DNA of 64,000 nt. It comes from Candidatus Hydrothermarchaeum profundi. GTDB taxonomy: Archaea; Hydrothermarchaeota; Hydrothermarchaeia; Hydrothermarchaeales; Hydrothermarchaeaceae. Under the pieces are notes generated by a model, which made no database searches, was not told the DNA's origin, and saw nothing but the letters and a program-made list of their open reading frames with translations. Both the position numbers and the translations under genes were made by a program. Positions within the stretch are counted from its first letter, which is position 1; each line of letters begins with the position of its first letter. Of the stretch, positions 1 through 64,000 are shown piece by piece. Location of the stretch: the NCBI GenBank assembly GCA_002011125.2, contig MTMF02000009.1, forward strand, positions 84,332-148,331, written 5' to 3'.

Positions 1-1
1 C

Positions 2-886
2 AAGAAAGATGGGTTTTTACTTGTTGATCTCACTGCTATTCACGTTCATGGAAAAAATTATGAGAACGTAAAGAAGCTCTATGATGCATCATTAGAGAAA
101 GTGGTTACCGGCTATGAACCAATGGTTTTATCATATACGGATGGACATAAATTCTATCCAGTGGCCTTTCTTACTCAGGAGAAAAAGACAGACTCATTGC
201 CCTCACTCATAAAGAAGTCTTGGAACTTTTTAGGCACTAAGGTAAACAAAATTGTATTTGATGGCGGATTCTATAGCATTCCTTTGTTTAACGAGCTGGA
301 TGATATGGGCATAATCTTTGTCACCAAGCCTAGGAAAAACTCCCAAGTCTTTTACGGAATCCATATGCTGACCTTTGAGAAGCTTTCAACCGAGTGGATA
401 AAGAAAGTCAAGTATTCCCGAAAATATGGGTGGCGTTATGCAGAATGGAAGGCATATTTGCCGAGATTTGGTGAAATCAAAATTGTAAAGCTACTAGATA
501 AAAATCAAGAAGTATTGCTCATTACTAATGACGAAGATATGCCAGCAGAGGAGGTTATAAAGGCCTACAAGATGCGCTGGCAAACAGAGACAATGTTCAG
601 AGAGTGCAAGCAGAATCTCGGGCTAAACAACCTGCCTACTGGCAAGTTCTCGGGGATTATAGCTCATATCTTCTTTGTCTTACTAGGCTACATACTAATA
701 TCCCTTTTTAAGAGGGTTGAGAAAGACTTTAACGGTAGAAGCATCTCCACAATTATAAGAATGCTTATCAGGGTGACCGCAGATATTATAAGGAGTGGAA
801 GGGAGATCGTGGTCTCGATAGTGTGTGGGTTCAAATATTACTATCTCCTCTTCACAGAAAGATTGCGTAGTCTATTAGAAAAATAA
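2..886 (+). mobile_element. IS4-family DDE transposase gene, 5-prime end cut by the window edge
   Basis: Frame 2 is open from nt 2 (KKDGFLLVDLTAIHVHG...), upstream of the tracked Met at 101. Candidate DDE aspartates lie in LLVDLTA and IVFDGGFY. YKMRWQTETMFRECK is an exact Y-x2-R-x3-E-x6-K signature typical of IS4-type transposases. Confidence 0.85.
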
Positions 887-901
887 GGGAGGTGAAATAT
901 C

Positions 902-2257
902 ATGGTAAAACTAACGTTTCACGGCGGTGTTGGAGAAATTGGTGGGAATAAGATCCTACTCGAAGACGAAAACACCAGCATCCTATTAGACTTTGGGAAA
1001 AACTTTGAGAAGGAGAGAAGATACTACGACGAGCCCTACATAAAACCGAGAGAAGAGAAACATCTCATATATCTCGGCCTGCTTCCAAAGATAGAGGGAC
1101 TATACAAGAAAGATGAGAGAGAACCCTCCATCGACGCTATATTATTTACCCATCCACATGCAGATCACGTAGACTATGTGAGATATGTAAAAGACTCCAT
1201 CCCTCTATACTGCGGTGAAACTGCAAAGACAATGATCCTAGCCAAGGAGATGTCAGCTTCAGGGCATCTAAAAGAATATAAGATTGCAAGGATGACCAGA
1301 GACTCCGTGGATGTGCCTAAGACCTTCAAGACGTTCAGAACCGGTGATAAAAAGAGGCTGGGCTCTATTGAAATCGAGCCGATACACGTCGATCACTCTA
1401 CTCCGGGGGCCTACGCATATATACTCCACACATCGGGTGGGACAATAGTATATACTGGCGATTTTCGCCTGCACGGTCCGAGGGCGGAGATGAGCAGGGA
1501 GTTCGTCGAAAAAGCCAAGGAGGCATCTCCCGAGGCGCTTATCATCGAGGGGACGAACATAGTTGACGCAAAGACGGCCACTGAGAAAGAAGTAAAGGAG
1601 AAGATAAGTCGCATAGTCTCGGATGCCCCCCGGCTCGTATTAGCTGGATTCAGCCTAAACGACATTGATAGGCTAAAGACGTTCTACGAAGTTGCAAAGA
1701 AGAACGGGAGAAAGCTGGCCATGTCGATGAAACAGGCCTACATCGTATATAGGTTGAGAGAAGAGAGCTTCCCCATATTCAGGTTAAACGATCCAAATAT
1801 ACTCATCTTTCAGAGGGAAAAAAGAACAACCTATAAGTGGGAGAAAGAGGTCATCGACAATTTCAGCGATAATGTTGCTACAGGTAGAGATATAAACGCC
1901 ATGCAGGGGGAAGTGCTCCTCGCAGCGTCCTTCTATGACATGAACGAGATGGTTGAGATCCTGCCTGAAAGTGGGAGCATATACATCCTCTCGCAGAGTG
2001 AGCCCTTTAACGAGGAGATGGAGATAAACCATGAGAAGATGCTAAACTGGCTGGAGAGATGCGGGCTACCCCTATACCAAGTCCATGCCTCAGGACATGC
2101 AGACCCGCATCAGCTTAAATGGGCGATCTCCGAGATAGGTGCGAAAAAAGTCTTCACCATACACACAGAAAGACCAAGGCTAATGGCAAGATACATGTCT
2201 GACCTAGATACAGAAATAATCTCCCCGACAGAAGGCGAAATGTATGCTGTCGAATAG
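902..2257 (+). CDS. rnj: Archaeal RNase J-like beta-CASP metallo-beta-lactamase ribonuclease
   Basis: 451 aa. N-terminal KLTFHGGVGEIGGNKILLED, HxHxDH motif (THPHADHVDY) and C-terminal HASGHA fit a beta-CASP MBL nuclease of aRNase J size. GGGAGGTGA Shine-Dalgarno lies upstream of the ATG. Confidence 0.75.
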   Translation: MVKLTFHGGVGEIGGNKILLEDENTSILLDFGKNFEKERRYYDEPYIKPREEKHLIYLGLLPKIEGLYKKDEREPSIDAILFTHPHADHVDYVRYVKDSIPLYCGETAKTMILAKEMSASGHLKEYKIARMTRDSVDVPKTFKTFRTGDKKRLGSIEIEPIHVDHSTPGAYAYILHTSGGTIVYTGDFRLHGPRAEMSREFVEKAKEASPEALIIEGTNIVDAKTATEKEVKEKISRIVSDAPRLVLAGFSLNDIDRLKTFYEVAKKNGRKLAMSMKQAYIVYRLREESFPIFRLNDPNILIFQREKRTTYKWEKEVIDNFSDNVATGRDINAMQGEVLLAASFYDMNEMVEILPESGSIYILSQSEPFNEEMEINHEKMLNWLERCGLPLYQVHASGHADPHQLKWAISEIGAKKVFTIHTERPRLMARYMSDLDTEIISPTEGEMYAVE

Positions 2258-2435
2258 TTGGGACTTTAAAAGCTATTTCGCACATTCTTCTCTCTAAATA
2301 AAATTCTTATAAGGTTATTTTTTAGTAAAATGTAAATATATTGCTTAAATATAATTTTTTACTATTGATTCTGGAGGTAAGGTAACATGGGTGAGATAAC
2401 TAAAAAGGAATTTAGGCCTTTAAGTTTAATAGACC

Positions 2436-2687
2436 ATGAAGCTTTTATTAATGAAAAAGGGTTTGAAAATACCACAGAAAATCAACGGTGCTAGTATACT
2501 AATGGTACCTATTTACATTATAGCAGGGTATGTATTCATCCCTTGGAGACTTTCAGACGCAGTTTATTCAAAGACGAGAAAATTACAAATTCTTGGAGCA
2601 TTCAAAGACCTATTTCTATATACTGCTACTGCTATGTTGATTGGTCTAGCATGGCCTCTCTACATAATAGGGAAAATCAAAAAATAA
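2436..2687 (+). CDS. Hypothetical small membrane protein (2 predicted TM helices)
   Basis: ORF with two hydrophobic stretches and no recognisable motif. It overlaps an SD-preceded 35-codon ORF (2388..2495) in another frame, so the gene model is uncertain. Confidence 0.3.
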   Translation: MKLLLMKKGLKIPQKINGASILMVPIYIIAGYVFIPWRLSDAVYSKTRKLQILGAFKDLFLYTATAMLIGLAWPLYIIGKIKK

Positions 2688-3228
2688 AAAAGCTCTTCAA
2701 TGGGAAAGGAGATCCCTCACATAATGGAATTGCCCCAAAAATTCTTCTACTACTTAGGAAATCCTAACCCAAAAACTAAGAGCTATTTACTTTTACTTCT
2801 AACCTACATAGAATTACTCGCCACTACTTTCCCTCTATAATTTGATCTTCGTCCTCTCCCGTCGTATTCTAACACAGCTAAGCCTTTCGAATATTCAAGC
2901 TTGAATCATAGGCATAAAAGCCAGGGATTGAAAATCCACTATTTTGGACGAGTATTTTTGCTTGAGATATAGAATATTCTGGCACCACTAGATAAAAACG
3001 ATTCTTCCTTTGGCCAGGATTTATCACCACATGACAATCAGGGTTATTAGACTTTAGCCAAGATTTTACTTTTCTAACCATTCTATCATGCAGTTCTTAG
3101 TTTCGAGGGCTTCTCTTAACCGCCATATTCACTACCTCTCTAAACTATTAGATCTCTGAAAAGTTAAGTATCTTTCAAAATCCGGAGAAAAATATTAATT
3201 TATAGAAATTGTTCTTTATCAAGCCCAA

Positions 3229-3573
3229 TCATTTCCATAGTTTTTCCCATCGTTGATCTGAGCGTATTTCGTCCAAGGTATCTGCTAAACTACTCAAGTG
3301 TTCTCCAACGGTCTTAAGATTATCAGTGGCCTCATCTACGTGCCCTACAACATCCTCTAAATTTTGTGTAGCATCTCTGATATACTCTCCAACTTCTTCT
3401 AAGTTCTCAGTAGCATTTTGTAATACATTCACCACCCGCTCTAGTAATTTCAAGGCTTTACCAATCTGTCTCCCTGTCTGCCAAGTAAGATAAGCATATA
3501 CCAGAGTAGCGATTGCCAATACACCTGTAAATCCAGCCAACACCCATGTTGCTAATTCCAGTTCTCCGTCCAT
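3229..3573 (-). CDS. Membrane-anchored protein with four tandem ~14-residue helical repeats
   Basis: N-terminal TM helix (WVLAGFTGVLAIATLVYAYL) followed by repeats ATENLEEVGEYIRD / ATQNLEDVVGHVDE / ATDNLKTVGEHLSS / LADTLDEIRSD. Confidence 0.5.
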   Translation of the reverse strand: MDGELELATWVLAGFTGVLAIATLVYAYLTWQTGRQIGKALKLLERVVNVLQNATENLEEVGEYIRDATQNLEDVVGHVDEATDNLKTVGEHLSSLADTLDEIRSDQRWEKLWK

Positions 3574-3846
3574 GACAGTAAATATTAATATCCATTATAA
3601 AAAATATCCATCATAGTTAGGATGTAAAACAACCATATAAATCTCTCTATTTCTCGATTTTTCAATGTTTACATTTATAAATTAGATATAAAATCTAAGC
3701 AAACATACGTAGGTAGCAAAACAAGCTTGTTAGGAACTTCAGGGGCAACTCTTATATACGTCTAAAGCTAAATTTTAGGCGTGAAACCATTAAATTAGGT
3801 TGTGAAAAAGCCAATTCAATAAAAATCAAAGTTTTGAGTAAATGAT

Positions 3847-4329
3847 ATGGCCAAAATTAATGATGCTCCTCCAGAGATATTCAAAGCGGATAATTTATTA
3901 CAAAAAATCTTAAAAGAAGCAGAGCCTGCAAAAGACATGTTATTGGAGAGGCTTCGCACTTTACCACGCTACGAATCACACTTAGATGCTCCTTCTTTAC
4001 CGGGTGTCTATGTGATATGGGATGGAAAGAGGGTGGTTTATGCTGGTAGCTCAGGACACGGGGAAAAGACTGGTCTTAGGCAAAGGCTCTATAGGGTATT
4101 AAAACGCACGGGGCTGAGTCCTTTGAGGAAAGGCATAGCTAGAGACATAGGCCATCCAGAATATCAACCTAAGTCGAGAGGCCCAAGAAATCCAGAAATC
4201 GAGGAGAAAATAGACGATAGAGTTAGCTCATTGGTGTTTTCTTATATTGAAGCTAGTGATAGTAAATCTGCAAGGAATTTGGAACGCCTCATTATATCGC
4301 TTCTGGATCCAAAGTATAATAAGGGATAG
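3847..4329 (+). CDS. GIY-YIG nuclease-domain protein (putative)
   Basis: GVYVIWDGKRVVYAGSS matches the GIY-x(9-11)-YIG spacing. It is followed by a conserved-type Arg (LRQRLYR), a Glu (NLERLI) and a terminal YN. Confidence 0.55.
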   Translation: MAKINDAPPEIFKADNLLQKILKEAEPAKDMLLERLRTLPRYESHLDAPSLPGVYVIWDGKRVVYAGSSGHGEKTGLRQRLYRVLKRTGLSPLRKGIARDIGHPEYQPKSRGPRNPEIEEKIDDRVSSLVFSYIEASDSKSARNLERLIISLLDPKYNKG

Positions 4330-4424
4330 AAATTCCTTAAGATCTAGTTGACGGTTCCATTAAATTTCGAAAGGAACCATAAAGACGAAGAGGTGATTAA
4401 AAGATTTAAAAGGGGCGAAGGGAG

Positions 4425-4964
4425 ATGCCAAAGGAGTCAGAATGGCATAGAGAAGTTCGAGGGAAAATCGAGCGACATTTAAAGAACAAAAATATTAAAT
4501 TCAAATCCTCGCATTCCGGGGTCAAAGTCCCCTTATTTATAGACTTTAGTGACACTTCTAGGAGTAACCAATTGTCAGATGCAGATTTCATAATAATAAA
4601 AAACAAAACAATAAAATTCATCATTGAAATTGAGAAAGGGGCACCGACCCCAAAAAAGCTTATGGGTATTATAACGGCGGCCAATCTCTCAACCGCTTAT
4701 AAAAGACAGGAAGAAAAATTCAAGATTCAAAATGCAAAATTGTTCATAGTAACGGGAGATAAGGAGACGAATAAAATGAATAAACCTAAAAGCAAGAAGC
4801 TAGAGCAGTACCACAATATCAAGAAACATCTTAAATTGACCAAGGGTTCTCTGGTAGGGTTTGACATACTTACACTTATGGGCAAAAAAGATTTAGAGAA
4901 AATATATAGCGAAATAGACAGCATTATAAAAGTACCTCTGAGAAAAGAAGACAAAATGCCCTAA
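4425..4964 (+). CDS. Hypothetical protein with a PD-(D/E)xK-like nuclease motif
   Basis: SDADFIIIKNKTIKFIIEIEKG has the D-x(n)-E-x-K arrangement on alternating hydrophobic strands typical of the restriction-endonuclease fold. The C-terminal half is lysine-rich. Confidence 0.4.
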   Translation: MPKESEWHREVRGKIERHLKNKNIKFKSSHSGVKVPLFIDFSDTSRSNQLSDADFIIIKNKTIKFIIEIEKGAPTPKKLMGIITAANLSTAYKRQEEKFKIQNAKLFIVTGDKETNKMNKPKSKKLEQYHNIKKHLKLTKGSLVGFDILTLMGKKDLEKIYSEIDSIIKVPLRKEDKMP

Positions 4965-5059
4965 AAAGATTACAAAAGATTAGAGAAGTTGTTTGTGACA
5001 AATTTTTGCACAACTGCCTAATCTTTGTAATATATATACTTTTGGTAAGGAATTGAAAA

Positions 5060-5236
5060 ATGGCTAAAAAGAAAGGTAGAAAAGAAAGGATCACAGTATA
5101 TGTGTCCCCGTATTTATATAAAGAGATAAAAGAGATGATAAACCGGGGTGATTTCTCTTCAGAATCTGATGTGGGTTACCAAGCTTTATCAGCTTTTGTA
5201 AGCCAATATAAAAAAGAGAAAAAGAAGTCTAAATGA
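5060..5236 (+). CDS. Ribbon-helix-helix (CopG/Arc-like) small DNA-binding protein, 58 aa, not in the ORF track
   Basis: My translation: MAKKKGRKERITVYVSPYLYKEIKEMINRGDFSSESDVGYQALSAFVSQYKKEKKKSK. A basic N-terminus, a beta-strand (ITVYVS) and two helices give the RHH pattern. The stop codon overlaps the alaS stop convergently. Confidence 0.5.
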   Translation: MAKKKGRKERITVYVSPYLYKEIKEMINRGDFSSESDVGYQALSAFVSQYKKEKKKSK

Positions 5237-8200
5237 GCTTCTCTTTTATGTAACCTCTAACCCACTCCACGGCTTCCGATAATTTCTCTTTATCCGATCC
5301 AGCCCCCCTACCAAAATCGGGCTTACCCCCACCTCCCCCACCTAATATTGCGCATGCCTTCTTTATAAGCTCCCCCATATCGATATCTACCTTCTTACCA
5401 CGTACCCCTAAGACTGATATCCTCTCATTAACCCCGAACAAGACGACTATCCTTTCATCTCCTACTAACCTTTGAGCAGCCTTTTGGATCTCCTCCATGC
5501 CTCCCTCCATCTCCTCGCATATCAATTCATATTCACCCAATTTTTGGATATGGAGATGTTCAACCTTCTTCTGTGCAATCTCCTCGGTTAACTTCTCAAC
5601 TTCCTTTCTCTGCTCCTTCCAAGTCTCAAAGATAAGCTTACATAATTTCTGAAGACTCAACGGCTCTCCCATTCCTTTTTCTGTGAAAATCTTCAGTTCC
5701 TCGATATTTTTTTCCTTGAGATTCAAAGCCCTCCTCATCCTATTAATCTCCCTGTGATCACTAAAGATTTCATTTAAAAATCGCCTTATGGTGTCCCTAA
5801 TGCTCCTAGGAGGAACAGAAAAAACATCTGCAGCCTCACCTACCTCATCTATCAAAGCATCCACAAACTGGAGGTCGGCATCTGAGAGCGAACTTACAGG
5901 CTCTCTTTTTAGGACCTTCAATATCCTCTTGCTATTCTCTAATTTTCTCCTAGTCTTCACATCGGTGAGGCTGGGTACTAACCTTGAGATGACCTCATTA
6001 CTCATTAAGTCTTCAAGAATAGAGTTATAGGGCTCAAGTATCCTGTCAACAATATATCTCCTAGCAGCGTCTCCTGCCACGTACTCCAACCTAACTACGC
6101 CGTCCTGAATTTTAGTTGAACCTATAATCTTAATATGCTCAGCTTCCCCGGTAAAGTTTAGATGGGTACCTCCACATGCCTCTATGTCATACTCATCGAT
6201 TTTAACAACCCTTATCTCTTTACCAGGCACCGCACCTCCCTGATATAGTCGGAAACCAAATTTGGCTTCTGCTTCATCCCGCTTATAGATTCTTTTCTCT
6301 ACCGGGATATTCTGTTTTATAATCTCGTTAGCCCTCTTTTCAATTGCTTTCAATTCCTGCTTTGAAAGAGCAGAGTAATGAGTGATATCTAATCTAGATT
6401 TCTCAGGCGTCTTTTCTGCACCAGCCTGCCATACGTGCTCGCCAAGAAACTCTCTAGCCGCTCCATTAATAATATGAGTGGAAGTGTGATGTTGAGCCAG
6501 TTGCCTCCTACGAGCCCAGTCTATTTTACCTTTAACCACGTCTCCTTCATTGAACGACATCCTATCAACCCTGTGAACAATGACATTCCCCTGCTTAAAC
6601 ACATCGGTAACCCTGCAACCATCAAGATAGCCGGTATCTGTTAACTGTCCCCCGCTGGTTGGATAAAAAGCAGTCCTATCCAATACGACATATTTATCCT
6701 CAAATATCTTTAACACCTTAGCATCGAACTCGATGAGACTATAATCATCGTAATAAAGAATTTCAGTCTTATCTATACCCGACAAATCAAACTCCTTTAA
6801 TTTAGTGGCTTTAACTTCACCCTGCGACTGCTCATGGCGCTCTGAGACTCTTATAAAAAAATCTGAGGGTATTTTAATATCCAGACCCGCTTCCCTTAAC
6901 ATCTCTGGACTAATCCCCTGGGAGTCATAGAGCTCTATAAGTTTCTCTAACGATATATCCTCCCTTTTTAGCCTAGATACTATCCTCCTAGACTTAGCCT
7001 TAGTTTCAGAATACTTTTTCTTCTCGATATCTAAAATCTCTCCAACTTCCTCTAGATTTTCTGTAAGTTCCGGATACTGCGGCTTAAGATATCTCGCATG
7101 AAGATCACATACCTCTGGTAAAGAGACCTCCCAACCATTCTTATATATAAGATCTAAACTCCTCCTTATCAAAACCCTAAGATTATAACCCCCTCCCACG
7201 TTTGACGGGAGAGCTCCATCACTTAATGCTAGCAAGAGAGAGCGAGAATGGTCCCCTATTGAATAAATAGCCGCCAGCTTAAGGACTTTTTCCTTTAGCT
7301 CTTCTACATCCAGGCCTATTTTACCCGCTATCTCTACCCAAACTCTATCCATATCTGATTCTACAGTAAGAATACTCGAGTAGGGTATGAAATCTCCAAT
7401 TACTTCATTTCTCTCGACACCTGTGACATCTAATAAATGCTCAACGACTGTGGGGAATACCGCGTCATAGCTTGTCGGAGTACCTAACGTAAACCATGCA
7501 GGACGCTCTTGACCCATACCCATATCAAGAACCTTAATAGCAAGCTCCTTAGGAACTCCTGACTTTATGTCATATTGCATATACACTTGATTTCCTATCT
7601 CAAGTCCCCTAGAAAAGAATTCCATGCTAGGACCCATGTTTCCTCCCCCTGCCCATGCGTCCTCATGAAATTGAATTTCCCCTTTCGGTATTTTCATGCC
7701 TTCAACCAACCATGCATATATGTGTCGAAGATACTCGCTGGGCTTGTAGTTCTCAGGCTTTTCAAAAGCATGCTGTCCGATCATAACGAAACCGGTATAA
7801 TGCCTACCGGTAATGCCAACATTGTCAGTATCATTAAAACGTAAACAAAATTGAGGCACTACAAGAGGATTAGCCGGAGGATCTACTTCCCCAGAAACAC
7901 AATATGGTTGAAAATCATATATAGATGCCTGCACAAAATCCGTGTCATCTCTCCAACGAGCCACGACCGGATATCTCGGTATAGGAGTATACCCGAATCT
8001 TTCAAAGAGCTTTGCAAACTTTTTCCAAGTTTCAATATAGTCCATCTTATTCCTTGCTGGTGAATTTCCAATGAAGTCATATCCCCCAGAACACTCAGGC
8101 TCGCCACATACCTCCCTCTCAGAATAAGACCAAAAATAGCTACCGCATTTTACACATCTCTGTCTCTCAAATCCTTCTTCTATTAGTACCTCTACAGGAT

Positions 8201-8267
8201 AATATTTAGTCGGATCCTGCTGAGCTTTAATCTTAAACTGCTTTTTTATTTCCTTCTCGGAACGCAT
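5229..8267 (-). CDS. alaS: Alanine--tRNA ligase (archaeal type)
   Basis: 1012 aa. Class II core, editing-domain motif HHTSTHIINGAAREFLG...CGGTHL and a C-terminal GGGGGGKPDFGRG (DHHA1/C-Ala) region. Confidence 0.97.
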   Translation of the reverse strand: MRSEKEIKKQFKIKAQQDPTKYYPVEVLIEEGFERQRCVKCGSYFWSYSEREVCGEPECSGGYDFIGNSPARNKMDYIETWKKFAKLFERFGYTPIPRYPVVARWRDDTDFVQASIYDFQPYCVSGEVDPPANPLVVPQFCLRFNDTDNVGITGRHYTGFVMIGQHAFEKPENYKPSEYLRHIYAWLVEGMKIPKGEIQFHEDAWAGGGNMGPSMEFFSRGLEIGNQVYMQYDIKSGVPKELAIKVLDMGMGQERPAWFTLGTPTSYDAVFPTVVEHLLDVTGVERNEVIGDFIPYSSILTVESDMDRVWVEIAGKIGLDVEELKEKVLKLAAIYSIGDHSRSLLLALSDGALPSNVGGGYNLRVLIRRSLDLIYKNGWEVSLPEVCDLHARYLKPQYPELTENLEEVGEILDIEKKKYSETKAKSRRIVSRLKREDISLEKLIELYDSQGISPEMLREAGLDIKIPSDFFIRVSERHEQSQGEVKATKLKEFDLSGIDKTEILYYDDYSLIEFDAKVLKIFEDKYVVLDRTAFYPTSGGQLTDTGYLDGCRVTDVFKQGNVIVHRVDRMSFNEGDVVKGKIDWARRRQLAQHHTSTHIINGAAREFLGEHVWQAGAEKTPEKSRLDITHYSALSKQELKAIEKRANEIIKQNIPVEKRIYKRDEAEAKFGFRLYQGGAVPGKEIRVVKIDEYDIEACGGTHLNFTGEAEHIKIIGSTKIQDGVVRLEYVAGDAARRYIVDRILEPYNSILEDLMSNEVISRLVPSLTDVKTRRKLENSKRILKVLKREPVSSLSDADLQFVDALIDEVGEAADVFSVPPRSIRDTIRRFLNEIFSDHREINRMRRALNLKEKNIEELKIFTEKGMGEPLSLQKLCKLIFETWKEQRKEVEKLTEEIAQKKVEHLHIQKLGEYELICEEMEGGMEEIQKAAQRLVGDERIVVLFGVNERISVLGVRGKKVDIDMGELIKKACAILGGGGGGKPDFGRGAGSDKEKLSEAVEWVRGYIKEKLI

Positions 8268-8426
8268 GGTAACAGAAATTAAATGAAAAACATTTAAATA
8301 TTTCTAAGGAAGGGAAGTGAAAAAAGAAGCCATTTATGGAGAGGAGAGAGGAGGATATTCACTTCCCTAGATATATTGAGATATTATTAAATATATATCT
8401 AGATTTCCCAAAATTAAGCCCAGATT

Positions 8427-10385
8427 TTACCCAAATTCCTCGGTATAGCATCTAAGTACTTCTGCTACACTCCATGCCTGAGATATAGCGCCTTTTGGAG
8501 CATAAGGCGGGTCTCCATCGAATATCTCAGAAATACTGCCTAAGCCGGAATCATTAAGATGGGTTACGAGTTTATTTAAGAATTTTTTAACATGCGCGTT
8601 CCCATTAACCCTACGATATGCAGTGATAAAATGCCCCAACAGCCATGGCCACACGGTACCCTGATGATAAGCCAAGTCTCTAGATTCCTGATTTCCATAA
8701 TAGGTACCCTTATACTCCGATTCTCTAGGAGAAAGAGTTCTAAGGCCATAAGGAGTAAGAAGGTCTTTTTCTACAACTGCAACTACCCTTTTTGCTCTGC
8801 TTTTGCTAAGCATACTATAGGGTAGACTTACAGCCAATATTTGATTAGATCTAATAGACGGATCATTTTCACCATCCCTAACCACATCGAAAAGGCAGCC
8901 TGCATTAATATTCCAGAATTTTTCGTTAAAGCTACACATAGTTTTTTCAGCAAGAGTTGAGTAACTCGCAGAGTCGTATCCAAGTTTCCTTGAAATCTTT
9001 TCTGCAATCTTAAGTGAGTTATACCACAAAGCATTGATTTCGACCACTTTCCCTTCTCGAGGGGTTACAGGTTTACCATTAACTTGAGCATCCATCCAAG
9101 TATATTGGGAAGGAGACCATATTAGGTGATCAGACTCCATTCTAATACCATTAATCCCTCCCCTGTAAGCCTCAATGATCCCACACATAGTAGGCCATAA
9201 ATACCTAATAAAATCGAGATCTTGAGTATATTCTAAATATTTATCCACTGCATAAAAAAACCAGAGCGATGCATCTGCAGAATTATATTCCGGATCTCCG
9301 TCTTCAGTAAACCTGTTAGGTATTAAACCATGCTTACTAGCCCTGCAAAATGTCTCTAATATCTCTTTGGAGTCACCAAATCTCTCTGTAGCAAGAGTTA
9401 GCCCTGGCAGAGAAATCATAGTATCCCTCCCCCAATCATCAAACCAGTGATAGCCTGCTATTATCGACTTGCCCCTTCCTCTTTTAACTATAAAAGAATC
9501 AGCAGCAAGAGTTAGCTTCCTTAGGGTGCCTTTTTTCCCTTTTACTAAATTTTTCTTTCTTTTTACTTCAGCTTTAAAAAGACCTTCAAAATGATTAGAG
9601 TCCCGAGAAAATATTCTCCTAAAGCTTCCTTCGACTTTTCTGCCTCCGACTGCAAGGATGTTAAACTTTTCTCTGCCTTCAATTCTTATCCGAAATTCTC
9701 CAGGAGAGTAATGATCTTCAGTATCATCGTAACCTCTTTCCCCCTCTACATCGTATACCATATCATGGTACCAGCACCCATTTGGAAAAAACTCTGCTAG
9801 GTCAGAAGCTATCATTAAAGTAGGGGAGTTAATAAAATCTGGTGTCAATTTTACTATGCCCCTGCTGATCTCCTCTATAAAATCCCATCCAAGGTTACGT
9901 CTATGTAGATTAGAGTGAAAGCTCCTACAGTTGACTAAGGGCCTTATACGCATTTCTCCCTCCCCTACAGCCTCATAAGAAACAACTACAGCATTAAAAC
10001 CGTAGATAGTGTAGATCTTTTTCTTAACCTGAAGCCCATATACATCGTAACTAAATGTAGGGAAAAAGTCCAGAACAAAGCCTGTCTGATATTCATAGCC
10101 CCTAGGATAAATAGTGCCTGGGATATACTTATTTGTAGATATACTAAATGATCCTCCGCCAGTCAACAACTCTTCTTCTAACTTAGATAATAAAAGCCAA
10201 CGATTCACAGGAGGATTAAGGGCTGCTACTAATAAGCCGTGATATTTCCTACTGTTGAGACCTATCACCGTAGAAGAAGAATATCCGCCAAGGCCGTTTG
10301 AAACTAGCCACTCTTTTTTGCATCCTTCTTCTAGAGATAAATGTTCAAGAGAAAACATAGAAGGCTTAGCCGAAGAGAGCGCCAA
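8427..10385 (-). CDS. Glycogen debranching enzyme (archaeal amylo-alpha-1,6-glucosidase family)
   Basis: N-terminus [32 protein letters not shown] and a C-terminal (alpha/alpha)6 region with [19 protein letters not shown]. The tracked start overlaps rpl12 by 20 nt, so the Met at 10358 is a likelier start. Confidence 0.85.
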
Positions 10386-10680
10386 GCCCTTCTATAGCTT
10401 CTTCCTCTGAAACCTCTTCTTTCTTTTCTTCTTTTTCTTCCTCTTTCTTCTCTTCTGCTGGAGCTTCCGGTGCTGCTGGCGCAGCAGGTGCAACAGGTGT
10501 TACTGCTGCTTGCTTTATCGCCTCATCTATGTCTACTCCTTCCAGAGCCGCTACTAAAGCCTTCACCCTAGCTTCATCCGGCTTTATTCCCGGCGCCTTT
10601 AATACTTTTTTAATGTTTTCCTCGTTTATCTCTTTTCCAGCAGAGTGTAACAACATAGCAGCGTAAATGTATTCCATCAC
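10366..10680 (-). CDS. rpl12: Ribosomal stalk protein P1 (L12)
   Basis: [26 protein letters not shown], an Ala/Pro hinge, and an acidic tail ending [13 protein letters not shown]. Confidence 0.95.
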
Positions 10681-10689
10681 TTCACCTCC

Positions 10690-11700
10690 TTATCCAAATA
10701 GTGCTCCAAGCCCTTCTACTGCTTCTTCCTCTGAAACCTCTTCTTTCTCCTCAGTTTTTTCCTCTTCTTTTTCTTCTTTCTTTTCCGCTCTTTGTGCCGA
10801 AGAAGGCCTTGTAGATAATTTTTCTTTAAGATCGTCGTCTATAGCATCAGTTGTAAGATGGGATGCAATCGATAACATCTGCAAATATGATTTTGACAAG
10901 ATATCACCTATAATTTCAGGTTCATAAATCTCCGCCTGAAGTCCTAGTGCTCTGGCTTCAGAATAAGCTTTCCTAATAGCCATTGGAGCAGTTTCTTTAG
11001 TTATATATCCTGAGTAAATAGAGAGATTAACTGCATGAAGGAAAGCGTCTTGAATATCTGATATAACTTTTTCTTCATCTATAGATAGTATATCCGGCAA
11101 AAAGATAGTTCCATTTTCCCAAGCGGCCAATAGATCAAGTCCCACCTCAAGAGGCTCAATCCCTAATCTTGCTAAAACAGAGGCCAATTCCGGACTAATT
11201 CTTTCCCCTTCCTTTACAACTAATTTGTCCTCGCTTATAGCTATTTTACCCCCAGAGATCTTGGTTGGGATACCCACCCGCTGAAGCTCACTTAACATAG
11301 GTCCTGGAGGGAAGGGGGTCTCGCCTTTTTTAACAACAATATCCTTAGGAGCTATACTATTAGGCTTTGCTGGAGCAGGAGTTTTGCTTTTGTCAAGTAT
11401 TTTATAAAGTTTAAAAGGATTCACCTTAGAAAAGATGAAAGCAGGCTGTCCCTTAATATGTTCTTCTAATGCTTTAAGGCTCTTCTCTTCTTTTGACGCT
11501 TTTTCTAAGGCGTGTTTAATTAACGATTTTTTGGACATCTTTATAAGGACTTCACCACGTAGTAGGTCCCTCATCTTTTGAAGCTGCCGTGCGGGAATCC
11601 CTTCCATATTAACTATTCCAACTACTGGATACTCCTTTAGATATGCTGCCATTTTATCTACTTCTTCCAGTTTCCACTTGGCAACTTTAGTCATTTTCAA
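10690..11700 (-). CDS. rplP0: Ribosomal stalk protein P0 (L10)
   Basis: 336 aa with a P0-type N-terminal domain and the same acidic tail ([13 protein letters not shown]). Its start overlaps the rpl1 stop by 4 nt (ATGA). Confidence 0.95.
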   Translation of the reverse strand: MKMTKVAKWKLEEVDKMAAYLKEYPVVGIVNMEGIPARQLQKMRDLLRGEVLIKMSKKSLIKHALEKASKEEKSLKALEEHIKGQPAFIFSKVNPFKLYKILDKSKTPAPAKPNSIAPKDIVVKKGETPFPPGPMLSELQRVGIPTKISGGKIAISEDKLVVKEGERISPELASVLARLGIEPLEVGLDLLAAWENGTIFLPDILSIDEEKVISDIQDAFLHAVNLSIYSGYITKETAPMAIRKAYSEARALGLQAEIYEPEIIGDILSKSYLQMLSIASHLTTDAIDDDLKEKLSTRPSSAQRAEKKEEKEEEKTEEKEEVSEEEAVEGLGALFG

Positions 11701-12344
11701 CCACCAACTTTTACACTTGGACCCATAGTCGTGCTTAGGTAAACTGACTTTATATTATTATAGCCCTTTTCAAGCTTTCTTTCGATAAATCCCAGAACAG
11801 CTTCAATATTTTCAACGATCTTTTTGTCTTCCATGTTCTCTGTACCTACCGGTACATGTATCACGGGGTTTTCCTTAGTTCTAATCCTAACAGTTTTTCT
11901 AAGCCTGTCAACGAGAGGTTGCAATGGCGCACCAGGGGGTATAGGCTTAGGCATCTTACCCCTTGGACCGAGGATTGGACCAAGAGATTTACCTACCAAA
12001 GCCATGAGATTGGTAGGTGAAATAAAAAAGTCCATCTCCTCCGCAAGCTTTCTAGCCTCTCTTTTTTTACCTGCCAGAGACTCCAGCTCTTCCTTCGTGA
12101 TTACCTTGTCTGCAATTTTTTTAGCCTGCAAAGCGAGTTCATCTTCTCCAATGACACAAATCTTAACTTGTTTGCCTCTGCCGTTCGGTAGGACAATTTC
12201 CTCGTTTATTCTATTTTCTGGCTTATTCAGATCCATATCTTTCAAATTAATGGCCAATTCAATGCTCTGAGTGAAATTCCTTTTTTTGGATTTTTCTTTA
12301 ACTTCTTTAACAGCTCTAGAAATATCTTCAATAGGTATCGCCAT
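11697..12344 (-). CDS. rpl1: 50S ribosomal protein L1
   Basis: 215 aa in the conserved position between L11 and P0, with L1-type sequence (RNFTQSIELAINLKDMDL...GPRGKMP). Confidence 0.95.
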   Translation of the reverse strand: MAIPIEDISRAVKEVKEKSKKRNFTQSIELAINLKDMDLNKPENRINEEIVLPNGRGKQVKICVIGEDELALQAKKIADKVITKEELESLAGKKREARKLAEEMDFFISPTNLMALVGKSLGPILGPRGKMPKPIPPGAPLQPLVDRLRKTVRIRTKENPVIHVPVGTENMEDKKIVENIEAVLGFIERKLEKGYNNIKSVYLSTTMGPSVKVGG

Positions 12345-12351
12345 AGGACAC

Positions 12352-12834
12352 TTACTCCGCTAACTTATCGTCATATAAACCTTGTGAAATCTCAGACTGA
12401 ACTACCTTAGGAGATTTACCATCCACGGTAACTCCCATAGATAAACATGTACCTAAGACTTCCTTTACCGCTGCTTTTAAATCTACTGCAAGCATGCTAT
12501 CCTTCTTCATTTTTGCTATTTTTTTTAAGCTTTCAAAGCTTAGATTCCCTATCGGTTCAATAGCATCTCCTGAACCTTTTTCAGCTCCAAGCTCCTTTAG
12601 TATCAAGGCGCTGGTCGGAGGACTACCAACTTCTATCTCAAACTCCTTGGAGGAAGTATCAACTATTACCTTCACAGGGACTTTCATCCCTTGATAATCT
12701 TTAGTTTTTTCGTTAATAACGTCAACAACTTTACTTATGTTCACACCCAAAGGCCCTAAAGCGGGTCCTAATGGAGGTCCACTACTGGCCTTGCCACCTT
12801 CAACGAGCGCTTCAATCTCCTGCTTCACTTTCAT
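12352..12834 (-). CDS. rpl11: 50S ribosomal protein L11
   Basis: 160 aa. [20 protein letters not shown] is the L11 N-terminal signature. Confidence 0.95.
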
Positions 12835-13291
12835 GCTCCTCCTTTCTTATAACTTTAATGCTGTCACCTTGAACGGTGACAGGTATCGGAACAGTAGCTT
12901 CAAAAAGTTCTACAGTGATTTCTTCTTTTTTAAGGTCAACCCTCACTACCCTCGCTTTTTCTCCCTTGAAAGGACCGCTCACGAGTTCTACAATATCCCC
13001 TGCATCAACTTTAGTGACCATGGGCTTAGGTTCAAAGAATTTCTCAATCTCGGATAAATCTATTTCTCCCTCAACCACGCCTCTCGCATGAGACACCCCA
13101 TGAAGCGATTTTTCAATTTCTGTCTTATTAACAGCCTCAACTAAAATATAGCCTCTTATATCATGCGGCACGAGAACTGATTGAATCTCAAAATTTTCCT
13201 TCTCAGTTCTAGCGGTAATCATATCTGCTACGCTTCTTTCCCTACCAATGGTAGTTCTTACTGCATAAATTTTCGTCTCCATCTTACTCAA
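12812..13291 (-). CDS. spt5: Transcription elongation factor Spt5 (NusG)
   Basis: NGN domain ([18 protein letters not shown]) plus a KOW motif ([22 protein letters not shown]), in the conserved position upstream of rpl11. Confidence 0.9.
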
Positions 13292-13303
13292 CCGGCTATA
13301 GTC

Positions 13304-13480
13304 TTACAATATTACCCCAGTTAATTGTATTGCTATACGGATTAGAAATCCTATTGCACCAATAATAACTATCCCAAGTCCAGTAATTTTTGCAACCATA
13401 ATGTACTCCGACTTAGTAGGCTTCCTAGAAAGCTTTATTACTCTATCCCACTCTCTTACCTTTTCCTTAATCATTTTCAT
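13304..13480 (-). CDS. secE: Preprotein translocase SecE / Sec61-gamma, 58 aa, not in the ORF track
   Basis: My translation: [58 protein letters not shown]. It has the RKPTKxEY motif and a single C-terminal TM helix, and sits in the classical position between ftsZ and spt5. The first ATG overlaps the ftsZ stop (ATGA); the ATG at 13474 is an alternative start. Confidence 0.8.
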
Positions 13481-14595
13481 TCTAAGAAATCAATGCCCAA
13501 CTCGCTCTTGAGATCCCTCTCCCTCTCCCGCCGGATAGGGGTCTCTTCTGCTCCAAGGATCTGTTTAGATTTCACTCCAGTAATCACTAACATTACCCTC
13601 AGCAATCCTTTTAAATCTTCTTCTATTTGCGCACCCCATATTATGTTGGCCCTGGGATCTAGCCTTTCAGAAACGACCTGTACTACCTGCTCTGCTTCAG
13701 TTAATGTCAAATCTTCTCCACCAACCACGTTTATTAAAGCACCACTGGCTCCAGTTATATCAACGTTAAGTAATGGACTATTAACTGCTTTCTCTATCGC
13801 CTCCACAGCCCTATTCTCAGTATCGCTTTCACCCATACCAATCATCGCCACTCCGCCGCCTTCCATCACTGCCCTAATATCAGCAAAATCTAAGTTAATT
13901 AAGCCCGGCTTAGTAATGAGTTCAGCAATACCTTTAACCGCCCTTACAAGTATCTCATCAGCTACTTTGAAGGCAGCTGGCAAAGGAAGATTTGGAGCAA
14001 TTTCCAATAGCTTATCATTGGGTATAACTATAACTGTGTCAGCCTCTTTCCTAAGCTTCTCTAAACCCATTTCCGCATTTCCTCTCCTTCTAAGACCCTC
14101 CATAGTGAATGGAAAAGTAACTATTGCAACAGTCAACGCTCCCAATTTCTGAGCGATATCTGCGATTATAGGTGCACTTCCTGTTCCAGTACCTCCACCA
14201 AGACCACAGGTTATAAAAACTAGGTCTGCGCCTTGAACGACCTCTTTAATTTCTTTTTCACTCTCTTTGGCTGCTTCCTCTCCTATCTGCGGTACAGAAC
14301 CCGCACCTAAACCCCCAGTAAGCTCTCTTCCAATCAACACCTTCCTGTGAGCAGAAGTGTACAAAAGATCTTGAGCATCAGTGTTGATAGCTATAGTTTC
14401 AGCACCCTCAATGCCAACCTCCATTAGCCTGCTTATAGTATTACCCCCCGCTCCACCTGTGCCTATTACAACTATCCTTGCTTTAGTGCGGGAGAGTATC
14501 TTCTCTAATTCTTCATCTATAGCCCCTCGAGGCCTCGGGGTACCAAATTTATCTTTAGCGGTATTTTTCAAAGCATCTTCAATAATAGAATCCAA
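13477..14595 (-). CDS. ftsZ: Cell division GTPase FtsZ
   Basis: Tubulin signature [10 protein letters not shown], with [10 protein letters not shown] and NTDAQDL motifs. Confidence 0.97.
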
Positions 14596-14636
14596 TATAA
14601 TGCCTCCTATGGAGATGAGTTACGATAAGAATTATA

Positions 14637-15878
14637 CTATATGTATTTAAATATTTCTTCATCTTTTATTTTAATTCGCTTTTCTTTTACCTTTACGACC
14701 ATCTCAGGAGTTATTTCCCTACCCTCTAGCTTAACTGAGTTTCCTCGAGCTAATTTCCCAAATAACGGTCCATCTTTTATCCCAAGCATCCTTGCCTTAT
14801 CTGGATCAAACTTCATCTCTCTTAGGATAAGATATGTTCCATCTATCTTTATCTGATATTTCTTTTTTAATATCTCAAAGCATGCCTTTATAACTCTTGA
14901 GCGGATATCTTCTTTTGCCTGGAATTTGTTTTTTAATTTGCCATCCTTATCTCTTATTACTACACCGCCTTTCTCTAAAATTAAAGACTCGATTTTTTTC
15001 CTATCGATCTTTTCTGCTTCCTTGAAAAATTCCTCTTCTATTTCAAATTCTGGAAGTACTGGCTTCTTTGCTAGATCTTTACCTCTCTTAAGTTCCAAAC
15101 CTACCTCCTCAGCCAGCTTTTTGGCTCTTACCCTATGCTCTTTTTTCATTCCCTTCCAGTCTAGGAGTCCAAAAAGTGCTCCTGTTTTCTTTATTGCCTG
15201 CTGAAATACTTCTCTACGGATATCTAATACAGAGTAGCTTGGAATGATATGCCCAATAGCTACATCGCTTTCAAGCATAATTTTAGTATGAATTGGAGCA
15301 TAGTGAGTCCCTCCAATACCAATAGCCCTCGGAAAATCTTGCCGGTTCCGTGCTGCATTCAATACAGCTCTAGCTACAGCTCTTATCGCTTTCTTATCCT
15401 CCCATTCCTCCACAGTACTCCCTACTTCAACAAACAAAAGAGGCTTTTGCAGGTCTGTAGGACCATGATGCGTGGCCTCCATGGAAACCCTATATCCCAG
15501 TGCTAAGTCCTTATTCGCTTTATAGAGCTCTCTTAAAGCTACTTTCATAGCGGCAGGCTGGGGTATAGATAATTTTTCTGGCCTACCCCCAACTTTAGCT
15601 TCCGAAGTTAGGTTTCCAGTTGCATGTACTGTCAGAGTCTTTTCTCCTGACTCACTCTTATGCCTCGATGCAAAGACATAAAACTCGGGATCAAAGAATC
15701 CATCAAGATGCTCCGCCTGCGTTTGACTTTTTTCTGTAGAAATAAGCCAGATTTCTCCTTTTTCATATATAGGCATTCCTTCAAATTCGCCTTTCTCCTT
15801 AAATCCGAAATTCTTAGCTAATTCATTATAAATGTTTTTACCAGCTATATCTCTGTGAGATGTTACTATCAGCCGCAT
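14637..15878 (-). CDS. dtdA: D-aminoacyl-tRNA deacylase, archaeal DtdA type, with a ~140-aa C-terminal extension
   Basis: The N-terminal ~270 aa (MRLIVTSHRDIAGKNI...EATHHGPT...GGTHYAP) fits the archaeal tRNA_deacylase family. The tail contains FDPDKARMLGIKDGPLFGKLARGNSVKLEGREITPEMV. Confidence 0.8.
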   Translation of the reverse strand: MRLIVTSHRDIAGKNIYNELAKNFGFKEKGEFEGMPIYEKGEIWLISTEKSQTQAEHLDGFFDPEFYVFASRHKSESGEKTLTVHATGNLTSEAKVGGRPEKLSIPQPAAMKVALRELYKANKDLALGYRVSMEATHHGPTDLQKPLLFVEVGSTVEEWEDKKAIRAVARAVLNAARNRQDFPRAIGIGGTHYAPIHTKIMLESDVAIGHIIPSYSVLDIRREVFQQAIKKTGALFGLLDWKGMKKEHRVRAKKLAEEVGLELKRGKDLAKKPVLPEFEIEEEFFKEAEKIDRKKIESLILEKGGVVIRDKDGKLKNKFQAKEDIRSRVIKACFEILKKKYQIKIDGTYLILREMKFDPDKARMLGIKDGPLFGKLARGNSVKLEGREITPEMVVKVKEKRIKIKDEEIFKYI

Positions 15879-15895
15879 TACTCCCGCCTCATACT

Positions 15896-16480
15896 CTAGG
15901 CTTCCTTGCTTAATATAAGTGGAATCAATTCATCTATAGAGTCCACATAGAAATCTGCTTCTCCAATTACATCCTCAGAAAACCTACTTCTTATTAGTCC
16001 AGTTGTAATTCCAACCGCTCTACCCGCATCGAGGTCATATCTATGATCTCCTACAAAGACCGCTTCATCTTTATTTAATTCTAAGTGATTTAAAACTAGC
16101 TCTAATTGTTTACCACTAGGCTTTGGCTCTCCGTCTTCCCTAGTTATAACTACATCAAAGTCAAGCCCATGTTTTTTAGAAATAATCTCAACAGCCTTTT
16201 TATTATTTCTAGTAACTAGGGCCTTCTTGATACCCCTCTTAGTTAGTAGCTCAAAAAGTTCACTTACCCCCGGATTAAGCTCCGAATGTAGAGCGGCCTC
16301 ACATTCATGTTCTATCAGTATTCTTTCAGCTTTTTTCCTTTTTTCTCCTTTTAACCTAGATATAATCTCCATTAAGCTCATCTCTATGTCCTCGCCAAGG
16401 ATTTCCCTCTTTATCCCAGAGATGTCGAGATTGAATTTAGTTAAAGTCCCATCTAGATCAAATATAACCAGCTTAATCAT
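15896..16480 (-). CDS. HAD-superfamily phosphatase (phosphoglycolate phosphatase-like)
   Basis: Motif I is VIFDLDGTLT. Later HAD motifs are VTRN and GDHRYDLDAG. Confidence 0.8.
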   Translation of the reverse strand: MIKLVIFDLDGTLTKFNLDISGIKREILGEDIEMSLMEIISRLKGEKRKKAERILIEHECEAALHSELNPGVSELFELLTKRGIKKALVTRNNKKAVEIISKKHGLDFDVVITREDGEPKPSGKQLELVLNHLELNKDEAVFVGDHRYDLDAGRAVGITTGLIRSRFSEDVIGEADFYVDSIDELIPLILSKEA

Positions 16481-16502
16481 CGAGAAAAAAAAAGAAATTT
16501 AA

Positions 16503-17411
16503 CTATATAAATTCCTCTATCCTCAACTGTCCTTTTTTTCTAAGAGGCTCTGAGTAAAATCCCCTAGATCTGAGTTCTTCCGAGAATTCCTCGCAAAAAC
16601 CATGAATTGTATAAACTATCTGGGGGTCTACCTCTTCAACATAGTGAATGAGGTCATAAAAGTCCGAATGATCACTAAGAGGGAAAGCACCCTCAATTCC
16701 CCTACGCGACTCAAAACGGAGAGCCCAACCCGTCACCACTCCTTTTCTGAAATTAGAGTCCATAGCCTTAGACCTTGGAGGAAGTATGACAACATAGTCA
16801 TCATCTATTTCTCCATCTAATAAAGAGTATTCTCCAAGATAAACTCCTAACTTTTCATACTTTTTATTGTTCTTATATATAGTGGGGTGCACTTGTATCA
16901 AATAATCCTCTGCGAGATATCTAGTCAACTCTTGAGCTTTTCCAAAAGAATATGCCAGCAGACAAGGAGTTTTTCCCATAGAGTGCGTATCGTCTATCCA
17001 GTCCCTAATCTCTTTAACCACCTCTGCTCTCTCAGGAAACTTAAAGAAAGGACTGCCATATGTAGATTCAACTATGAGAACATCTGCCTTTACAATCTTT
17101 GCTTCTTCTGTCGTAACTCCCCCACGTAAATTGAAATCCCCCGAATAGATAACATTAAACCCATTTTTTATGAGAAGTTGTCCTGAACCAAGCATATGGC
17201 CTGATTGAATTATTTGAAATCCTATCCCATTTACACAAATTTCTTCCACAAATCCTACGCTACTACAACCTAAATTTGAAAGATACTTAGTCTGATGAGA
17301 AGTAATAACCATGCCTTCAATAGACCTAGGGATATGGTCTGAATGCGCATGGGAGATAAAAGCTAGGCCGCTGGCTTTTTTAGGATCAAGACATATCCTC
17401 ACGTCATCCAT
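16503..17411 (-). CDS. Short beta-CASP / metallo-beta-lactamase nuclease
   Basis: ISHAHSDH (HxHxDH), VESTYG (beta-CASP-associated motif) and C-terminal LSDHSD, IHG. Confidence 0.7.
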   Translation of the reverse strand: MDDVRICLDPKKASGLAFISHAHSDHIPRSIEGMVITSHQTKYLSNLGCSSVGFVEEICVNGIGFQIIQSGHMLGSGQLLIKNGFNVIYSGDFNLRGGVTTEEAKIVKADVLIVESTYGSPFFKFPERAEVVKEIRDWIDDTHSMGKTPCLLAYSFGKAQELTRYLAEDYLIQVHPTIYKNNKKYEKLGVYLGEYSLLDGEIDDDYVVILPPRSKAMDSNFRKGVVTGWALRFESRRGIEGAFPLSDHSDFYDLIHYVEEVDPQIVYTIHGFCEEFSEELRSRGFYSEPLRKKGQLRIEEFI

Positions 17412-17540
17412 GGATATTTCTATTCCATTTCCCAGGCAGATTATTTCTACTACCTCCTCACCAATTTCAGTTTTCCCGGAATATAAGGGTTCCGCTCTTT
17501 CACATATTTTTTATATTCCTGACTGTCAACAAGTGAAATT

Positions 17541-18158
17541 ATGAACATCTTTGCTATAGTGCCTGTGAATAAATTATCGGAAGCAAAAAGTAGACTATCC
17601 CACGTGTTAACTCCGGTAGAGAGGAAGGCCCTCGTAATATGTATGCTAAAAGATGTATTAGACGCGTTGAAAAATCTAAAGATTATAATAATTAGTCCGG
17701 AGCCAAGTATAGGAAACCTTAAAGGTTATCGTTATGATTTCCTGCTAGAAAAGGAAAAAAAAGATTTAAACGAAGCTGTTAAGGTTGCTACCAAATATGC
17801 AATTAAAAAAAAGGCAGAGGCTACCTTATTTGTACCTGCGGACATCCCTCTCATATCGCCATATATTATTCAAGAAATACTTTCCCTTGGAAAAATTCAT
17901 CCACTTATAATATCTCCTGCTAAAAGAAACGGAACAGGTATCCTATTTAGGCGTCCTCCTGATATTATTGAGGAAAAATTCACTTCAAACAGTTTTTTAG
18001 ACCACCTAGAGGAAGCAAAATCTAAGAATATTACACCTTATATCTACGAGTCTCCTCGCATTTCCCTTGACCTTGATACCCAAGAAGACCTAGAGGAATT
18101 CATCCAAATCGGTAGGGGTACAAGGACCTACGACTTTCTAGTAGAGAGGATCATTTAG
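17541..18158 (+). CDS. cofC: 2-phospho-L-lactate guanylyltransferase (F420 biosynthesis)
   Basis: N-terminus IFAIVPVNKLSEAKSRLSHVLTPVERKALVICMLKDVLDAL and GTG, typical CofC size and pattern. Confidence 0.7.
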   Translation: MNIFAIVPVNKLSEAKSRLSHVLTPVERKALVICMLKDVLDALKNLKIIIISPEPSIGNLKGYRYDFLLEKEKKDLNEAVKVATKYAIKKKAEATLFVPADIPLISPYIIQEILSLGKIHPLIISPAKRNGTGILFRRPPDIIEEKFTSNSFLDHLEEAKSKNITPYIYESPRISLDLDTQEDLEEFIQIGRGTRTYDFLVERII

Positions 18159-19293
18159 GCCTTTCTCCTAAAATCACTTCAGTAGTATATATTTCGCCCT
18201 CTCTCCAATATTTTATCTCTATTCTCTCCCCCACTTGCTTTTTAAATAATACTTCTATAAGATCGTCCATACTACTTATCTTCTCGCCTGCTATCTCAAC
18301 TATTACATCGCCCAAAATGAAATCTTCTTCAAACGGAGATGACTCAGTGCCCTTTAGACCCGCCTTATATGCAGGGCCCCCAGGTTCAACTTCTATTACT
18401 AAAGCACCAGAAGTTATTGGGATACCTAACGTTTCTGAAAGTTCTTCAGTTAAGTCCCTTCCAGTTATGCCCAGCCATGGGCGTATTACTTTACCCCTCT
18501 CTATAAGCTCTTCTGCAACTTGCTTAGCTGTGTTTATTGGTATAGCGAAGCCGATTCCTTGGAATCCCCCTGAGACTGTGAAAATTGCACTCGTTATACC
18601 AATCACTTCACCCTTAGAATTTAAAAGAGGCCCCCCACTGTTACCGGGGTTGATTGCGGCATCCGTTTGAATGACTCCATAAATCTTATAACCATCATTT
18701 GAGAGTGTTCTATTTACTGCACTTATTACTCCCACTGTTATAGTATTTTCTAGCACATAAGGATTACCTACTGCAATAGATATCTGACCAGGGACTATAT
18801 TATCCGAATCTCCTAATATCACCGGCTTTAGATCATATGATGGATCTATCTTAAGAACCGCTGTGTCTGTTACCAGATCTGCTCCTATAACCTCTGCTTT
18901 CCATTCATCTCCGTTTGAAAGAATTACTCTAACTTCATCCGCATCTTCCACCACATGCTGGTTAGTTAGTATTAAACCAGAGGAGTCAATTATCATGCCT
19001 GAACCAGTCCGCTCACTTTTTTCTTTTATACCGAATATGTTTTCAAATTCCCCAACAGACACTATGTGGACAACTGAATCTTTAACTTGTTCGAATATAG
19101 CTGATACAATAGCTTCCTGGGATAGCGATTCATTTACTAGTATAACTTTTTGCTCTAGGATAGGAGGAGTTTTTTCATATAACCGGTCACCCCACGTAAA
19201 AAAAATCCCGGCAGTGAGTAAGCTGCTCGCTACTCCAATTAGTATACCAAAGACAACTAGTTTCCAAAAACCCTCACTTTTACTCATTTTCAA
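18151..19293 (-). CDS. HtrA/DegP-family serine protease with PDZ domain, membrane anchored
   Basis: N-terminal TM helix, catalytic TNQHVV ... D ... GNSGGPLLN triad context, and a C-terminal PDZ region. Confidence 0.9.
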   Translation of the reverse strand: MKMSKSEGFWKLVVFGILIGVASSLLTAGIFFTWGDRLYEKTPPILEQKVILVNESLSQEAIVSAIFEQVKDSVVHIVSVGEFENIFGIKEKSERTGSGMIIDSSGLILTNQHVVEDADEVRVILSNGDEWKAEVIGADLVTDTAVLKIDPSYDLKPVILGDSDNIVPGQISIAVGNPYVLENTITVGVISAVNRTLSNDGYKIYGVIQTDAAINPGNSGGPLLNSKGEVIGITSAIFTVSGGFQGIGFAIPINTAKQVAEELIERGKVIRPWLGITGRDLTEELSETLGIPITSGALVIEVEPGGPAYKAGLKGTESSPFEEDFILGDVIVEIAGEKISSMDDLIEVLFKKQVGERIEIKYWREGEIYTTEVILGERPK

Positions 19294-19370
19294 TGAACCT
19301 ACTAGTACAAAATATTATATCTTCATAAATCTTTTAGTGAAAGATATCCAAATAAAAAAGGGGGTTTACC

Positions 19371-20498
19371 ATGATACGCAGAGAAGAAATTCAAAAAATA
19401 GCGGGAGAATATGAGGATATAACAATTGGTATTTTTGGCTCTCACTCTGCTAAAGAGGTGGGAATGGCTGCAAAAGTGGCGGGCTTAAAAACTGTTATAA
19501 TAGTTCAAGAAGGAAGAGATTGGTTCTATACCAAATACCATAAGCATCTATATGATGAAGTGATAAAAGTACCAAAATTTCGGGACATGTTAAATGAGGA
19601 AGTCCAGGAGAAACTTAGAGAGCTAAACACTATATTCATCCCAAATCGATCCTTCTCGGTTTATGTAGGATATGACGGAATAGAAAACGATTTTATGGTC
19701 CCACTTTATGGGAATCGGTTTATTCTCCGGGCAGAGGATAGGGCAGATGAAAGAGGGCAGTATTATCTTATGAAAAAAGCAGGTATTAGGGTTCCTAAAG
19801 AGTTTAAGAGTCCGGAAGAAATTGATAGACTTTGTATAGTTAAAGTCCAGCAGGCCCAAAATGTTCTAGAAAGAGCTTTTTTCTATGCTTCCTCGCCTGA
19901 GGATTACTATAAACAAGAAAAAGAGCTTCTCGAGAAAGGTGTTATAAGCGAGGAAACCCTGAAAAACAGACGCATAGAGGAATATGTACTGGGAGCGAGG
20001 TTCAACGCTAATTTCCACGGATATGCGTTGGAAGATATTTTTGGGGACTTTGATCTTGTAGGATTCAGTGATCGCCGTCAAGTAAACCTTCAGGGATTTC
20101 TCAATTTACCTGCGAAAGATCAGCTTAAAATAAATGTGCCTGTGAAAAACGAGGAAATCGGGCACTTCGGAGTTACTATGCGGGAATCTAAACAGCCGCT
20201 AGTCTATGATGCGGCCTATCGTTTCAGACGGATAGTGGAGGAAGAGTATCCGCCAAAAATGATTGGACCCTTCGCACTACAAGGAGCGATAGGTTATAAT
20301 CCTGATGGAAAACTTGAGTTCGTAGTTTTCGATGTAAGCCCTCGTGTACCTGGAGATCCTGTGATGGGGCCTACTTCACCTGAGATGAGGAACTTAACCC
20401 TTAAACATGGCAGAAAAATAGAGGACCCTATGGATCTAGTTATGATGGAGATTACTACCGCCAAAAAAGAAGAAAGGCTAGAAGAGGTCGTAACCTAA
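19371..20498 (+). CDS. purP: 5-formaminoimidazole-4-carboxamide ribonucleotide (FAICAR) synthetase PurP
   Basis: ATP-grasp protein with N-terminus ITIGIFGSHSAKEVGMAAK, of PurP family length and pattern. Confidence 0.85.
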   Translation: MIRREEIQKIAGEYEDITIGIFGSHSAKEVGMAAKVAGLKTVIIVQEGRDWFYTKYHKHLYDEVIKVPKFRDMLNEEVQEKLRELNTIFIPNRSFSVYVGYDGIENDFMVPLYGNRFILRAEDRADERGQYYLMKKAGIRVPKEFKSPEEIDRLCIVKVQQAQNVLERAFFYASSPEDYYKQEKELLEKGVISEETLKNRRIEEYVLGARFNANFHGYALEDIFGDFDLVGFSDRRQVNLQGFLNLPAKDQLKINVPVKNEEIGHFGVTMRESKQPLVYDAAYRFRRIVEEEYPPKMIGPFALQGAIGYNPDGKLEFVVFDVSPRVPGDPVMGPTSPEMRNLTLKHGRKIEDPMDLVMMEITTAKKEERLEEVVT

Positions 20499-20559
20499 AT
20501 TTGAAACCTTAAATTATATATAAGACACCACAAAATATGAACTTCGCCGAGGATGACGC

Positions 20560-21645
20560 ATGATAGAACCTTCAGAGATGCATGAAATATTTGAAGAATA
20601 TGACAAGGATAATTTAACTATCGCTACCATAGGTAGCCATTCTGCGCTCCAGATACTTAAAGGCGGTAGAGAACTAGGGTTTAACACATTGGCCATATGC
20701 AAAAAGGGGAGAGAAGTAATATATGAAAGATTTGGAGTAGCCGATCACATTATCGTGGTTAAAGACTATCTAGAACTTCTAAGAGACGAGATAATCAACG
20801 AACTCCGAAAGAGAAATTCAATAATAGTGCCTCATGGCTCTTTGATAGCGTATGTGGGGGTAGATGCTATTGAAAACCGTCTTCCTGTCCCCCTATTTGG
20901 AAATAGAAAAATCTTAAGGTGGGAGTCTGACAGAAATCTAGAGCGGCAGTGGCTGAGTAAAGCAAATATAAAGATGCCAAAAGAAACAAAGGACCCTAGA
21001 GAGATATCTTGCCTTTCTATAGTTAAGTTTCCTGGAGCAAAAGGTGGACGAGGCTATTTCCTAGTACAAAACTACGGAGAGTTTCTTAGGAAGTCTAGAG
21101 AGATGCTGAAAAAGAAGAGGATAACCAAAGAGGATTTGGATAACGTAACCATTCAAGAGTATGTAATGGGAGCAAATATGTATCTTTCATACTTTTATTC
21201 CCCTCTCAATGATACGGTAGAGCTTTTCGGTATTGATAGAAGATGGGAAGCAAATATCGATGGTTTAACACGGATCCCAGCGATAGATCAGAGTAACGTT
21301 TACATCGAACCTAGCTATGTAGTGGTGGGAAACGCTCCTGTAGTAGCCAGAGAGTCATTGCTCGCTAAGATTTTTAGGATGGGAGACGATATAGTGGCCG
21401 TATCAAAAGAAATTGCTCCTCCTGGAATGCTTGGGCCTTTCTGCCTAGAAACAATGGTGACTCATCATCTCGAGTTTTTTGCTTTTGAAATCTCAGCTAG
21501 GATTGTTGCAGGTACTAACCCTTTCATGAATGGCTCCCCCTACAGCTATGTGCAGTACGGTTGTAATATGAGCATGGGAAAGAGAATCGCCCTAGAGTTG
21601 AGGAATGCCCTTAAAGAAAAAAAAGAACATCTTCTTATAACTTAA
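20560..21645 (+). CDS. PurP paralogue (FAICAR synthetase family)
   Basis: LTIATIGSHSALQILKGGRELGF and collinear similarity to the upstream PurP, for example PLFGNRKILRWESDR versus PLYGNRFILRAEDR. Confidence 0.8.
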   Translation: MIEPSEMHEIFEEYDKDNLTIATIGSHSALQILKGGRELGFNTLAICKKGREVIYERFGVADHIIVVKDYLELLRDEIINELRKRNSIIVPHGSLIAYVGVDAIENRLPVPLFGNRKILRWESDRNLERQWLSKANIKMPKETKDPREISCLSIVKFPGAKGGRGYFLVQNYGEFLRKSREMLKKKRITKEDLDNVTIQEYVMGANMYLSYFYSPLNDTVELFGIDRRWEANIDGLTRIPAIDQSNVYIEPSYVVVGNAPVVARESLLAKIFRMGDDIVAVSKEIAPPGMLGPFCLETMVTHHLEFFAFEISARIVAGTNPFMNGSPYSYVQYGCNMSMGKRIALELRNALKEKKEHLLIT

Positions 21646-21930
21646 TCATTCTAAAGCCTTTATAAATTCCTCAATTGGAGTAGCCGGCAGAGTTTCTATT
21701 TTCATGGTACCGGTAGCTCCTATAAGCGCACTAGTCCTCATCGCCGTCTTATCATCCGGAGCCTCAATCACACTTACCATATCATATTCCCCCAACGTTG
21801 CATATGTTTCCAGTATCCTTACTCCCTCCCTCTCTAAAACAGCGTTTGCCTCTTCATACATTCTTTTCAAGTTCCTAATGTTCTTAATCCCTTGTTCGGT
21901 AAAACTTATTAGTCTTACATAAAGAGGCAT
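21646..21930 (-). CDS. GYD-domain protein
   Basis: 94 aa, FTEQGIKNI...ATLGEYDMVSVIEAPDD pattern. Confidence 0.8.
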   Translation of the reverse strand: MPLYVRLISFTEQGIKNIRNLKRMYEEANAVLEREGVRILETYATLGEYDMVSVIEAPDDKTAMRTSALIGATGTMKIETLPATPIEEFIKALE

Positions 21931-21934
21931 AGAT

Positions 21935-22252
21935 TCACCTCCCTATCTTTACTCTCTTAACCTTATCTTCCTTCCTCCTTGGCTTGTCTCGTCTATCATC
22001 TATTTTTAAGGTAGAGACTACTCTCCTAATGCCTTTATTTACAAGAGCCTGGTGAGCCCTCTCCACTGCCCTTAGAATATCCGATAAGTTCTCGGATTCT
22101 ATTATCGTTCCCATGGGAGTGACTTCAATGTCCAGCCCTTCTTTCTCTAAAACCTTTATTGCTTCAGCGACATAGTTACCTATACTAGTATCCCCCGTAC
22201 CCACCGGGATAATTGAGAATTCAGCGATTACTGTGACTTTCTTCACAGACAA
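21935..22252 (-). CDS. MTH1187/YkoF-family (DUF77) thiamine-binding-like protein
   Basis: VIAEFSIIPVGTGDTSIGNYVAEAIKVLEKEGLDIEVTPMGTIIE. Confidence 0.8.
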   Translation of the reverse strand: MSVKKVTVIAEFSIIPVGTGDTSIGNYVAEAIKVLEKEGLDIEVTPMGTIIESENLSDILRAVERAHQALVNKGIRRVVSTLKIDDRRDKPRRKEDKVKRVKIGR

Positions 22253-22375
22253 GCCTCCTACTGTATATCTGCTCTTATCTCTTAATTAATTTTCCAATAT
22301 ACAATAAGGAAGTTGAGCATATCTTCTGCCTTTTAATACTGAAAATTAATTTATCTTTGAAATTAATATAAATCT

Positions 22376-23233
22376 ATGGAGATATATCCAATCGCGGCTG
22401 ATTCCCTTGGAACCAGATCTATGGCCACCTTAATTAAAACCAAGCAGTGTAGTATATTCATAGACCCAGGAGTAGCTCTTGGACCCAGAAGATATGGACT
22501 ACCGCCACATCCTCTCGAACTAAAAAGAATGGAAGAGCACTGGGAAATTATACGGAAATTCGCCATGAAAGTTGATATCATTATTATAACCCATTACCAC
22601 TACGATCACTACGAACCAGAAGCTCCAGAGTTATACAGAAACAAACGCCTATTTATAAAGCATCCTACAAAAAAAATCAACTACAGCCAAAAGGAAAGAG
22701 CACGATATTTTTTAGAGAAGATCGCAGGTTTGCCGGAGAGTATGGAATATTCAGATGGCAGAGAGTACATCTTCAAGGATGTTAGATTGAAATTTAGTGA
22801 TCCCGTTTTTCATGGTACAAATAAAAGGCTCGGATATGTAACGGAAGTTTCTGTAAATGATGGAGACCTATGTTTCCTATTCACTTCAGATGTAGAGGGC
22901 CCGAGTATTGAAGACCAGATAAAGTTTATAGAAAACGAAAAGCCTGATATAGTTTATCTAGACGGTCCCATGTCATATATGTTAGGATACCGCTATTCTA
23001 GGATAAGCCTTGAAGCAACAATCAAAAATATAATAAAATTGTTGAAAGATACAAATATGGGAGAACTAATAGTAGACCATCATCTCCTAAGAGATTTACA
23101 GTGGAAAGAGAAAATACAGGACGTCCTAGAAGTAGCTAAAAAACTGGATAAGAAGATTGTAACAGCTGCAGGATACTTAGGGTTGGAGGATGATCCATTA
23201 GAAGCTAAAAGAAAAGAGCTATATGGTGGATAA
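22376..23233 (+). CDS. Metallo-beta-lactamase-fold hydrolase (archaeal UPF0282-like)
   Basis: [17 protein letters not shown]...[20 protein letters not shown] and ITHYHYDH. Confidence 0.65.
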
Positions 23234-23235
23234 AA

Positions 23236-23562
23236 ATGGGAACATGCTCATATTGTGGCGTTAAAGAAACCATGCCTTTCAAATGCAAGTTCTGTGGAGA
23301 ACAGTTCTGTGGAGAACACCGTCTACCAGAAAACCATGAATGCTATGGATTGCAAAGGTTTAAAGAAGAAAGAAGCAAAATGCCAGAGAAATGGATCTAT
23401 GAGCCCTTCCACTCAAAAGAAAAAGCGGAAGTAGGAAGAAAAGTAGAGAAACCCCTAAATAAGAAGATTTATGAGAATATCCGAGGTATCGACTCTAGGA
23501 AGATATTATACGCTATACTAGCGATTATAATAGTGCTAACTGTTTCTCAGGTTTTAATCTGA
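23236..23562 (+). CDS. AN1-type zinc-finger protein with C-terminal TM helix
   Basis: [33 protein letters not shown] plus a hydrophobic tail [14 protein letters not shown]. Confidence 0.75.
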
Positions 23563-24416
23563 GCCTTGAGTTTGCCGAATGTAGTAACTCTCTCACAGTA
23601 GGAGTTGCTAGTGAAGAGGGTTCCCTCAGCTATGCATTTAGCAGAAACCCTCATTTCATCAGGCAGATCAAATTTCTCAACCGCTCTCGCTAAGATCTCC
23701 GAAACGACTGCGCTCGTAGACTTTGGAGAAGCGAGAGCCTTCCTCATAGCTGCCTTTTCTTCTTCTTCTGTTAAATAGCCATAAGATTTAGAACTCATCG
23801 ATTCTTCTAAAATATTTATTATATCCTGTATCTTGACTATCCATGCCTTTGGAGTCTGAACAACTAAAGAAGCCCGAGCCTTCTGCGGACTGCCTATCAT
23901 AGTCTTATCCCAATGAGGATGAAGTAAAATACCCCGTATCTCTGCTCCAACCTCCTTTTCAACACTAATATCCTTATTTCTATAAGCGTTTGCTCTAGCT
24001 ATTATTTTAACAAACTCTTGTTCTTTCCGGTTAGACGGTGTCTTACCTATCACCATAAGCTCACTTTCCATTTCTACCTCGCACTTACTAGCATAATCAT
24101 GCCTCTTTAGAATTTCAAGCACTATATCTTCACAAAGCCCCTCTAGCTCATATACAGGTTTTTTAGTAATCTCCTCAAGCAACTCGTTTATAGCCTCTAA
24201 ATTTCTCGACATGTGCGTGCCTTTCTGTGAGGGAGGGAGATCCACGAAGCATTTAAGATCAGCAAGTAAAATAATCGGCCTCCTACCTCTAGTAGGTATT
24301 TCCAGCAACTTTCTTACCTTTGTTACCCCCACCCTACTCAAGGATATTCTGTACTCCGGCAGCCTCATTTGGACATCTGGCAACATCTTTGAGTAAAGAA
24401 AGGTTACCGAAAGCAA
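23547..24416 (-). CDS. mptA: GTP cyclohydrolase MptA/FolE2 family (type IB/IV)
   Basis: [21 protein letters not shown] ... KGTHMSRN. The true start is probably the Met at 24386. Confidence 0.85.
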
Positions 24417-24482
24417 AGAAAATCACATATGTAGGTATAAATAGTATTAATAAAGGTAAAACCAAATGATTTATATAGAATA

Positions 24483-24992
24483 ATGAGTAAGCCTTTAAAA
24501 GAGGGGGTAAGAATGCCACCACCATTGACGGACGAAGAATTAGAGGAGTTGAGAATAAAGGCAGAAAAGTGGAGGCAGTATCTTTCTGAAAAGATTACTA
24601 GTGGACCCTCTAAAGAATTTCTAGCAGACTATGGCAGAGGGTATAGGTATTCAGATGTCTTGGATTCTCAATTAGCTGAAACTCATTTTATGGAGTATGG
24701 TAGGCTGCGTAGGATACTTAGAGATAGGGGAATAAGCGGAGAAGATGCTACCGAGTTGGATATGATAGCTAAAATACTCCATTTAGCTAGGAGCGAGATA
24801 TCAATCGTGAATCTCTTCGTATCTGCTAAAATACATTTGAGACAGCTAAACAGGCTATTAAGTTTTCTGACGGATTCTGGACTCTTGATAAAGAAGGATG
24901 ATAGATATTCTATAACCAAGCGTGGAGCTGATTTCTTATTCCATTGGCAGAGAGCCTTAGTTCTTCTAAATGGCGGAAAGGCTTTGCGATAA
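24483..24992 (+). CDS. Hypothetical protein with C-terminal winged-helix-like domain
   Basis: LNRLLSFLTDSGLLIKKDDRYSITKRGADFL resembles a wHTH recognition helix plus wing. Confidence 0.4.
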   Translation: MSKPLKEGVRMPPPLTDEELEELRIKAEKWRQYLSEKITSGPSKEFLADYGRGYRYSDVLDSQLAETHFMEYGRLRRILRDRGISGEDATELDMIAKILHLARSEISIVNLFVSAKIHLRQLNRLLSFLTDSGLLIKKDDRYSITKRGADFLFHWQRALVLLNGGKALR

Positions 24993-25038
24993 GGTAACTT
25001 ATCCGCACCTTTTTTTATATCTGCTATTTGTAGTCCAA

Positions 25039-25055
25039 AACATGTTTAACATGTT
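25039..25055. promoter_or_regulatory. Two adjacent copies of the palindromic octamer AACATGTT (candidate operator) upstream of the glcD-like operon
   Basis: The sequence AACATGTT-T-AACATGTT lies about 10 nt before a TATA-like TTATATAC and about 55 nt before the first ATG at 25110. Confidence 0.3.
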
Positions 25056-25109
25056 TACAGTAATTGTTATATACCGATTTCAGAAAATTAATAGTTAATT
25101 CTTTAAAAC

Positions 25110-26585
25110 TTGGACAATGGGATGAAAATGGGATATGGAAAGCTATCACAGACTGACATTAAAAAGCTAATTGATGTGGCGGGGGAGGAGAATGTTTTTA
25201 CAAATAAGGAGGACTTGGTTCCATACGGTAGAGACAACTGCCCGTACAAATGGTCTGAGAAATTTAGATTCATTCCAGACGTTGTTATAACTCCTATCTC
25301 CACTAGTCATGTCTCAGAGATCCTTAAGATAGCAAATGAGTTAAAAATCCCTGTTACTCAAAAAGGAGGAGGAACGGGCATGTCTGGTGGATGCGTGCCT
25401 AAATATGGCGGCATTCTTCTAGACATGAAAAAAATGGATAAAATACTAGAAGTAAACAAAGATAATCTCTATGTCGTAGTCCAGCCTGGAATTACCAATT
25501 TACGCTTAATTAAAGAACTGGAAAAACATGGGCTAATGGGTCCCCATGAGCCAGGAAGCTCTCCATCTTCTACTATTGGAGGCGCTCTTTCAACTTCAGG
25601 CGTGAATTATAGACAGGGAGTAATGGGCGCGCTTATCGACGAAATACTAGGATTAGAAGTCGTATTAGCTGATGGCGAAGTGATTAGAGCGGGTCGGAAT
25701 TCAGCTATTACGAATCTGTCTAAAAATTCAGTGGGCTATGACCTCTGTCATTTATTTGTAGGAGACTTCGGCAGCCTTGGAGTAAAAACCGCTGCAACTT
25801 TGAAGACAATCCCAATCCCTGAGGTTGAGGAAATCCATGTTGTAACATTTCCAGATTTTGAAAGCACACTTAAAGCCATATTAAAAATCCAGAGAGCCAT
25901 GCTACCAGGGATATTTACGTATACTGCTTTCGACAGGGAATACATGGAAAAAGCAAGTCAAATCTATGGCTCAGAAGTATACGGCGGAGCGGTCTTAATA
26001 GGTTTCATGGGGGATAGAGAAGTAGTAGATTACACTAGAAAGAAAGCGGAGAAATTTTGGGAAGAGTATGGCGGACAAGATATGGGGCCTGAGGAGGCTG
26101 ATGCAGAATGGGAAAACCGCTTCGATGTTTACCCGAGGATGATAGCCACCGGTAAGCCTGCAGCAAGATGGCACTATGAAGACCCGACGGTTAAAATGAC
26201 TGATCTCGCTAAAGCTCTTAAAAAGTATCACCAAATCGTAGCCAAATATGGATTCGATGACTGGGGAGGGGAGGCATGGATTTACGATCAAACCTCAACG
26301 CTTTCCGCTATCATGTACGCTGTTGATGAGACCGACGAAGACAACTGGGATAAGTATATGAAGTGCGCTAATGAAATCGTTGAGGCCGCGATTAAGATGG
26401 GGGGCTCAATATCTAACTGCCTAGGATATGATAAGAGAGGAGTTGGGAGGCATGGGCTTTCTCTACTGAAGAAGGAATATTCTACTCCAGAGCTCCGTAC
26501 TATTTATGAGATAAAAAAAGCTCTGGACCCTAATGGCATTTTAAATCCTGGAATTCTTAGTCTAGATGAAATGGAGGGAGTCTAA
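25110..26585 (+). CDS. FAD-linked oxidase (GlcD / D-lactate dehydrogenase family)
   Basis: FAD_binding_4-type N-terminus (VVITPISTSHVSEILKIANELKIPVTQKGGGTGMSGG) and C-terminal ALDPNGILNPG. Confidence 0.85.
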   Translation: MDNGMKMGYGKLSQTDIKKLIDVAGEENVFTNKEDLVPYGRDNCPYKWSEKFRFIPDVVITPISTSHVSEILKIANELKIPVTQKGGGTGMSGGCVPKYGGILLDMKKMDKILEVNKDNLYVVVQPGITNLRLIKELEKHGLMGPHEPGSSPSSTIGGALSTSGVNYRQGVMGALIDEILGLEVVLADGEVIRAGRNSAITNLSKNSVGYDLCHLFVGDFGSLGVKTAATLKTIPIPEVEEIHVVTFPDFESTLKAILKIQRAMLPGIFTYTAFDREYMEKASQIYGSEVYGGAVLIGFMGDREVVDYTRKKAEKFWEEYGGQDMGPEEADAEWENRFDVYPRMIATGKPAARWHYEDPTVKMTDLAKALKKYHQIVAKYGFDDWGGEAWIYDQTSTLSAIMYAVDETDEDNWDKYMKCANEIVEAAIKMGGSISNCLGYDKRGVGRHGLSLLKKEYSTPELRTIYEIKKALDPNGILNPGILSLDEMEGV

Positions 26586-27898
26586 TGGCTTTGAATCTTG
26601 ATTACTTTGATAAAGATCTTCTGATTTGCAATACTTGTAGATGCGGATTTTGTAGAGATGAATGTCCTTGGTATATGGCGCGGAAGGTTGAAAGTGCTTC
26701 ACCTAAAGGCGTAATGGAGGTAATACAGGCATATAGAGAAGGAGTGGTGAAACCTTCGCAACAACTTCTAGACAGGATATCCTGGTGCTTTGGATGCAGA
26801 TATTGTAAGGAGAGATGTCCTCCAAGCAATCTTCCTGAAAAGTTTAATGCACGGGTAGACCCTGGAGGCGCAGTAAAAGTGCTCCGATATGAGCTTAGGA
26901 AAAAAGGATATACTATGGGGAAATCTGCTGAAACTGTGAATAATAATGTCAAAAAGACGGGTAACCCGTTCGGTGTTGCTAAAAAAGAAAGGGCAAAGTG
27001 GGCTGAAGGACTTGATCTAAAGAAGAAAGGTAAAAGGATTTTCTTTGCTTCGTGTATGAATCCTTTGATGGGTTATGGAGAGACTATTCTCAAGATTTCA
27101 GATTCTCTAGAAAAGTTTGGGATGACTATGGAACGCCTATCAAAACTTACAGGCATACTCGAGGCAGTAAAACTCGATAGAGTATCGGCGAAGCTATTAA
27201 AAGGCACTTCAAAGAACAACGAAAAATACATTAATTCTTTGAGAAACTCTGCGAAAGTCTTGAAAAAATTAGGTATCGAATTTGGATATTTAGGTGAGGA
27301 TGAACCATGCTGTGGGTCCTCTTTTTATACTTATGGAGACTTCGACTCTTTTGAAAGCAATGCAAGAGAAGTTTATAAAAATCTAAAAGAAAGAGGAGTT
27401 GAAGAGATAATTACCCTTAACCCAATTTGTGGAGGAGTATTCAAAAACTATTATCCAGAGTTTATTCCAGGCTTCGATATAAAAGTAAAGCATTTCGTGG
27501 AAGTAGTAGCAGAAGAAGTTGATAGACAAGGAATAGAACTAAAGCTAGATAACGAAATGGATATCGCATGGCATGATCCTTGCTACCTCGCGAGGTATAT
27601 GGGTGTAACAAAAGAGGTTAGAACGCTCCTTAGAAGCATTAAGGGTCTCAACTTAAGAGAACCCGAAGCCACAGGTAATCTAACCAGATGCGATGGTGGA
27701 GGAGGACCAGAAATCATATGCCCTGATATCGCCAAAGGAGTTGCAGAATATAGAGTAAAAGAACTCATGGACACCGGAGCATCAGTTATAGCAACCTCAT
27801 GCCCCGCATGCGTCATGATGCTAGAAATAGGAAAAGCAAAGAACTATCCCGATGTCAGTATTTTTGACATTTCAGACATCATAAGCATGGCATTATAA
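26585..27898 (+). CDS. Fe-S oxidoreductase with two ferredoxin-type clusters and CCG domains (GlcF/LldF/HdrD-like)
   Basis: CNTCRCGFCRDECP and CFGCRYCKERCP, a CCG motif (EPCCGSS) and a second HDPCYLAR. The TAATG junction with the upstream FAD subunit suggests coupling. Confidence 0.8.
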   Translation: MALNLDYFDKDLLICNTCRCGFCRDECPWYMARKVESASPKGVMEVIQAYREGVVKPSQQLLDRISWCFGCRYCKERCPPSNLPEKFNARVDPGGAVKVLRYELRKKGYTMGKSAETVNNNVKKTGNPFGVAKKERAKWAEGLDLKKKGKRIFFASCMNPLMGYGETILKISDSLEKFGMTMERLSKLTGILEAVKLDRVSAKLLKGTSKNNEKYINSLRNSAKVLKKLGIEFGYLGEDEPCCGSSFYTYGDFDSFESNAREVYKNLKERGVEEIITLNPICGGVFKNYYPEFIPGFDIKVKHFVEVVAEEVDRQGIELKLDNEMDIAWHDPCYLARYMGVTKEVRTLLRSIKGLNLREPEATGNLTRCDGGGGPEIICPDIAKGVAEYRVKELMDTGASVIATSCPACVMMLEIGKAKNYPDVSIFDISDIISMAL

Positions 27899-27959
27899 AC
27901 TCTATAAGAAAAAAACTTCTACCGGGATTTCAATTATTTTCCAGAGAAACTCAGAGACG

Positions 27960-28424
27960 TCAACTTTTCTTCTTTATTTTGACAATGTCTCCAAGAGTTA
28001 ACTCCTCTTTAGTCGCTTTCTGAGTTTTTATATCTTCTTCATGAGTTTCTTCAAATAACTTTATATTAAGGGCTTTTTCAAGCTTCTTAGCTAACTTTAC
28101 ATTTGGCTGCATTTTCTCAGTTTCTAACCTAGCTATAACTGATTCTTTAACACTTATCTTCTCACCTAGTTTCTCCCGTGTTAGACTCATAGCTTCTCTC
28201 GCCTTCCTTATAATCTCCCCATAGTTTTCAACAAACTCGGGTGCTTCTATTGGTTTTGTATAGGGTATCCAGGAACTCGATGCTCTCCTAGTTTTTCTTA
28301 TAGAAGCCTTTTTCTCAGATGGAGATCCAAATCTAGCACAATGGCTGCAGACTTTCATTTCAGCCCCTTCAATTATTACAATATGGGGTTTTCCAATAGG
28401 TCGGCCACAAACCTCACATTCCAT
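27960..28424 (-). CDS. mbf1: Archaeal MBF1 (zinc ribbon + HTH transcription factor)
   Basis: N-terminal CEVCG...CSHC zinc ribbon and a C-terminal Cro/C1-type HTH (LTREKLGEKISVKESVIARLE). Confidence 0.85.
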   Translation of the reverse strand: MECEVCGRPIGKPHIVIIEGAEMKVCSHCARFGSPSEKKASIRKTRRASSSWIPYTKPIEAPEFVENYGEIIRKAREAMSLTREKLGEKISVKESVIARLETEKMQPNVKLAKKLEKALNIKLFEETHEEDIKTQKATKEELTLGDIVKIKKKS

Positions 28425-28488
28425 ATTATTTTAAATGGTAAGAAAGCTATATATAGCTAAGGGAAACGAGGGGTGATTAGAGATAGAA

Positions 28489-29730
28489 ATGGCTGAAGAC
28501 AAAAATAGCGAAATGTCAAAGTATCTTCTTAATAGAGTCAGAGAGTTAGAAAAAGAATGCGTTCAATTATCTAACGAGAATAATAGACTTAGAACGAGTT
28601 ATGCGCAGAGAATAAAATGGCTTGAAGAAAAGAAACGCCAGCTAGAAAATGAGAAGATACAGATGGAGAGGGAAATCAGGCGGTTAAGAAGCGAGATAGA
28701 ACGGATGCGGACAACTCCACTAATTATTGGAAATATCGTGGATATCCTTGAGAATGGAAAAGTTGTAGTTAAGAGTTCATCTGGGCCTCATTTCGTCGTA
28801 AATACCTCTCAGTTCATAGATAGGGAAAACCTTGTTGCAGGCGCAAGAGTCGCTCTTAACCAACAATCCTTAGCCGTAGTAGATATTCTCCCTGTAGAAA
28901 AAGACCCCGCGGTACTCGCTATGGAAATTGAGAAGAAGCCAAATGTAACCTATAATGATATAGGAGGACTGCATGCCCAGATCGAAGAGATAAAAGAAAC
29001 TGTTGAACTCCCACTGCTAAGACCCGACGCTTTCAAAAAAGTGGGGATAGAACCGCCTAAAGGTGTGTTACTTTACGGTCCTCCAGGTACTGGAAAGACC
29101 CTTCTTGCTAAAGCTGTTGCTAGCGAGACCAACTCTGTTTTCATTAAACTCATAGGCTCAGAACTGGTGAGGAAGTATATAGGGGAAGGTGCAAGACTAG
29201 TTAGGGAACTATTTAAAATGGCACGTGAGCAGGCTCCGAGTATTATCTTTGTTGATGAGCTGGACGCTATAGGAGCCAAGCGTTTGGACTCCGCTACCAG
29301 CGGAGATCGGGAAGTACAGCGCACTTTAATGCAGTTCCTAGCAGAAATGGATGGTTTTGATCCTAGAGGTGACGTGAAGATAATAGGTGCAACGAACAGG
29401 CCGGATATACTCGACCCAGCCATACTGAGACCGGGGAGATTTGACAGATTAATTGAGATACCCCTCCCAGACAAAGAAAGTAGAAAAGAGATATTCAAGA
29501 TCCATACTCGAGCAATGAATCTTACAGACGATATCGACATAGATGCTTTAGCGGTGCGGACCGAAGGGTCTTCAGGAGCTGATATAAAGGCAATTTGCAC
29601 CGAAGCGGGTATGTTCGCTATAAGAGAAGGAAGGGAGGAAGTATCCTTCTTTGATTTTGAGAGAGCTGTAATGAAAGTTCTGAGCAAATACGAAGAGGGT
29701 AAGAGAGAAGCCGGTGTAATGTATACCTGA
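28489..29730 (+). CDS. pan: Proteasome-activating nucleotidase
   Basis: Coiled coil, OB domain, AAA+ Walker A (GPPGTGKT), Walker B (IIFVDELD) and a C-terminal hydrophobic-Tyr-X tail (MYT). Confidence 0.95.
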
Positions 29731-29732
29731 AA

Positions 29733-30827
29733 CTATTTTCTAGAGATTATAGATATTATATCTCCATCCTCGACTACATGATCCAGTCCCACTCTCTGTC
29801 CACTAAATCTACTCGAGTTTCCCCAGACTTTTGCATACCTAAAATTCTTCTTTAGATTCTTATGGATTCTTTCACATATATCACCGACTGTTGCCCCTCG
29901 AACTACTATCATAGGCTCTTCCAGATCTGCTTTTCTTCCCTGCGGTTTCATATAAACTCTTATAAAGTTGAGCTTTTCGTATATGCATCGCTTTAACCTC
30001 TCAATGTTTGTGCCATTCTTTGCAGATATTGGAATATACTCCCGCATTAGCTCTTTCTCGATTTCTCTAAGATATTCCTCTCTTACAAGATCAATCTTAT
30101 TTAGTACTAATATTGAAGGCAGATAGACCCTATTGCCCGCTAACGCATCTATAAATCTCTCTAATGTTAAGTCTTCTCTTATCACAACATCAGCGTTGTG
30201 GATTTTGAATTCCATCAAGGCCCCCTTAATTTCTCTTTCACTTATTTTTGTGAGTTTAACTGTTGAACTGATGGTGATCCCACCCCTATCTTTTTTGATA
30301 AGCTTAATAAGGGGCGGTTTTTCATCTAATCTTACACCCGCCTCCCATAGCTCCTTCTTTATTATTTTATACTGATGAAGATTAAATACATCGATTAGTA
30401 TCATAAGAAGGTCTGCGTTTCTAACAATAGAGAGTATCTCTTTACCTCTCCCTCTTCCCAAAGATGCACCTTGAATTATTCCAGGAAGATCCAAAATCTG
30501 TATTTTTGCTCCATTATAAACCATCAGGCCAGGGATAACTTCAAGGGTCGTGAAATCATACACCCCTACCTCGGAATGCACATTTGTAAGCTTATTAATC
30601 AGGGTAGATTTACCCACTGATGGGAACCCGACTAAAACAACTGTAGCGTCTCCTGTTTTCTTTATAGAGAACCCGCTTCCACCTTTTTTTTCGCTCCTTT
30701 TTGAAGCTTCCTCTTTAAGCCTCGCTAACTTAGCCTTTAGCTTGCCGATATGATGTTGAGTCGCTTTATTATAGGGAGTCTTCCTTATCTCTTCTTCAAT
30801 CTCCTTTATCCTTTCCTCTATGTCCAT
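29733..30827 (-). CDS. OBG/DRG-family GTPase with C-terminal TGS domain
   Basis: GFPSVGKST (G1), DLPG (G3), NKID (G4) and TGS-like VGLDHVVEDGDIISI. Confidence 0.9.
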   Translation of the reverse strand: MDIEERIKEIEEEIRKTPYNKATQHHIGKLKAKLARLKEEASKRSEKKGGSGFSIKKTGDATVVLVGFPSVGKSTLINKLTNVHSEVGVYDFTTLEVIPGLMVYNGAKIQILDLPGIIQGASLGRGRGKEILSIVRNADLLMILIDVFNLHQYKIIKKELWEAGVRLDEKPPLIKLIKKDRGGITISSTVKLTKISEREIKGALMEFKIHNADVVIREDLTLERFIDALAGNRVYLPSILVLNKIDLVREEYLREIEKELMREYIPISAKNGTNIERLKRCIYEKLNFIRVYMKPQGRKADLEEPMIVVRGATVGDICERIHKNLKKNFRYAKVWGNSSRFSGQRVGLDHVVEDGDIISIISRK

Positions 30828-31399
30828 AGATTTGAAGAAGGGTTTCTAACGTTTATAAAATCGACTTCCTCCTTTGTGATACCGGCTTTTCTAATCTCTT
30901 TTTCAAAATCGGCTTCAGAATTTGACTTCCTCCTGATCTGCCTAATAGTCTCATAAACTTCCCAAGGGAATATCACCCATTTTTTCGTTTCTTCAACATA
31001 AAAATCAGGCTGAAACTGCGAGTGAGGCTTTTTAACTAGAGTTACTACATACAACTTCCCAGATCCTCTTTCTTTAAGATGTCGTATGACTACTTCTAGG
31101 CTCCTACCAGTATCTGCTATATCGTCAACGAGCAATATTTTTTTCCCGGACACATTAAACTGCGTAGGGTGCAAGATGAGAGGCTTATCATCTGTCTCCC
31201 CGATCGACTTGTAAAACTTAACTCTGACTGTATATATCTCATCATTATCCAATAAGTCTGATAGTATCCTTGCGGGAACCCATCCTCCACGAGCGATCCC
31301 CACTATTATATCAAAATCTATATTTTTTTCCTTAATATGCCGGGCGATCTTCTTACAATCTTCAACAATGTCATCCCATGAGAGTCTAACGTATTCCAT
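30818..31399 (-). CDS. Purine phosphoribosyltransferase (Hpt/Gpt-like)
   Basis: IVGIARGGWVPARILSD and the PRPP loop KILLVDDIADTGRSL. Confidence 0.8.
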   Translation of the reverse strand: MEYVRLSWDDIVEDCKKIARHIKEKNIDFDIIVGIARGGWVPARILSDLLDNDEIYTVRVKFYKSIGETDDKPLILHPTQFNVSGKKILLVDDIADTGRSLEVVIRHLKERGSGKLYVVTLVKKPHSQFQPDFYVEETKKWVIFPWEVYETIRQIRRKSNSEADFEKEIRKAGITKEEVDFINVRNPSSNLWT

Positions 31400-31445
31400 C
31401 CTATCAGCTTATTGCAAAAATAATCGATAAACATATATTAAAATT

Positions 31446-32741
31446 GTGCCGAAAAGTTTCTCCATGCAACCAATGGTAGTGGCCTCAACCCGGCCAGAAG
31501 TGATAAAGCTTTCTCCGGTTATAAGAGCTCTTGAGAGTTATGGAATAGAGTATTCCTTTGTTACTACCGGCCAACATTATGACTGGAACCTATTCAACGT
31601 GTTTATAAAAGAATTAGATCTGAAAGAGCCTGACTATAACATAAAAGTTGGCTCAGGAACTCAAGCATACCAGACCTCACACGCAATGATAGAGTTAGAG
31701 AATTTGATGTTAAAAACGAGGCCAGACGTGGTTATTGTAGAGGGCGATACAAATTCCGTATTAAGCGCTTCTATCGCCGCCGTTAAAATACATATACCGG
31801 TAGCTCATGTGGAAGCTGGATTGAGAAGCTTTGATAGGACTATGCCTGAAGAAATAAATAGAATTCTAGCTGATCACTGCTCCGAAATATTATTTGCTCC
31901 CACAGAGAAGTCTGGACTGAACCTTCTTAACGAGGGGATACCTCCTAATAAAATACATATAGTGGGTAACACGATTGTGGATGCAACACTTCAGAATCTC
32001 GAACTCGCCAAAAGAAAAAAATCGTCTCAGAAAAAAAGTGACAAAGAATATTTAGTCTTAACTCTACATCGAGCTGAAAATGTTGACCAATATCGAAGGT
32101 TAAAGGGAATAATAGAAGCCCTAGAAAAAATAGAGCTACCTATAATATTCCCTGTACATCCTAGAACTAAAAAAAAGCTGAAAGAGTTCAAACTAAAGCT
32201 TGAAAATATCCGGATGATTGAACCTTTAGGATACCTAAATTTCCTTCTGCTTATGAACGGAGCTAAGCTCATATTGACCGATAGTGGAGGAATACAAGAG
32301 GAAGCAATAACCTTACATATCCCTTGTATTACCCTACGGACTACAACTGAGAGACCAGAAACAGTAGCGGCTGGTGGGAATATCCTCGCGGGAGTTACTC
32401 CTGAAAGGATAATTGATAAAATTAACTCAGTGCTTAAAAATAAGGAATTATATTCTAAGATGAAAAAAACAAAGAACCCTTTCGGTGATGGCACTACAGG
32501 CGAAAAGATAGTATCAATCCTGTCAGATATCTATGAAAGAGGAGAACTTAAAGTAAGTTCCCAAGATTTTACACAGGGATTTTGGGAAAGAAAACTTATA
32601 GCTGTTGACTCTACATTAGCTGGGAAAAAAATAGAGGAGTTGGACTTCGCTGTTATTAAAGTAATCGAAAAAGGAAAAGAAAAATTTCCATACCCGGATC
32701 TTGAATTAAAGGAAGGGCAAATGATTGAAACATTACATTAA
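31446..32741 (+). CDS. wecB: UDP-N-acetylglucosamine 2-epimerase (non-hydrolysing) with a ~65-aa C-terminal extension
   Basis: STRPEVIKLSPV, HVEAGLRSFD, LTDSGGIQEE. The likely true start is the ATG at 31464 (MQPMVVASTRPE). Confidence 0.85.
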   Translation: MPKSFSMQPMVVASTRPEVIKLSPVIRALESYGIEYSFVTTGQHYDWNLFNVFIKELDLKEPDYNIKVGSGTQAYQTSHAMIELENLMLKTRPDVVIVEGDTNSVLSASIAAVKIHIPVAHVEAGLRSFDRTMPEEINRILADHCSEILFAPTEKSGLNLLNEGIPPNKIHIVGNTIVDATLQNLELAKRKKSSQKKSDKEYLVLTLHRAENVDQYRRLKGIIEALEKIELPIIFPVHPRTKKKLKEFKLKLENIRMIEPLGYLNFLLLMNGAKLILTDSGGIQEEAITLHIPCITLRTTTERPETVAAGGNILAGVTPERIIDKINSVLKNKELYSKMKKTKNPFGDGTTGEKIVSILSDIYERGELKVSSQDFTQGFWERKLIAVDSTLAGKKIEELDFAVIKVIEKGKEKFPYPDLELKEGQMIETLH

Positions 32742-33932
32742 GCTCTCTACATCTAAAAATCTTTGAATAACTTCAACTACTCTATCTTTTTTTAATATCT
32801 CAGCTACAAATTCTGAGGGCCTATCTGTATCCCTATACTTTACCATAAGGTCGCTTATTTTCTCTTCTATCGCTACCTCAAAGAGTACATCTAAATCGTC
32901 ATCACTCATAGAGTCAAAAAGTTTCCTCAGGGAAGCATGAACTTTTAACTCATGCCCAATCTCATCCTTCCACTTGCGCTCATATTCCCTGCGTAGAAAA
33001 TTCTCGGAATAGTTTTCATTTTCAAGTGCCTTTACACATGCATTACCCGCTATTTTAGCAGCTATCCCCCCAGTAATCACTCCCCCCCCAGTAGTAGCTT
33101 TTGTATGCCCTGCCGCATCGCCCACTAGTAATACCCTGTCCCTAACTGTTTGAACTGGATAATCAACAGGTATAGCGCCCAAGTTAACCTCTAATATGCT
33201 GCTACTCTGAATCTTATTTTTTGCTATCGGATGGTTTTTTATGAAATTATTCAGATATTCTATAGGCCCTCTACCATCAGCTCTCCCTACACCCACTCCT
33301 ACTTCATAAACATCCCCCTTAGGTAATATCCACCCGTAGAACTCTGGAGCATATGCCCTACCAAAATAAACCTCAGCGATATCATTCTCAATATCAACAT
33401 CATCTACTTCAATCTGCGCTGCAGCAACAATCTTCGATGGAGTTTTTATACCGTTCCATCTTGCGACATTTGACTTCACCCCATCAGCACCTACCAGAAG
33501 TGAAGCCCTAAGGTCGGCTTCTCCTTCAACGCCTTTTACCCTTATATTAACGCCATCCCTAATACTCATTCCCTTTGCCCTGGTTTTAAGTTTTATCTCA
33601 GCGCCTTTTCTCGCCGCTTCCCTAGCTAAGAACTTGTCAAACAATTTTCTTTCCACTACTCTAGCCCTTTCTACGTCAGAATAGGCTGTAATCTCTTTAC
33701 CCGAGGGAGAATAGAATCTGCCTCCTCTAATCGTAGCGGATATTAAATGCGGCTCCAAGTTGAGACCGAGATATTCTAGTCCAGATACACTGAATAAACC
33801 AGAACACTTTGTAGGATACCCTATCTCTTGATGCTCCTCAATAACACATACTTCATATCCCGCACTAGCTACTTCTTTAGCTGTTATTAGCCCTGCAGGA
33901 CCTCCGCCAACTATTATTACATCATAGTTCAT
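32733..33932 (-). CDS. Geranylgeranyl reductase family flavoprotein
   Basis: YDVIIVGGGPAGL, LLVGADGVKS, LVGDAAGHTKATTGGG. Confidence 0.85.
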   Translation of the reverse strand: MNYDVIIVGGGPAGLITAKEVASAGYEVCVIEEHQEIGYPTKCSGLFSVSGLEYLGLNLEPHLISATIRGGRFYSPSGKEITAYSDVERARVVERKLFDKFLAREAARKGAEIKLKTRAKGMSIRDGVNIRVKGVEGEADLRASLLVGADGVKSNVARWNGIKTPSKIVAAAQIEVDDVDIENDIAEVYFGRAYAPEFYGWILPKGDVYEVGVGVGRADGRGPIEYLNNFIKNHPIAKNKIQSSSILEVNLGAIPVDYPVQTVRDRVLLVGDAAGHTKATTGGGVITGGIAAKIAGNACVKALENENYSENFLRREYERKWKDEIGHELKVHASLRKLFDSMSDDDLDVLFEVAIEEKISDLMVKYRDTDRPSEFVAEILKKDRVVEVIQRFLDVESLM

Positions 33933-33973
33933 AATGTGCCACCCAATGAGTTTTTAACAATAGTATATAAAAT

Positions 33974-34771
33974 TTACAGCATAAGTGAAGCTAATGTTAG
34001 AAATCCAAGGCCTATGCAAAAGCTTGAGAAATTTATTTTTTCAGCCACCTTCATAAAAGTATGTATTGTAAAATAGCCAAATGTAAAAGAAGCTACCATC
34101 GCCACAAGCATGCTAATATCTACCACTGTCTTTTTCAATATTAATAACGCCGCTTCTGCCATGAGTACTGCCGGTATACTCATTAAAAAGCTAAGCCTAA
34201 GAGCGGTTTTAGCATTAAATCCCCTAAGTAATAAGGCTGATATAGTTAATCCTGATCTGCTTAAGCCGGGAAATATCGCCAAAGCCTGTAGACTTCCAGC
34301 AAGTATCCCATCGCCAATAGTTGCATTAATCCTATGGCCCAGAAAATCTCTTGAGAATTTTTGAATAAGTCCTGTTATTATCAATAATACTCCTATTAGA
34401 GCTGTAGCATAATTTGAGGAAAACTCTACTTTTTCAATCCCAAAAATGAATATCGGCAACCCTAAAATGCCTGTAAAAAAAGTAGAAACAATAAGAAAGC
34501 TTATCAGCCTACTTTCTTCGGTAGGTGCTCCTCGTATATCATTCAAGTAATTTCCAGCACTACTTATAAGCCTTATAAGGTCACTCTTGAAGTATAGTGT
34601 AGCAGCTAAAAGCGTGCCCGTATGCAACCAAAGAGAAAATGTAACTGCCTCTGAAAACGGTTTTGAGAAAAAATTTATGAGAACTAATGATATCACTCCC
34701 TCACTACTAATAGGCAACCACTCGGTTATCCCTTGTATGACTCCCACTATAAGCGCTTCTAATAACTCCAT
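33974..34771 (-). CDS. uppP: Undecaprenyl-diphosphate phosphatase
   Basis: VIQGITEWLPISSEG and PGLSRSG motifs, polytopic membrane protein. Confidence 0.9.
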   Translation of the reverse strand: MELLEALIVGVIQGITEWLPISSEGVISLVLINFFSKPFSEAVTFSLWLHTGTLLAATLYFKSDLIRLISSAGNYLNDIRGAPTEESRLISFLIVSTFFTGILGLPIFIFGIEKVEFSSNYATALIGVLLIITGLIQKFSRDFLGHRINATIGDGILAGSLQALAIFPGLSRSGLTISALLLRGFNAKTALRLSFLMSIPAVLMAEAALLILKKTVVDISMLVAMVASFTFGYFTIHTFMKVAEKINFSSFCIGLGFLTLASLML

Positions 34772-34853
34772 GGGCTCCTTATAAATCCTGAGAATTAAAA
34801 AAACTATTGTAGGAAGTTAAATTATAAAAAGCAAGAACCTATAAGGCATACGT

Positions 34854-35450
34854 ATGGAGCTACTATATCTTCTTAGAATTCTCTTAGGCTTCTTTTTTGT
34901 CATGTTTATACCCGGATTTGTGCTAACTCTTGCATTATGGCCTATTACCAGGCGGGAGGTGTATGAAGAGATCCTGAAGATATTAGAAGAAAAAAACCCA
35001 TCAGAAGTCTGTTTTATTGGAAGTCAAGAGGAATATGAGGACCTACTGGATATTGTAAAAAGTAAATACAAATTGAAGATATATGACACAAGAAGTGAAA
35101 AAATTGAAACCTCGGTAGATGAAGTAGAGAGTGCTGACACACTAATTGTAACTGAAAAGTCATCAGAAGTTAAAATCACTCCTGATAAAACAATTATTGA
35201 TTTAACTGGAGGCATCTCTAATGCGATATCAATAGAAGACTCTATAGATACCCTTGAAAGAATAACCTTAAGCTTTGGATTAAGTATTGCTCTAGTGCCT
35301 CTCATAGGGCTTATACTTAACTATACGCCCTTTGGCATACGTTTCAAAAGTGTTTTAGTATCTCTTATATTAGTTATAGGTATCCTACTTGGAGTATACT
35401 ATTATAGGAGGAAAGGATGGAGTACAAGCAAGTTATCGCAGTCAGACTAG
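34854..35450 (+). CDS. Hypothetical membrane protein (DUF1616-like N-terminus)
   Basis: LLGFFFVMFIPGFVLTLALWP resembles the start of archaeal DUF1616 proteins. Two C-terminal TM helices follow. Confidence 0.45.
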   Translation: MELLYLLRILLGFFFVMFIPGFVLTLALWPITRREVYEEILKILEEKNPSEVCFIGSQEEYEDLLDIVKSKYKLKIYDTRSEKIETSVDEVESADTLIVTEKSSEVKITPDKTIIDLTGGISNAISIEDSIDTLERITLSFGLSIALVPLIGLILNYTPFGIRFKSVLVSLILVIGILLGVYYYRRKGWSTSKLSQSD

Positions 35451-35773
35451 ATCTAAAAATGAGCAGGGGTAAAACTTGCTCTCAAGTAGCACATGCTTCT
35501 CTTGGAAGCGCAGAAATTGCGATGGAAAGAAAACAAGAGTGGTATAAAGCCTGGAAGAGAGAAGGCCAAAAGAAAGTTGTAGTAGAAGTTAAAGGGGAGA
35601 AGGAACTCTTTCAACTGTTGGAATCTTCGAGGGGATTAGATCTCCCCTGTTATTTAGTGGAAGATGCTGGATTAACAGAGCTTGAACCTGGCACAACTAC
35701 TTCAATTGGGATAGGACCTGCCCCAAATGATCTTATCGATAAAGTAACAGGCCATCTAAGATTACTAAAATGA
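35417..35773 (+). CDS. pth2: Peptidyl-tRNA hydrolase, archaeal type
   Basis: KQVIAVRLDLKMSRGKTCSQVAHAS ... VEDAGLTELEPGTTT. Confidence 0.9.
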   Translation: MEYKQVIAVRLDLKMSRGKTCSQVAHASLGSAEIAMERKQEWYKAWKREGQKKVVVEVKGEKELFQLLESSRGLDLPCYLVEDAGLTELEPGTTTSIGIGPAPNDLIDKVTGHLRLLK

Positions 35774-36960
35774 AAAGTCCTTTCGTCCTTGATCAAGAAG
35801 TTGGTTTAGAATTTTTCATAACAGATACAAAAGGAATTGGAGGAAAATTAAGAACTATAGTTGAAGATTTCTGCGTAGAGGAAATTCCCAAAAAAATTGA
35901 AGAAGACACAAATGGAGAGTATACCTATTTTATTCTAGAGAAAAAAAACTGGGAAACCCATAGGGCAATAAAAGCTATCTCTCGCGCTTTACGCGTTTCA
36001 TATAAGCGCTTTGGTTTTGCCGGAACAAAAGATAAAAGAGCATTAAGTAGGCAGTGGGTGTCCGCATGGCGCATTGATATTAAGAAGCTAGAGGAAATCA
36101 ACATCAAAGATATAAAACTATATAATTTTAAAAAAGCAAGAGGAAGAATAACTCTAGGAAATGCCTTTGGAAATCGTTTTATGATAACTATAAGAGATAT
36201 AAATTTAAGTGGAGAAGAAGTTGATAAGAGACTGCGCGAAACCTCTGCCGAACTAACTGAGAAAGGTATACCAAATTACTTTGGCTATCAAAGATTTGGA
36301 ATAATAAGACCAAATACCCATTTGGTCGGTAGAGAGATAGTTAAAGGAAATCTTAAAGAAGCTGTTATTAATTATCTTGGAAAACCATGCGAGGGGGAGA
36401 GGGAGGACGCATATCGCGCGAGACAATTTCTTGAAGATACCCTAGACTTTAAGAAGGCTCTTAAGCTATTTCCAAAGCGGCTGGATTACGAAAGATCAAT
36501 GTTAGATGCCCTTTTAAAGAATCCTAATGACTATGCAGGCGCACTAAGGAGACTTCCAAAAAAACTTAGATGGATGCTCGTTCATGCCTATCAAAGCTAT
36601 CTTTTTAACAAGATTTTAAGCAAAATAATAGAGAGAGGATTAAACATAAAAGAGCGAAAGATACCTCTCTTCGGGTATGAAAGCTCCTTTAGTGATGGAG
36701 AACAAGGAGAAATAGAAAAATCTGTGCTTAAAGAAGAAGATGTTAAACCAGGTGATTTTCTAATTAAATCTCTTCCAGAACTTAGTTCTAAAGGAAGCTT
36801 AAGAGATGCTTGCATTAGTACTTCATCAAAGTTCTATGTAGGCGATGATGAAATAAATAAACAAAGACTTAAAGCAACCTTAGAATTCATGCTACCCCCT
36901 GGGTGTTATGCGACAGTAGTTTTAAGAGAATTCATGAAGATTGACCCAATAAATTACTGA
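35770..36960 (+). CDS. truD: tRNA pseudouridine synthase TruD/Pus7
   Basis: FGFAGTKDKRA catalytic motif and NYFGYQRFG. ATGA overlap with pth2. Confidence 0.9.
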   Translation: MKSPFVLDQEVGLEFFITDTKGIGGKLRTIVEDFCVEEIPKKIEEDTNGEYTYFILEKKNWETHRAIKAISRALRVSYKRFGFAGTKDKRALSRQWVSAWRIDIKKLEEINIKDIKLYNFKKARGRITLGNAFGNRFMITIRDINLSGEEVDKRLRETSAELTEKGIPNYFGYQRFGIIRPNTHLVGREIVKGNLKEAVINYLGKPCEGEREDAYRARQFLEDTLDFKKALKLFPKRLDYERSMLDALLKNPNDYAGALRRLPKKLRWMLVHAYQSYLFNKILSKIIERGLNIKERKIPLFGYESSFSDGEQGEIEKSVLKEEDVKPGDFLIKSLPELSSKGSLRDACISTSSKFYVGDDEINKQRLKATLEFMLPPGCYATVVLREFMKIDPINY

Positions 36961-37924
36961 TCTCCCTTTCTATTATCTCAAATGGGTCTTGAAGAGTATT
37001 AATAATAGAAGTTGCCTTATTTCTTATTTCATTTTTAGAATCCCAGAGGGATTCCACTAAACTCGCTATTTCCTTTATTTCAGTAGAATGATAGAGGAGT
37101 CCCTTTTCAATCAAAAATCTATCAACACCAAGCAGATCCTGTGGATAGAAGGAAATCGTAGGCGTTCCCAACAAAGCCGATTCTCTGTTCATAGTACCTC
37201 CCCCACTTAGGACAACCCTCGAATAATAAATAAGGCTCAAAGTATCTATATTTCTAAGATTAAGTACTCCTTTATATTCAATGTCCCGGGGAATAACAAC
37301 GACTTGCAAGCTTTTCTCTTGTAGAGTCTCTATAAGCTTCTCGGTAATCTTTCTACCGTAGAAATAGGAGGCTAAATAAGGCTCAGGCCTGATAAGCACA
37401 TAATCATCAACTCCATACTTCTCAAGAATTTTTTCATCTGGCTTAAAATTCCTGATATGAGCCAGCTCACAAAGCCCATTAAACTCTACAATATTCTCCG
37501 GGATAGCCCCCTGAGATATTAGCTTTTTTTTATCTACAGCAAATGGTACGACTATTTTATCGCACAAAGACAAAGAAAGTCTGTTCTGCTTCTCCGCGTA
37601 CTCATTGTCTACAACATGAATTGCAGGTACTCCTAAACCAAAGGCGACTCTAGGTAACTCTACGCTTTGCTTTGAAATCGCTGCTTTTATATTTTCCTTG
37701 GACACTATTTCAGCAAGTCCTGAGATTCTCTTAGCGCTCTCTATCAGTTTCTTCTTAGGATCATTCCCCCCATGAAACCCGATACATATATACTCGATGC
37801 CATGTGAATCAAGAAGATCTGTTAATGACCCAAATTCACGAGTAGTGACTAATACTTCATGCCTTTTAATAAAATCCTTAAAGAAAAGAATATGCGGCTG
37901 ATTTGTAATATCCACCCAAATCAT
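36932..37924 (-). CDS. DUF354-family protein (glycosyltransferase/epimerase-like fold)
   Basis: MIWVDITNQPHILFFKDFIKR... matches the DUF354 N-terminal pattern as I recall it. Confidence 0.55.
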   Translation of the reverse strand: MIWVDITNQPHILFFKDFIKRHEVLVTTREFGSLTDLLDSHGIEYICIGFHGGNDPKKKLIESAKRISGLAEIVSKENIKAAISKQSVELPRVAFGLGVPAIHVVDNEYAEKQNRLSLSLCDKIVVPFAVDKKKLISQGAIPENIVEFNGLCELAHIRNFKPDEKILEKYGVDDYVLIRPEPYLASYFYGRKITEKLIETLQEKSLQVVVIPRDIEYKGVLNLRNIDTLSLIYYSRVVLSGGGTMNRESALLGTPTISFYPQDLLGVDRFLIEKGLLYHSTEIKEIASLVESLWDSKNEIRNKATSIINTLQDPFEIIEREISNLLGQSS

Positions 37925-37978
37925 ATAACGCGAGTTGGTTCAGTATTAGATATAAATTTTCTCTCTTTATGCTTTATT

Positions 37979-39226
37979 CTAAAAAATACCTTTTCTAGCA
38001 ATATTTAGCATTTCAAAAGAAAAAATTAGCGCAGAAAGAAAGAAGACTAACGCAGAGGCTTTCATAATTGGTACAGAGATTAATGAGCCTAAAAAAAGTC
38101 CTACGATACCAATATTAGCTAGTATAAATATAACCCACGAAAGCCTCTCACTGTAAAGTTCTTTAAAGTTAGAAGGAAGAGACTTAACTTTCTTCTCGGC
38201 CATATTGGCCCAAGTCAACATCGGTATAAGGTGATACATTCCACCGAATATCGTCAAACTTACCCAGCCAAGCATCGCTAGATGAACATGTCCAAAGGAT
38301 AGCTCTCTTAAAATATCTCGATTGAGAAGCATTACAAGACCTACTATTACGACTGCAAGGAAGTATAATATCGCCGCTTCAAGGAACTTCGCCTCTGTGG
38401 ATGTAACCTTCATTTTCATTTTTGATTCTCCAGAGGCTGTTTTGTACATGAGATAGGTAAAAAGAAGCGTTCCTATTATTACTATAATGGCAAAGATAAT
38501 TGTAGTTACTCCAAACCCTGTTGCTATAAGACTTAAAAAGAAACCTACTACTCCAGCGTTGAAGACCCAGAAGACCTGCCTTACTAGACGTTCACTATAA
38601 ATATCCTTCATAACCACCATAGGAAGCATCCAAGACATAGCCCCAATAATGATAACTGATATCCAGCCGAGTGCACCAATATGAGCATGAGAAGCTATTA
38701 GCTTAGAACTTGAAGGTAATATTCTCCAAAGCTCAAGGATTTCCATCCTCATTAGCACTATTATTAACCCTAACGTGCTACCGAGAACTAAGTATACTAC
38801 CGACATAACGTAAAACCAGAGAGTGAACGTCCATGCTCTCTTGTTTTTTACTGTGAGAAAAATATTAGCAGCAAAAGCGTAAACCGCTATAAGTAAAAAA
38901 AGAGAAAAAAGTAGGGTAAAAGGCTCAAACCCGTATGTTGTAATCCCAACTACAAAGCCTATTAGCCCCAGATTTAACATCCAGAAAGATATTTCTCCAA
39001 GAATCTTACTATAAAGATCAGCGCTCGTAAACGTCGGTACCTGCTGATACATTGTGCCGATTATAGTCGCTGAAACGAATCCAAGTAAGGCAATATGTGC
39101 ATGAGATACAATAACATCTCTGGTAATAGGGAATACTTGAAAAAGCATCCCTATACCTAGCGTACACGCCGCTAAGAAATAGACTACAGCTGTAATTAGA
39201 AATCTGAGGCTAAGCTTTCTAGTCAT
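37979..39226 (-). CDS. 12-TM membrane protein made of three tandem 4-TM repeats, each with an HxH motif (possibly distant NnrS / haem-copper-oxidase-like); last gene of the nor operon
   Basis: 415 aa. SHAHIALLGFVS (H42/H44), SHAHIGALGWIS (H180/H182) and GHVHLAMLGWVS (H313/H315) are each followed about 25 residues later by YS(K/E)(I/R)L and a small-residue helix (NLGLIGF / NAGVVGF / NIGIVGLF). The start lies 13 nt downstream of the preceding mini-ORF. Confidence 0.6.
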   Translation of the reverse strand: MTRKLSLRFLITAVVYFLAACTLGIGMLFQVFPITRDVIVSHAHIALLGFVSATIIGTMYQQVPTFTSADLYSKILGEISFWMLNLGLIGFVVGITTYGFEPFTLLFSLFLLIAVYAFAANIFLTVKNKRAWTFTLWFYVMSVVYLVLGSTLGLIIVLMRMEILELWRILPSSSKLIASHAHIGALGWISVIIIGAMSWMLPMVVMKDIYSERLVRQVFWVFNAGVVGFFLSLIATGFGVTTIIFAIIVIIGTLLFTYLMYKTASGESKMKMKVTSTEAKFLEAAILYFLAVVIVGLVMLLNRDILRELSFGHVHLAMLGWVSLTIFGGMYHLIPMLTWANMAEKKVKSLPSNFKELYSERLSWVIFILANIGIVGLFLGSLISVPIMKASALVFFLSALIFSFEMLNIARKGIF

Positions 39227-39239
39227 ATTTTACTCCTAT

Positions 39240-39356
39240 TCACCCATGTATGAACATTGGCAAACATCGGACACAAACATAGTCTTCTTTACCCTTATAG
39301 TAGAATTTAAGGATTTTTACTTCATCATCCGTTCTCTTACAGTTTGAACATTCCAT
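39240..39356 (-). CDS. 38-aa CxxC...CxxC zinc-ribbon mini-protein, not in the ORF track
   Basis: My translation: MECSNCKRTDDEVKILKFYYKGKEDYVCVRCLPMFIHG. It fits the operon exactly, 19 nt after the cupin stop and 13 nt before the next start. Confidence 0.5.
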   Translation of the reverse strand: MECSNCKRTDDEVKILKFYYKGKEDYVCVRCLPMFIHG

Positions 39357-39375
39357 TTCATATCCTCCTTTTTGT

Positions 39376-39690
39376 TTATATTGGTGGAGCAATACCCACC
39401 AGTACCTTCATCCTCGTTTTAGCTCTAATACCGTGTGGTTCACTTACAGGGGATACAAGAAGAGAGCCCCTCTTGGCGGGTATATCCTTTTCCCCACCAA
39501 TAAAAGAGCCTTCGCCTTCTAGTACGCAGAGAAATACTTCTGAATCCACATCGTGAGAGTGCACCGGAAGCTCTTGCCCTGGCTCGAAACAAAATAGGAT
39601 AAGTCTCATATTGTAGGAGTCATGGACAAAGTCCAGCCAATACTTATCCTTTTTGAATTTTGCTACTTCTTCGAGTTCTATTTTTTTCAT
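39376..39690 (-). CDS. Metal-binding cupin-domain protein
   Basis: Cupin motif 1 is PVHSHDVDSEVFLCVLEGEG (HxH-x4-E). Motif 2 is GSLLVSPVSEPHGI. It starts 13 nt downstream of norB. Confidence 0.8.
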   Translation of the reverse strand: MKKIELEEVAKFKKDKYWLDFVHDSYNMRLILFCFEPGQELPVHSHDVDSEVFLCVLEGEGSFIGGEKDIPAKRGSLLVSPVSEPHGIRAKTRMKVLVGIAPPI

Positions 39691-39703
39691 TAAATCACCT
39701 GCA

Positions 39704-41059
39704 TTACATCTTGGGTCTTAACGTCAGTAGGTCTGTCACAGTTCTCAAGACTCCTATAAAGAACACTATCCCTATGCCTATGACGGCCTTGAACCAGAAC
39801 TGCATCTGAGCTTGTGCTGTCATATATCCAAGTCCTAGCACTCTTTCAAGGTAAGTCTGTAAAATGCCCGCTCCACTGAAAGCTAGTCCTATTCCAGTCA
39901 TGCTGAATATCATTATCCAAAAGCCTAGTTTACCTCTACTATCATCGTAGATTCTGTATCCTTTAATCTCCGGTATAGCGAAGTAGAAGAACATCAAATT
40001 AAACAAAGCATATGCCCCAAAGAAAGCCAAGTGCCCATGTGCTACCGTAACTTGGCTACCGTGAGTATAGTAGTTAATCTGAGGTAAAGTATGCATGAAA
40101 CCCCAAATACCTGCTCCAATGAAGTGGTATAAAGCTCCACCTCCCATGTAGGTCCAAGCTAGAGGGTTGACAAGCTCCATCTTCCTCTCTCTAGTCCACT
40201 TAAATACATCGATCACCATAAGCAGAATTGGCAAAGGCTCCAATGCGCTGAAGACTCCTCCAACATATAGCCAGTACCGAGGGGCTCCAAGCCAATAGTA
40301 GTGATGACCCGTTCCTGCAATACCTGTAAATAAGAATAAACCGATCTCTATGTAGAGCCATTTTTCAACAACCTCTTTGTTAACTCCAGTCAACTTTATA
40401 AGCGCAAATGCCGTGAGTGATGCCACCACAAGCTCCCAAGCGCCTTCAACCCATAGATGGATTACCCACCACCAGTAGTACCAGTCTATGGTTTCATTTT
40501 CATAAACAGGTATCCCGAAGAGATACAGTAAGGAAAGGGTAATCAGTCCGGTTAATAGCATTGCCTGGGTAACGGTCCAATGTTCGCCTTTTAAAATAGT
40601 CATCCCCACATTGAATAAGAAAATTAGTGCACCTACTACCACAAGTAAGTCTAGCCATCTAGGTATCTCAAGAAGAGGTCTACCCTGATTGAAATTGAAC
40701 CAGGGATTATCAATGGTTATTCCCATGCCATTTATGAATATAGTTACTAATGCAGTTACGCCGACTAATACTAACGCTGCGAGTTGTATATACGCAAGCT
40801 TCTTACTATAGAGTTCTCTTTTCGATTCCTCTGGGATCATGTAGTATGTAGCACCCATAAAACCCAGAAGAGACCAGAGCACCAATAGATTAGTATGAAA
40901 TGCTCTTGCGGTTGAGAATGGAAATACGTTCACTAGCCATTGAGGCAGAGTAAAGGCATAGTTTGTCGCTAGCCATAACCCCATTACCACTTGTAGAACG
41001 AACAATAATAAAGCGACAACAAAATAAGGATAGGCGATCTTTTGGCTTTCGTATTTCAT
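39704..41059 (-). CDS. norB: Nitric oxide reductase catalytic subunit NorB (cNOR type)
   Basis: 451 aa, 12 TM, collinear with bacterial NorB as I remember it. Motifs: WWWVIHLWVEGAWE (FeB His/Glu), GTGHHYYW (FeB His pair), AHGHLAFFGAY (haem b3 / haem b ligands), ARAFHTNLL (haem b ligand). Confidence 0.93.
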   Translation of the reverse strand: MKYESQKIAYPYFVVALLLFVLQVVMGLWLATNYAFTLPQWLVNVFPFSTARAFHTNLLVLWSLLGFMGATYYMIPEESKRELYSKKLAYIQLAALVLVGVTALVTIFINGMGITIDNPWFNFNQGRPLLEIPRWLDLLVVVGALIFLFNVGMTILKGEHWTVTQAMLLTGLITLSLLYLFGIPVYENETIDWYYWWWVIHLWVEGAWELVVASLTAFALIKLTGVNKEVVEKWLYIEIGLFLFTGIAGTGHHYYWLGAPRYWLYVGGVFSALEPLPILLMVIDVFKWTRERKMELVNPLAWTYMGGGALYHFIGAGIWGFMHTLPQINYYTHGSQVTVAHGHLAFFGAYALFNLMFFYFAIPEIKGYRIYDDSRGKLGFWIMIFSMTGIGLAFSGAGILQTYLERVLGLGYMTAQAQMQFWFKAVIGIGIVFFIGVLRTVTDLLTLRPKM

Positions 41060-41772
41060 TTCCTACCCTCCTTTAAATTTGCAATATATTCAGCTATGGC
41101 TTCTGCCTCTTCTTCCGAGACTCTTTGTGCTGGCATAGTTGCATCGGGATTAATCGATCTTGGGTCAAGTATATAGTTCTTAATGTAATCTTTATCTCGC
41201 TTCACTTGCTCAAACTCTGGTCCCTGTAGTCCTCCTACACCTCCTAGAGAATGGCATGCTAAGCATCCAGCTTCCTTTATAAGAGCTGCTCCTTTGCTCA
41301 TTCCTACTCCGGCTACAAGAATATTTACCCCTGGCTTATATTTTTGGTCTTGGGGTGGCCAATTATTGTTTTCAATCTCGCTTACCCATTTCAAAAAGGC
41401 TATTAGATTCTTCACCTCTTCCTCTGTTAGGTCATATTTCGGCATTTTTCTCATCGAGTTAGCAAAGACCTTATCAGGACCTAAGACTCTAACTTTTATG
41501 CCCTCCGCTCCTAGTCTCCAATATGCTTTTGTCATGTCTGGAGCGTAATATCCTCCGAAACCAAGTATAGTATGGCAATCATTGCAGTTATACTTCTCCC
41601 ATACAGCTTTTCCAGCAATGACTTGAGGAGTTAATTGGTCTGCGTGGGTTAATGCTGTAACTTGTCTATGGGTATCTATAGTAAGACCTAAGAGTATCAT
41701 TGCTGAAATCGAAGTTCCTATTATAAATATCCATTTAGCTGCTTTGAATTCCATAATATCCCTCCTTCTCAT
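41056..41772 (-). CDS. norC: Nitric oxide reductase subunit NorC fused to a second class-I cytochrome c domain
   Basis: TM anchor, GKAVWEKYNCNDCHTILGFGGYYAPD and FLKWVSEIENNNWPP match NorC. Residues ~150-238 add a second CLACH with a candidate Met ligand in DATMPA. The probable true start is the ATG at 41754, preceded by AGGAGG. ATGA overlap with norB. Confidence 0.9.
   Translation of the reverse strand: MRRRDIMEFKAAKWIFIIGTSISAMILLGLTIDTHRQVTALTHADQLTPQVIAGKAVWEKYNCNDCHTILGFGGYYAPDMTKAYWRLGAEGIKVRVLGPDKVFANSMRKMPKYDLTEEEVKNLIAFLKWVSEIENNNWPPQDQKYKPGVNILVAGVGMSKGAALIKEAGCLACHSLGGVGGLQGPEFEQVKRDKDYIKNYILDPRSINPDATMPAQRVSEEEAEAIAEYIANLKEGRK
41761..41766 (-). promoter_or_regulatory. Shine-Dalgarno AGGAGG 6 nt upstream of the second in-frame ATG (41754) of norC
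   Basis: The minus-sense sequence reads ATGAGAAGGAGGGATATTATGGAATTC. Confidence 0.5.
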
Positions 41773-41904
41773 TCATATGTAATTTCCTGAAATTTATGAC
41801 TAAAATACATCTCTAATATAAAAAAATTACTACTATATATTAAATATTAATTATAATAAAAAGCTTTATTTTATAGATATTTACTAAATATTCTTAAAGT
41901 TAAT

Positions 41905-42960
41905 CTACCAGTGAAAGCGGACATTAGATCTAACATTTCTTACCCCTCCCATCAAACCATCAACATGTTTAATTGTAGATGGCAATCCAGTCTTTTCAAA
42001 GAACTTTTCCCATCCAATTCTAGCAATCCAATCCCCAATTCTTTCGTCTCTACGAGCATCTTCCACCCACGTATCGATTATATTCTTAACCGCAGTTACT
42101 ACCTCAGGCCACTGCGGAGGATTATTTGGGATATATGGTATGACCATTTTTGCCCATGCAGGACCTGCACCCGTATTTCCAGCCTTTCCGCCCACGACGA
42201 TTGCTACTCCCGCAGTTTCAGGCCTCATAGTTAGTGCCTCGCAAGTCATGGTACAGTATGCACAGTATATACATCTTTCAGGATTAATTTCTATGCTGTA
42301 TTTGCCTTTTGGTCTAATTGCAGCCGTAGGACAAACTCTTATAGTGGTGGGTCTTTCACAAGCTTTGACCTTTTCTTCATTTATAACAGGCGGCTCTCTA
42401 TACACTCCAACAACACCTATGTTTGAAGTAGAACCCTCGCCACATTGGTTAATGCAACCTGAAACCGAGATTTTGAGCTTAGCAGGATACACTTCATCGT
42501 CTGCAACAAATTCTCCATAAAGAGCATCGGAAATAGCCTTAGCGATACTTGGAGAATCAGCGGCTGCCAATTGACAATGTAACCATCCAGTACAACAAGT
42601 GGTCTGATGAAATCTTCTTCCAGTACCACCTACTGGCAAACCTAATTCGTTGAGTTTAGTTATTAATTCGCTAATTTTTTCTTTTTCTACGCCCACGAAC
42701 TCCACATGATTTCTAGTGGTAACCCTGAAATAACCCTCTGAATATTCATCCGCAAGATCGCATATTTTATAAAGAGTAGAAGTACTCACTCTAGCATTTG
42801 TTGGCATTCCTACTCTAACAGTATAACACTCTTCTCCACCCTTAGATACATGCTTATACACTCCCGCCTTAACAAATTCATGACCAACCCACTTTCCATA
42901 GTTACGCATTATAATAGGGGGTAATACTTCCTCAAATGGAGGTATCCCTACACCGGGCAT
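41905..42960 (-). CDS. dsrB: Dissimilatory-type sulfite reductase beta subunit
   Basis: N-terminus LPPIIMRNYGKWVGHEFVKAGVYKHV, sirohaem/[4Fe-4S] cysteines CTGWLHC ... CINQC, and an inserted ferredoxin domain CIYCAYCTMTC. Confidence 0.85.
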   Translation of the reverse strand: MPGVGIPPFEEVLPPIIMRNYGKWVGHEFVKAGVYKHVSKGGEECYTVRVGMPTNARVSTSTLYKICDLADEYSEGYFRVTTRNHVEFVGVEKEKISELITKLNELGLPVGGTGRRFHQTTCCTGWLHCQLAAADSPSIAKAISDALYGEFVADDEVYPAKLKISVSGCINQCGEGSTSNIGVVGVYREPPVINEEKVKACERPTTIRVCPTAAIRPKGKYSIEINPERCIYCAYCTMTCEALTMRPETAGVAIVVGGKAGNTGAGPAWAKMVIPYIPNNPPQWPEVVTAVKNIIDTWVEDARRDERIGDWIARIGWEKFFEKTGLPSTIKHVDGLMGGVRNVRSNVRFHW

Positions 42961-42961
42961 A

Positions 42962-44104
42962 CTACATCAGCTCCTCTATCTTCCAATGATAAAAGAGGTT
43001 TTCTCTCGGAATAGTGAGTTCCCGTATATCAACTTCTACTCCAACCAATTTTATGAACTTGTCAAATCCAAATCTATGGAGAAACTCTCCCATACGTTCT
43101 TTAGGCATAGCATTCTCATCATAGACTTCTACAACTCTCTCTATAACATCCAAAATTTCCTTGAATTTAGGAGGAGAAGACTTAATGAACGGAACAAGGA
43201 CCTTAGCCAATGTAGGGCCATATTTACTCCTGAACTTACCTCCAACCAGGATGGATGCCCCTCGATCTTCTCCAGGACTAATCGCAGGACACTGATTTAT
43301 GCAATACATGCAATGAACACAGGCTTCTGAATCTATTGTAAGCTCATTTCCATCCCAACTCATAGCCCAGGTGGGGCACTTAGAGCAAATATAGTTAATG
43401 TCCCCGCCATTTTCAACCCAGCTCACTAATTTTTCCTGATCTACTAATGGCGCATCTCTAAAAGTTCCACACACAAAGATCTCGCTTTTGTGGATTCCAA
43501 GCACACAATCATTTGGACAGCCCGCTGCTTTGGTTTTTATCTTATGAGGAAACCTAGGATACTGCATATCATCTAACAAGTGCTTTGTGAATGCATTTCT
43601 AAATCCAATGGTATCGAACAACGCTACGTCACATCTCGCAGGACCAATACAAGCTTTAACCGTTCGAAGAGTGACATCCGTAGAGCCTACATCCAGACCA
43701 ATTTTTTCCACTTCTTTTACGAGATCAGGAATCTTGTCATGCGGTACTTCGATAAGCTCTATATCGCTTGTAGTTGCAAATAGATGAATAAGGCTCCCAC
43801 TATATTTTTCAGCGATTCTACATAGCTCTCGGCACATTTTCGTGGTGAAAAAAAGTCCTGGTGGAGGGAATATGCGTACAACACTTGATTCCTTTATTAT
43901 ATCAGGTCTTTTGGATGCCCGGGCAATTATACCACTAGGTACTCCGAATATTGAAATGTACCCGCCTCCCCGCCACTGGCTAACTTTGTTCTGTAAGGCT
44001 TCTTCATACATCATTATAGAATACTGTGATTTCTTTAACTCCGATGCATGACTGGGCCATGGTCCTTTACAAAGCTCGTCTACAAGAGGAGTATTTAATG
44101 TCAT
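42962..44104 (-). CDS. dsrA: Dissimilatory-type sulfite reductase alpha subunit
   Basis: N-terminus TPLVDELCKGPWPSHASELKK, CIGPARC ... CPNDC, ferredoxin insert CVHCMYCINQCP. A 1-nt gap separates it from dsrB. Confidence 0.85.
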   Translation of the reverse strand: MTLNTPLVDELCKGPWPSHASELKKSQYSIMMYEEALQNKVSQWRGGGYISIFGVPSGIIARASKRPDIIKESSVVRIFPPPGLFFTTKMCRELCRIAEKYSGSLIHLFATTSDIELIEVPHDKIPDLVKEVEKIGLDVGSTDVTLRTVKACIGPARCDVALFDTIGFRNAFTKHLLDDMQYPRFPHKIKTKAAGCPNDCVLGIHKSEIFVCGTFRDAPLVDQEKLVSWVENGGDINYICSKCPTWAMSWDGNELTIDSEACVHCMYCINQCPAISPGEDRGASILVGGKFRSKYGPTLAKVLVPFIKSSPPKFKEILDVIERVVEVYDENAMPKERMGEFLHRFGFDKFIKLVGVEVDIRELTIPRENLFYHWKIEELM

Positions 44105-44154
44105 AATTCTTTCTCGACTTATTTACTCATTAATTTTTTAATAAAAATATATCT

Positions 44155-44198
44155 GCTTTAAATTAAATATAAATAAAGTAAAATCGCTTTAAATTAAA
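44155..44198. repeat. 13-nt direct repeat GCTTTAAATTAAA (x2, starts 31 nt apart) in the nrdG-dsrA intergenic region
   Basis: Copies at 44155-44167 and 44186-44198, about 50 and 80 nt upstream of the dsrA start codon (minus strand). Each contains a TTTAAA TATA-like core. Confidence 0.5.
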
Positions 44199-44259
44199 AT
44201 AGGTCTGTGCAGATTTTTTCACATCTGAATAAAAAGTAGCGTTTTTTAAACAGACTTTC

Positions 44260-44961
44260 TTATTTACCTCTAAAAAAAGCCTTATCTACATTGCAACTGA
44301 TGATCTTAACCAGCTTTTTCATATCATCATCGCTTAAAACTCTCGAATTCCTAAGGCCCCTGTCCATAGCAAATCTCGGCTGGAATTTCTGTAATACGTA
44401 AAGTTTAGCTCCTTTTATATCCCTCGAAATTTGCTCTATGTCCCTAAAAGTATGTAAAGACGGAACTACAGTCGTCCTAAACTCGTACTCTACTCCACTA
44501 TTCTTTATTAAATTTACACTCTCTCTAATCTTATCAACTTCGCATCGCACTCCACTGACTTCAGAATACTGCTCTTCATTTAAGGGAGCTTTTATGTCCA
44601 TAGCAATATAGTCCACAAGGTCTTTTTCCAAAAGCCTTCTAACAACTGTAGGGTTAGTGCCATTCGTATCGAGTTTTATCTTTATCCCCAGCTTCTTCAC
44701 TCTCTCGCAAAACTTATCTAGTCCTTTTTGTAATGTTGGCTCACCGCCTGTAATACAAACTCCATCTATAAAGTCATTATGCTTAGTGAGAAAATCAAAA
44801 ATTTCCTCTTCTTTAACATCTTCATACTGCTCAGGGTTAAGAACTAACCCATGATTATGGCAAAAAGGACATCGTAGGTTACATCCCGGAGTAAAGACTG
44901 TGCATGCTACCTTTCCATCCCAATCTAGGAAAGTTGTATCGATAAATCCTTTAATTTGCAT
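44260..44961 (-). CDS. nrdG: Anaerobic ribonucleotide reductase activating radical-SAM protein
   Basis: FTPGCNLRCPFCHN radical-SAM CxxxCxxC, ITGGEPT, and operon context with nrdD. Confidence 0.85.
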   Translation of the reverse strand: MQIKGFIDTTFLDWDGKVACTVFTPGCNLRCPFCHNHGLVLNPEQYEDVKEEEIFDFLTKHNDFIDGVCITGGEPTLQKGLDKFCERVKKLGIKIKLDTNGTNPTVVRRLLEKDLVDYIAMDIKAPLNEEQYSEVSGVRCEVDKIRESVNLIKNSGVEYEFRTTVVPSLHTFRDIEQISRDIKGAKLYVLQKFQPRFAMDRGLRNSRVLSDDDMKKLVKIISCNVDKAFFRGK

Positions 44962-45197
44962 ATCTCATTCCTGTCCGGTATCTCTCCTCTCCAAGAGCGA
45001 AGCTCATTATCATCATCATCAACTATAATTGTAGTAGGAGTTGAAAGCACGCTATAAAATGCTGCTTCTGCCATTCCATCCACGTCTTCAATGTTAAAGT
45101 ACTCAACCGCGATTCCATCTTTCTCTAAACTTTTACAGATTTCTTTCGTAGGGGGACATTTAGAGCAATTTTCTTGCCAGAATAGCTTGACTTTCAT
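44925..45197 (-). CDS. Glutaredoxin/NrdH-like small redoxin
   Basis: 90 aa with thioredoxin-fold pattern: KVKLFWQENCSKCPPTKE (CxxC) and STPTTII (cis-Pro region). Confidence 0.7.
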   Translation of the reverse strand: MKVKLFWQENCSKCPPTKEICKSLEKDGIAVEYFNIEDVDGMAEAAFYSVLSTPTTIIVDDDDNELRSWRGEIPDRNEICKLKDLSIQLS

Positions 45198-45259
45198 TTC
45201 AGTTACCTCCGAACTAAAAAATTTGAGGGACCTCTCCTCCTCTCAAAACGCGGGGTTAC

Positions 45260-45409
45260 TTAGTTGGCGAAATGCCATCTATCCCTCGCCATCCGGTCCC
45301 TCAGTTCTCCTATTTTTCCCTTATTCCAACCTTCTACTTTTGAGAAAAACCCTGTCACTCTCGTGATGTGTTCTACGTTTTCTGAGCCACAGCATGGACA
45401 TCTATCCAT
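45260..45409 (-). CDS. Stand-alone glycyl-radical / half-zinc-ribbon C-terminal module of NrdD (49 aa)
   Basis: MDRCPCCGSENVEHITRVTGFFSKVEGWNKGKIGELRDR carries the CPxCG half of the NrdD zinc site and the RVxG(Y/F) glycyl-radical motif with the WNxGKxxE tail. The tracked ORF starts at a GTG (45451), but the ATG at 45409 has a canonical SD. Confidence 0.7.
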   Translation of the reverse strand: MDRCPCCGSENVEHITRVTGFFSKVEGWNKGKIGELRDRMARDRWHFAN

Positions 45410-45415
45410 CTTTTT

Positions 45416-45422
45416 CACCTCC
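45416..45422 (-). promoter_or_regulatory. Shine-Dalgarno GGAGGTG between the nrdD stop (45426-45428) and the ATG at 45409
   Basis: The minus-sense sequence reads TAA-AAA-GGAGGTG-AAAAAG-ATG. The same GGAGGTGA element precedes the gene at 902. Confidence 0.55.
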
Positions 45423-45425
45423 TTT

Positions 45426-47366
45426 TTATAGTCCTCTTGTTGTACGCCCACAATCCAGGCAGCTTGTAAACTCGGGGCTAAATGCGATTTGATCGTTTTG
45501 AGTATTTTTGAATGTTTTAACTACAAAACTCGCTATTCCGCCTGGATCAGGCCTCGCTTCACCAATCCATATATGGGAGAGCGATCCTGCTTCTATTAAT
45601 GGGTGAAACATTCCTTCTTTTTTAACTCTCTCAATCGGGCTTAGAGGCACTCCAACGTTAAGATAAGTCGAATTAGTATAATAAATTTCATTTTTTTCAA
45701 CAATCCCTTTAACTACCGTAAGCGCTTCGTCTCTGTAATGCTCCAAATCTAGTTTGGCCATTCTATAAGCAGTACTTTCCGCGGGAGTTTGCTCTAGAAC
45801 AAATCTAAGTCCATATTTCTCCCCAAGTCTTTCTGCCTCTTTTTTCATGAAAGCAATCACTCTTAGACCAAATTTCAAGGCTTGATTTGACTCATGCATC
45901 TCCTCTCCAGTATGGTATTGTACGAGCTCGTTTAAACCCACCATCCCAAAGAGGAAAGTTGCTCTGTGCAATCTATAATATGGTTCTCCATCTCTATTCA
46001 TAGAGAGCAAGCTTAGGGGGCCCTGATTTTTCATGTCCAATAATTTCTTAATAAAGTTCCTCTTGTAGACATGTGCTCTAGCCATAAGCTCCATTCTTTC
46101 AGTTATTATCTCGAAGAGCCTCTCATCACTTCCGCCCGCTTCATACGCCACTCTCGGGAGGTTGAGGGTTACATTTTGCATGGCTGAATAGCGCATCTTC
46201 CATGGAGTTTTTGCATCCTCAAAATCTGATTTCTCAAGCTTAAAGGAAAGCCGGCAGCACTCACTTATCTTTGCTGTTTCACCCCGGTCGAATACGTAAT
46301 AAGTGTTACCTTTATCAGAAGAAACATCAGAGATTAGGTAAAGGAAATCCTCGTATCCTTCCGTTTTGAATAATCTCTCTGTTATGTGTACCTGAGGTTT
46401 GGGGAAAAAGAAGGGTCTTCCAAGGCCATCACCTTCTTTGTATACTTTGAAAAGCGCTATAGCAAATTTCTGAGATTCTTCGATATAATCCTCATAGTTA
46501 TTCCCCGTAAATTTTCCTCCAGGACCTATAGCAGGAACTCCAATAAAGTGTTTTGGTATTTCCCAATATATATTCAAATCAGAGAATATAGACTGCCCCC
46601 CACGAGCCACGCTTTGCTGAGCAAACTCAAAGATAAGCATCTGTGCTAACTGTTCTAGTTTCTCATTATCCACTCCTACAAGATAAGGTGCAAAAAATAG
46701 GTTTACTGCGTCCCATCCGATAGCTCCCGCAAAATTGCCTTGAAGTGCTGCAGAAAACTTTATCATTTGCCCTATTAGAACTTCAGGATGTTTAGCTGGC
46801 TTTGATATAGATATTGCGTTAGGGAGGCTTAAACCAAACTTTTTTACATATTCTAGCGAGTTTCCAGAACAGTATGGCCTATCTATCATTCCTAAATCAT
46901 GTAAATGGAAATCCCCTTTCTCATGAGCTACAGCAATTTCTGGAGGAAATATTTTTAAAAGTGCATATTGCTTCTTTATTGACTCTGCCAAGGTTAGATT
47001 CGTAGCTTCAGGGCCATGAGGTACATTGGCGTTTTCTCTATTTCGTGATATAAGCATTTGATCTACATCATATATTGGTAACCCTAACCGGGTATGCTGT
47101 TTTCTCTCCTCTTCCAATCCATATTCTATGAGTTTCCCATTTACAACTTCACGTATTAGAGGAGCCGTGATAAACTTTATCTTAGATTTAATTATGGTTT
47201 CTTCGACTTCCTTACTTATTTTTTCAGCAAGTTCGGGGGATATGGTGGTTTCTCTAAGAAGTGCTTCCACTATACTTTTTCTGTCCCATTTAACTACATC
47301 CTCTCTTGAAACCTTAACAAAGAGGGCAGCATCGGTTGAATCGTTTGAAACTATCATTCCAATCAC
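45426..47366 (-). CDS. nrdD: Anaerobic (class III) ribonucleoside-triphosphate reductase, large part lacking the glycyl-radical C-terminus
   Basis: 646 aa with an ATP-cone-like N-terminus and GDFHLHDLG. It ends right after the first zinc CxxC (SCLDCGRTTRGL-stop). Confidence 0.9.
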   Translation of the reverse strand: MIGMIVSNDSTDAALFVKVSREDVVKWDRKSIVEALLRETTISPELAEKISKEVEETIIKSKIKFITAPLIREVVNGKLIEYGLEEERKQHTRLGLPIYDVDQMLISRNRENANVPHGPEATNLTLAESIKKQYALLKIFPPEIAVAHEKGDFHLHDLGMIDRPYCSGNSLEYVKKFGLSLPNAISISKPAKHPEVLIGQMIKFSAALQGNFAGAIGWDAVNLFFAPYLVGVDNEKLEQLAQMLIFEFAQQSVARGGQSIFSDLNIYWEIPKHFIGVPAIGPGGKFTGNNYEDYIEESQKFAIALFKVYKEGDGLGRPFFFPKPQVHITERLFKTEGYEDFLYLISDVSSDKGNTYYVFDRGETAKISECCRLSFKLEKSDFEDAKTPWKMRYSAMQNVTLNLPRVAYEAGGSDERLFEIITERMELMARAHVYKRNFIKKLLDMKNQGPLSLLSMNRDGEPYYRLHRATFLFGMVGLNELVQYHTGEEMHESNQALKFGLRVIAFMKKEAERLGEKYGLRFVLEQTPAESTAYRMAKLDLEHYRDEALTVVKGIVEKNEIYYTNSTYLNVGVPLSPIERVKKEGMFHPLIEAGSLSHIWIGEARPDPGGIASFVVKTFKNTQNDQIAFSPEFTSCLDCGRTTRGL

Positions 47367-47505
47367 TTCGGTATTCTAACAAAATATCATTTATGTGTTA
47401 ATGTAATAAACAAATTTTGATTATATAAGCTTTTCTATGTGATGATGTTAACATATTACTGCATATTTATTTATAAAATTAACTAAATTTCCTTGGAAGT
47501 AAAAT

Positions 47506-47523
47506 ACTATTTTTAAAAATAGT
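47506..47523. promoter_or_regulatory. Perfect 18-bp palindrome ACTATTTTTAAAAATAGT upstream of the nrdD operon
   Basis: Read directly. It lies about 140 nt upstream of the nrdD start and about 50 nt downstream of the stop of the 47574..48287 gene, so it could be an operator or a bidirectional terminator element. Confidence 0.3.
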
Positions 47524-47573
47524 TTGAAAGTCTAACATATGAGCTACCCAAAAACACATTTAATAAAAAATTT

Positions 47574-48287
47574 TTATTCTCCTTCCAACTTATACTTCAA
47601 AAAAAGTTCTTTTAACCGAGGTATCAACTCACAATTCTTTTTAATGTACAATACATATCGGGGGTGATAGATATTTCTCTCTCTATCCCGCATTATAAAA
47701 GGTTCAAAAGGAAAAGTTAAATGGGCTTCTTTTACTTCTTTATCTTCGCCTATATCAATCATTTTAAAAGACACATCTTCTTTAATATCGCAATAAATAG
47801 GAGGAACTACTTTTTCTTTTCCCTTGGTGCTAGCAATTTTGGGGGCTGCTTCTTCATCCCAAGCTTTCTTAAACTCGGGCCTAAGTATAAAATAGATTTT
47901 TTTAGTCTTAGAACTCTCTATGGCTGGCTTTAAAAGTTTTTCATACATCTCAGGTCTCCTAAATCCAAGGGGAGTATTGAACCACCACATCTCCCCCCTA
48001 TTTCTAAGAGCAAATTCTTCGCCTTCTTTCAGTAAATCTGATGGCCCAATCAGTTCAATTTCCAGCTCTTTGCCTAGTCGCTCTTCAATTCTTAACAATT
48101 TTTTAGATTCTTCTTCATCTCTTACAGCCTGATGAAGAGCATGCAATGCTAGTAATAGCAAGATAAGGGATATAAGATATTTTTCAGGTAGCATTCCTAC
48201 GTGATGTAGGATTATCCCTAAAAAACTAGCTGCCACTAAAATAAGTACATCCAGATTCTTTTCTAGATTAGAAAGCCATTTTATCAT
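47574..48287 (-). CDS. Hypothetical membrane-anchored protein (2 N-terminal TM helices)
   Basis: A long ORF with a hydrophobic N-terminus. No motif recognised. Confidence 0.5.
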   Translation of the reverse strand: MIKWLSNLEKNLDVLILVAASFLGIILHHVGMLPEKYLISLILLLLALHALHQAVRDEEESKKLLRIEERLGKELEIELIGPSDLLKEGEEFALRNRGEMWWFNTPLGFRRPEMYEKLLKPAIESSKTKKIYFILRPEFKKAWDEEAAPKIASTKGKEKVVPPIYCDIKEDVSFKMIDIGEDKEVKEAHLTFPFEPFIMRDRERNIYHPRYVLYIKKNCELIPRLKELFLKYKLEGE

Positions 48288-48335
48288 ACTATGAGTATTG
48301 TTTCCCTTTACATAAATATGATTACATAAAATCCA

Positions 48336-49010
48336 CTAAAACATTAGGGACAACCATTTTGTAAAGAAGTCTGTGGAGCTTTCCTTTATATAAGTCAAAT
48401 GCTCCGAGGTCTTAGATAGCCCTCTTACTCTAATTCCACTTTTATCACTCCAAGCATTTATCATCTCATCTGTCATTTCTAAATGAAATTGAAGCGCATA
48501 AATGTTGCCTACCTTAAATGCCTGATTTTTATATAGAGTTGACGTTGCAAGCCGTATTGCTTTTTTAGGCAGATCAAAAGTATCACCGTGCCATTGAAAT
48601 ACTGGAAAACTTTGATGAAAACTACGAAAGAGAAAATCTTTTTGGCCTTCTTTCGTTAGTCTAACTCGATACCACCCTATTTCTTTTTTATGCCCGGCAT
48701 AGACTTTCGCCCCAAATGCTTTAGCAATAAGCTGGCACCCTAGACAAATACCAAGTAAAGGTTTACCTTGTAAAAAAGCTTCTTTAATTATCGAAATCTC
48801 TTCTTTCAAAAAAGGATATTTTTTATCATCATACACCCCCATAGGTCCCCCCAGAATGAGTATACCTCTATAATTATCAAGAGAGGGGATCTTCTCTCCT
48901 TTGAATATTTTTACATAGCGATAATTAAAACCTTCATCTACTATTATGTCTTCCAGTATACCCAGAGTTTCTCCATTAGCATTTTGAAGAGCTAGAATCT
49001 TATAAGCCAC
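48336..49010 (-). CDS. Class I glutamine amidotransferase-like protein
   Basis: ILGGPMGVYDD, nucleophile elbow GICLGCQL, and HLE near the C-terminus. Confidence 0.8.
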   Translation of the reverse strand: MAYKILALQNANGETLGILEDIIVDEGFNYRYVKIFKGEKIPSLDNYRGILILGGPMGVYDDKKYPFLKEEISIIKEAFLQGKPLLGICLGCQLIAKAFGAKVYAGHKKEIGWYRVRLTKEGQKDFLFRSFHQSFPVFQWHGDTFDLPKKAIRLATSTLYKNQAFKVGNIYALQFHLEMTDEMINAWSDKSGIRVRGLSKTSEHLTYIKESSTDFFTKWLSLMF

Positions 49011-49072
49011 TTCTAACCCTCTATAACCTACAACTTGGAACCGTTTGCGGAAAAACAGCGGTATGAGTAAGC

Positions 49073-49354
49073 TTATTTCTTTTTTAACAGCTCGTTGAGT
49101 TGCTTTTCTTGGACATATCCTTCAACTTTTATATCGACGTTTTCTATACCTTTGATCTCTTTTATCTTCTCTTTAATAGCAAAAGCAAGCTGTGTACCCA
49201 ACGGGCAGTAGGGGCTTGAGGGAATGAAAGTTAAACTGACATTACCATCTTTGACGGAGAGGTCCTTTATTAATCCCATATCATAAACATTCATATTGGT
49301 ATGTGGGTCCATAACCTTTTTGAGACTTTGAATAACTTCATCCTCAGAAACCAT
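49073..49354 (-). CDS. DUF59/MIP18 (SufT-like) Fe-S assembly-associated protein
   Basis: VIQSLKKVMDPHTNMNVYDMGLI ... PSSPYCPLG pattern. Confidence 0.8.
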   Translation of the reverse strand: MVSEDEVIQSLKKVMDPHTNMNVYDMGLIKDLSVKDGNVSLTFIPSSPYCPLGTQLAFAIKEKIKEIKGIENVDIKVEGYVQEKQLNELLKKK

Positions 49355-49363
49355 ATTGTCACC

Positions 49364-49588
49364 TCACTTTTTTTTAAGTTCTTTTAACTTTTCTTCTCCT
49401 ACGCATTTCTCTGCAAATGAGCACCACTGAACACATGAACTAAGATCCCGGTATACAACTCCCCCACATTCACATTCAGCTTTTGTCTCGTCAGTAAAGA
49501 TCTCAACATCCTTGCCGCATTTTGGACAAGGCAACAATTCTATAGTTGGCCTCAATACACCAGAACTGCCTGGACATCTCATCTCCAT
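49364..49588 (-). CDS. Small cysteine-rich (8 Cys) zinc-ribbon-like protein
   Basis: CPGS...CPKCG...CECGG...CVQWC...C. Its stop lies 9 nt upstream of the DUF59 gene start. Confidence 0.5.
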   Translation of the reverse strand: MEMRCPGSSGVLRPTIELLPCPKCGKDVEIFTDETKAECECGGVVYRDLSSCVQWCSFAEKCVGEEKLKELKKK

Positions 49589-49769
49589 TTTTATCCCCTA
49601 TATTTATCCATTACTCCTAAGATTTATTTTTGGCTAAATAGATTTTTAATTAATAAGATTTAGTTAACATATATAAAGTTAATTGCTATAAAATATAATG
49701 ATTAATTAGATATGTATTTGTTTTAAAAGAAAAAGATTTATAAAGTAGAATAATATATAGGCTATAAAT

Positions 49770-50348
49770 ATGCTAAAAGAAAAACCTGATTTCGATAAAA
49801 AAGATAGACAAATATTATCGCTTTTTAGAGAGAATCCTGAAATTTCACAGAGCGAAATTGCCGAGAAAATAGGTATTTCTCAGCCATCTGTAGGGGTTAG
49901 GTTGAAGAAATTAAGGAATAAGGGAGCTATTTCTCATGTTGTTGGGATGAATTTCAAACGAGTTGGGCTTTATTTAGCAAAAGTCGACCTTACAACAAAA
50001 GATACATCTAAAGTATTAAATTTCTTTAGAGACTGTCCTTATTTCCTAAATGGGCTAATAACCTCCGGAAAGTATAATTTATGCCTCTTTTTTATGAGCG
50101 AGGATATTATATCGCTGGAAGCAATAGTAGACGCTCATTTAAGGCAAAACCCAGATGTAACAGATATCGACTTTAACATTGTTATAAGTCCTGTAAGTGA
50201 CCTTGTATTTCCGGTAAGAATGAATTTTGAGAAAAAGTCTGTACCTCCCTGTGGTTATAAAAAAACCTGTGCAAAATGCTCATATTATACTCCTGAGCAC
50301 TGCCTTGGTTGTCCAGTAACGGGCCATTATCGTGGGAAGTTGTGGTAA
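49770..50348 (+). CDS. Lrp/AsnC-family regulator with an extra C-terminal Cys-rich tail
   Basis: HTH (DRQILSLFRENPEISQSEIAEKIGISQPSVGVRLKKL), a RAM-like middle region, and the tail CGYKKTCAKCSYYTPEHCLGCPVTGH. Confidence 0.75.
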   Translation: MLKEKPDFDKKDRQILSLFRENPEISQSEIAEKIGISQPSVGVRLKKLRNKGAISHVVGMNFKRVGLYLAKVDLTTKDTSKVLNFFRDCPYFLNGLITSGKYNLCLFFMSEDIISLEAIVDAHLRQNPDVTDIDFNIVISPVSDLVFPVRMNFEKKSVPPCGYKKTCAKCSYYTPEHCLGCPVTGHYRGKLW

Positions 50349-50539
50349 AAAAAGGGGAGAGGACTCCTCAAGGAAGGAGAGGAGGAGAGAATTTTCGGAG
50401 TCCCCATAATAAAACAATATTAGATAGCTTATATATTTTTCTGTTATAAAATATATGTAATATATCATATTTGATTATAAAAAATTGTAAAATTGCCTAG
50501 AGAATTTATTTACTAAAATTTAGCATTATTAAAAAAGTT

Positions 50540-51067
50540 TTAAAACTCTATGCCCTCCTGAGCCTCAATACCTTTTTCATACGGATGCTTCACAAAACAC
50601 ATTTCTGTAACCAAATCAGCCTTCTCGATAAACTCTTTTGGTGCCCTTCTACCAGTTAACACTACGACAGTCTCCTCTGGGATTTCTTCAAGCAAGGCTA
50701 GAACCTCTTCTTTTTTAACGATATTAAAGTGGGCTGCGAGATTAATTTCATCTAATATCAAAAGTCTAGGTTTCATCTTCAGGATTTTTCTAGCAAATTT
50801 AAGTCCTTCCGAAGCAAGTTCAAAGTCTTTTGGTGACGGATTCCTAAAATCAATAAACTCCTTACGCCCAAACTGATAAATTTCGTATTCTGGAGCTAGT
50901 CTTTCTTTTATCTTATATTCACCTACAAATTTCCTACCTTTCATAAACTGGACTATTATGACTTTATATCCATGCCCTACCGCCCTTAAGGCCATACCTA
51001 ATGCATTGGTAGTTTTTCCTTCCCCTTCACCGGTATAAAGATAAATTAAGCCTCTTCTCATATTCAA
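50540..51067 (-). CDS. cobO: Cob(I)yrinic acid a,c-diamide adenosyltransferase
   Basis: GLIYLYTGEGEGKTTNALGMALRAVGHGYKVIIVQFMKG, LLILDEINLA. Confidence 0.9.
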   Translation of the reverse strand: MNMRRGLIYLYTGEGEGKTTNALGMALRAVGHGYKVIIVQFMKGRKFVGEYKIKERLAPEYEIYQFGRKEFIDFRNPSPKDFELASEGLKFARKILKMKPRLLILDEINLAAHFNIVKKEEVLALLEEIPEETVVVLTGRRAPKEFIEKADLVTEMCFVKHPYEKGIEAQEGIEF

Positions 51068-51070
51068 GCC

Positions 51071-53161
51071 TCATAGTGGGCATTCCCCAGTAATGCAGCC
51101 ACCAGAGAATTCAGAGTCCGCCACTATCCCCTCCCCCGTTTCTTTTTTTAGACCGCCAACTACTAACACCTGTTTTTCTTTACTGCCATAGCGATATACT
51201 GTAATGCCCTTGCATTTCATCTTATAAGCCATCATAAAGATTTTCCTGATATCTTCTAAAGTAGCATTAGCAGGTAAATTAACAGTTTTAGAAACAGCAT
51301 TATCTACATATTTTTGGAAGGCTGCCTGCATCTTAACATGCCACTCAGGCGCAACATCTAGAGAGGTAACAAATACTCTTTTAATATCTTCAGGTATTCC
51401 TTGAATGCCTTGGATGGTTCCATAGCGAGAAATCTTTATCATTAGATCATTGCTGTAAAATCCCCTCTCTTTAGCCACTTCCTCGAATACTGGGTTCACC
51501 TCCAACAGCTGGGTTCCCATAACGTTTCTCATAAAGCTCAGTGCAAAGATGGGTTCAATACTGGATGTGGTGCCAGCAATTATGCTTATAGTCCCAGTCG
51601 GTGCAATGCTATTCACAGTCGCATTCCTCATTCCTTTATATTTCCCCTTCCAAATGCTTTTTTCAAAATTGGGAAAAGATCCGCGCTCTTCAGCAAGCTC
51701 TAATGACTTTTTTCTGGACTCCTCGCTTATGAATTTCATTATCTTCTCAGCGGTCTTTAAAGCTTCCTTAGAGTCATAAGGGATAGAGAGCTTCGCCAGC
51801 ATCTCAGCAAGCCCCATAACTCCTAGACCTATTTTCCGATTATTCTTAGTGGTTATCTCTATTTGTTTGATGGGATACTTGTTCGCATCAATAACGTTAT
51901 CCAGAAAATGAATTCCAAGCCTAATGGTTTCTCTTAGTTTCTCCCAATCTATCTCTCCATCCTTCACCATCTTAGAGAGATTAACTGAACCTAGATTACA
52001 TGACTCATAGGGTAAAAGGGGAACCTCCCCACAGGGGTTAGTGCTTTCTATAACACCAAGTTTTCTCAATGGATGCCTCCGATTAATTTCATCCAAAAAA
52101 ACTAAACCTGGGTCACCAGTGCGCCAAGCCATGGTCACTATTAGGTCAAAAACATCTCGCGCCCTCAATTTTCCTACAGGCTTCCCAGTTCTAGGATTAA
52201 TTAATTCATATTCCTCATCTTTTTTTACTGCCTCCATAAATACGTCAGTTACCCCCACCGATATGTTAAAGTTGTCCAAAAATCCTTCTTTCTCCTTAGC
52301 TGTTATAAACTCTATAATATCAGGGTGGTCCACTCTAAGAATACCCATATTAGCTCCTCTTCGTCTACCTCCCTGCTTTATCACCTCAGTTGCCTGATCA
52401 AATACACGCATAAATGAGACCGGTCCTGAAGCGACTCCTTTGGTTGTACGTACAATGTCTCCTCTAGGTCTTAGCCTAGAAAACGAAAAACCTGTTCCCC
52501 CACCAGACTGGTGTATTAGACTCATATCCCTCAATGTCTCAAATATGCTCTTCAAAGAATCTTCAATTGGGAGGACAAAACAAGCACTTAACTGCCCAAG
52601 ATCCGTACCTGCATTCATGAGAGTCGGAGAATTTGGTAGAAAATTAAGAGATGCCATGGCATTATAGAAACTCTCTTCAGACTTCTCTACGTCCCCACCA
52701 TATCTCTTATCTATTGCTGCGATAGCCTTAGCTACCCTCCTAAACATCCCAGAAGGAGTTTCTATTATATTTCCGTTTTCATCCTTTAAGAGATAACGCC
52801 TTTCCAGTACCCTAATCGCATTTAGGTTTAGCTTAAGTTCGTCTTTTTCAACTCCCAAAAGTTTTTTAGCTTCTCTTACCTCAGTTCGCTTTTGTCTATA
52901 AAGAATGTATGCCTTAGCTACTCTTGCATGGCCATTCTTAATTAATACCTCCTCAACTATGTCCTGAACATCCTCAACGCTGGGGATAGCATTCTTGAAT
53001 CTCTCTTTGAGAATTTCAACTACTTGTTGAGACATCTCCCTAGCAAGGTCTCCATCCCTTTCTTTAACAGCTAGGATAGCTTTTTGTATTGCAATAGTTA
53101 TCTTTTGCGAATCAAACGGGACTAGTCTTCCATCTCTCTTGCGTATTTTTTCCATTTTCAA
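51071..53161 (-). CDS. nrdJ: Adenosylcobalamin-dependent (class II) ribonucleotide reductase
   Basis: ATP-cone ([16 protein letters not shown]), [16 protein letters not shown] (thiyl-radical Cys loop), and a C-terminal Cys pair ([10 protein letters not shown]). Confidence 0.93.
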
Positions 53162-53304
53162 GTCAACTTTAGGATTGTCATATTTTCTTTAAATATTTAA
53201 TCCTTAAACTAATAAAAAAAAGAAATATTTATATATTATAAGATTTTTTATTTTTTCCTTATATATTATAGTTGTTAATATTATAAATTTATTAGGGCAG
53301 ACCT

Positions 53305-54834
53305 ATGAATGAGAAGATATGTCTCAGGGATTTTCCAGAATTCGTGAGGCTTGAGGTCTCTAGAGACTTATCTTCAAAAATTTTTAATACCGTTTTAGAA
53401 AATATTAAAGAAGAAACTGTCGACGCTGATTGTTACGAAGAATGGCCCTCAAATTTCTTTTATGGTAAGATTGGAGGAAAAATTTTAGAGGCTTTAAAAC
53501 AAGGAACGCTAACAGGGCGGGAGATTATAGAAAAAACAGGGATATCAAAAAATACCTTTTACCATAAGATAGCTGAACTTAAGAAGGAAGGGATAGTAAA
53601 AGGACGCTATGAAATAACTGGACTCAGACCAAAATTTTCTTATCTCTACAGCTTTGAAAGTCTTTCTCCCAACGAACGCCGGAGTAAAGGAATTTCAAAG
53701 GAAGATGTAATCATCGCTCTTTATCTATGGCCAAAGTACAAAGAGGCATGTTTAAAGGAGAGAATAAGTCCTAGCACTAACAGATACTCGGTTGGATACC
53801 GTGACCTCTTTAGCCTTGCACAGGCTATTAAGACATGGAAAAAAGGAGACCACATGATACCAAAGTGGGTTCTCATTGCTCTTGCTGAAGCTTCCAACCA
53901 ATTAAATTTGGTAGAATCAGAAGGAGCTATACTAAGTTATTCTTTGCCTCCAGGTATAAAGGTTGCCCCCTACTATGAAGGTAAATATAAAATACCGATA
54001 GATGTAGGAGTGGAACTCGATATAGCCACAATCCAGTTTCTAGTTAAAGGCACAGAATCTAGGAGATATAATCACAAGAATAAAGAACATTTCTTTGAAA
54101 AACTCTTTAAAACCTTTGGAGTGTTTCCACAGAATGATGGCAGAGTTCCAGGAGTGATATTGGAAATAATAAAGAAACATTACAATGTTTGTATTTCTAA
54201 GGAAAATGCTAGGATACCAGAACTAATATTCAAAAAGCTAGAGGAACTAAAAGACCCTGAAAAAATGCAGAAAGAGATAGAATTATTAGAGGGAATATTA
54301 GAGTTAGGCAGCCATTCTAATGGATATGTAGAAATTACCTGTAGGTCAGAGAATTTTTTCAAAGATCTGTCACAGATAACTGAATCAGTAGGAATAGGAG
54401 AGCTAAATATTAGAAATAGAAGGGATAGACCGCATTTTAGAAGTGAGCTATCTATAAAAAAATTTGAGAATGCAAAAAAAAGATTAGAACATATAAAAGA
54501 GATCTACGCTAAAATTGACCAAATATATCCCGACATTAGGGTATGGGAAAATATCCCTTTAAACAAAATAAGAGAGAAGATAAGGACGATAGATGGGGAT
54601 ATCAAAAAGTTAGAAGAGATATGTAAAGAAGAACTTGCCACTCATTTAAACTCGGCTTTAGAGAGCATTTATAGAAACAAGCCGATTTATCGGAGGGTAG
54701 TCCAGTCCTCTTATCTCAAACAAGAGATGATGGAGTATTTCTGGACTAATAAGAAGATTCCCAGCACTAGGAATGTCCAAGAATTTTTATCAAATAAACT
54801 TGCAGAAACTCCATTTATCCATCGAGTTATTTAG
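53305..54834 (+). CDS. Hypothetical 509-aa protein with an N-terminal winged-helix domain
   Basis: KILEALKQGTLTGREIIEKTGISKNTFYHKIAELKKEGIVKG is wHTH-like. Downstream segments faintly resemble degenerate LAGLIDADG modules (see findings). Confidence 0.5.
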   Translation: MNEKICLRDFPEFVRLEVSRDLSSKIFNTVLENIKEETVDADCYEEWPSNFFYGKIGGKILEALKQGTLTGREIIEKTGISKNTFYHKIAELKKEGIVKGRYEITGLRPKFSYLYSFESLSPNERRSKGISKEDVIIALYLWPKYKEACLKERISPSTNRYSVGYRDLFSLAQAIKTWKKGDHMIPKWVLIALAEASNQLNLVESEGAILSYSLPPGIKVAPYYEGKYKIPIDVGVELDIATIQFLVKGTESRRYNHKNKEHFFEKLFKTFGVFPQNDGRVPGVILEIIKKHYNVCISKENARIPELIFKKLEELKDPEKMQKEIELLEGILELGSHSNGYVEITCRSENFFKDLSQITESVGIGELNIRNRRDRPHFRSELSIKKFENAKKRLEHIKEIYAKIDQIYPDIRVWENIPLNKIREKIRTIDGDIKKLEEICKEELATHLNSALESIYRNKPIYRRVVQSSYLKQEMMEYFWTNKKIPSTRNVQEFLSNKLAETPFIHRVI

Positions 54835-54890
54835 CGGCCCTCTGCTTTTGGATAAATTTTTAATTACTAAAAGATTCTTGGAGTAATAGG

Positions 54891-55664
54891 GTGAGCACTA
54901 CGCATATCAGATTCAAGGTATATCGTAGCTCAGGCAAACAAAAAAAATATGACGTATATGAGCTAAAAGCAGAATCGGGGATGACTGTTCTCGACGCTCT
55001 TCTAAAAATAAAAGAGGAACAAGATGGAACCCTAGGCGTAAGATATTCTTGCCGGTGGTCGGTCTGTGGCTCTTGCGGGATGTTAATTAATAAGATTCCC
55101 CGTCTTGCATGTAGAACTATGGTTAGCGAGGTGGAAAATGAAACTGTGCTTAGAATTGAAGGCTGGGGGCCTATTGCTAAGCCCGTTTTCCGGAAAGCAA
55201 AAGGTGAGATATTGCTTGAGCCTTTGCCTAATCTCCCAGTAGTGAAGGACCTAATAGTTGACTGGCGGCCATTCTTCGAGAAATTAAAAAAAGTCGAACC
55301 ATGGTTGGTAGGAGGAGAAGTTCAACCTGATAAAGAGCGGTTAATGAATAATGAAAGAAGTCTTGAACTTGGGGTATATGCAAACTGTATACTTTGTGCC
55401 GTATGCTATGGCTCTTGCCCTGTAGTGGAGAGAGATAGGGAATATCTTGGTCCAGCTGCATTATCCCAAGCTTGGAGATTCTTTAACGATCCTCGTCACA
55501 TTGAAAAGAAAAAAATATTAGATCTAGTTGACTCACAGCAGGGCATCTGGGGATGTGACGGGGTTTATAATTGCACTGAAGTCTGCCCTAAATCTGTTAA
55601 GCCAACTCAGGCAATCATGGCACTTAGGAGAAACGCATTTAAGTATAAATTAATGAGGAGATAA
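54891..55664 (+). CDS. sdhB: Succinate dehydrogenase / fumarate reductase iron-sulfur subunit
   Basis: [2Fe-2S] CRWSVCGSCGMLINKIPRLAC, CILCAVCYGSCP, CDGVYNCTEVCP. GTG start. Confidence 0.92.
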   Translation: MSTTHIRFKVYRSSGKQKKYDVYELKAESGMTVLDALLKIKEEQDGTLGVRYSCRWSVCGSCGMLINKIPRLACRTMVSEVENETVLRIEGWGPIAKPVFRKAKGEILLEPLPNLPVVKDLIVDWRPFFEKLKKVEPWLVGGEVQPDKERLMNNERSLELGVYANCILCAVCYGSCPVVERDREYLGPAALSQAWRFFNDPRHIEKKKILDLVDSQQGIWGCDGVYNCTEVCPKSVKPTQAIMALRRNAFKYKLMRR

Positions 55665-55665
55665 T

Positions 55666-55992
55666 ATGAGTCAAAAACCTGGAAACTCGGGTATGATAGC
55701 TTGGCTTCTTCAAAGAATCACTGGCTTATTACTCGTCGCTTACCTCGCCACGCATCTATGGGTAAATCATTTTTCACATATCACAACCCCTCTAGACGAC
55801 TTCTTTCTTTTTTTACTTGGAGATAAGTTTTTGCCTGTGCTACTTGCTCTACTCACTTATCATGCGTTAAATGGCTTCCGAGTTTTTGCTATCGATTTTG
55901 GGATAGGCGCCAGAGGTCAAAAACTGCTATTTTGGGGTCTTGTAGTGTTAGGGGGCGCAATTTTTTTCTTCTGGGTGTTTGACTTTGGCTAG
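55666..55992 (+). CDS. sdhC: Succinate dehydrogenase membrane anchor (SdhC-like, 3 TM, 108 aa)
   Basis: [22 protein letters not shown] and TYHALNG resemble SdhC-type quinone/haem residues. Located between sdhB and sdhA. Confidence 0.6.
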
Positions 55993-56024
55993 ACATCAAA
56001 AATTGGGGAAGGAGATTTGATAAC

Positions 56025-57701
56025 TTGCTAAAACATGATATTGTAATTATAGGTGGAGGTCTCACAGGCCTTAGAGCAGCACTTGAAGCAAGCGGTAAGG
56101 CCAATGTAGCACTAATCTCAAAAGTTCATCCTCTCAGATCACATTCTGTAGCAGCTCAAGGAGGAATAAACGCTGCACTAGGTCCGGAGGATAGTTGGGA
56201 GAAGCACGCCTTCGACACCATAAAAGGGAGCGACTATTTAGCTGATCAAGACGCTGTGGAAGTTCTATGCAAAGAAGCGCCACAGGCAGTGATAGAACTC
56301 GAACATCTCGGGGTTTTGTTTAGCAGAGATGAATATGATAAGATTGCTCTTCGCCCTTTTGGGGGAGGTATGTATCCAAGGACGTGTTATGTTGGGGATA
56401 TGACTGGACATGCCTTAATGCATACTCTATATCAACAGCTATTAAAAGAAGGAGTCAAAATCTATGAGGAATGGTTTATTACTTCCTTAGTGGTTTCGGA
56501 TGGAAGATGCGTGGGATTAACCGCCTTGGAAATACCTACTGGGAAACTGCATGCAATTCAAGCTAAATCGGTTATTATAGCAACTGGTGGATATGGAAGA
56601 GTTTACGCTAACAGCACCAACGCTCATATAAATACAGGAGATGGAATTGCAATAGCCTATAGAGCTGGTGCTCCCTTAATGGATATGGAGTTTGTTCAGT
56701 TCCACCCTACTACGCTTTTCGGAAGCAATATTTTGATAACTGAGGGTGCTAGAGGGGAGGGTGCTTACTTGCTTAATAAAAAGGGCGAGAGGTTTATGAA
56801 ACGGTATGCGCCTGATAAGATGGAGTTAGCTCCTAGAGATATAGTAGCACGCTCAATCGTCACAGAGATAAAAGAAGGTAGAGCATATGAGGAAGGATAC
56901 GTCTTGTTGGATATGCGGCATCTGGGTGGAAAGAAGATTAGGGAAAGGCTGCCGCAGGTGAGGGATATAATAATAAATTTTTATGGCGCTGATCCAGAGA
57001 CTGAACCTATAAAAGTGCAGCCTGGACAACATTACTCTATGGGTGGTATAAAAGTTGACGTCACTGCAGCTAGCCCAATTAAGGGGCTCTATGCCGCAGG
57101 AGAATGCGCATGTGTAAGCGTCCATGGTGCAAACCGTTTAGGAGGAAACTCCCTTTTAGAGACTATCGTATTTGGCAAAATAGCTGCAAAAAGCTCTTTG
57201 AAATATATTGAAGAGATAGATTTTGTTGGAGAAGAAGTCCTCGCTTCTAAGTTTGAGGAAGAAAATAAACGAATTAATGAAATAAAAGCAAGAAAAAGAG
57301 GTATTAGACATTCTAAGATTAGAAAAGAACTTAAAAATCTTATGATGAATAATGTTGGGATATTTAGAGAAAAGGAGAGTCTACAGAGAGCCTTAGATAG
57401 AATCTCAGAGCTAAAAAAGCTGTACAATAATATATTTTTAGACGATAAAGGGGATATATACAATCAAGATTTAATAAATGCTTTTGAACTAGGCTTTCTC
57501 CTTGATATTGCAGAAACTATATGCATAGGTGCTCTTAGAAGGGAGGAGAGTAGAGGCTCCCATTATAGGGTTGACTTTCCGAAAAGAGATGACAAAAATT
57601 GGCTTAAACATTCCCTATTCTACTATACACCAGAAGGCCCTCGAGTAGAATATTGCGATGTCACTATAACCCGATTCCCCCCCAAAGAGAGGGAATACTG
57701 A
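56025..57701 (+). CDS. sdhA: Succinate dehydrogenase / fumarate reductase flavoprotein subunit
   Basis: [27 protein letters not shown] (FAD-attachment His context), [25 protein letters not shown] start. Confidence 0.95.
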
Positions 57702-58937
57702 TCATCTCAATTTCTCAGGGGCCCACTTTTCTAAAGCTATTTTGAGTTCTCTATGATTTTCCGCATATTCTTTGAGAGATATTCCTTCTACTACTGCGCT
57801 AACTGCCTGCCGCATAGCGGTAGCACCAGCCCTCGTTCCTTCATCATGCCCATGGATCCCTCCGCCAGCCTGAATTACAACATTTATGCCAGATATTTTT
57901 ATAAGATCGTCAACTATTCCTGGATGTAAGCCGCCTGAAGCAACACTCAACACCTTCCTCAATCCAATCTCTTCTTCTAGAACTGCTTTGTACTGTAAGT
58001 CCTCATCAGGCGAGCCCTTCATCTTTCCGACACCAAACGAGCCTATATGGAGCTGGTCTACTCCTATTAAACGAGCTATTTTTGCTATTACTTTCATCGA
58101 TATACCATGCCGCTTATGTCTAGTTAAAGCCGCATGCCCTGCCCTATGGGCATGTATTACCCTATCAAGGCCTGCATTTCTAATTGTTTGAAGAGAGGCC
58201 CAGCCCGAGGTCAGGATATCGACCATTATGTATTCCCCGCCGTTTTCCTTAACCAGTCTGGCTCTTTCAAGCATCTCGAGAGTTTCAGCAGTTATGTTTG
58301 GCATATAGATCTTCTTTTCTCCTGTTTCCTCCTCAGCTTTATCTCTCATCCTTAGAGTTTCCTTAATTCTCTTCGAGAAGGGATTGAACTTCATATTAGC
58401 TAGGTTTTCATCATCTTTAACTATATCAACGCCCCCTACCCAAGCTTCATATGCAACCTTAGCATGCTCTTTCGCGTTTAATCCAAGCTTTGGTTTTATT
58501 ATGGTTCCAATAAAAGGCCTATTTTTAATCCCAGTGAGATCTCGAATACCTTCAATCCCAAATTTAGGGCCTTTAAAAGATCTTACGATACCCTCTGGGA
58601 ATATGACATCTAAAAGCCTAAGATGAGTCACTTCCTTAAGTCCAAAAATGTTTCCAGCTATTGAACTCAGTATCTGAGGCATATTGGCTTCTTCAAAAAG
58701 TACTTGAGGATATGCGATTTTGGCTGTTTTTGATTCAAGGTCATGATAAAATACCTTCGGGGCTAATTTCCTTTTTATTTCATCCTTCATCGTAGTAAGT
58801 GCAGTCCAAGTGCCTATAGAACTCTCCGCGGCAATCCTCTCGGCCGCCTCTAAATGGGGAATCCCTTCTACTTCGTAATAAAACTCGCAAACTAAATCGC
58901 CAGACGAAGGAGTATAATTTAAGTCAAGATAGCTCAC
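57702..58937 (-). CDS. rbcL: Ribulose-1,5-bisphosphate carboxylase large subunit, archaeal form III-type
   Basis: All canonical catalytic motifs are present: AAESSIGTW, GNIFG, IIKPKLGL, GGVDIVKDDEN (carbamylated Lys), IHAHRAGHAA, LHIGSFGVGKMKG, ASGGLHPG, QAGGGIHGH. No small-subunit gene is present. Confidence 0.92.
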   Translation of the reverse strand: MSYLDLNYTPSSGDLVCEFYYEVEGIPHLEAAERIAAESSIGTWTALTTMKDEIKRKLAPKVFYHDLESKTAKIAYPQVLFEEANMPQILSSIAGNIFGLKEVTHLRLLDVIFPEGIVRSFKGPKFGIEGIRDLTGIKNRPFIGTIIKPKLGLNAKEHAKVAYEAWVGGVDIVKDDENLANMKFNPFSKRIKETLRMRDKAEEETGEKKIYMPNITAETLEMLERARLVKENGGEYIMVDILTSGWASLQTIRNAGLDRVIHAHRAGHAALTRHKRHGISMKVIAKIARLIGVDQLHIGSFGVGKMKGSPDEDLQYKAVLEEEIGLRKVLSVASGGLHPGIVDDLIKISGINVVIQAGGGIHGHDEGTRAGATAMRQAVSAVVEGISLKEYAENHRELKIALEKWAPEKLR

Positions 58938-58996
58938 TAGAGCACCTCCCCAGAAATATTAGAGTGCATGTTTAAAAATGTTATCCAGCTAATGAT

Positions 58997-59185
58997 TTAT
59001 AACTTTTCAGCGTAGTGACACCATTCTACTCCTTCTATCCCATTTTCAAAACACGCTGGCTCAAGTTGATATCTATTCTTTTTCTTTGGACAATTATGTT
59101 TTGCGCTACATACTGCAATTGCTTTATCTGCCGTGAAAGTGGATATCCGGCAACTGGGGTGCAAAAGTTGTAGTGCTTTCGTCAT
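58997..59185 (-). CDS. Hypothetical small Cys-containing protein
   Basis: ORF only, with 5 Cys residues and no recognisable family. Confidence 0.3.
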   Translation of the reverse strand: MTKALQLLHPSCRISTFTADKAIAVCSAKHNCPKKKNRYQLEPACFENGIEGVEWCHYAEKL

Positions 59186-59292
59186 TCCTATTCACCTTAG
59201 CCCATAATGCTCGAGTCTCATTTGAAAATATTATTATAATTTATAGGGTTTTTATGTTTAAATTAAAAAAAATAGTCATAAAATATTATAAT

Positions 59293-60693
59293 TTATTTCC
59301 TCCATCTCCATCTAGTACCCTCTGGAGTATCTTCTAAAATTATTCCTTTATCATAAAGCTCAGATCTAATTTTATCGGCCTTCGCATAATCTTTCCTACC
59401 CCTAGCCATCTCTCGCTCTTTTATCAATTTTTTAAATTCTAATGGTAACTCTTTTTTTTCAAGTCTCAATACTCCTAAAACCTCATTAAATTTAGACATA
59501 AGATTATAAACTTCTTCTAGATTTTCTTTAGAAACCCTGCCTTCTTTCATAACCCTATTCGTCTCTCTAACCAATTCAAAAAGCGTCACTAAAGCCTTTC
59601 TAATATTAAGGTCATCATCCATGTACTCCTCAAATTTTTTCTCTGCCTCCTTTACCTTTTTATGAAACTCTTCATTCCAAACTCCCAAAGGATTGGCTTT
59701 TTCTAATCTATCCATAAAATCTTCTAGACTAAGAACTGTATTCTTAGCCATCTCAAGGCCCCTGAAAGTGAAATTCAACTTCTGCCTATAGTGGGTTGAA
59801 ATGAGCAAATAGCGTATTGCCAGGGGATCATGCCCTCTCTCCAAGAGGTCCCTTAAGGTATAAAAATTACCGAGAGACTTAGACATTTTCTTATTCTCCA
59901 CCAAAAGATGCTCATTGTGCACCCAGTAATTCACAAATCTCCTACCGGTAGCTGCTTCAGACTGAGCGATCTCATTCTGATGGTGGGGAAATATCAAGTC
60001 TACACCGCCCGCATGAATATCCAAGGTTTCCCCTAAGTATTTCATGCTCATGGCAGAGCATTCAAGATGCCATCCGGGCCGTCCTTTCCCTAGCTCAGTG
60101 TCCCAGTATACTTCTCCGTCCTCCTCAGTATATGCTTTCCATAAAGCAAAGTCTTTTGCCTCGTCCTTGCCATATTCATCCGAGCTAACTCTAGCTCCTT
60201 CTTTTAACTCTTTGAGTTTTATCTGTGCAAGTTTCCCGTAGTCTTTAAATTTTGATATATCAAAATAGATAGAACCGTCTGAACCTCTATATGCATAACC
60301 CTTTTCTAACAGCTTTTTTACAAGAGCCACCATCTCAGGGATATGCTTGGTGGCCCTTGGATAGTACTCCACCCGCTCTATATTAAGAGTGTCAATATCC
60401 TCAAAAAAAGCCTTAATATAACGATCAGTAAATTCCTTTAAAGAAATCCCCTCTTCCCTAGACCTCTTTATAGTCTTATCATCAACATCAGTAAGATTCA
60501 TAACCTGCGTTACTTTGAAACCTTTATATTTGAGGTACCTTCTCAAAAGGTCTTGGAATACATAGGCCCTGAAGTTACCTATATGGGCATAGTCGTATAC
60601 CGTTGGTCCACAGGTGTAGATTTTTACTCTGCCTTCCTCCAGTGGGACAAACTTTTCCTTTCTCCTCGAAAGAGTATTGTAGATCTTTAACAT
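59293..60693 (-). CDS. cysS: Cysteine--tRNA ligase
   Basis: Class I HIGN (YAHIGNFRAY), KMSKS (KKMSKSLGN), and zinc/Cys-binding context CGPTVYD ... HLECS. Confidence 0.96.
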   Translation of the reverse strand: MLKIYNTLSRRKEKFVPLEEGRVKIYTCGPTVYDYAHIGNFRAYVFQDLLRRYLKYKGFKVTQVMNLTDVDDKTIKRSREEGISLKEFTDRYIKAFFEDIDTLNIERVEYYPRATKHIPEMVALVKKLLEKGYAYRGSDGSIYFDISKFKDYGKLAQIKLKELKEGARVSSDEYGKDEAKDFALWKAYTEEDGEVYWDTELGKGRPGWHLECSAMSMKYLGETLDIHAGGVDLIFPHHQNEIAQSEAATGRRFVNYWVHNEHLLVENKKMSKSLGNFYTLRDLLERGHDPLAIRYLLISTHYRQKLNFTFRGLEMAKNTVLSLEDFMDRLEKANPLGVWNEEFHKKVKEAEKKFEEYMDDDLNIRKALVTLFELVRETNRVMKEGRVSKENLEEVYNLMSKFNEVLGVLRLEKKELPLEFKKLIKEREMARGRKDYAKADKIRSELYDKGIILEDTPEGTRWRWRK

Positions 60694-61365
60694 GAAAGTA
60701 AATCTTAAATTCCCTTAAAATTTGTTTTCCTCAATTTCCTTCTGTTTGTCAAATACCCATAAGATCCTTTGACTCCAATTCATCTTGTCCCAGTCTTTAG
60801 GCATTTTTACATTTTCCATAGTCTCAAGGCATAATAATAGTGCTTATATAAACCTTTCCAATTGACTAGTTTTATAGAACCATTAACCAAATAAAAGACT
60901 CCTTTTCTCATTCAAAATGAAAAGATTTTGATAATAAAAGCCTTAATGCTAAAACCCAGAATTATTTTATATGACATTAAAAGCATGAAATCGGATATTA
61001 TTAATGGAGTGTTTTTGATCTATTTATTCTAATTCTGCACCTAGCTTGTTATTATACCTTACTTTTTCAAGCTCAAAAAGTCTCTCAACCCCTTTCAACT
61101 TTGTATCATCTAACTCCAAGCTCTGAATCACTCCTAGCTTAATTGGAGCAAAAATAGCATATAAGCATGAAACCTTTAGCCTCCTTTTGGCGTGAAATAT
61201 TTCATTTTTAGATTAAACTATATCGAAAGAAACCCAAGCTAAGATAAAATTAGAGAATACCTTTTAATATTTCGTTTACCCTTTTTATTGGTTATATTTA
61301 CCTAAGGATTATTTCTCCAAACCTCATATTTTTATATTTATTTACAAAAAAAAGAAGGGAGCACA

Positions 61366-63048
61366 ATGCCGGGAAAAAATAATAGCCAAAAAAAAGATGC
61401 TTGTAGAGAAATGTTTGAAGCCATAGTTGATAATATAAGTGAGGGTATTATGCTCATTGATACAGACTATACTATTAGAGAGGTAAACCCTGCGACATGT
61501 AAGATGCTTGAGCGCTCTAAGGATGAAATAATAGGAGAACCATGTTACAAAGTAAGCCATGGATTAAGCCAGCCTTGCTCAGAGAGGTGCCCACTAAGGA
61601 AAGTATTGCAAACCGGCAAGTCAGCAAAAGTGATACATGAACATTTTACTAAGGAGGGTTTTAAAATATATGTAGAGATAATTGCTTCCCCGATAAAAGA
61701 TAAAGAAGGCAAAGTTGCTCAAATAATACAGATTTCCAAAGATATAACAGAAGACATTGTAGTAAAACTAGAGTCTGATTTACTATCTAAGGTAAATGAT
61801 CTGCTAGATGCAGGAGTAAAAAGAGAGAAAGTCTTCAATATTATCACTCAAGGACTGACTTCCCTATTTGGATATAAGTTAGCAGCAATAAATCTATTGA
61901 GCGAGGACAAAAATTCACTGGTATGTAAGAGTATTTCATTGGACCCATACATAGTCGCAGAGATAGAAAGATTGACAGGGTTAAAGGCTGTAGGCTATAA
62001 GATACCCTTATTGGAAGGAAGTCCTCTAGCAAAAGTTGTAAAAACAAAAGAAGCAGTAATCGTTGATGATATTATTAAACTTATAAAGAGTCACACAAAG
62101 GAAAAGCACCTTAGAGCTCTTGCACCTATGATAAAGAAGCTTCTTGGAATAAAGTGGGGACTCGGAGTGCCTCTGCTTGCGGGAGACAAGCTAGTAGGAA
62201 GTATAGGCGTTGGAAGCGGATGGAAGCTTACCAAGCGAGATGCCGACCGCTTGGCCCGGTTTGGTAAACAAGCGGGCTTAGCTGTAGAAAGGGCAATGTT
62301 ATATGAAGACTTGGAAAAGGCTTATGAGGAGTTAAAAAGCTTGGACGAAATTAAAACCAATATTATTTCTAATGTGAGCCATGAACTCCGCACTCCACTC
62401 ACAATTGCAAAAGGGGCTATAGAGATAGCTGAAGAGGAAAATAACGAGGAAGAACGTAAAAAACTTCTTGCAATGGCCAAAGCTGCACTCATTAGGCAGA
62501 ATTCAGTTATAGGAGATTTAATGGACATCTCAAAAATTTCAAAAGGCTCTTTGAAACCTCAGATAAGAAAAGTTGATCTAAAGCTGGTAATTACTTCATC
62601 AGTAAAAGAGATGGAGCCTTTGGCTCTTAAAAAGAAAATAAAAATAAAGACCTCGCTGGAAGAGGGATTACCTGAAGTCGCTGCAGACTTTAAAGAACTT
62701 CGCCATGTTCTTATTAATCTCCTTAGCAATGCGATAAAGTTTAATAAAGAAGGAGGAAAAGTTCTAATTGAAGCGGAGAGAAAAGGAGAATTCGTTGAAG
62801 TATGTATTGCAGATACCGGCATAGGAATACCTCAAAAATACCTACCAAAGATCTTTGACAGATTCTATCAGATAGATTCGGGTGTTACTAGAAAGTATGG
62901 AGGTACCGGCTTAGGCTTAGCTATAGTTAAAGAAATCATAGAACTTTATGGAGGTCAAGTTAAAGTTGAAAGCGAAGTTGGGAAGGGAAGTAAGTTTACA
63001 TTTACAGTGCCGATGTGGAAGAAGGGGAATAGTACCATATGTAAGTAA
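61366..63048 (+). CDS. PAS-GAF sensor histidine kinase (cytoplasmic)
   Basis: PAS (FEAIVDNISEGIMLID), a GAF-like middle region, the H-box SNVSHELRTPLT, the N-box LLSNAIKFN, and G-boxes DTGIGI and GGTGLGLAIV. Confidence 0.9.
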   Translation: MPGKNNSQKKDACREMFEAIVDNISEGIMLIDTDYTIREVNPATCKMLERSKDEIIGEPCYKVSHGLSQPCSERCPLRKVLQTGKSAKVIHEHFTKEGFKIYVEIIASPIKDKEGKVAQIIQISKDITEDIVVKLESDLLSKVNDLLDAGVKREKVFNIITQGLTSLFGYKLAAINLLSEDKNSLVCKSISLDPYIVAEIERLTGLKAVGYKIPLLEGSPLAKVVKTKEAVIVDDIIKLIKSHTKEKHLRALAPMIKKLLGIKWGLGVPLLAGDKLVGSIGVGSGWKLTKRDADRLARFGKQAGLAVERAMLYEDLEKAYEELKSLDEIKTNIISNVSHELRTPLTIAKGAIEIAEEENNEEERKKLLAMAKAALIRQNSVIGDLMDISKISKGSLKPQIRKVDLKLVITSSVKEMEPLALKKKIKIKTSLEEGLPEVAADFKELRHVLINLLSNAIKFNKEGGKVLIEAERKGEFVEVCIADTGIGIPQKYLPKIFDRFYQIDSGVTRKYGGTGLGLAIVKEIIELYGGQVKVESEVGKGSKFTFTVPMWKKGNSTICK

Positions 63049-63208
63049 ATAGAAACAAAGATAACCTTATTTGATTATAATTTTGGTTTTCGCTACTTCA
63101 AGCCGAGGAGGGGCCGACCGTGGCCATGTCAGAAGCCTATGCTTTTCCTGTGTTTTCCTGGTATATAAACGTTAGGCTTTAATACCTATAAACCTATCTA
63201 TTCTTATC

Positions 63209-63361
63209 ATGGCTAAGGAAAAGACCTACACGGTTTATGAGAATAAGGGGCAGCTACGGGTGACTATACCGAGGGTGCTTGCCGATGCCTTGGGGATAAA
63301 GAAGGGCGACCAGGTGAGGTGGATAGTCGACAGAGGCGACCTAATTTTGCGCAAGGTATAG
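63209..63361 (+). CDS. AbrB/SpoVT/MazE-type swapped-hairpin small DNA-binding protein (antitoxin-like), 50 aa, not in the ORF track
   Basis: My translation: MAKEKTYTVYENKGQLRVTIPRVLADALGIKKGDQVRWIVDRGDLILRKV. The (R/K)VTIP...LG(I/L)KxGD pattern is characteristic. The gene is visibly more GC-rich than its surroundings. Confidence 0.6.
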   Translation: MAKEKTYTVYENKGQLRVTIPRVLADALGIKKGDQVRWIVDRGDLILRKV

Positions 63362-63535
63362 GTCATCTGAGATAAATGTCGAAGCCCTAAAGCCATTAAG
63401 ATGATCAAACATACTAAAATATAGAATCTACTTTATTTCATTTAACTTATGAAGAGGGTTTAGGAATGAATCTGGTAGTAATATCACTTTTTTCATGCTC
63501 TCGTTAAGTTTAAATATTAATATAGACTCATAAAA

Positions 63536-64000
63536 ATGACCGAGCCTATGACCCTTTTACAGAAAAAAACCCGTGAAGAAGTTATATCTGATCGCTTGCT
63601 TTTTATCTATTTGATTGATCAGGCTACAAAAAAGGGAAAAATTGAAGGTCAAAAGAAATTATTGAAACTTATTTTTTACTCCGAATATTTTATGTTAACT
63701 AGAGGTCTTAAGGGATTTAATTATAATTTTTTTAAATATATGAACGGTCCTTTTAGTAAAGAAGTTTATGCGGATAGAGATATATTGATTGAGAACGATG
63801 TTTTAGATGATCAAGAAGGCTTTAAATTAACTGAGAAAGGTAAAAAAATCCTCAAAGTTTTCAAACCTATTATTGAAAATAATAAACCCTTTAAGGAATT
63901 AATCGACTCTGTTGTCAACGAATTTGGAAAATTGAAGCCATGGCAGATAGAAGACTCCGCATATGACGTAAAGATTAATGGTATAAAGATCAGAGATTTG
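63536..64000 (+). CDS. Partial ORF running off the window end; possibly a Panacea/SocA (DUF4065)-like antitoxin domain
   Basis: Open from the ATG at 63536 through nt 64000 (155 codons, my translation MTEPMTLLQKKTREEVISDRLLFIYLIDQATKKGKIEGQKKLLKLIFYSEYFML...). The QKKLLKLIFYSEY segment resembles the KLxKLLY(F/Y) motif of that family. Confidence 0.35.
   Translation, partial: MTEPMTLLQKKTREEVISDRLLFIYLIDQATKKGKIEGQKKLLKLIFYSEYFMLTRGLKGFNYNFFKYMNGPFSKEVYADRDILIENDVLDDQEGFKLTEKGKKILKVFKPIIENNKPFKELIDSVVNEFGKLKPWQIEDSAYDVKINGIKIRDL

Follow-up and report, generated by a model that had tools for sequence, protein, structure and literature searches.

The catalytic subunit of the haem-copper oxidases (HCOs) and NO reductases (NORs) is among the oldest and most studied membrane enzymes, and the first structures already revealed its threefold pseudo-symmetry. 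In HCOs, a His of helix II and the second His of helix X hold the low-spin haem. The first His of helix X holds the high-spin haem, on whose distal side the His of helix VI lies via CuB. We know of no sequence trace of the triplication that is detectable in the HCO enzymes themselves. Of the described proteins, the cbb3 oxidase subunit CcoN (PDB 3mk7, 8smr) has the same 12-helix fold as the protein reported here (termed X; TM 0.81-0.82) and is its best sequence match in the PDB. NorB of the cytochrome c-dependent NO reductase (cNOR; 3o0r_B) shares fold and superfamily with X (TM 0.70), and a copy of NorB is encoded in the same operon as X. NnrS (PF05940), an NO-responsive haem/copper membrane protein, resembles X in its length of ~400 aa, its 12 TM helices and its N-oxide gene contexts. 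In the available text of PMC6282519, DrpB of Thermus thermophilus, composed of one DUF1858 and two DUF2249 domains, is cytoplasmic and regulates denitrification genes; it has no TM segment but is membrane-associated, its partner being unknown; that text does not tie DrpB to an HCO-like protein. The link between DrpB and the X family is one of gene neighbourhood in bacterial members, not of homology.

The window, i.e. the whole 64,000-nt stretch of DNA that was analysed, contains the following features.

41773..41904, (-) strand: AT-rich intergenic stretch ahead of norC, whose sequence contains several TATA-like runs
41056..41772, (-) strand: norC-like gene; the product is a dihaem c-type cytochrome that contains two CxxCH motifs (Pfam Cytochrom_C, Cytochrome_CBB3, NorB_cytochrome_c-like), overlapping norB by 4 nt
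39704..41059, (-) strand: norB, encoding the catalytic subunit of a cNOR (E = 5e-116 against 3o0r_B, the NorB of P. aeruginosa)
39376..39690, (-) strand: cupin gene (104 aa; Pfam Cupin_2, E = 3e-10), between norB and the small ORF
39240..39356, (-) strand: small conserved ORF for a 38-aa four-Cys peptide, MECSNCKRTDDEVKILKFYYKGKEDYVCVRCLPMFIHG, with its own AAGGAGG ribosome-binding site in the sequence, ending 13 nt before the start codon of X
37979..39226, (-) strand: gene X, an ORF with an ATG start, encoding a 415-aa 12-TM protein with the HCO subunit I fold and three similar 4-TM units
38831..39226, (-) strand: unit 1 of X (aa 1-132, helices 1-4), with the HxH residues H42/H44 encoded at 39095-39103
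38411..38830, (-) strand: unit 2 of X (aa 133-272, helices 5-8), with H180/H182 encoded at 38681-38689
37982..38410, (-) strand: unit 3 of X (aa 273-415, helices 9-12), with H313/H315 encoded at 38282-38290; it also contains H332
37925..37986, (-) strand: probable (inferred) end of the unit and separate DUF354 promoter, with a T6 run at 37981-37986 that overlaps the stop codon of X and TTTATA at 37951-37956

The norB product is a true cNOR NorB by its match to 3o0r_B and keeps the motifs HLWVEG, GHHY and AHGHLAFFGAY; its gene lies 478 nt upstream of X. The gaps between norC, norB, cupin gene, peptide gene and X are -4, 13, 19 and 13 nt, respectively. Intergenic sequences were read directly, a bacterial promoter and terminator scan being unsuited to the archaeal host. 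Region 41773..41904 is the probable promoter of the norC-norB-cupin-peptide-X unit. At the other end, a DUF354 gene follows on the same strand 54 nt past X, with TTTATA ~30 nt before its ATG. Because oligo-T overlaps the stop codon of X and a TATA-like TTTATA precedes DUF354, X is likely the last gene of the unit, as an earlier reading of this DNA from its letters and ORFs (the sequence-only reading) had proposed. That reading had overlooked the conserved 38-aa ORF, which lies between the cupin gene and X. A ClpX C4 zinc finger was considered for the peptide; the E values of 0.02-0.06 fall below the cut-off, and we note a weak resemblance that is not claimed as an assignment. An Rfam search of the whole window gave no match.

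X is a member of the HCO superfamily. It matches the Pfam COX1 profile (PF00115) with 89.8 bits (cut-off 34.8; E = 2e-25) in three stretches. Taken alone, unit 1 aligns with COX1 positions 4-147, unit 2 with 308-403 and unit 3 with 344-399; in terms of helices, Pfam thus assigns I-IV to unit 1 and IX-XII to both of the other units. The AlphaFold2 model (pLDDT 93.4, pTM 0.92) has 12 long helices in a 4+4+4 pattern and, used as a Foldseek query, gave TM values of 0.70-0.82 to NORs and to subunit I of families A, B and C; the 50 best hits were HCOs without exception. Structure prediction therefore gives X the full HCO subunit I fold.

The residues that serve catalysis in the known enzymes are another matter. 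The CuB/FeB set is absent from X: the segment equivalent to helix 7 (aa 212-236) is devoid of His, the helix VI-type His is the only one of the set that aligns, and the FeB-site Glu is also missing. In the six-His group, i.e. the relatives with all six HxH residues, the segments equivalent to helices 6 and 7 contain no conserved Tyr that could correspond to the cross-linked one. Compared with CcoN, X is without the helix VII His-His, the cross-linked Tyr, the CuB site and the CcoO/CcoP partners; compared with NorB, it is without the FeB ligands (the Glu and His of HLWVEG, and GHHY), and the pairwise similarity is marginal (BLASTP E = 4e-4 at best). The missing CuB/FeB ligand set excludes X, judged by its residues, from the known types of O2 and NO reductase. 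X-type proteins are named cbb3-type cytochrome c oxidase subunit I in databases, which is an over-annotation because X scores only 62.2 bits with the NCBIfam ccoN model (TIGR00780) against a cut-off of 583; NCBIfam holds no model for X, only such far-sub-threshold ccoN matches. X was also considered as a decayed duplicate of NorB and this was rejected, as invariant motifs mark its family, including the wider bacterial one, which at E<=1e-30 comprises >700 clusters of 50% identity.

The sequence-only reading had divided X into three 4-TM units of ~135 residues, and Smith-Waterman alignment, profile comparison and the 4+4+4 helices of the AlphaFold2 model agree on this division. Self-BLAST returned the identity match alone, and the units were instead aligned one by one against shuffles. 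They are 33-40% identical to one another, with Smith-Waterman Z values of 15-24 SD (0/500 shuffles as high), and profile-profile comparison based on 36 relatives gave E values of 2e-38, 6e-35 and 1e-34 across ~125 residues. The triplication is thus highly significant in X. In contrast, the neighbouring NorB, used as a control, gave Z values of 0.0, 1.0 and -0.7 for its three 4-helix arcs, in line with the earlier statement that HCOs have no detectable sequence repeat. X differs from HCOs in a second respect, a third His pair being present where HCOs have none.

The motifs previously listed for the units are all found in X: the HxH motifs SHAHIALLGFVS, SHAHIGALGWIS and GHVHLAMLGWVS, and, in the third helices, YSKIL, YSERL and YSERL together with NLGLIG, NAGVVG and NIGIVG. 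The HxH sits on the second helix of every unit, near its predicted outer end. X has seven His in total, namely the HxH residues 42/44, 180/182 and 313/315, and H332, which is specific to the six-His group. All six HxH His are invariant among the closest 40-odd relatives and H180 is invariant throughout the family; G49, G187 and G320, each seven residues past the first His of the motif (His-1) of its unit, are conserved as well, a feature shared with HCO helix X. The sequence-only reading had also named what would speak against a new threefold family: a confident full-length match to a characterised family with a known triple repeat, loss of the His pairs among homologues, or a predicted fold with neither a threefold relationship nor a metal or haem pocket. 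None of these was observed. The COX1 match is not of that kind, NCBIfam offers no model, and in the searchable literature, where most subscription journals fall outside coverage, the X family is undescribed and nothing relevant appears on an internal repeat or triplication of HCOs or on a relationship between NnrS and HCOs. The main text of a broad HCO survey does not mention X-type proteins (PMC11214002).

A generic profile of the unit (A2) was compared with the known enzymes. With cbb3 CcoN it matches all three arcs, in three registers: the helix II His falls on His-1, the CuB His of helix VI on the second His of the motif (His-2), and the HxH of helix X on both; phmmer gave the same His registers. 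With the NorB of the window, it matches arc A (30 bits), which contains the helix II His and a LYSKKL that corresponds to the LYSxRL motif, and arc C (16.6 bits), where the alignment falls at AHGH, part of the AHGHLAFFGAY helix to which the sequence-only reading had likened the HxH motif. The helix X sequence GHVHAGALGW of CcoN aligns with SHAHIGALGW of X. In the alignments, the His of X are in register with H60 and H345/H347 of CcoN, and with NorB, at the positions of the low-spin and high-spin haem ligands.

Residues at i and i+2 of a helix face nearly opposite ways, so each HxH helix would give one ligand to each of two adjacent pockets. We propose a cyclic rule in which His-1 of unit k is paired with His-2 of unit k-1, giving H42+H315, H180+H44 and H313+H182, and we tested it on 247 members of the X family. 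Of these, 244 have H44 as well as H180. For 42 and 315, 42 members have both His and 204 have lost both, with a single exception; for 182 and 313, the counts are 178 with both and 41 with neither (28 exceptions). Alternative pairings fit poorly, e.g. 180 and 315 are discordant, one kept and the other lost, in 204 of 247. The patterns of His loss among ~250 relatives therefore obey the cyclic rule, and HCOs obey it as well, with a different site lost. A circular permutation between X and the HCO arcs was also considered; no register is privileged, and loss of a different site is preferred. The correspondence of the arcs varies with the method: Pfam aligns them as given above, the per-unit profiles all prefer NorB arc A, and phmmer shifts the register.

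The predicted His pairs would have the same geometry as the ligation of the low-spin haem in HCOs, and we infer from the residues that X holds three bis-His b-type haems. The N-terminus and the Lys/Arg-rich loops of X are predicted to be cytoplasmic, and because of this the His should lie near the outer face, as in HCOs; the haems would then form a ring near the outer membrane face.

The six-His form is restricted to Hydrothermarchaeota-like archaea. In bacterial members of the family, whose cultured hosts include Pontibacter, Pedobacter, Lutibacter and Sunxiuqinia, Tyr replaces one His and ligands are lost or changed. Free-standing single-unit relatives, proteins of 151 aa, number thousands, and they connect X with NnrS indirectly. 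X itself, for which the sequence-only reading had suggested an NnrS-like motif, gave no match to PF05940 at E<=0.1, and its units none at E<=10; in contrast, the single-unit relatives match both the COX1 and the NnrS Pfam models (NnrS positions 255-365 of 371, E ~1e-6), and one of them attains the 28-bit NnrS cut-off. Linkage to norB, the other feature stressed earlier, holds for the window and for the closest relative, which both adjoin a NorB-like gene, but these are just 2 of 18 six-His loci and the linkage is not a family trait. Other six-His loci adjoin octahaem HAO-like cytochrome or DUF59 genes. The cupin-peptide-X trio is repeated in the closest relative (L001/L002), and 13 of the 18 six-His loci have homologues of the 38-aa peptide, in most cases encoded 5-150 nt ahead of X. 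Where the peptide gene is close upstream (11 six-His loci), 7 adjoin genes for NorCB-like or octahaem c-type cytochromes.

From these data, X may be a non-catalytic tri-haem membrane redox module with the HCO fold that serves outward-facing c-type cytochrome N-oxide reductases, a proposal to which we assign a probability of roughly 0.5. X would exchange electrons with these reductases, possibly in a quinol-linked manner, the partner being NorC/NorB here and the octahaem HAO-like cytochrome in relatives, and the cytoplasmic cupin and four-Cys peptide would be co-expressed accessories. It counts against this proposal that NOR adjacency is limited to 2 of 18 six-His loci and that relatives already have a NapGH-type quinol dehydrogenase in the same cluster. 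Three haems at equal membrane depth could not move charge across the membrane, so that any energy-conserving role would be uncertain. It is possible, although we consider it doubtful, that X is instead a membrane sensor or anchor, haem-based or not, that reports NO or the membrane redox state to partners in the cytoplasm with roles in NO stress, Fe-S repair or regulation, e.g. DUF1858/DUF2249 (DrpB-type) proteins, DUF59 proteins, the cupin, the four-Cys peptide or transcription factors encoded nearby. In the wider bacterial family, a DrpB-like gene (DUF1858 plus two DUF2249) lies directly upstream in 60 of 82 loci and DUF59 downstream in 41-45 of them, and genes for hemerythrin and for Rrf2 and Crp regulators recur; these neighbours are cytoplasmic NO-stress or Fe-S repair proteins, or regulators, and point to sensing or repair rather than respiration. 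The single-unit relatives abut a ScdA_N/DUF1858 gene beside nosZ, some six-His paralogues are accompanied by DUF59/ScdA_N genes and not by cytochromes, and ArsR, PadR or MarR genes occur at six-His loci as well; the membrane association of DrpB described above would also fit an anchor. However, the locus in the window has no DUF1858, DUF2249 or DUF59 gene, hence no DrpB-type gene, and because fully bis-His haems bind NO poorly, gas sensing is less readily expected of the six-His protein than of the bacterial forms, in which ligands are lost or changed. Since sensing is compatible with haem binding, it competes with the redox module for the function of X alone.

According to the available text of PMC12067857, cNOR requires NorQD for FeB insertion, and some clusters are without them. 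The norC-norB-cupin-peptide-X operon contains neither norQ nor norD, cupins and Cys4 peptides are typical metal binders, and elsewhere in the family X has CopD-like and DUF59 neighbours; X could thus be imagined, together with the cupin, as a membrane route or chaperone that brings iron (FeB) or haem to NorB in place of NorQ/NorD. We regard this as improbable, since most family members adjoin no HCO gene, His at i and i+2 of one helix cannot chelate the same ion, the HCO fold has no known transport function, and the strict conservation of three symmetric sites would be left unaccounted for. An enzyme of a new type, converting N-oxides or oxygen with haems only and no CuB/FeB, is suggested by the HCO fold, by the N-oxide gene contexts and by the Tyr that replaces one His in bacterial forms, which could leave a reactive haem; such an activity is very improbable for X, as all six axial positions are His in X and its close relatives and no open coordination site is expected, no acidic or Tyr residue is conserved near the sites, and a complete cNOR is encoded alongside.

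The repeat itself admits two histories. We tentatively suggest, as a possibility short of an even chance, that X-type proteins are survivors of a pre-catalytic state of the HCOs, a symmetric tri-haem cytochrome b. The scaffold would have begun as a homotrimer of 4-TM HxH protomers, of which the free-standing 151-aa proteins would be living examples, and fusion of the protomers would have given a single 12-TM chain. Oxidases and NORs would then have arisen by the loss of one haem site and the conversion of the distal His of a second site to a CuB/FeB ligand, the bacterial branch of the X family would have lost a different site, and NnrS would be a further offshoot. The repeat could also be a recent, lineage-specific re-triplication or gene conversion of one ordinary HCO arc, and would then say nothing on the origin of the scaffold. 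Consistent with this, the six-His units are closer to each other (hhalign 198-217) than to their bacterial counterparts (139-175), and all units of X match NorB arc A best, regardless of their position. We nevertheless consider it unlikely: bacterial units match their positional counterparts best (u1-u1 175, u2-u2 139, u3-u3 164) and unit-specific loops are common to the bacterial and six-His groups, which indicates that the triplication predates the archaeal/bacterial split of the >700-cluster family. Moreover, free-standing single-unit proteins exist in such large numbers, and the unit profile finds arcs A, B and C of CcoN, not arc C alone.

In summary, X is a member of the HCO superfamily with a triplication at the sequence level, and it offers a rare view, at that level, of how the scaffold was assembled. 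X and its relatives provide what had been missing, evidence in the sequence for the triplication, together with a simple ligand-pairing rule common to them and HCOs, and the single-unit proteins are candidate single-arc protomers. In databases, the name cbb3-type cytochrome c oxidase subunit I is attached to hundreds of proteins that are not oxidases; these would inflate tallies of genes for aerobic respiration in metagenomes, also in those from anaerobic archaea such as Hydrothermarchaeota. The X family is a recurrent, uncharacterised part of N-oxide and NO-stress gene clusters.

X, the 12-helix protein under study, is encoded close to norB in the window:

37979-39226, minus strand, X, an ORF of 415 residues

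The sequence-only reading had proposed three repeated four-helix units, and every motif that it quoted was found in the sequence; the seven histidines of X are 42, 44, 180, 182, 313, 315 and 332. We cut X into three units after residues 132 and 272. These units share 33-40% pairwise identity over almost their full length, with scores 15-24 standard deviations over shuffles (n = 500). Because the control, using the three four-helix arcs of the adjacent NorB, gave Z = 0.0, 1.0 and -0.7, the repeat is not an artefact of hydrophobic composition. Profile-profile comparison of the units (alignments of 36 relatives) gave E = 2e-38, 6e-35 and 1e-34. H332 (nt 38231-38233) lies close to the cytoplasmic end of helix 10; this position is an invariant His in the close archaeal relatives that keep all six HxH histidines (the six-His group). 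Among bacterial members, 97% carry Lys there and 75% have Tyr instead of His at position 313.

The same reading had related X to the haem-copper oxidase (HCO) superfamily, a relationship supported by a match to Pfam COX1 (PF00115) in three stretches (E = 2e-25, far over the curated cut-off; the Pfam search matched no other family) and by structural matches. The AlphaFold2 model, for which the input alignment held 22 relatives, has twelve long helices (mean pLDDT 93.4, pTM 0.92); its best fifty PDB matches are all HCO catalytic subunits, with TM scores of 0.81-0.82 to cbb3 oxidase subunit I and 0.70-0.82 to A-/B-family oxidases and cNOR/qNOR. By its COX1 and structural matches X is a full-length member of the superfamily and no fragment, and we consider its fold, superfamily and repeat, taken jointly, to be nearly certain. 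The catalytic ligands are missing from X, as its helix-7 equivalent has no His-His, no Glu and no conserved Tyr; X is neither an oxidase nor a NOR. NCBIfam offered only the cbb3 ccoN model (62 bits versus a cut-off of 583), and 'cbb3-type cytochrome c oxidase subunit I', the database name of X relatives, is an over-annotation.

In order to compare the repeat unit with the HCO arcs (A, B and C, of four helices each), units 1, 2 and 3 from twelve relatives were stacked into a generic alignment, A2, of 36 unit sequences. The two histidines of HxH (His-1 and His-2), a Gly seven residues past His-1, one Pro and one Phe are invariant in all 36. The A2 profile matches cbb3 CcoN at three sites: at helices I-IV the haem b ligand of helix II is in register with His-1, at helix VI the CuB ligand with His-2, and at helices IX-XI the HxH of helix X with both. 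Against the window NorB it scores 30 bits at arc A (helix II His on His-1, LYSKKL on the LYSxRL motif) and 16.6 bits at arc C, at AHGH; phmmer against the PDB gave agreeing His registers. From established HCO structures, the helix II His and the second helix X His together hold the low-spin haem. The first helix X His binds the high-spin haem, on whose distal side lies CuB, itself held by the helix VI His. Combining these ligations with the registers gives a cyclic rule, in which His-1 of arc k makes up pocket k together with His-2 of arc k-1. Under this rule HCOs occupy two of three pockets, and X retains the ligands for all three predicted pockets: H42+H315, H180+H44 and H313+H182.

The X family comprises 724 clusters (50% identity, E <= 1e-30), and one search pattern yielded 393 genome loci. 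The six positions were read from an alignment of 247 distinct members and loci, among which several different His-loss patterns occur; as these sequences are phylogenetically related, the counts are not independent events.

Co-retention of predicted ligand pairs
H44 + H180: both present 244, both lost 2, exceptions 1
42 + 315: both present 42, both lost 204, exceptions 1
182 + 313 (His or Tyr counted): both present 178, both lost 41, exceptions 28

Rival pairings fit poorly, e.g. 204 sequences keep 180 while 315 is gone. HCOs follow the same pairing rule, with another pocket lost.

The six-His form accounts for 43 of the sequences examined; wherever a source is named, it is one of the Hydrothermarchaeota or a related archaeal MAG. 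The bacterial branch, mostly of pattern x-H / H-H / Y-x, is found in Bacteroidota (such as Pontibacter, Pedobacter and Lutibacter), Campylobacterales, Gemmatimonadota, Verrucomicrobiota and Chloroflexota. Since each bacterial unit finds its best archaeal match in the unit at the same position, the triplication is older than the archaeal/bacterial split. Archaeal units resemble one another more than orthologous units do between branches, which reflects either slow evolution under symmetric constraint or gene conversion. Some members are longer (P0036, 862 aa; P0042, P0045, P0049, P0099 and P0100, 520-536 aa; L041, L048 and L069, 521-526 aa): one matches the profile fully twice and may be a tandem fusion, and a group has a C-terminal extension of ~100 aa. 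Close to bacterial X-family genes of Pontibacter and Saprospiraceae lies a second, uncharacterised 12-TM family (415-450 aa, motif HAHSHVGFLGW), which the X-family profile picks up at 45-60 bits and for which a Pfam search gave no match:

L048 3112-4359, minus strand, second 12-TM family
L032 7-1278, L051 42-1343, L054 3469-4740 and L058 131-1483, further members

Single units also exist as free-standing proteins. In two bacterial loci, 151-aa ORFs correspond to one unit of the family profile with all four helices and an invariant HxH, and a search retrieved 3,172 such relatives, nearly all exactly 151 aa and mainly from Gemmatimonadota:

L018 5577-6140, plus strand, single-unit gene
L079 134-589, minus strand, single-unit gene
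L089 5001-5456, plus strand, single-unit gene
L088 5001-5456, plus strand, single-unit gene

Pfam COX1 recognises these proteins, over either helices I-IV or IX-XII; the NnrS model does so more weakly. The AlphaFold2 model has four TM helices (pLDDT 88.6) and matches cbb3 CcoN best in the PDB (TMq 0.66-0.73, with E-values that are weak as the model is short); a homotrimer would restore the 12-helix scaffold. A single-unit gene abuts a ScdA_N/DUF1858 gene beside nosZ and is transcribed divergently from a bacterial X-family gene that has DUF2249 next to it. Often a small ScdA_N/DUF1858 gene precedes such genes, and nosZ or multicopper-oxidase genes adjoin.

In the window, the upstream HCO neighbour is confirmed as a genuine cNOR NorB (E = 5e-116 to 3o0r_B), preceded by a gene for a NorC-like dihaem cytochrome. 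The interval from norB to X holds a cupin gene (104 aa) and a small ORF that the earlier reading had missed:

39240-39356, minus strand, small ORF of 38 aa with its own Shine-Dalgarno-like AAGGAGG; product MECSNCKRTDDEVKILKFYYKGKEDYVCVRCLPMFIHG

The norC-norB-cupin-peptide-X genes are likely to form one transcription unit, given their spacings (-4, 13, 19 and 13 nt), the AT-rich region upstream of norC, the T6 run overlapping the X stop codon and the TATA-like element before the next gene, DUF354. Directly upstream of the nor genes is dsrAB, and the remainder of the window is archaeal housekeeping:

41905-44104, minus strand, dsrA/dsrB-type pair (dissimilatory sulfite reductase), dsrB over the NCBIfam cut-off
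44260-47366, 51071-53161 and 57702-58937, minus strand, within 20 kb, NrdD/NrdG class III and B12-dependent class II RNRs and type III RuBisCO

Sulfite and NO reduction genes side by side are unusual in an archaeon. In L001, the closest relative, NrdD/NrdG likewise shows synteny with the X locus.

Linkage to a NOR, claimed from the sequence, holds for the window and its 64%-identical relative but not as a family trait, as a NorB-like gene adjoins X in only these two of the 18 six-His loci surveyed. In that relative a cupin-peptide-X trio is divergent from genes for a NOR-like HCO, a cytochrome c and UbiA:

L001 3964-7116, minus strand, NOR-like cluster of the closest relative

The L001 HCO is a NOR-like protein of 544 aa (E=2e-50 to NorB), accompanied by a 221-aa cytochrome c; its UbiA-family prenyltransferase (haem O synthase-like) is unusual beside a NOR. 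The four-Cys peptide gene is present at 13/18 six-His loci, mostly 5-150 nt upstream of X, and was not found in bacterial X-family loci:

L001 7654-7785, L009-L014, L086 6782-6994, L004 6647-6829 and L087 9768-9911, peptide homologues

The peptide, encoded immediately upstream of six-His X genes, has 38-40 aa and the pattern CxNC...CxRCLPM[LF]IHG-stop, and weakly resembles the ClpX C4 zinc finger. Five of the 18 loci have directly upstream an octahaem HAO-like cytochrome gene closing a napA-napG-napH-napD-frhB cluster, DUF59 adjoins X in seven, and several six-His MAGs hold two X paralogues, one of each context kind. In the bacterial branch (L005-L085), a DUF1858+2xDUF2249 gene is directly upstream in 60/82 loci and DUF59 directly downstream in 41-45; hemerythrin, Rrf2, Crp, CopD, NadA/NadB and NarHJI recur. 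The contexts of six-His, bacterial and single-unit loci tie the whole assemblage to N-oxide metabolism or NO stress.

On the best-supported reading, X would bind three bis-His b-type haems close to the outer face of the membrane; we put the probability that the His pairs bind haem at about 0.6. For the subtype to which the window X belongs, which has the peptide and lies beside c-type cytochrome reductases, the most plausible function would be electron exchange with those outward-facing enzymes, perhaps from quinol, although we propose such an electron-transfer role only tentatively, with the odds somewhat against it. The main rival is that X senses for, or anchors, cytoplasmic NO-stress or regulatory partners, a role that is favoured by the bacterial neighbourhoods and compatible with haem binding. 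The DUF1858+2xDUF2249 neighbour shares its domain architecture with Thermus DrpB. A cytoplasmic protein that associates with the membrane, DrpB modulates how denitrification genes are expressed; its membrane partner is not known (PMC6282519) and could be the X family. Metal delivery to NOR, which the lack of norQD from the operon would favour, is less likely, as is a new haem-only catalytic activity. Neither the curated models nor the literature covered, which took in few subscription journals, yielded a description of the X family, of its repeat or of the single-unit proteins. X makes the origin of the HCO scaffold directly testable.

Follow-up and report, generated by a model that had tools for sequence, protein, structure and literature searches.

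Five open reading frames, all on the minus strand, occupy positions 37979-41772 of the 64-kb window (the whole stretch of DNA analysed here), and their coordinates match the arrangement norC, norB, cupin, zinc ribbon and a membrane protein of three four-helix repeats that had been described in a sequence-only reading of the same DNA. norC (41772..41056) and norB (41059..39704) overlap by 4 nt, and the genes that follow, encoding the cupin (39690..39376), the zinc ribbon (39356..39240) and the membrane protein (39226..37979), are preceded by gaps of only 13, 19 and 13 nt, respectively, as calculated from the ORF coordinates; the operon-like spacing proposed earlier therefore holds. Shine-Dalgarno-like motifs (GGAGG/GGTGA/TAGGAG) are found 5′ of the cupin, ribbon and membrane protein genes, and we infer that norC through the membrane protein gene are co-transcribed. 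Directly upstream on the norC side, and also on the minus strand, lie dsrA (42962-44104; NCBIfam 333 bits, below the cut-off of 393) and dsrB (41905-42960; 389 bits, cut-off 341), which together span 41905..44104 and both of whose translations contain Cx5C...Cx3C motifs. The intervening spacer on this strand (41773..41904; 132 nt, AT-rich), read directly from the sequence, contains T runs that are probably a terminator and TATA-like boxes that are probably a separate promoter of the norC operon, and dsrAB is probably a separate transcription unit. The archaeal origin of the chromosome, asserted earlier, is supported by the archaeal-type AlaRS, L10/P0, DtdA and PurP and the form III RuBisCO encoded in the window; the best named matches of the AlaRS are from Hydrothermarchaeota (61-63% identity), the phylum nearest to the window.

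The 451-aa norB product, an HCO subunit, scores 392 bits against 3o0r_B and 383 bits against 4xyd_A versus 163 bits against the qNOR 3ayf, and residues 4-142 of the norC product match solved NorC structures (4xyd_B, 3o0r_C; 82 bits), in agreement with the two-subunit cNOR proposed previously. In an alignment with P. aeruginosa NorB, the complete set of FeB and haem ligands is indeed present, with H60, H207, E211, E215, H258, H259, E280, H347 and H349 (P. aeruginosa numbering) all retained, and Pro takes the place of the Ca ligand E135; all 119 of the closest NorB homologues carry the motif GRPLLEIP or GKPLLEIP. Judged from its sequence, this protein is a true cNOR catalytic subunit. The norC ORF encodes 238 aa, with two CxxCH motifs and a membrane anchor at the N-terminus; Pfam matches Cytochrom_C twice and NorB_cytochrome_c-like, residues 164-234 match cytochrome c-552 (5aur_A), and the predicted product is a fusion of a full NorC with a second, c552-like cytochrome c domain. 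The start codon is most likely the second ATG, at position 41754, because GGAGG is located 6 nt upstream of it and the resulting 232 aa fit the length of the bacterial NorC orthologues (232-235 aa). The view that archaeal NO reductases are qNORs is out of date, since sparse cNOR among Archaea has already been noted (PMC11214002), and adjacent norB and norC genes are listed for a Hydrothermarchaeota genome (PMC6759336, Table S1).

Pfam and NCBIfam scans were performed on 49 ORFs of the window. It contains 64 ORFs of 110 aa or longer, of which 45 were scanned, together with three smaller genes and the zinc ribbon from its 38-aa start; the other long ORFs mostly overlap scanned genes on the opposite strand. 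Neither NorQ (MoxR AAA) nor NorD (VWA) was detected among these ORFs of the 64 kb, in line with the absence of norQ/norD from the window noted earlier, and no ccm, nir or nos genes were detected in this set; the only AAA protein found was a proteasome ATPase (28489-29730). Four bacterial loci belonging to the same NorB clade (66-68% identity) encode the same dihaem NorC together with NorB and likewise contain no NorQ/D within 7-10 kb; these four loci also lack the ribbon and the membrane protein, and only one of them has a cupin, a distant one located 6.4 kb away. Window NorB carries Asn227 at a position that, according to our own mapping, corresponds to what we take to be the NorD-docking Asp. 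It has the hydrophilic residues E238 and D284 where P. aeruginosa NorB has I244 and F290, the two plugs of the K analogue, and hydrophilic residues at these positions have been reported for NorQD-independent cNORs (PMC12067857). The absence of NorQD thus appears to be normal for this large and mostly bacterial clade, in view of the four bacterial relatives and the K-analogue residues. The closest known systems for the enzyme are the NorQD-independent cNORs (clades IV-VII of Appelgren and Adelroth 2025, PMC12067857), such as Thermus thermophilus NorCBH, which resemble the window enzyme in having NorC and NorB with full FeB/haem ligands, no norQ/norD, hydrophilic residues at both plugs and, by our mapping, loss of the acidic docking Asp. 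The window enzyme differs in the additional cytochrome c domain fused to NorC, the lack of NorH, the Pro in place of Glu135 (a feature of its entire clade) and its archaeal host. Inter-domain transfer of norCB, as suggested earlier, is possible; norCB departs from the window genes by no more than about 1.7 SD in GC3 and codon usage, and in a neighbour-joining tree window NorB groups with a single further sequence, probably from an archaeon, and this pair falls outside all 117 bacterial-type matches.

The 104-aa cupin (Pfam Cupin_2, E = 3e-10) is small, predicted to be cytoplasmic and 82% identical to its counterpart in the closest relative, locus L001; its HxH-x4-E motif and PHG histidine leave the metal site intact, as stated earlier, with predicted His/His/Glu/His ligands. 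Cupin homologues (34-42% identity) adjoin HCO-homology/DUF59 genes or lie near norCB in the bacterial loci L041, L090, L099 and L100. The 38-aa Cys4 zinc ribbon is encoded by a real gene: 15 of 17 related archaeal loci contain it, among which the motif CxNC...CxxCLPxxIHG is invariant, it usually lies directly upstream of the membrane protein gene, and it is also present in the metagenome loci L094-L097 and L103. It is the conserved partner of the membrane protein.

The membrane protein (415 aa, 12 helices) does contain the triple repeat recognized previously: the three units are 29-34% identical to one another (pairwise BLASTP E = 1e-16 to 1e-25), each resembles helices IX-XII of oxidase subunit I, and Pfam COX1 matches three times at profile positions of about 274-403. 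Each unit contains one HxH motif (H42/44, H180/182 and H313/315), and these histidines, together with H332, are invariant in 13 homologues; no HH dipeptide occurs in the protein, and the HH motif of CuB/FeB is therefore absent. The AlphaFold model (pLDDT 93.1, pTM 0.92) superimposes over the whole chain on the cbb3 subunit CcoN (3mk7_A, Foldseek TM 0.82) and on NorB (3o0r_B, TM 0.69), with HxH in register with helix X, and is consistent with an entire HCO subunit I fold lacking the CuB/FeB site. Compared with CcoN and NorB, to which it is about 15% identical, it has an explicit threefold sequence repeat and neither the helix VII HH pair nor the FeB glutamate, and hence no binuclear centre. The HxH motifs, located on helices II, VI and X, are predicted to be close to the outer face and may bind b-type haem; symmetry would allow as many as three bis-His haems. 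This architecture fits the "HCO homology" (HCOH) proteins built of three evolutionary units that were reportedly described by Pei, Li, Kinch and Grishin in 2014 (Protein Sci 23:1220), which are said to have 12 helices in three four-helix units nearest to HCO subunit I helices IX-XII, no catalytic CuB/FeB site, and a gene context of DUF2249 and denitrification or NO-detoxification genes. Most three-unit families are said to retain only two histidines (one haem); in that class, the window subfamily would be unusual in keeping six or seven (every unit retains HxH, and there is a seventh histidine), in units that are still recognizably similar and in a dedicated zinc-ribbon partner. NnrS (PF05940), a 12-helix membrane protein with haem and copper found in NO regulons, is similar in overall size and helix count and is a remote homologue (hhalign probability 91% over one unit); the two families also share gene clusters (L041, L121, L138) and similar fusions (P0273). 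The window protein nevertheless has a different histidine pattern and no Pfam NnrS match at E <= 0.01. The work of Pei et al. is cited in PMC11218638 and PMC4602095.

The ribbon and membrane protein genes recur as a pair in approximately 20 Hydrothermarchaeota-type loci (e.g., L004, L005, L010-L023, L094-L097 and L103), with no NOR within 8-10 kb where contigs extend so far; therefore, the downstream genes appear to be a NOR-independent unit. This recurrence, together with the bacterial NorCB loci lacking these genes and the hydrophilic K-analogue residues associated with chaperone-free insertion, counts against the earlier proposal of a remodelled maturation module, in which the cupin, ribbon and membrane protein, as a subunit-I-like scaffold or mimic, would replace NorQ/NorD in FeB/haem insertion. 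A cNOR without NorQD was found to have a host-dependent FeB content and lacked FeB when expressed in E. coli, and unknown chaperones were considered conceivable (PMC12067857), so that a host factor for FeB insertion is conceivable; the genes are also packed tightly behind norB, both soluble proteins have metal-binding motifs, and in L001 the module lies next to another NOR-like enzyme. Overall, we regard this maturation role as distinctly improbable.

In L001, the 64%-identical relative, the cupin, ribbon and membrane protein genes occupy the same slot after NrdD-Trx-NrdG and adjoin a different NOR-like HCO, which has the motifs HYWVEG, GHHYFW and SHGHE and is 32% identical to window NorB by tblastn (33% in the tree alignment). 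The unit was seen directly beside a NOR in only these two genomes, of one lineage. The adjacency could be incidental, norCB (perhaps with dsrAB) having been inserted beside a resident gene pair, and the units being transcribed and used independently: the NOR-like cluster between NrdG and the cupin in L001 is oppositely oriented, and the remainder of the window cluster is displaced. Ten kilobases upstream, on the same (minus) strand, 49364-49588 encodes a 74-aa Cys-rich protein and 49073-49354 a DUF59/FeS_assembly_P protein; these are 50-57% and 52-63% identical, respectively, to the products of membrane-gene flankers in L004, L010, L012, L014 and L023 and are the remaining proteins usually encoded in the Hydrothermarchaeota HCO-homology cluster. 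Their displacement suggests insertion into a once-contiguous cluster. However, with gaps of 13-19 nt and ribosome-binding motifs there is hardly space for a promoter between norB and the cupin gene, the wider family context is NO-related, and the sharing of one neighbourhood by two types of NOR in two genomes points to selection rather than chance; we consider an incidental adjacency unlikely.

The bc1 complex feeds bacterial cNOR, and neither it nor another obvious donor was found in the 64 kb. The membrane protein could instead be an electron-input module that replaces it, a multihaem b protein that takes electrons from the quinol pool or the cytoplasmic ribbon/cupin and passes them across the membrane to c-type cytochromes of the periplasm, in this case the cytochrome c domain fused to NorC. 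The window operon begins with a dihaem NorC, the HxH motifs are predicted to be close to the outer face, as HCO haems are, and the Pyrohabitans-type loci L015, L020-L022, L094 and L097 have a c-type cytochrome gene immediately upstream, with one nearby in L001 and L014; the upstream gene of Pyrohabitans-type loci encodes a multihaem cytochrome c of ~490 aa, which favours an electron-transfer role. Nevertheless, most loci of the family (those of archaeal type A and every bacterial DUF2249-HCOH-DUF59 locus) have no adjacent cytochrome c among the genes checked, the bacterial members of the NorCB clade work without the membrane protein, and the fusions involve cytoplasmic DUF59 and ScdA_N/DUF1858 domains rather than cytochromes or quinol-binding modules. 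We consider electron input rather unlikely.

The reading we prefer, to which we give about an even chance, is that a NOR-independent NO/iron-stress module has been joined to NorCB. DUF59 adjoins the HCO-homology gene in seven archaeal loci and 17 loci of the bacterial-type subfamily, and DUF2249, ScdA_N/DUF1858, hemerythrin, NnrS, Crp/Fnr and a homologous cupin are recurring neighbours in both domains; HCO-homology is fused to DUF59 in P0228, P0235, P0236 and P0288, and P0273 combines ScdA_N, NnrS-like and DUF1858 domains. DUF2249 proteins are induced in haloarchaeal denitrification and tied to HCO homologues (PMC11218638). These neighbours and fusions suggest an NnrS-like role in NO stress; on the other side, the Hydrothermarchaeota clusters contain no unambiguously NO-specific gene, and general iron or redox handling would account just as well for DUF59, CGGC and Cys-rich proteins. 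The locus would thus consist of two units of different origin. In norC-norB, electrons would pass from the c552-like domain through NorC haem c and haem b to the haem b3/FeB centre, at which NorB would reduce 2 NO to N2O, and the hydrophilic plugs of the K-pathway analogue would permit FeB entry without an ATP-driven chaperone. The cupin, zinc ribbon and HCO-homology protein would be native to the archaeal lineage and independent of NOR; the small cytoplasmic proteins would dock on the inner face of the membrane protein, and together they may protect or restore iron and Fe-S centres under NO stress. Placed behind norCB, this unit would allow a single NO-induced transcript to provide both the removal of NO and the handling of the damage it causes.

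The five co-directional open reading frames described in the sequence-only reading were all recovered on the minus strand: norC (41056–41772), norB (39704–41059), a cupin gene (39376–39690), a gene for a 38-aa Cys4 zinc ribbon (39240–39356) and a gene for a 415-aa membrane protein with three four-helix repeats (37979–39226). The norC and norB genes overlap by 4 nt, and the following gaps are 13, 19 and 13 nt; the cupin, ribbon and membrane protein genes are each preceded by a Shine-Dalgarno-like motif. A second in-frame ATG of norC at 41754, with a GGAGG sequence 6 nt upstream, is probably the true start, as the resulting length of 232 aa agrees with that of bacterial orthologues (232–235 aa). 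The 132-nt spacer between dsrB and norC is very AT-rich and contains T runs and TATA-like boxes, which makes a separate promoter driving norC plausible.

The genes directly upstream of norCB (41905–44104, minus strand) encode a DsrA of 380 aa, which falls short of its NCBIfam cut-off, and a DsrB of 351 aa, which exceeds its own; Cx5C...Cx3C motifs occur in both. No dsrC, dsrD, dsrMK, apr or sat gene was identified within the window. Sulfite reductase genes located beside NO reductase genes are an unusual pairing. Both pairs lie in a 12.7-kb co-directional run of 15 genes (36932–49588, minus strand), which encode, in order, a 74-aa Cys-rich protein, DUF59, GATase, a 237-aa protein, NrdD, a thioredoxin-like protein, NrdG, DsrA, DsrB, NorC, NorB, the cupin, the ribbon, the membrane protein, which shows homology to haem-copper oxidases (HCOs), and DUF354. 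The genes at the ends of the run, with the exception of DUF354, are those commonly found in the HCO-homology cluster of Hydrothermarchaeota, and the middle genes seem to have been inserted into a cluster of this type. The 237-aa protein is conserved near the membrane protein gene in the locus of the closest relative (L001; 72%) and in another related locus (L014; 46%).

The earlier assignment of norC and norB to a two-subunit, cytochrome c-dependent NO reductase (cNOR) held: in a search against solved structures, NorB scored 392 and 383 bits to two cNOR NorB chains and at most 163 bits to quinol-dependent enzymes (qNORs), and matched no O2 reductase at E ≤ 1e-5. In the alignment with 3o0r_B, the residues that ligate haem b, haem b3 and FeB (H60, H207, H258, H259, H347 and H349) are all identical; the FeB glutamate E211 is retained, as are E215 and E280 close to it, and the HLWVEGAWEL and SALEPLP motifs are conserved. 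NorC, encoded upstream of norB as a membrane-anchored product, scores 82 bits over residues 4–142 to the solved NorC chains 3o0r_C and 4xyd_B and retains the CxxCH motif, the Met ligand region and the GxGxYxAP loop, while residues 164–234 constitute an extra c552-like domain. Judged from these sequence features, the enzyme is a cNOR with a second cytochrome c built into NorC. The Ca2+ ligand Glu135 (P. aeruginosa NorB numbering) is replaced by proline in the window NorB as well as in all 119 of its closest homologues, in which the surrounding motif is GRPLLEIP (111 proteins, as in the window) or GKPLLEIP (8 proteins); NorB E138 and NorC Tyr73 are retained. The proline is a trait of the clade, and Glu135 is not a family-defining residue; given its replacement throughout, the haem-bridging Ca site of this NorB clade may be built differently.

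Pfam and NCBIfam scans covered 49 ORFs: 45 of the 64 in the window with 110 aa or more, together with three shorter genes and the 38-aa ribbon start. No MoxR/VWA pair was found among them, in agreement with the reported absence of norQ and norD, nor were ccm, nir or nos genes. The closest homologues of NorB number in the thousands (65–72% identity), and the named ones derive from bacterial MAGs of Zixibacteria, Nitrospirota, Thermodesulfovibrionales, Deferrimicrobium and Deltaproteobacteria. Four of these bacterial loci carry the same dihaem NorC together with NorB, and NorQ and NorD are absent within 7–10 kb at all four. cNORs lacking NorQD occur in several clades, where they have hydrophilic residues at the positions of P. 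aeruginosa I244 and F290 (the K-pathway analogue of NorB) and lose the acidic NorD-docking residues D220/E222 of P. denitrificans (Appelgren and Adelroth, PMC12067857). The window NorB resembles these enzymes in having hydrophilic residues, E238 and D284, at the I244 and F290 positions in the 3o0r_B alignment; it has N227 and E229 at D233/E235 of P. aeruginosa, positions equated with D220/E222 from the D-x-E spacing, and on this mapping one of the two acidic residues would be lost. The absence of norQD is the expected state of the clade, because the four bacterial relatives also lack these genes and the K-pathway analogue residues are hydrophilic, and the window enzyme appears to be an ordinary member of the known NorQD-independent kind. 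At two bacterial loci with norCB of the same clade (L090, 11400–13199; L091, 8576–9252), the flanking genes encode a 62-aa ferredoxin, a hemerythrin, a protoglobin/PsiE protein and a CopD/cytochrome b5 membrane protein, which represent another recurring, unstudied accessory set.

The distribution of cNOR in Archaea is sparse (PMC11214002). Hydrothermarchaeota MAGs encode Nor without NirS/K, one subgroup additionally having Sat-Apr-DsrABC, and in Table S1 of the same study norB and norC have neighbouring gene IDs, whereas norQ and norD do not appear (PMC6759336); NorBC has thus been listed in this phylum before. The sequence-only reading had proposed an inter-domain transfer of the operon. Because the distribution of the NorB clade is mostly bacterial, such a transfer of norCB is possible at some time; composition and phylogeny show no sign of its recency or direction. 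Across the window genes, per-gene GC, GC3 and codon-choice likelihood are unremarkable for norCB (GC3 of norB is approximately 1.7 SD high and that of norC is at the mean), which argues against a recent horizontal acquisition. The only clear outliers are a DDE transposase gene (101–886, plus strand) and a neighbouring gene of the metallo-beta-lactamase fold (902–2257, plus strand), whose GC3 values of 0.48 and 0.55 are the window maxima (window mean 0.35), and the 101–2257 segment is likely to be a recent insertion. A neighbor-joining tree of the window NorB, its homologue P0002 and 117 other matches, for which the L001 NOR-like protein served as the root, paired the window NorB with P0002 (72% identity) outside all 117 others, which share a mean identity of 77% among themselves and 68% with the window NorB; nesting within a bacterial subclade was therefore rejected. 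Among the genes at the P0002 locus are members of DUF1512 and PF01877, which are archaeal-type families.

The archaeal nature of the surrounding chromosome was confirmed by archaeal-type AlaRS, ribosomal L10/P0, FtsZ, DtdA and two PurP genes in the window, alongside form III RuBisCO, NrdD/NrdG, a ribonucleotide reductase (RNR) large subunit, CofC and a proteasome ATPase. The best named matches of AlaRS are from Candidatus Hydrothermarchaeales, Hydrothermarchaeaceae and Hydrothermarchaeota (61–63% identity), and its best unnamed match is 69% identical, which marks the host as a divergent archaeon akin to Hydrothermarchaeota. Neither a tRNA nor an Rfam match was found in the window. The PurP (formate-dependent FAICAR synthetase) genes are two tandem paralogues (19371–21645, plus strand), the first being much more divergent (255 bits vs. 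499 bits to the same model). Two RNRs are encoded on the minus strand, the class III anaerobic NrdD (45426–47366), with NrdG at 44260–44961, and a second large subunit (50540–53161), which possibly belongs to the B12-dependent class II, since a corrinoid adenosyltransferase gene adjoins it.

The cupin, the ribbon and the membrane protein had been proposed as a maturation module standing in for NorQ and NorD. This proposal is not sustained: the NorB clade lacks norQD anyway, and the module recurs at archaeal loci without NorB. The cupin matches Cupin_2 (PF07883) at 40 bits (cut-off, 27.2) with an intact metal motif (HSHDVDSE and PHG). A genome scan identified relatives of the membrane protein with 34–44% identity in Hydrothermarchaeota, a "Methanobacteriota archaeon" and Candidatus Pyrohabitans. 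Fifteen of 17 archaeal loci encode the 38-aa ribbon, in which a C-terminal CLPxxIHG is invariant, and NorB is missing from all 17 except those of the window and L001; gene content thus speaks for a module that is independent of NOR. In these archaeal loci, the neighbours of the membrane protein gene encode DUF59 (7 loci), a ScdA_N/DUF1858-like 60-aa protein (6 loci), a multihaem cytochrome c of approximately 490 aa (6 loci), a CGGC protein (5 loci) and a Cys-rich protein of approximately 80 aa (5 loci); the window copies of the Cys-rich protein and DUF59 genes lie at 49073–49588 on the same (minus) strand as the membrane protein gene. A bacterial three-histidine subfamily is found in DUF2249-HCOH-DUF59 arrays (HCOH, HCO homology), often together with Crp/Fnr, hemerythrin, ScdA_N and NnrS, and three bacterial loci (L041, L099 and L100) contain a cupin 35–42% identical to that of the window. 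DUF2249 proteins are induced in Haloferax under denitrification (PMC11218638) and have been implicated in Thermus nitrate respiration. Naturally fused proteins, in which DUF59 is joined to the HCO-homology core (P0228, P0235, P0236 and P0288) or an NnrS-like core to ScdA_N and DUF1858 (P0273), point to a physical interaction at the cytoplasmic face.

The only close relative of the membrane protein is P0122 of L001 (64% identity). L001 shares NrdD-Trx-NrdG and cupin-ribbon-membrane protein with the window (cupin, 82%; ribbon, 92% identical). Between NrdG and the cupin, it carries a divergent NOR-like cluster (3964–7116, minus strand) encoding a 544-aa HCO with a C-terminal extension, a 221-aa single-haem NorC-like cytochrome c with a C-terminal helix and a UbiA-family prenyltransferase. 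The 544-aa HCO contains the NOR motifs HYWVEG, GHHYFW and SHGHE and is 32% (tblastn) or 33% (tree alignment) identical to the window NorB; as the two are distinct, two different NOR-type enzymes lie beside one module in two genomes. Neither an exact look-up of the membrane protein nor a single-protein metagenome scan for closer relatives found any, and a profile-based metagenome scan found none above 44% identity, so that the adjacency to NOR rests on the window and L001.

The membrane protein gives three partial matches to the C-terminal third of Pfam COX1 (PF00115; 89.8 bits, passing the cut-off), and its three repeats are 29–34% identical. H42, H180, H182, H313, H315 and H332 are invariant in 13 homologues (31–64% identity to the window protein), at least 90% of which also have H44. 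The AlphaFold model (pLDDT 93.1, pTM 0.92) matches whole oxidase subunit I chains, the best being cbb3 CcoN (TM 0.82). Both the HH dipeptide and the FeB Glu are absent, the conserved elements being the HxH motifs and H332; a CuB/FeB site comprises one His on helix VI and an HH pair on helix VII, and without the HH pair this site is absent. A role as a catalytic HCO subunit I was rejected on this ground together with the partial COX1 matches. A profile search of 1.84 billion representatives yielded 177 clusters at E ≤ 1e-30. Of the 151 top-ranking family representatives, 18 have the exact seven-histidine pattern, a few more are fragments or one-residue variants, and most of the remainder have three histidines and Lys at the H332 position.

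Three-unit HCOH proteins reportedly consist of 12 helices in three homologous four-helix units resembling HCO helices IX–XII, and the class is said to have an incomplete set of HCO metal ligands and no binuclear centre (Pei et al., 2014). The window protein is alike in its three-unit 12-helix fold and in lacking a binuclear centre, and fits this class; it differs in having seven conserved histidines, whereas three-unit members reportedly keep, as a rule, two, for one haem. The work of Pei et al. is cited in PMC11218638 and PMC4602095. Membership of NnrS (PF05940) was rejected, as the Pfam profile was not matched at E ≤ 0.01, although a remote link exists between NnrS and the membrane protein family (hhalign probability 91% over one unit). 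A literature search on pseudo-threefold symmetry or triplication of subunit I found nothing useful.

In Nitrosomonadales, Gallionellaceae, Nitrotoga and many metagenome contigs, genes for cbb3-type oxidases have, at a distance of 2–5 kb, genes for single-unit HCO-like proteins of approximately 165–171 aa, which show an HxH motif, a match to the C-terminal third of Pfam COX1 and a weak match to DUF2871 (L031, 9974–10489; also L033, L035, L110, L113, L131, L133, L135, L142–L145, L150, L153, L156, L159, L163, L165 and L167). These could form trimers that mimic subunit I.

On an ambitious reading that we consider improbable, the seven-histidine protein would be a near-symmetric, three-haem relative of subunit I whose units remain near the four-helix ancestor, and hence a living approximation of a pre-catalytic stage of the HCO/NOR superfamily; with the ribbon and the cupin, it would act in archaea of the Hydrothermarchaeota type as a dedicated redox partner of NORs, with the reduction or export of iron-nitrosyl species as one conceivable task.

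Apart from this reading, the downstream genes represent a class that is known but uncharacterised, here in a form of unusual symmetry and histidine richness that has its own ribbon partner; the function of the module is read from context.

These observations extend a large NorQD-less cNOR clade into Archaea, and in denitrification surveys the lack of norQD in this clade signifies neither a defect nor remodelling. The symmetric three-HxH subfamily is a useful specimen for the origin of the 12-helix oxidase fold from a four-helix unit. In this operon, a bona fide NO reductase is physically linked to a member of the uncharacterised HCO-homology/NnrS-like class, and NorCB-cupin-ribbon-HCOH, as a presumed single-transcript unit, is a compact system for asking about haem binding and the protection of iron centres from NO.

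Follow-up and report, generated by a model that had tools for sequence, protein, structure and literature searches.

The dsrAB pair studied here most plausibly encodes a functional, early-branching ('basal type II') dissimilatory sulfite reductase, which would serve Candidatus Hydrothermarchaeum profundi as a second DsrC-dependent sulfite reductase isoenzyme, while its position beside a nitric-oxide reductase operon would be incidental; we put the probability of this reading at about 0.72. The pair lies in a stretch of 64,000 nt of contig MTMF02000009.1 (hereafter the window), where a first-pass annotation had described it as an orphan and had raised a role in nitrogen-oxide metabolism. Given that this DsrAB type has already been described, that its partners are encoded elsewhere in the genome and that the nor adjacency is peculiar to one genome, the finding is largely ordinary.

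Integrity and conserved residues of dsrA and dsrB

42962-44104, minus strand: dsrA, 380 aa, alpha subunit of an early-branching ('basal type II') DsrAB, 333 bits to TIGR02064
41905-42960, minus strand: dsrB, 351 aa, beta subunit, 389 bits to TIGR02066

Both genes are intact, and all residues checked for the sirohaem-[4Fe-4S] centre, the ferredoxin domains and substrate binding are kept. The ORF calls place A before B on one strand, a single nucleotide separating the stop of dsrA from the start of dsrB. Each protein scored highest against the model of its own subunit; DsrB exceeded the TIGR02066 cut-off of 341.5 bits, DsrA stayed below the TIGR02064 cut-off of 392.85 bits, and both curated cut-offs were passed by the second dsrAB pair of the genome. 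Similarity to solved DsrA and DsrB was strong and full-length, the best structures being Archaeoglobus fulgidus DsrA (3mm5_A, E 6e-78) and DsrB (3mm5_B, E 2e-88). The earlier call of a dissimilatory-type enzyme was correct.

The sirohaem-[4Fe-4S] cysteine motifs occur in both subunits exactly as first written, namely CIGPARC (C152-X5-C158) and CPNDC (C196-X3-C200) in DsrA, and CTGWLHC (C123-X5-C129) and CINQC (C169-X3-C173) in DsrB, and Cys152, 158, 196 and 200 of DsrA were kept in all DsrA clades compared. The inserted ferredoxin domains, also claimed from the beginning, were recovered as cysteine clusters in both proteins: C243, C262, C265 and C268 of DsrA were invariant in the alignment, and the DsrB segment CERPTTIRVCP...CIYCAYCTMTC aligned with A. 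fulgidus DsrB. When the substrate pocket was compared with characterised DsrAB, a check that the first-pass annotation had proposed, all of DsrA R77, R147, K188 and K190 (R98, R170, K211 and K213 in A. fulgidus) were kept, and they were invariant in all clades examined. DsrB retains the full CX5C...CX3C motif, found typically in basal and archaeal DsrB, in place of which bacterial reductive, oxidative and Archaeoglobus DsrB carry HTQGWxHC and CCxxxC. DsrB was also examined for signs of a second substrate pocket; its K-x-K/R motif is found in other clades as well and is not distinctive.

The window pair resembles the systems of A. fulgidus (DsrAB, 3mm5) and Desulfovibrio (DsrAB-DsrC, 2v4j and 3or1) in its two-subunit architecture with ferredoxin inserts, in the Arg/Arg/Lys/Lys pocket of DsrA and in its sirohaem cluster cysteines. 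In contrast to these systems, the window DsrA is shorter by about 18 residues at its N-terminus, DsrB has retained the ancestral CX5C...CX3C instead of TQGWxxC...CCxxxC, and no DsrD was found in the window's genome by a Pfam search that had no positive control and a phmmer search whose Archaeoglobus-type query was too insensitive.

Phylogenetic placement and genomic partners

Both the concatenated and the paralog-rooted trees grouped the pair with three Hydrothermarchaeales orthologs, adjoining Verrucomicrobiota/Phycisphaerae and Nitrospirota, with a support of 100 in the concatenated DsrAB tree and of 90 (A side) and 99 (B side) in the paralog-rooted trees. The transitional-archaeal, reductive and oxidative types formed one clade (support 99 for A and 92 for B), and both subunits of the window pair branched outside it. 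The clade of the pair, composed of Verrucomicrobiota, Planctomycetota, Nitrospirota and a few Hydrothermarchaeota, matches the published 'basal type II DsrAB' (PMC12948486, mLife 2026), whose two subunits likewise branch before the other three types, for which one archaeon of the Hydrothermarchaeota is listed, and which corresponds to the 'early-diverging' DsrAB of Verrucomicrobiota, Methylomirabilota and Planctomycetota (Anantharaman 2018, Neukirchen 2023, Diao 2023). According to PMC12948486, none of the basal-type DsrAB has been biochemically shown to reduce sulfite. Since the pair is early-branching, the earlier view that it is not the DsrAB of ordinary sulfate reducers was right; a position inside those reducers, which the first-pass annotation had named as evidence against its proposal, was not what the trees gave, and an assignment to the reductive bacterial type was rejected both by the tree and by the different DsrB motifs. 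Within Hydrothermarchaeales this DsrAB type is patchy (4 of 37 class-level relatives, namely G002, G007, G015 and G022), and the dsrAB tree of this order would fit an ancient acquisition that two families share and have retained by vertical descent.

In the other members of the clade, dsrAB belongs to dsrC-dsrM-dsrK operons, to which the archaeal members add tusA/dsrE genes. The bacterial members carry dsrABC or dsrABC-dsrMK clusters, and archaeal contigs with a DsrA 64-65% identical to the window's have the order dsrH-dsrE-dsrE-tusA-dsrK-dsrM-dsrC-dsrA-dsrB-dsrE. The window dsrAB differs from other basal type II loci in being detached from dsrC/dsrMK by about 1.6 Mb and in standing beside a nitric-oxide reductase of the cNOR type, and its DsrA is without the roughly 90-aa N-terminal zinc-ribbon extension of bacterial basal type II DsrA.

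The genome of 2.19 Mb contains, besides a second dsrAB pair (C9:741962-744216), one copy of DsrC (C9:1759506-1759853), which ends ...CKYAGLPKPTGCV and keeps both C-terminal cysteines. DsrK scored above its cut-off (523 bits against 400) and was, in pairwise comparisons, 55-58% identical to the DsrK encoded beside basal type II dsrAB elsewhere; a DsrM-like protein remained below the cut-off (155 bits against 300), with DsrM as its best match. AprA passed NF005331 (721 bits against 557), Sat passed TIGR00339, and AprB and DsrE2 were also present. A CobB/CfbB-like amidase (C9:187741-189249) is a candidate DsrN. Genome-wide searches placed dsrC, aprA and sat outside the window, and the ORFs scanned around the pair included no dsrC, dsrD, dsrN, dsrMK, sat or apr, as had been noted at first sight. 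The term orphan is therefore accurate within the window but not for the genome, which has dsrC, dsrK, dsrM, dsrE2, tusA, aprAB, sat and a second dsrAB; the search for dsrC, dsrMK, sat and apr that had been recommended recovered all of them, and such a gene set elsewhere in the genome was part of what the first-pass annotation had named as speaking against its own proposal. The single DsrC may serve mainly the other DsrAB enzyme, because the second pair passes the curated cut-offs and the DsrC gene adjoins this second dsrAB type in the relative G006.

Moorella thermoacetica (PMC10504309) likewise has two phylogenetically distant dsrAB pairs, of which one is early-branching and located away from the main dsr cluster; its second copy is 'basal type I' (Firmicutes/Chloroflexota) according to PMC12948486, our trees being built without a Moorella sequence. 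Additional, bacteria-like dsrA genes were reported for the Hydrothermarchaeota MAG JdFR-18 and for SAGs (Carr et al. 2019, PMC6775978), where non-monophyletic dsrA genes occur within single genomes together with sat, apr and Nap; that study makes no mention of a nitric-oxide reductase, whereas the window has a cNOR beside dsrAB.

On the model of characterised DsrAB, sulfite would bind at the sirohaem, whose [4Fe-4S] cluster would be held by DsrB cysteines and whose pocket would be lined by DsrA Arg77, Arg147, Lys188 and Lys190. The only DsrC of the genome would then take over the partly reduced sulfur on its two C-terminal cysteines, and the resulting DsrC trisulfide would be reduced by the distantly encoded membrane DsrMK, while AprAB and Sat could supply sulfite from sulfate. 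The enzyme would accordingly be predicted to run in the reductive direction and to use a shared DsrC and DsrMK.

The adjacent nitric-oxide reductase and the flanking regions

37979-39226, downstream of nor: oxidase-like (HCO-like) 12-helix membrane protein
39704-41059, minus strand: norB, full-length match to cNOR NorB
41056-41772, minus strand: norC, dihaem, with two cytochrome c domains, matching PF22085
41773-41904, minus strand: dsrB-norC spacer, 132 nt, runs of five and seven T followed by an AT-rich, TATA-like stretch
44105-44259, minus strand: nrdG-dsrA region, 155 nt, AT-rich, probable dsrAB promoter
44260-44961, minus strand, upstream of dsrA: nrdG
44925-45197, minus strand, upstream of dsrA: Thioredoxin_3 protein
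45426-47366, minus strand, upstream of dsrA: nrdD

The flanks agree with the first description, with nrdD and nrdG upstream and a true cNOR (norCB) 132 nt downstream on the same strand. NorB could be aligned along its whole length with the Pseudomonas aeruginosa cNOR NorB 3o0r_B (E 5e-116) and also matched 4xyd_A (E 1e-113), and norC, the cytochrome c subunit, lies directly upstream of norB, as befits a cNOR. The closest NorB homologs are 65-72% identical, and those of them bearing a source name are bacterial, at 65-68% identity. None of 60 relatives, four of which have this DsrAB type, yielded a NorB ortholog, no nor gene was found at the dsrAB loci of the closest relatives, and no dsr gene adjoins the nearest nor operon. 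The closest metagenomic relative (L126, DsrA 77% identical) has a dsrAB neighbourhood with a GATase, a DUF59 protein and a Cys-rich protein like the window's, but without nor. We judge norCB to be a separate cNOR unit and not part of the Dsr system, and its juxtaposition with dsrAB to be probably incidental.

The distance from dsrB to norC is 132 nt to the first ATG and 152 nt to a second ATG preceded by GGAGGG. Oligo-T termination is established in archaea, and the T-runs of the spacer, with the TATA-like stretch behind them, suggest that it is probably a transcript boundary. The cNOR genes would then be transcribed separately from their own promoter, as a lineage-specific addition of bacterial type. 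On the other side, the 155-nt region is probably the promoter region of dsrAB and holds two exact copies of a 13-nt element (44155-44167 and 44186-44198) that occurs nowhere else in the window. The element is not enriched in the genome and has no copy near other dsr, apr or sat genes; a role as a regulatory motif shared by dsrA and norC was rejected, as it is absent upstream of norC.

Two further candidate links were set aside. The cupin of the window shares 38% identity with a cupin encoded immediately behind dsrB in G007 and 70% with another that lies 2 kb from dsrAB in G012; this carries no weight because small cupins are too common. HPP/CBS genes adjoin dsrAB in G002 and G012, and nitrite transporters are known within the HPP family (Maeda 2014, as cited in PMC7438415); the window's genome has no HPP gene.

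Alternative readings and significance

The adjacency had suggested that DsrAB works in nitrogen-oxide metabolism, and in one form of this proposal the enzyme would act mainly on nitrite, as a nitrite reductase or NO source, with the adjacent cNOR removing the NO. Nitrite reduction by sirohaem enzymes is established, the two gene pairs are neighbours on one strand, and neither nirK nor nirS was found in the genome, in which a NapA-like protein and type II DMSO-reductase-family enzymes could make nitrite. We consider this very improbable, since nor is missing from all 60 relatives and hence from every one with this DsrAB type, the clade is embedded in dsrC/dsrMK/tusA/dsrE clusters, the nearest nor operon stands apart from dsr, and both the T-runs of the spacer and the unshared 13-nt element speak against a common module. 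Moreover, the NapA-like gene lies directly beside a gene for an HAO-family octahaem cytochrome (best structural matches 4qo5 and 6h5l), and this cytochrome is a stronger candidate than DsrAB for reducing nitrite or forming NO. A functional tie by which DsrAB leaks NO from Nap-derived nitrite that the cNOR removes, or by which NOR protects the sirohaem enzyme, appears improbable, although a NOR is present in the genome without NirK or NirS. The idea would matter only if the enzyme preferred nitrite, and nothing found suggests so.

The protective variant could also extend to the HCO-like 12-helix protein, which together with NOR would shield the sirohaem and Fe-S centres of DsrAB from poisoning by nitrite or NO. 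Nitrite inhibits Dsr (PMC5965020), and L126 has a COX1-family 12-helix protein, a ScdA_N protein and a DUF2249 protein 3.5 kb from dsrAB. A conserved linkage suggested by this locus was rejected, however, as the HCO-like protein is widespread in the order (26 of 60 relatives), sits on a different contig from dsrAB wherever both are present, and is missing or weakly matched in G007, G015 and G022, all of which have this DsrAB type; the L126 copy is 33% identical to the window's, compared with 77% for DsrA. With nor unique to this genome among the 60 relatives, such a co-location seems an improbable explanation too.

That dsrAB and norCB arrived together by horizontal transfer, as a single anaerobic-respiration island, had been offered as the other explanation. 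The mostly bacterial DsrAB clade, its patchiness in Hydrothermarchaeales, the bacterial source-named NorB homologs and a G+C of 0.41-0.43 for the genes from dsrA to the cupin, where the genome averages 0.39, all point in this direction. But the window holds no tRNA gene, the flanking ORFs scanned are housekeeping genes with no integrase or transposase families among them, and codon usage is ordinary (17th percentile for dsrA, 71st for dsrB). The distributions of the two operons also differ, the dsrAB tree fitting an old vertical history while nor is confined to this genome, and L126 shares the dsrAB neighbourhood without nor. A joint acquisition is thus highly improbable.

An oxidative or disproportionating DsrAB, with sulfur arriving through a TusA/DsrE relay onto DsrC and no sulfite respiration, is unlikely, although it draws on the dsrKMC-dsrAB operons of the archaeal relatives at 64-65% identity, which include DsrH, three to four DsrE-family proteins and TusA, and on the three TusA copies, DsrE2, DsrE-like 95-aa protein and split YeeE/YedE transporter next to dsrC-dsrKM in the genome itself. 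The DsrH and two DsrE/F-like proteins of those operons have no match in this genome, however, and the organism otherwise looks strictly anaerobic, its ribonucleotide reductases being of classes III and II and the window showing no evident terminal oxidase. Published surveys, moreover, treat organisms with early-diverging DsrAB as reductive (PMC10591310).

If the preferred reading of a second, DsrC-dependent sulfite reductase is right, the locus would be another example of the published pattern of two phylogenetically distant DsrAB sets in Hydrothermarchaeota, one of which belongs to the deepest-branching DsrAB lineages, by which the origin of sulfite respiration is dated. Because the early-branching DsrAB and the second isoenzyme would have one DsrC and one DsrMK in common, the value of the locus is that of a clean, complete-genome test case in which a basal-type enzyme could be assayed biochemically for the first time; the published evolutionary scenarios depend on such an assay.

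The dsrAB pair and its lineage

We found open reading frames at both positions where the first-pass annotation had placed dsrAB, on the same strand and one base apart:

42962-44104, reverse strand: dsrA
41905-42960, reverse strand: dsrB

Scored on the NCBIfam subunit models, DsrB cleared TIGR02066 with 389 bits (cut-off 341.5), and DsrA reached 333 bits on TIGR02064, short of the 392.85 required. The top solved-structure matches were DsrA and DsrB of Archaeoglobus fulgidus, aligned over near-complete length (E 6e-78 and 2e-88, respectively). The sirohaem cysteine motifs previously quoted were found in both subunits, and the claim of inserted ferredoxin domains was borne out by the ferredoxin-insert cysteines. 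When the substrate residues were compared with those of characterised DsrAB, the sulfite-binding residues were kept and nothing checked argued against sulfite: R77, R147, K188 and K190 of the window DsrA are the counterparts of the four basic sulfite-binding residues of A. fulgidus DsrA, and in an alignment across DsrA clades they and the DsrA cluster cysteines were invariant in every clade. The window dsrAB is a genuine, intact, early-branching DsrAB.

The DsrB pattern CTGWLHC...GCINQC is common to all basal and archaeal lineages, and HTQGWxHC...CCxxxC replaces it in the bacterial reductive, oxidative and Archaeoglobus types. Read from the alignment, it is a lineage marker agreeing with the tree and no peculiarity of the window dsrB.

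A set of 97 DsrA/DsrB pairs, covering named genomes as well as relatives of the window's genome, was used for the phylogeny; the references omit Moorella and Thermoproteales, and the single Thermoplasmata sequence forms a long branch. Concatenation of the two subunits placed the window pair with three Hydrothermarchaeales orthologs (from G002, G007 and G015; 73-76% identity), followed outwards by Verrucomicrobiota/Phycisphaerae and then by a sub-clade of Nitrospirota and one further Hydrothermarchaeota genome (G022); the stem leading to this whole clade was long and had 100% support. When DsrA and DsrB were combined in one paralog-rooted tree under a site-heterogeneous model, the same clade (support 90 for DsrA and 99 for DsrB) fell outside the group of transitional archaeal, bacterial reductive/Archaeoglobus and oxidative types (support 99 and 92). 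The pair is thus of an early-branching type, and it does not lie inside the bacterial reductive type. Judged by these placements, the clade is the 'basal type II DsrAB' of PMC12948486, whose members there are Verrucomicrobiota, Planctomycetota, Chloroflexota, Methylomirabilota and one Hydrothermarchaeota archaeon, with other Hydrothermarchaeota copies put in a 'transitional archaeal type'. Non-monophyletic dsrA genes inside single Hydrothermarchaeota genomes (Carr et al. 2019, PMC6775978) and several lateral acquisitions in Hydrothermarchaeota (Diao et al. 2023) have been described, and the basal type II lineage and its occurrence in Hydrothermarchaeota are already published.

Two variations were observed within this lineage. 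In DsrB of the sub-clade of Nitrospirota and the further Hydrothermarchaeota genome (loci L047, L048 and L049), the second CX3C cysteine is lost (GCAN-IEEA), and the DsrB-bound cluster site may differ or be lost. Bacterial basal type II DsrA (L043-L046, L052) carries an N-terminal extension of ~90 aa with two CxxC pairs, a homologue of which is a separate 103-aa gene just upstream of dsrA at a Thermoplasmata locus (L050:7648-7959); no copy of either form was detectable in the window's genome.

Sulfur genes elsewhere in the genome

The assembly holding the window is 2.19 Mb and 97.7% complete, and the window lies on its 1.9 Mb contig, C9. The pair had been called an orphan, a description that does not hold for the genome: a search for dsrC, dsrMK, sat and apr recovered dsrC, dsrK, a DsrM-like gene, sat, aprA and aprB, and C9 itself bears dsrC, dsrK, the DsrM-like gene, DsrE2, TusA, an apr-sat cluster and a second dsrAB.

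C9:1759506-1759853: dsrC, single copy, C-terminus ...CKYAGLPKPTGCV, both redox-active cysteines present
C9:1015594-1022014: apr-sat cluster of aprA, aprB, sat, two SiR/NiR-like genes and an FrhB-like gene
C9:741962-744216: second dsrAB pair, 42-44% identity to the window pair

Near dsrC are DsrK (523 bits, cut-off 400) and a cytochrome b with DsrM as best hit at 155 bits, below the cut-off, together with small DsrE-like proteins, a split YeeE/YedE transporter, three TusA homologs and DsrE2. Directly downstream of dsrK lies a 105-aa ORF (C9:1760862-1761179) that begins like a signal peptide and contains two CxxCH motifs; it matched no Pfam family and could be a reduced DsrJ-like cytochrome. AprA scored 721 bits on NF005331 (cut-off 557) and fell under the TIGR02061 cut-off; the next gene encodes a short AprB (105 aa). 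Sat, of 597 aa with a C-terminal extension, scored above its cut-off and is followed 3′ by two small sulfite/nitrite-reductase-like proteins (286 and 236 aa) and an FrhB/FpoF-like protein; this tail resembles a split F420-dependent sulfite reductase of the Fsr type, joined to an APS pathway. The second pair passed both NCBIfam cut-offs (454 and 482 bits) and fell among the 'transitional' archaeal pairs in the paralog-rooted tree; upstream of it, in divergent orientation, are a HemA-like gene and one for a 61-aa ferredoxin. One CobB/CfbB-like amidase, also on C9, could be DsrN, and a genome search run without a positive control found no DsrD. Two giant ORFs rich in haem-binding motifs were also seen, at C9:916461-928235 (67 CxxCH in 3,924 aa) and C9:936624-942731 (33 in 2,035 aa).

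In other genomes with the window DsrAB type, dsrAB is followed by dsrC or dsrC-dsrM-dsrK (Verrucomicrobiota) or by dsrC (Nitrospirota), and has dsrC and dsrK downstream at a Phycisphaerae locus; in a Hydrothermarchaeales genome (G007) a TusA gene is immediately 5′ of dsrA. Archaeal contigs with DsrA 64-65% identical to that of the window carry dsrH-dsrE-dsrE-tusA-dsrK-dsrM-dsrC-dsrA-dsrB-dsrE. The genome's DsrK is 55-58% identical to DsrK adjoining basal type II dsrAB elsewhere, its DsrC is 62% identical to that of the archaeal cluster, and counterparts of three small genes of that cluster adjoin its dsrKM. Because this DsrC is also 80% identical to that of a relative (G006) in which it adjoins the other dsrAB type, the single DsrC may serve both enzymes.

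The nor operon and nitrogen oxides

The flanks proved to be as first described. The RNR operon, with nrdG, a gene for a small thioredoxin-fold protein and nrdD, lies upstream in the same orientation, and dsrB is followed after 132 nt by genes for a dihaem c-type cytochrome and a haem-copper subunit. The latter is a true cNOR NorB, matching Pseudomonas aeruginosa 3o0r_B over its full length (E 5e-116). The 132-nt spacer contains T5 and T7 runs and then an AT-rich stretch, which, as oligo-T termination is known in archaea, may mark a transcript boundary. No tRNA gene was found in the window and no mobility family among the flanking ORFs scanned; codon usage of dsrA and dsrB was ordinary. A 13-nt repeat upstream of dsrA, considered as a regulatory lead, was found nowhere relevant.

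From this juxtaposition the first-pass annotation had suggested that DsrAB might work in nitrogen-oxide metabolism, a reading that comparison with relatives does not support. A search of 60 relatives found no NorB ortholog, the hits being only three haem-copper paralogs (32-34% identity), none of them in the four genomes with the window DsrAB type (G002, G007, G015 and G022), and other dsrAB loci have other neighbours: in G002, G007, G015 and the closest metagenomic relative (L126; DsrA 77% identical), these include a CopD-like membrane protein, a small thioredoxin, CBS, HPP and cupin. L126 has the GATase, DUF59 and Cys-rich mini-protein genes of window 48336-49588, reordered and without nor. 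The closest source-named NorB proteins (65-72% identity) are from Zixibacteria, Nitrospirota, Thermodesulfovibrionales and Deltaproteobacteria, and no dsr gene lies within 8 kb of the nearest nor operon (72%). In that operon (L131-L134), NorC is a monohaem protein of 144 aa, and a 145-aa cytochrome c is encoded by a separate, divergent gene, whereas the window has one fused dihaem NorC. The window cNOR genes are of bacterial type and specific to this lineage, and we judge their adjacency to dsrAB incidental. Dsr is known to be inhibited by nitrite (PMC5965020), which kept in play a protective role in which NOR shields DsrAB; we consider this role unlikely, and it is backed by no conserved gene arrangement.

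As for nitrite, nirS is absent from the genome and nirK has no convincing match there. The genome encodes a 1155-aa type II DMSO-reductase family member and a NapA-like enzyme (657 bits, NapA as best hit, Tat signal), the latter beside a cytochrome:

C8:20240-24099 (a further contig): NapA-like gene and adjoining eight-haem hydroxylamine-oxidoreductase (HAO)-family cytochrome

The best structural relatives of this cytochrome are 4qo5, which we take to be the Ignicoccus octahaem reducing nitrite, and 6h5l, presumably an HAO-like nitrite-reducing, NO-forming enzyme. The two genes would form a possible route from nitrate via nitrite to ammonium or NO, and the cytochrome, on these likenesses, is a thriftier route for nitrite turnover and source of NO than DsrAB. 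We give a nitrogen-oxide role for the window DsrAB a chance of a few per cent.

Other neighbours of dsrAB were noted. A CBS-domain protein adjoins it at three loci (L036:866-2004, L040:9024-10161, L048:10549-11175), and an HPP-family membrane protein does so in two Hydrothermarchaeales genomes; although G002 and G012 are of different families, their HPP proteins share 87% identity. The HPP family includes nitrite transporters, according to the passage of PMC7438415 citing Maeda 2014. HPP was rejected as a nitrite-transport lead: it follows dsrAB in G002, and the window's genome has none. In L126, a block of COX1-family 12-helix, ScdA_N, DUF2249 and DUF59 proteins (L126:1551-3526) lies 3.5 kb from dsrAB. 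This suggested a link between dsrAB and the window gene for an HCO-like 12-helix protein that follows nor, but 26 of the 60 relatives carry that gene, on contigs unrelated to dsrAB, and the link was dropped.

The genome holds a minimal Dsr set with Apr and Sat, and the window pair is a second isoenzyme. Most likely, the window DsrAB would carry out DsrC-dependent sulfite reduction fed by DsrMK, a catalytic direction that we infer, as we do the sharing of DsrC.
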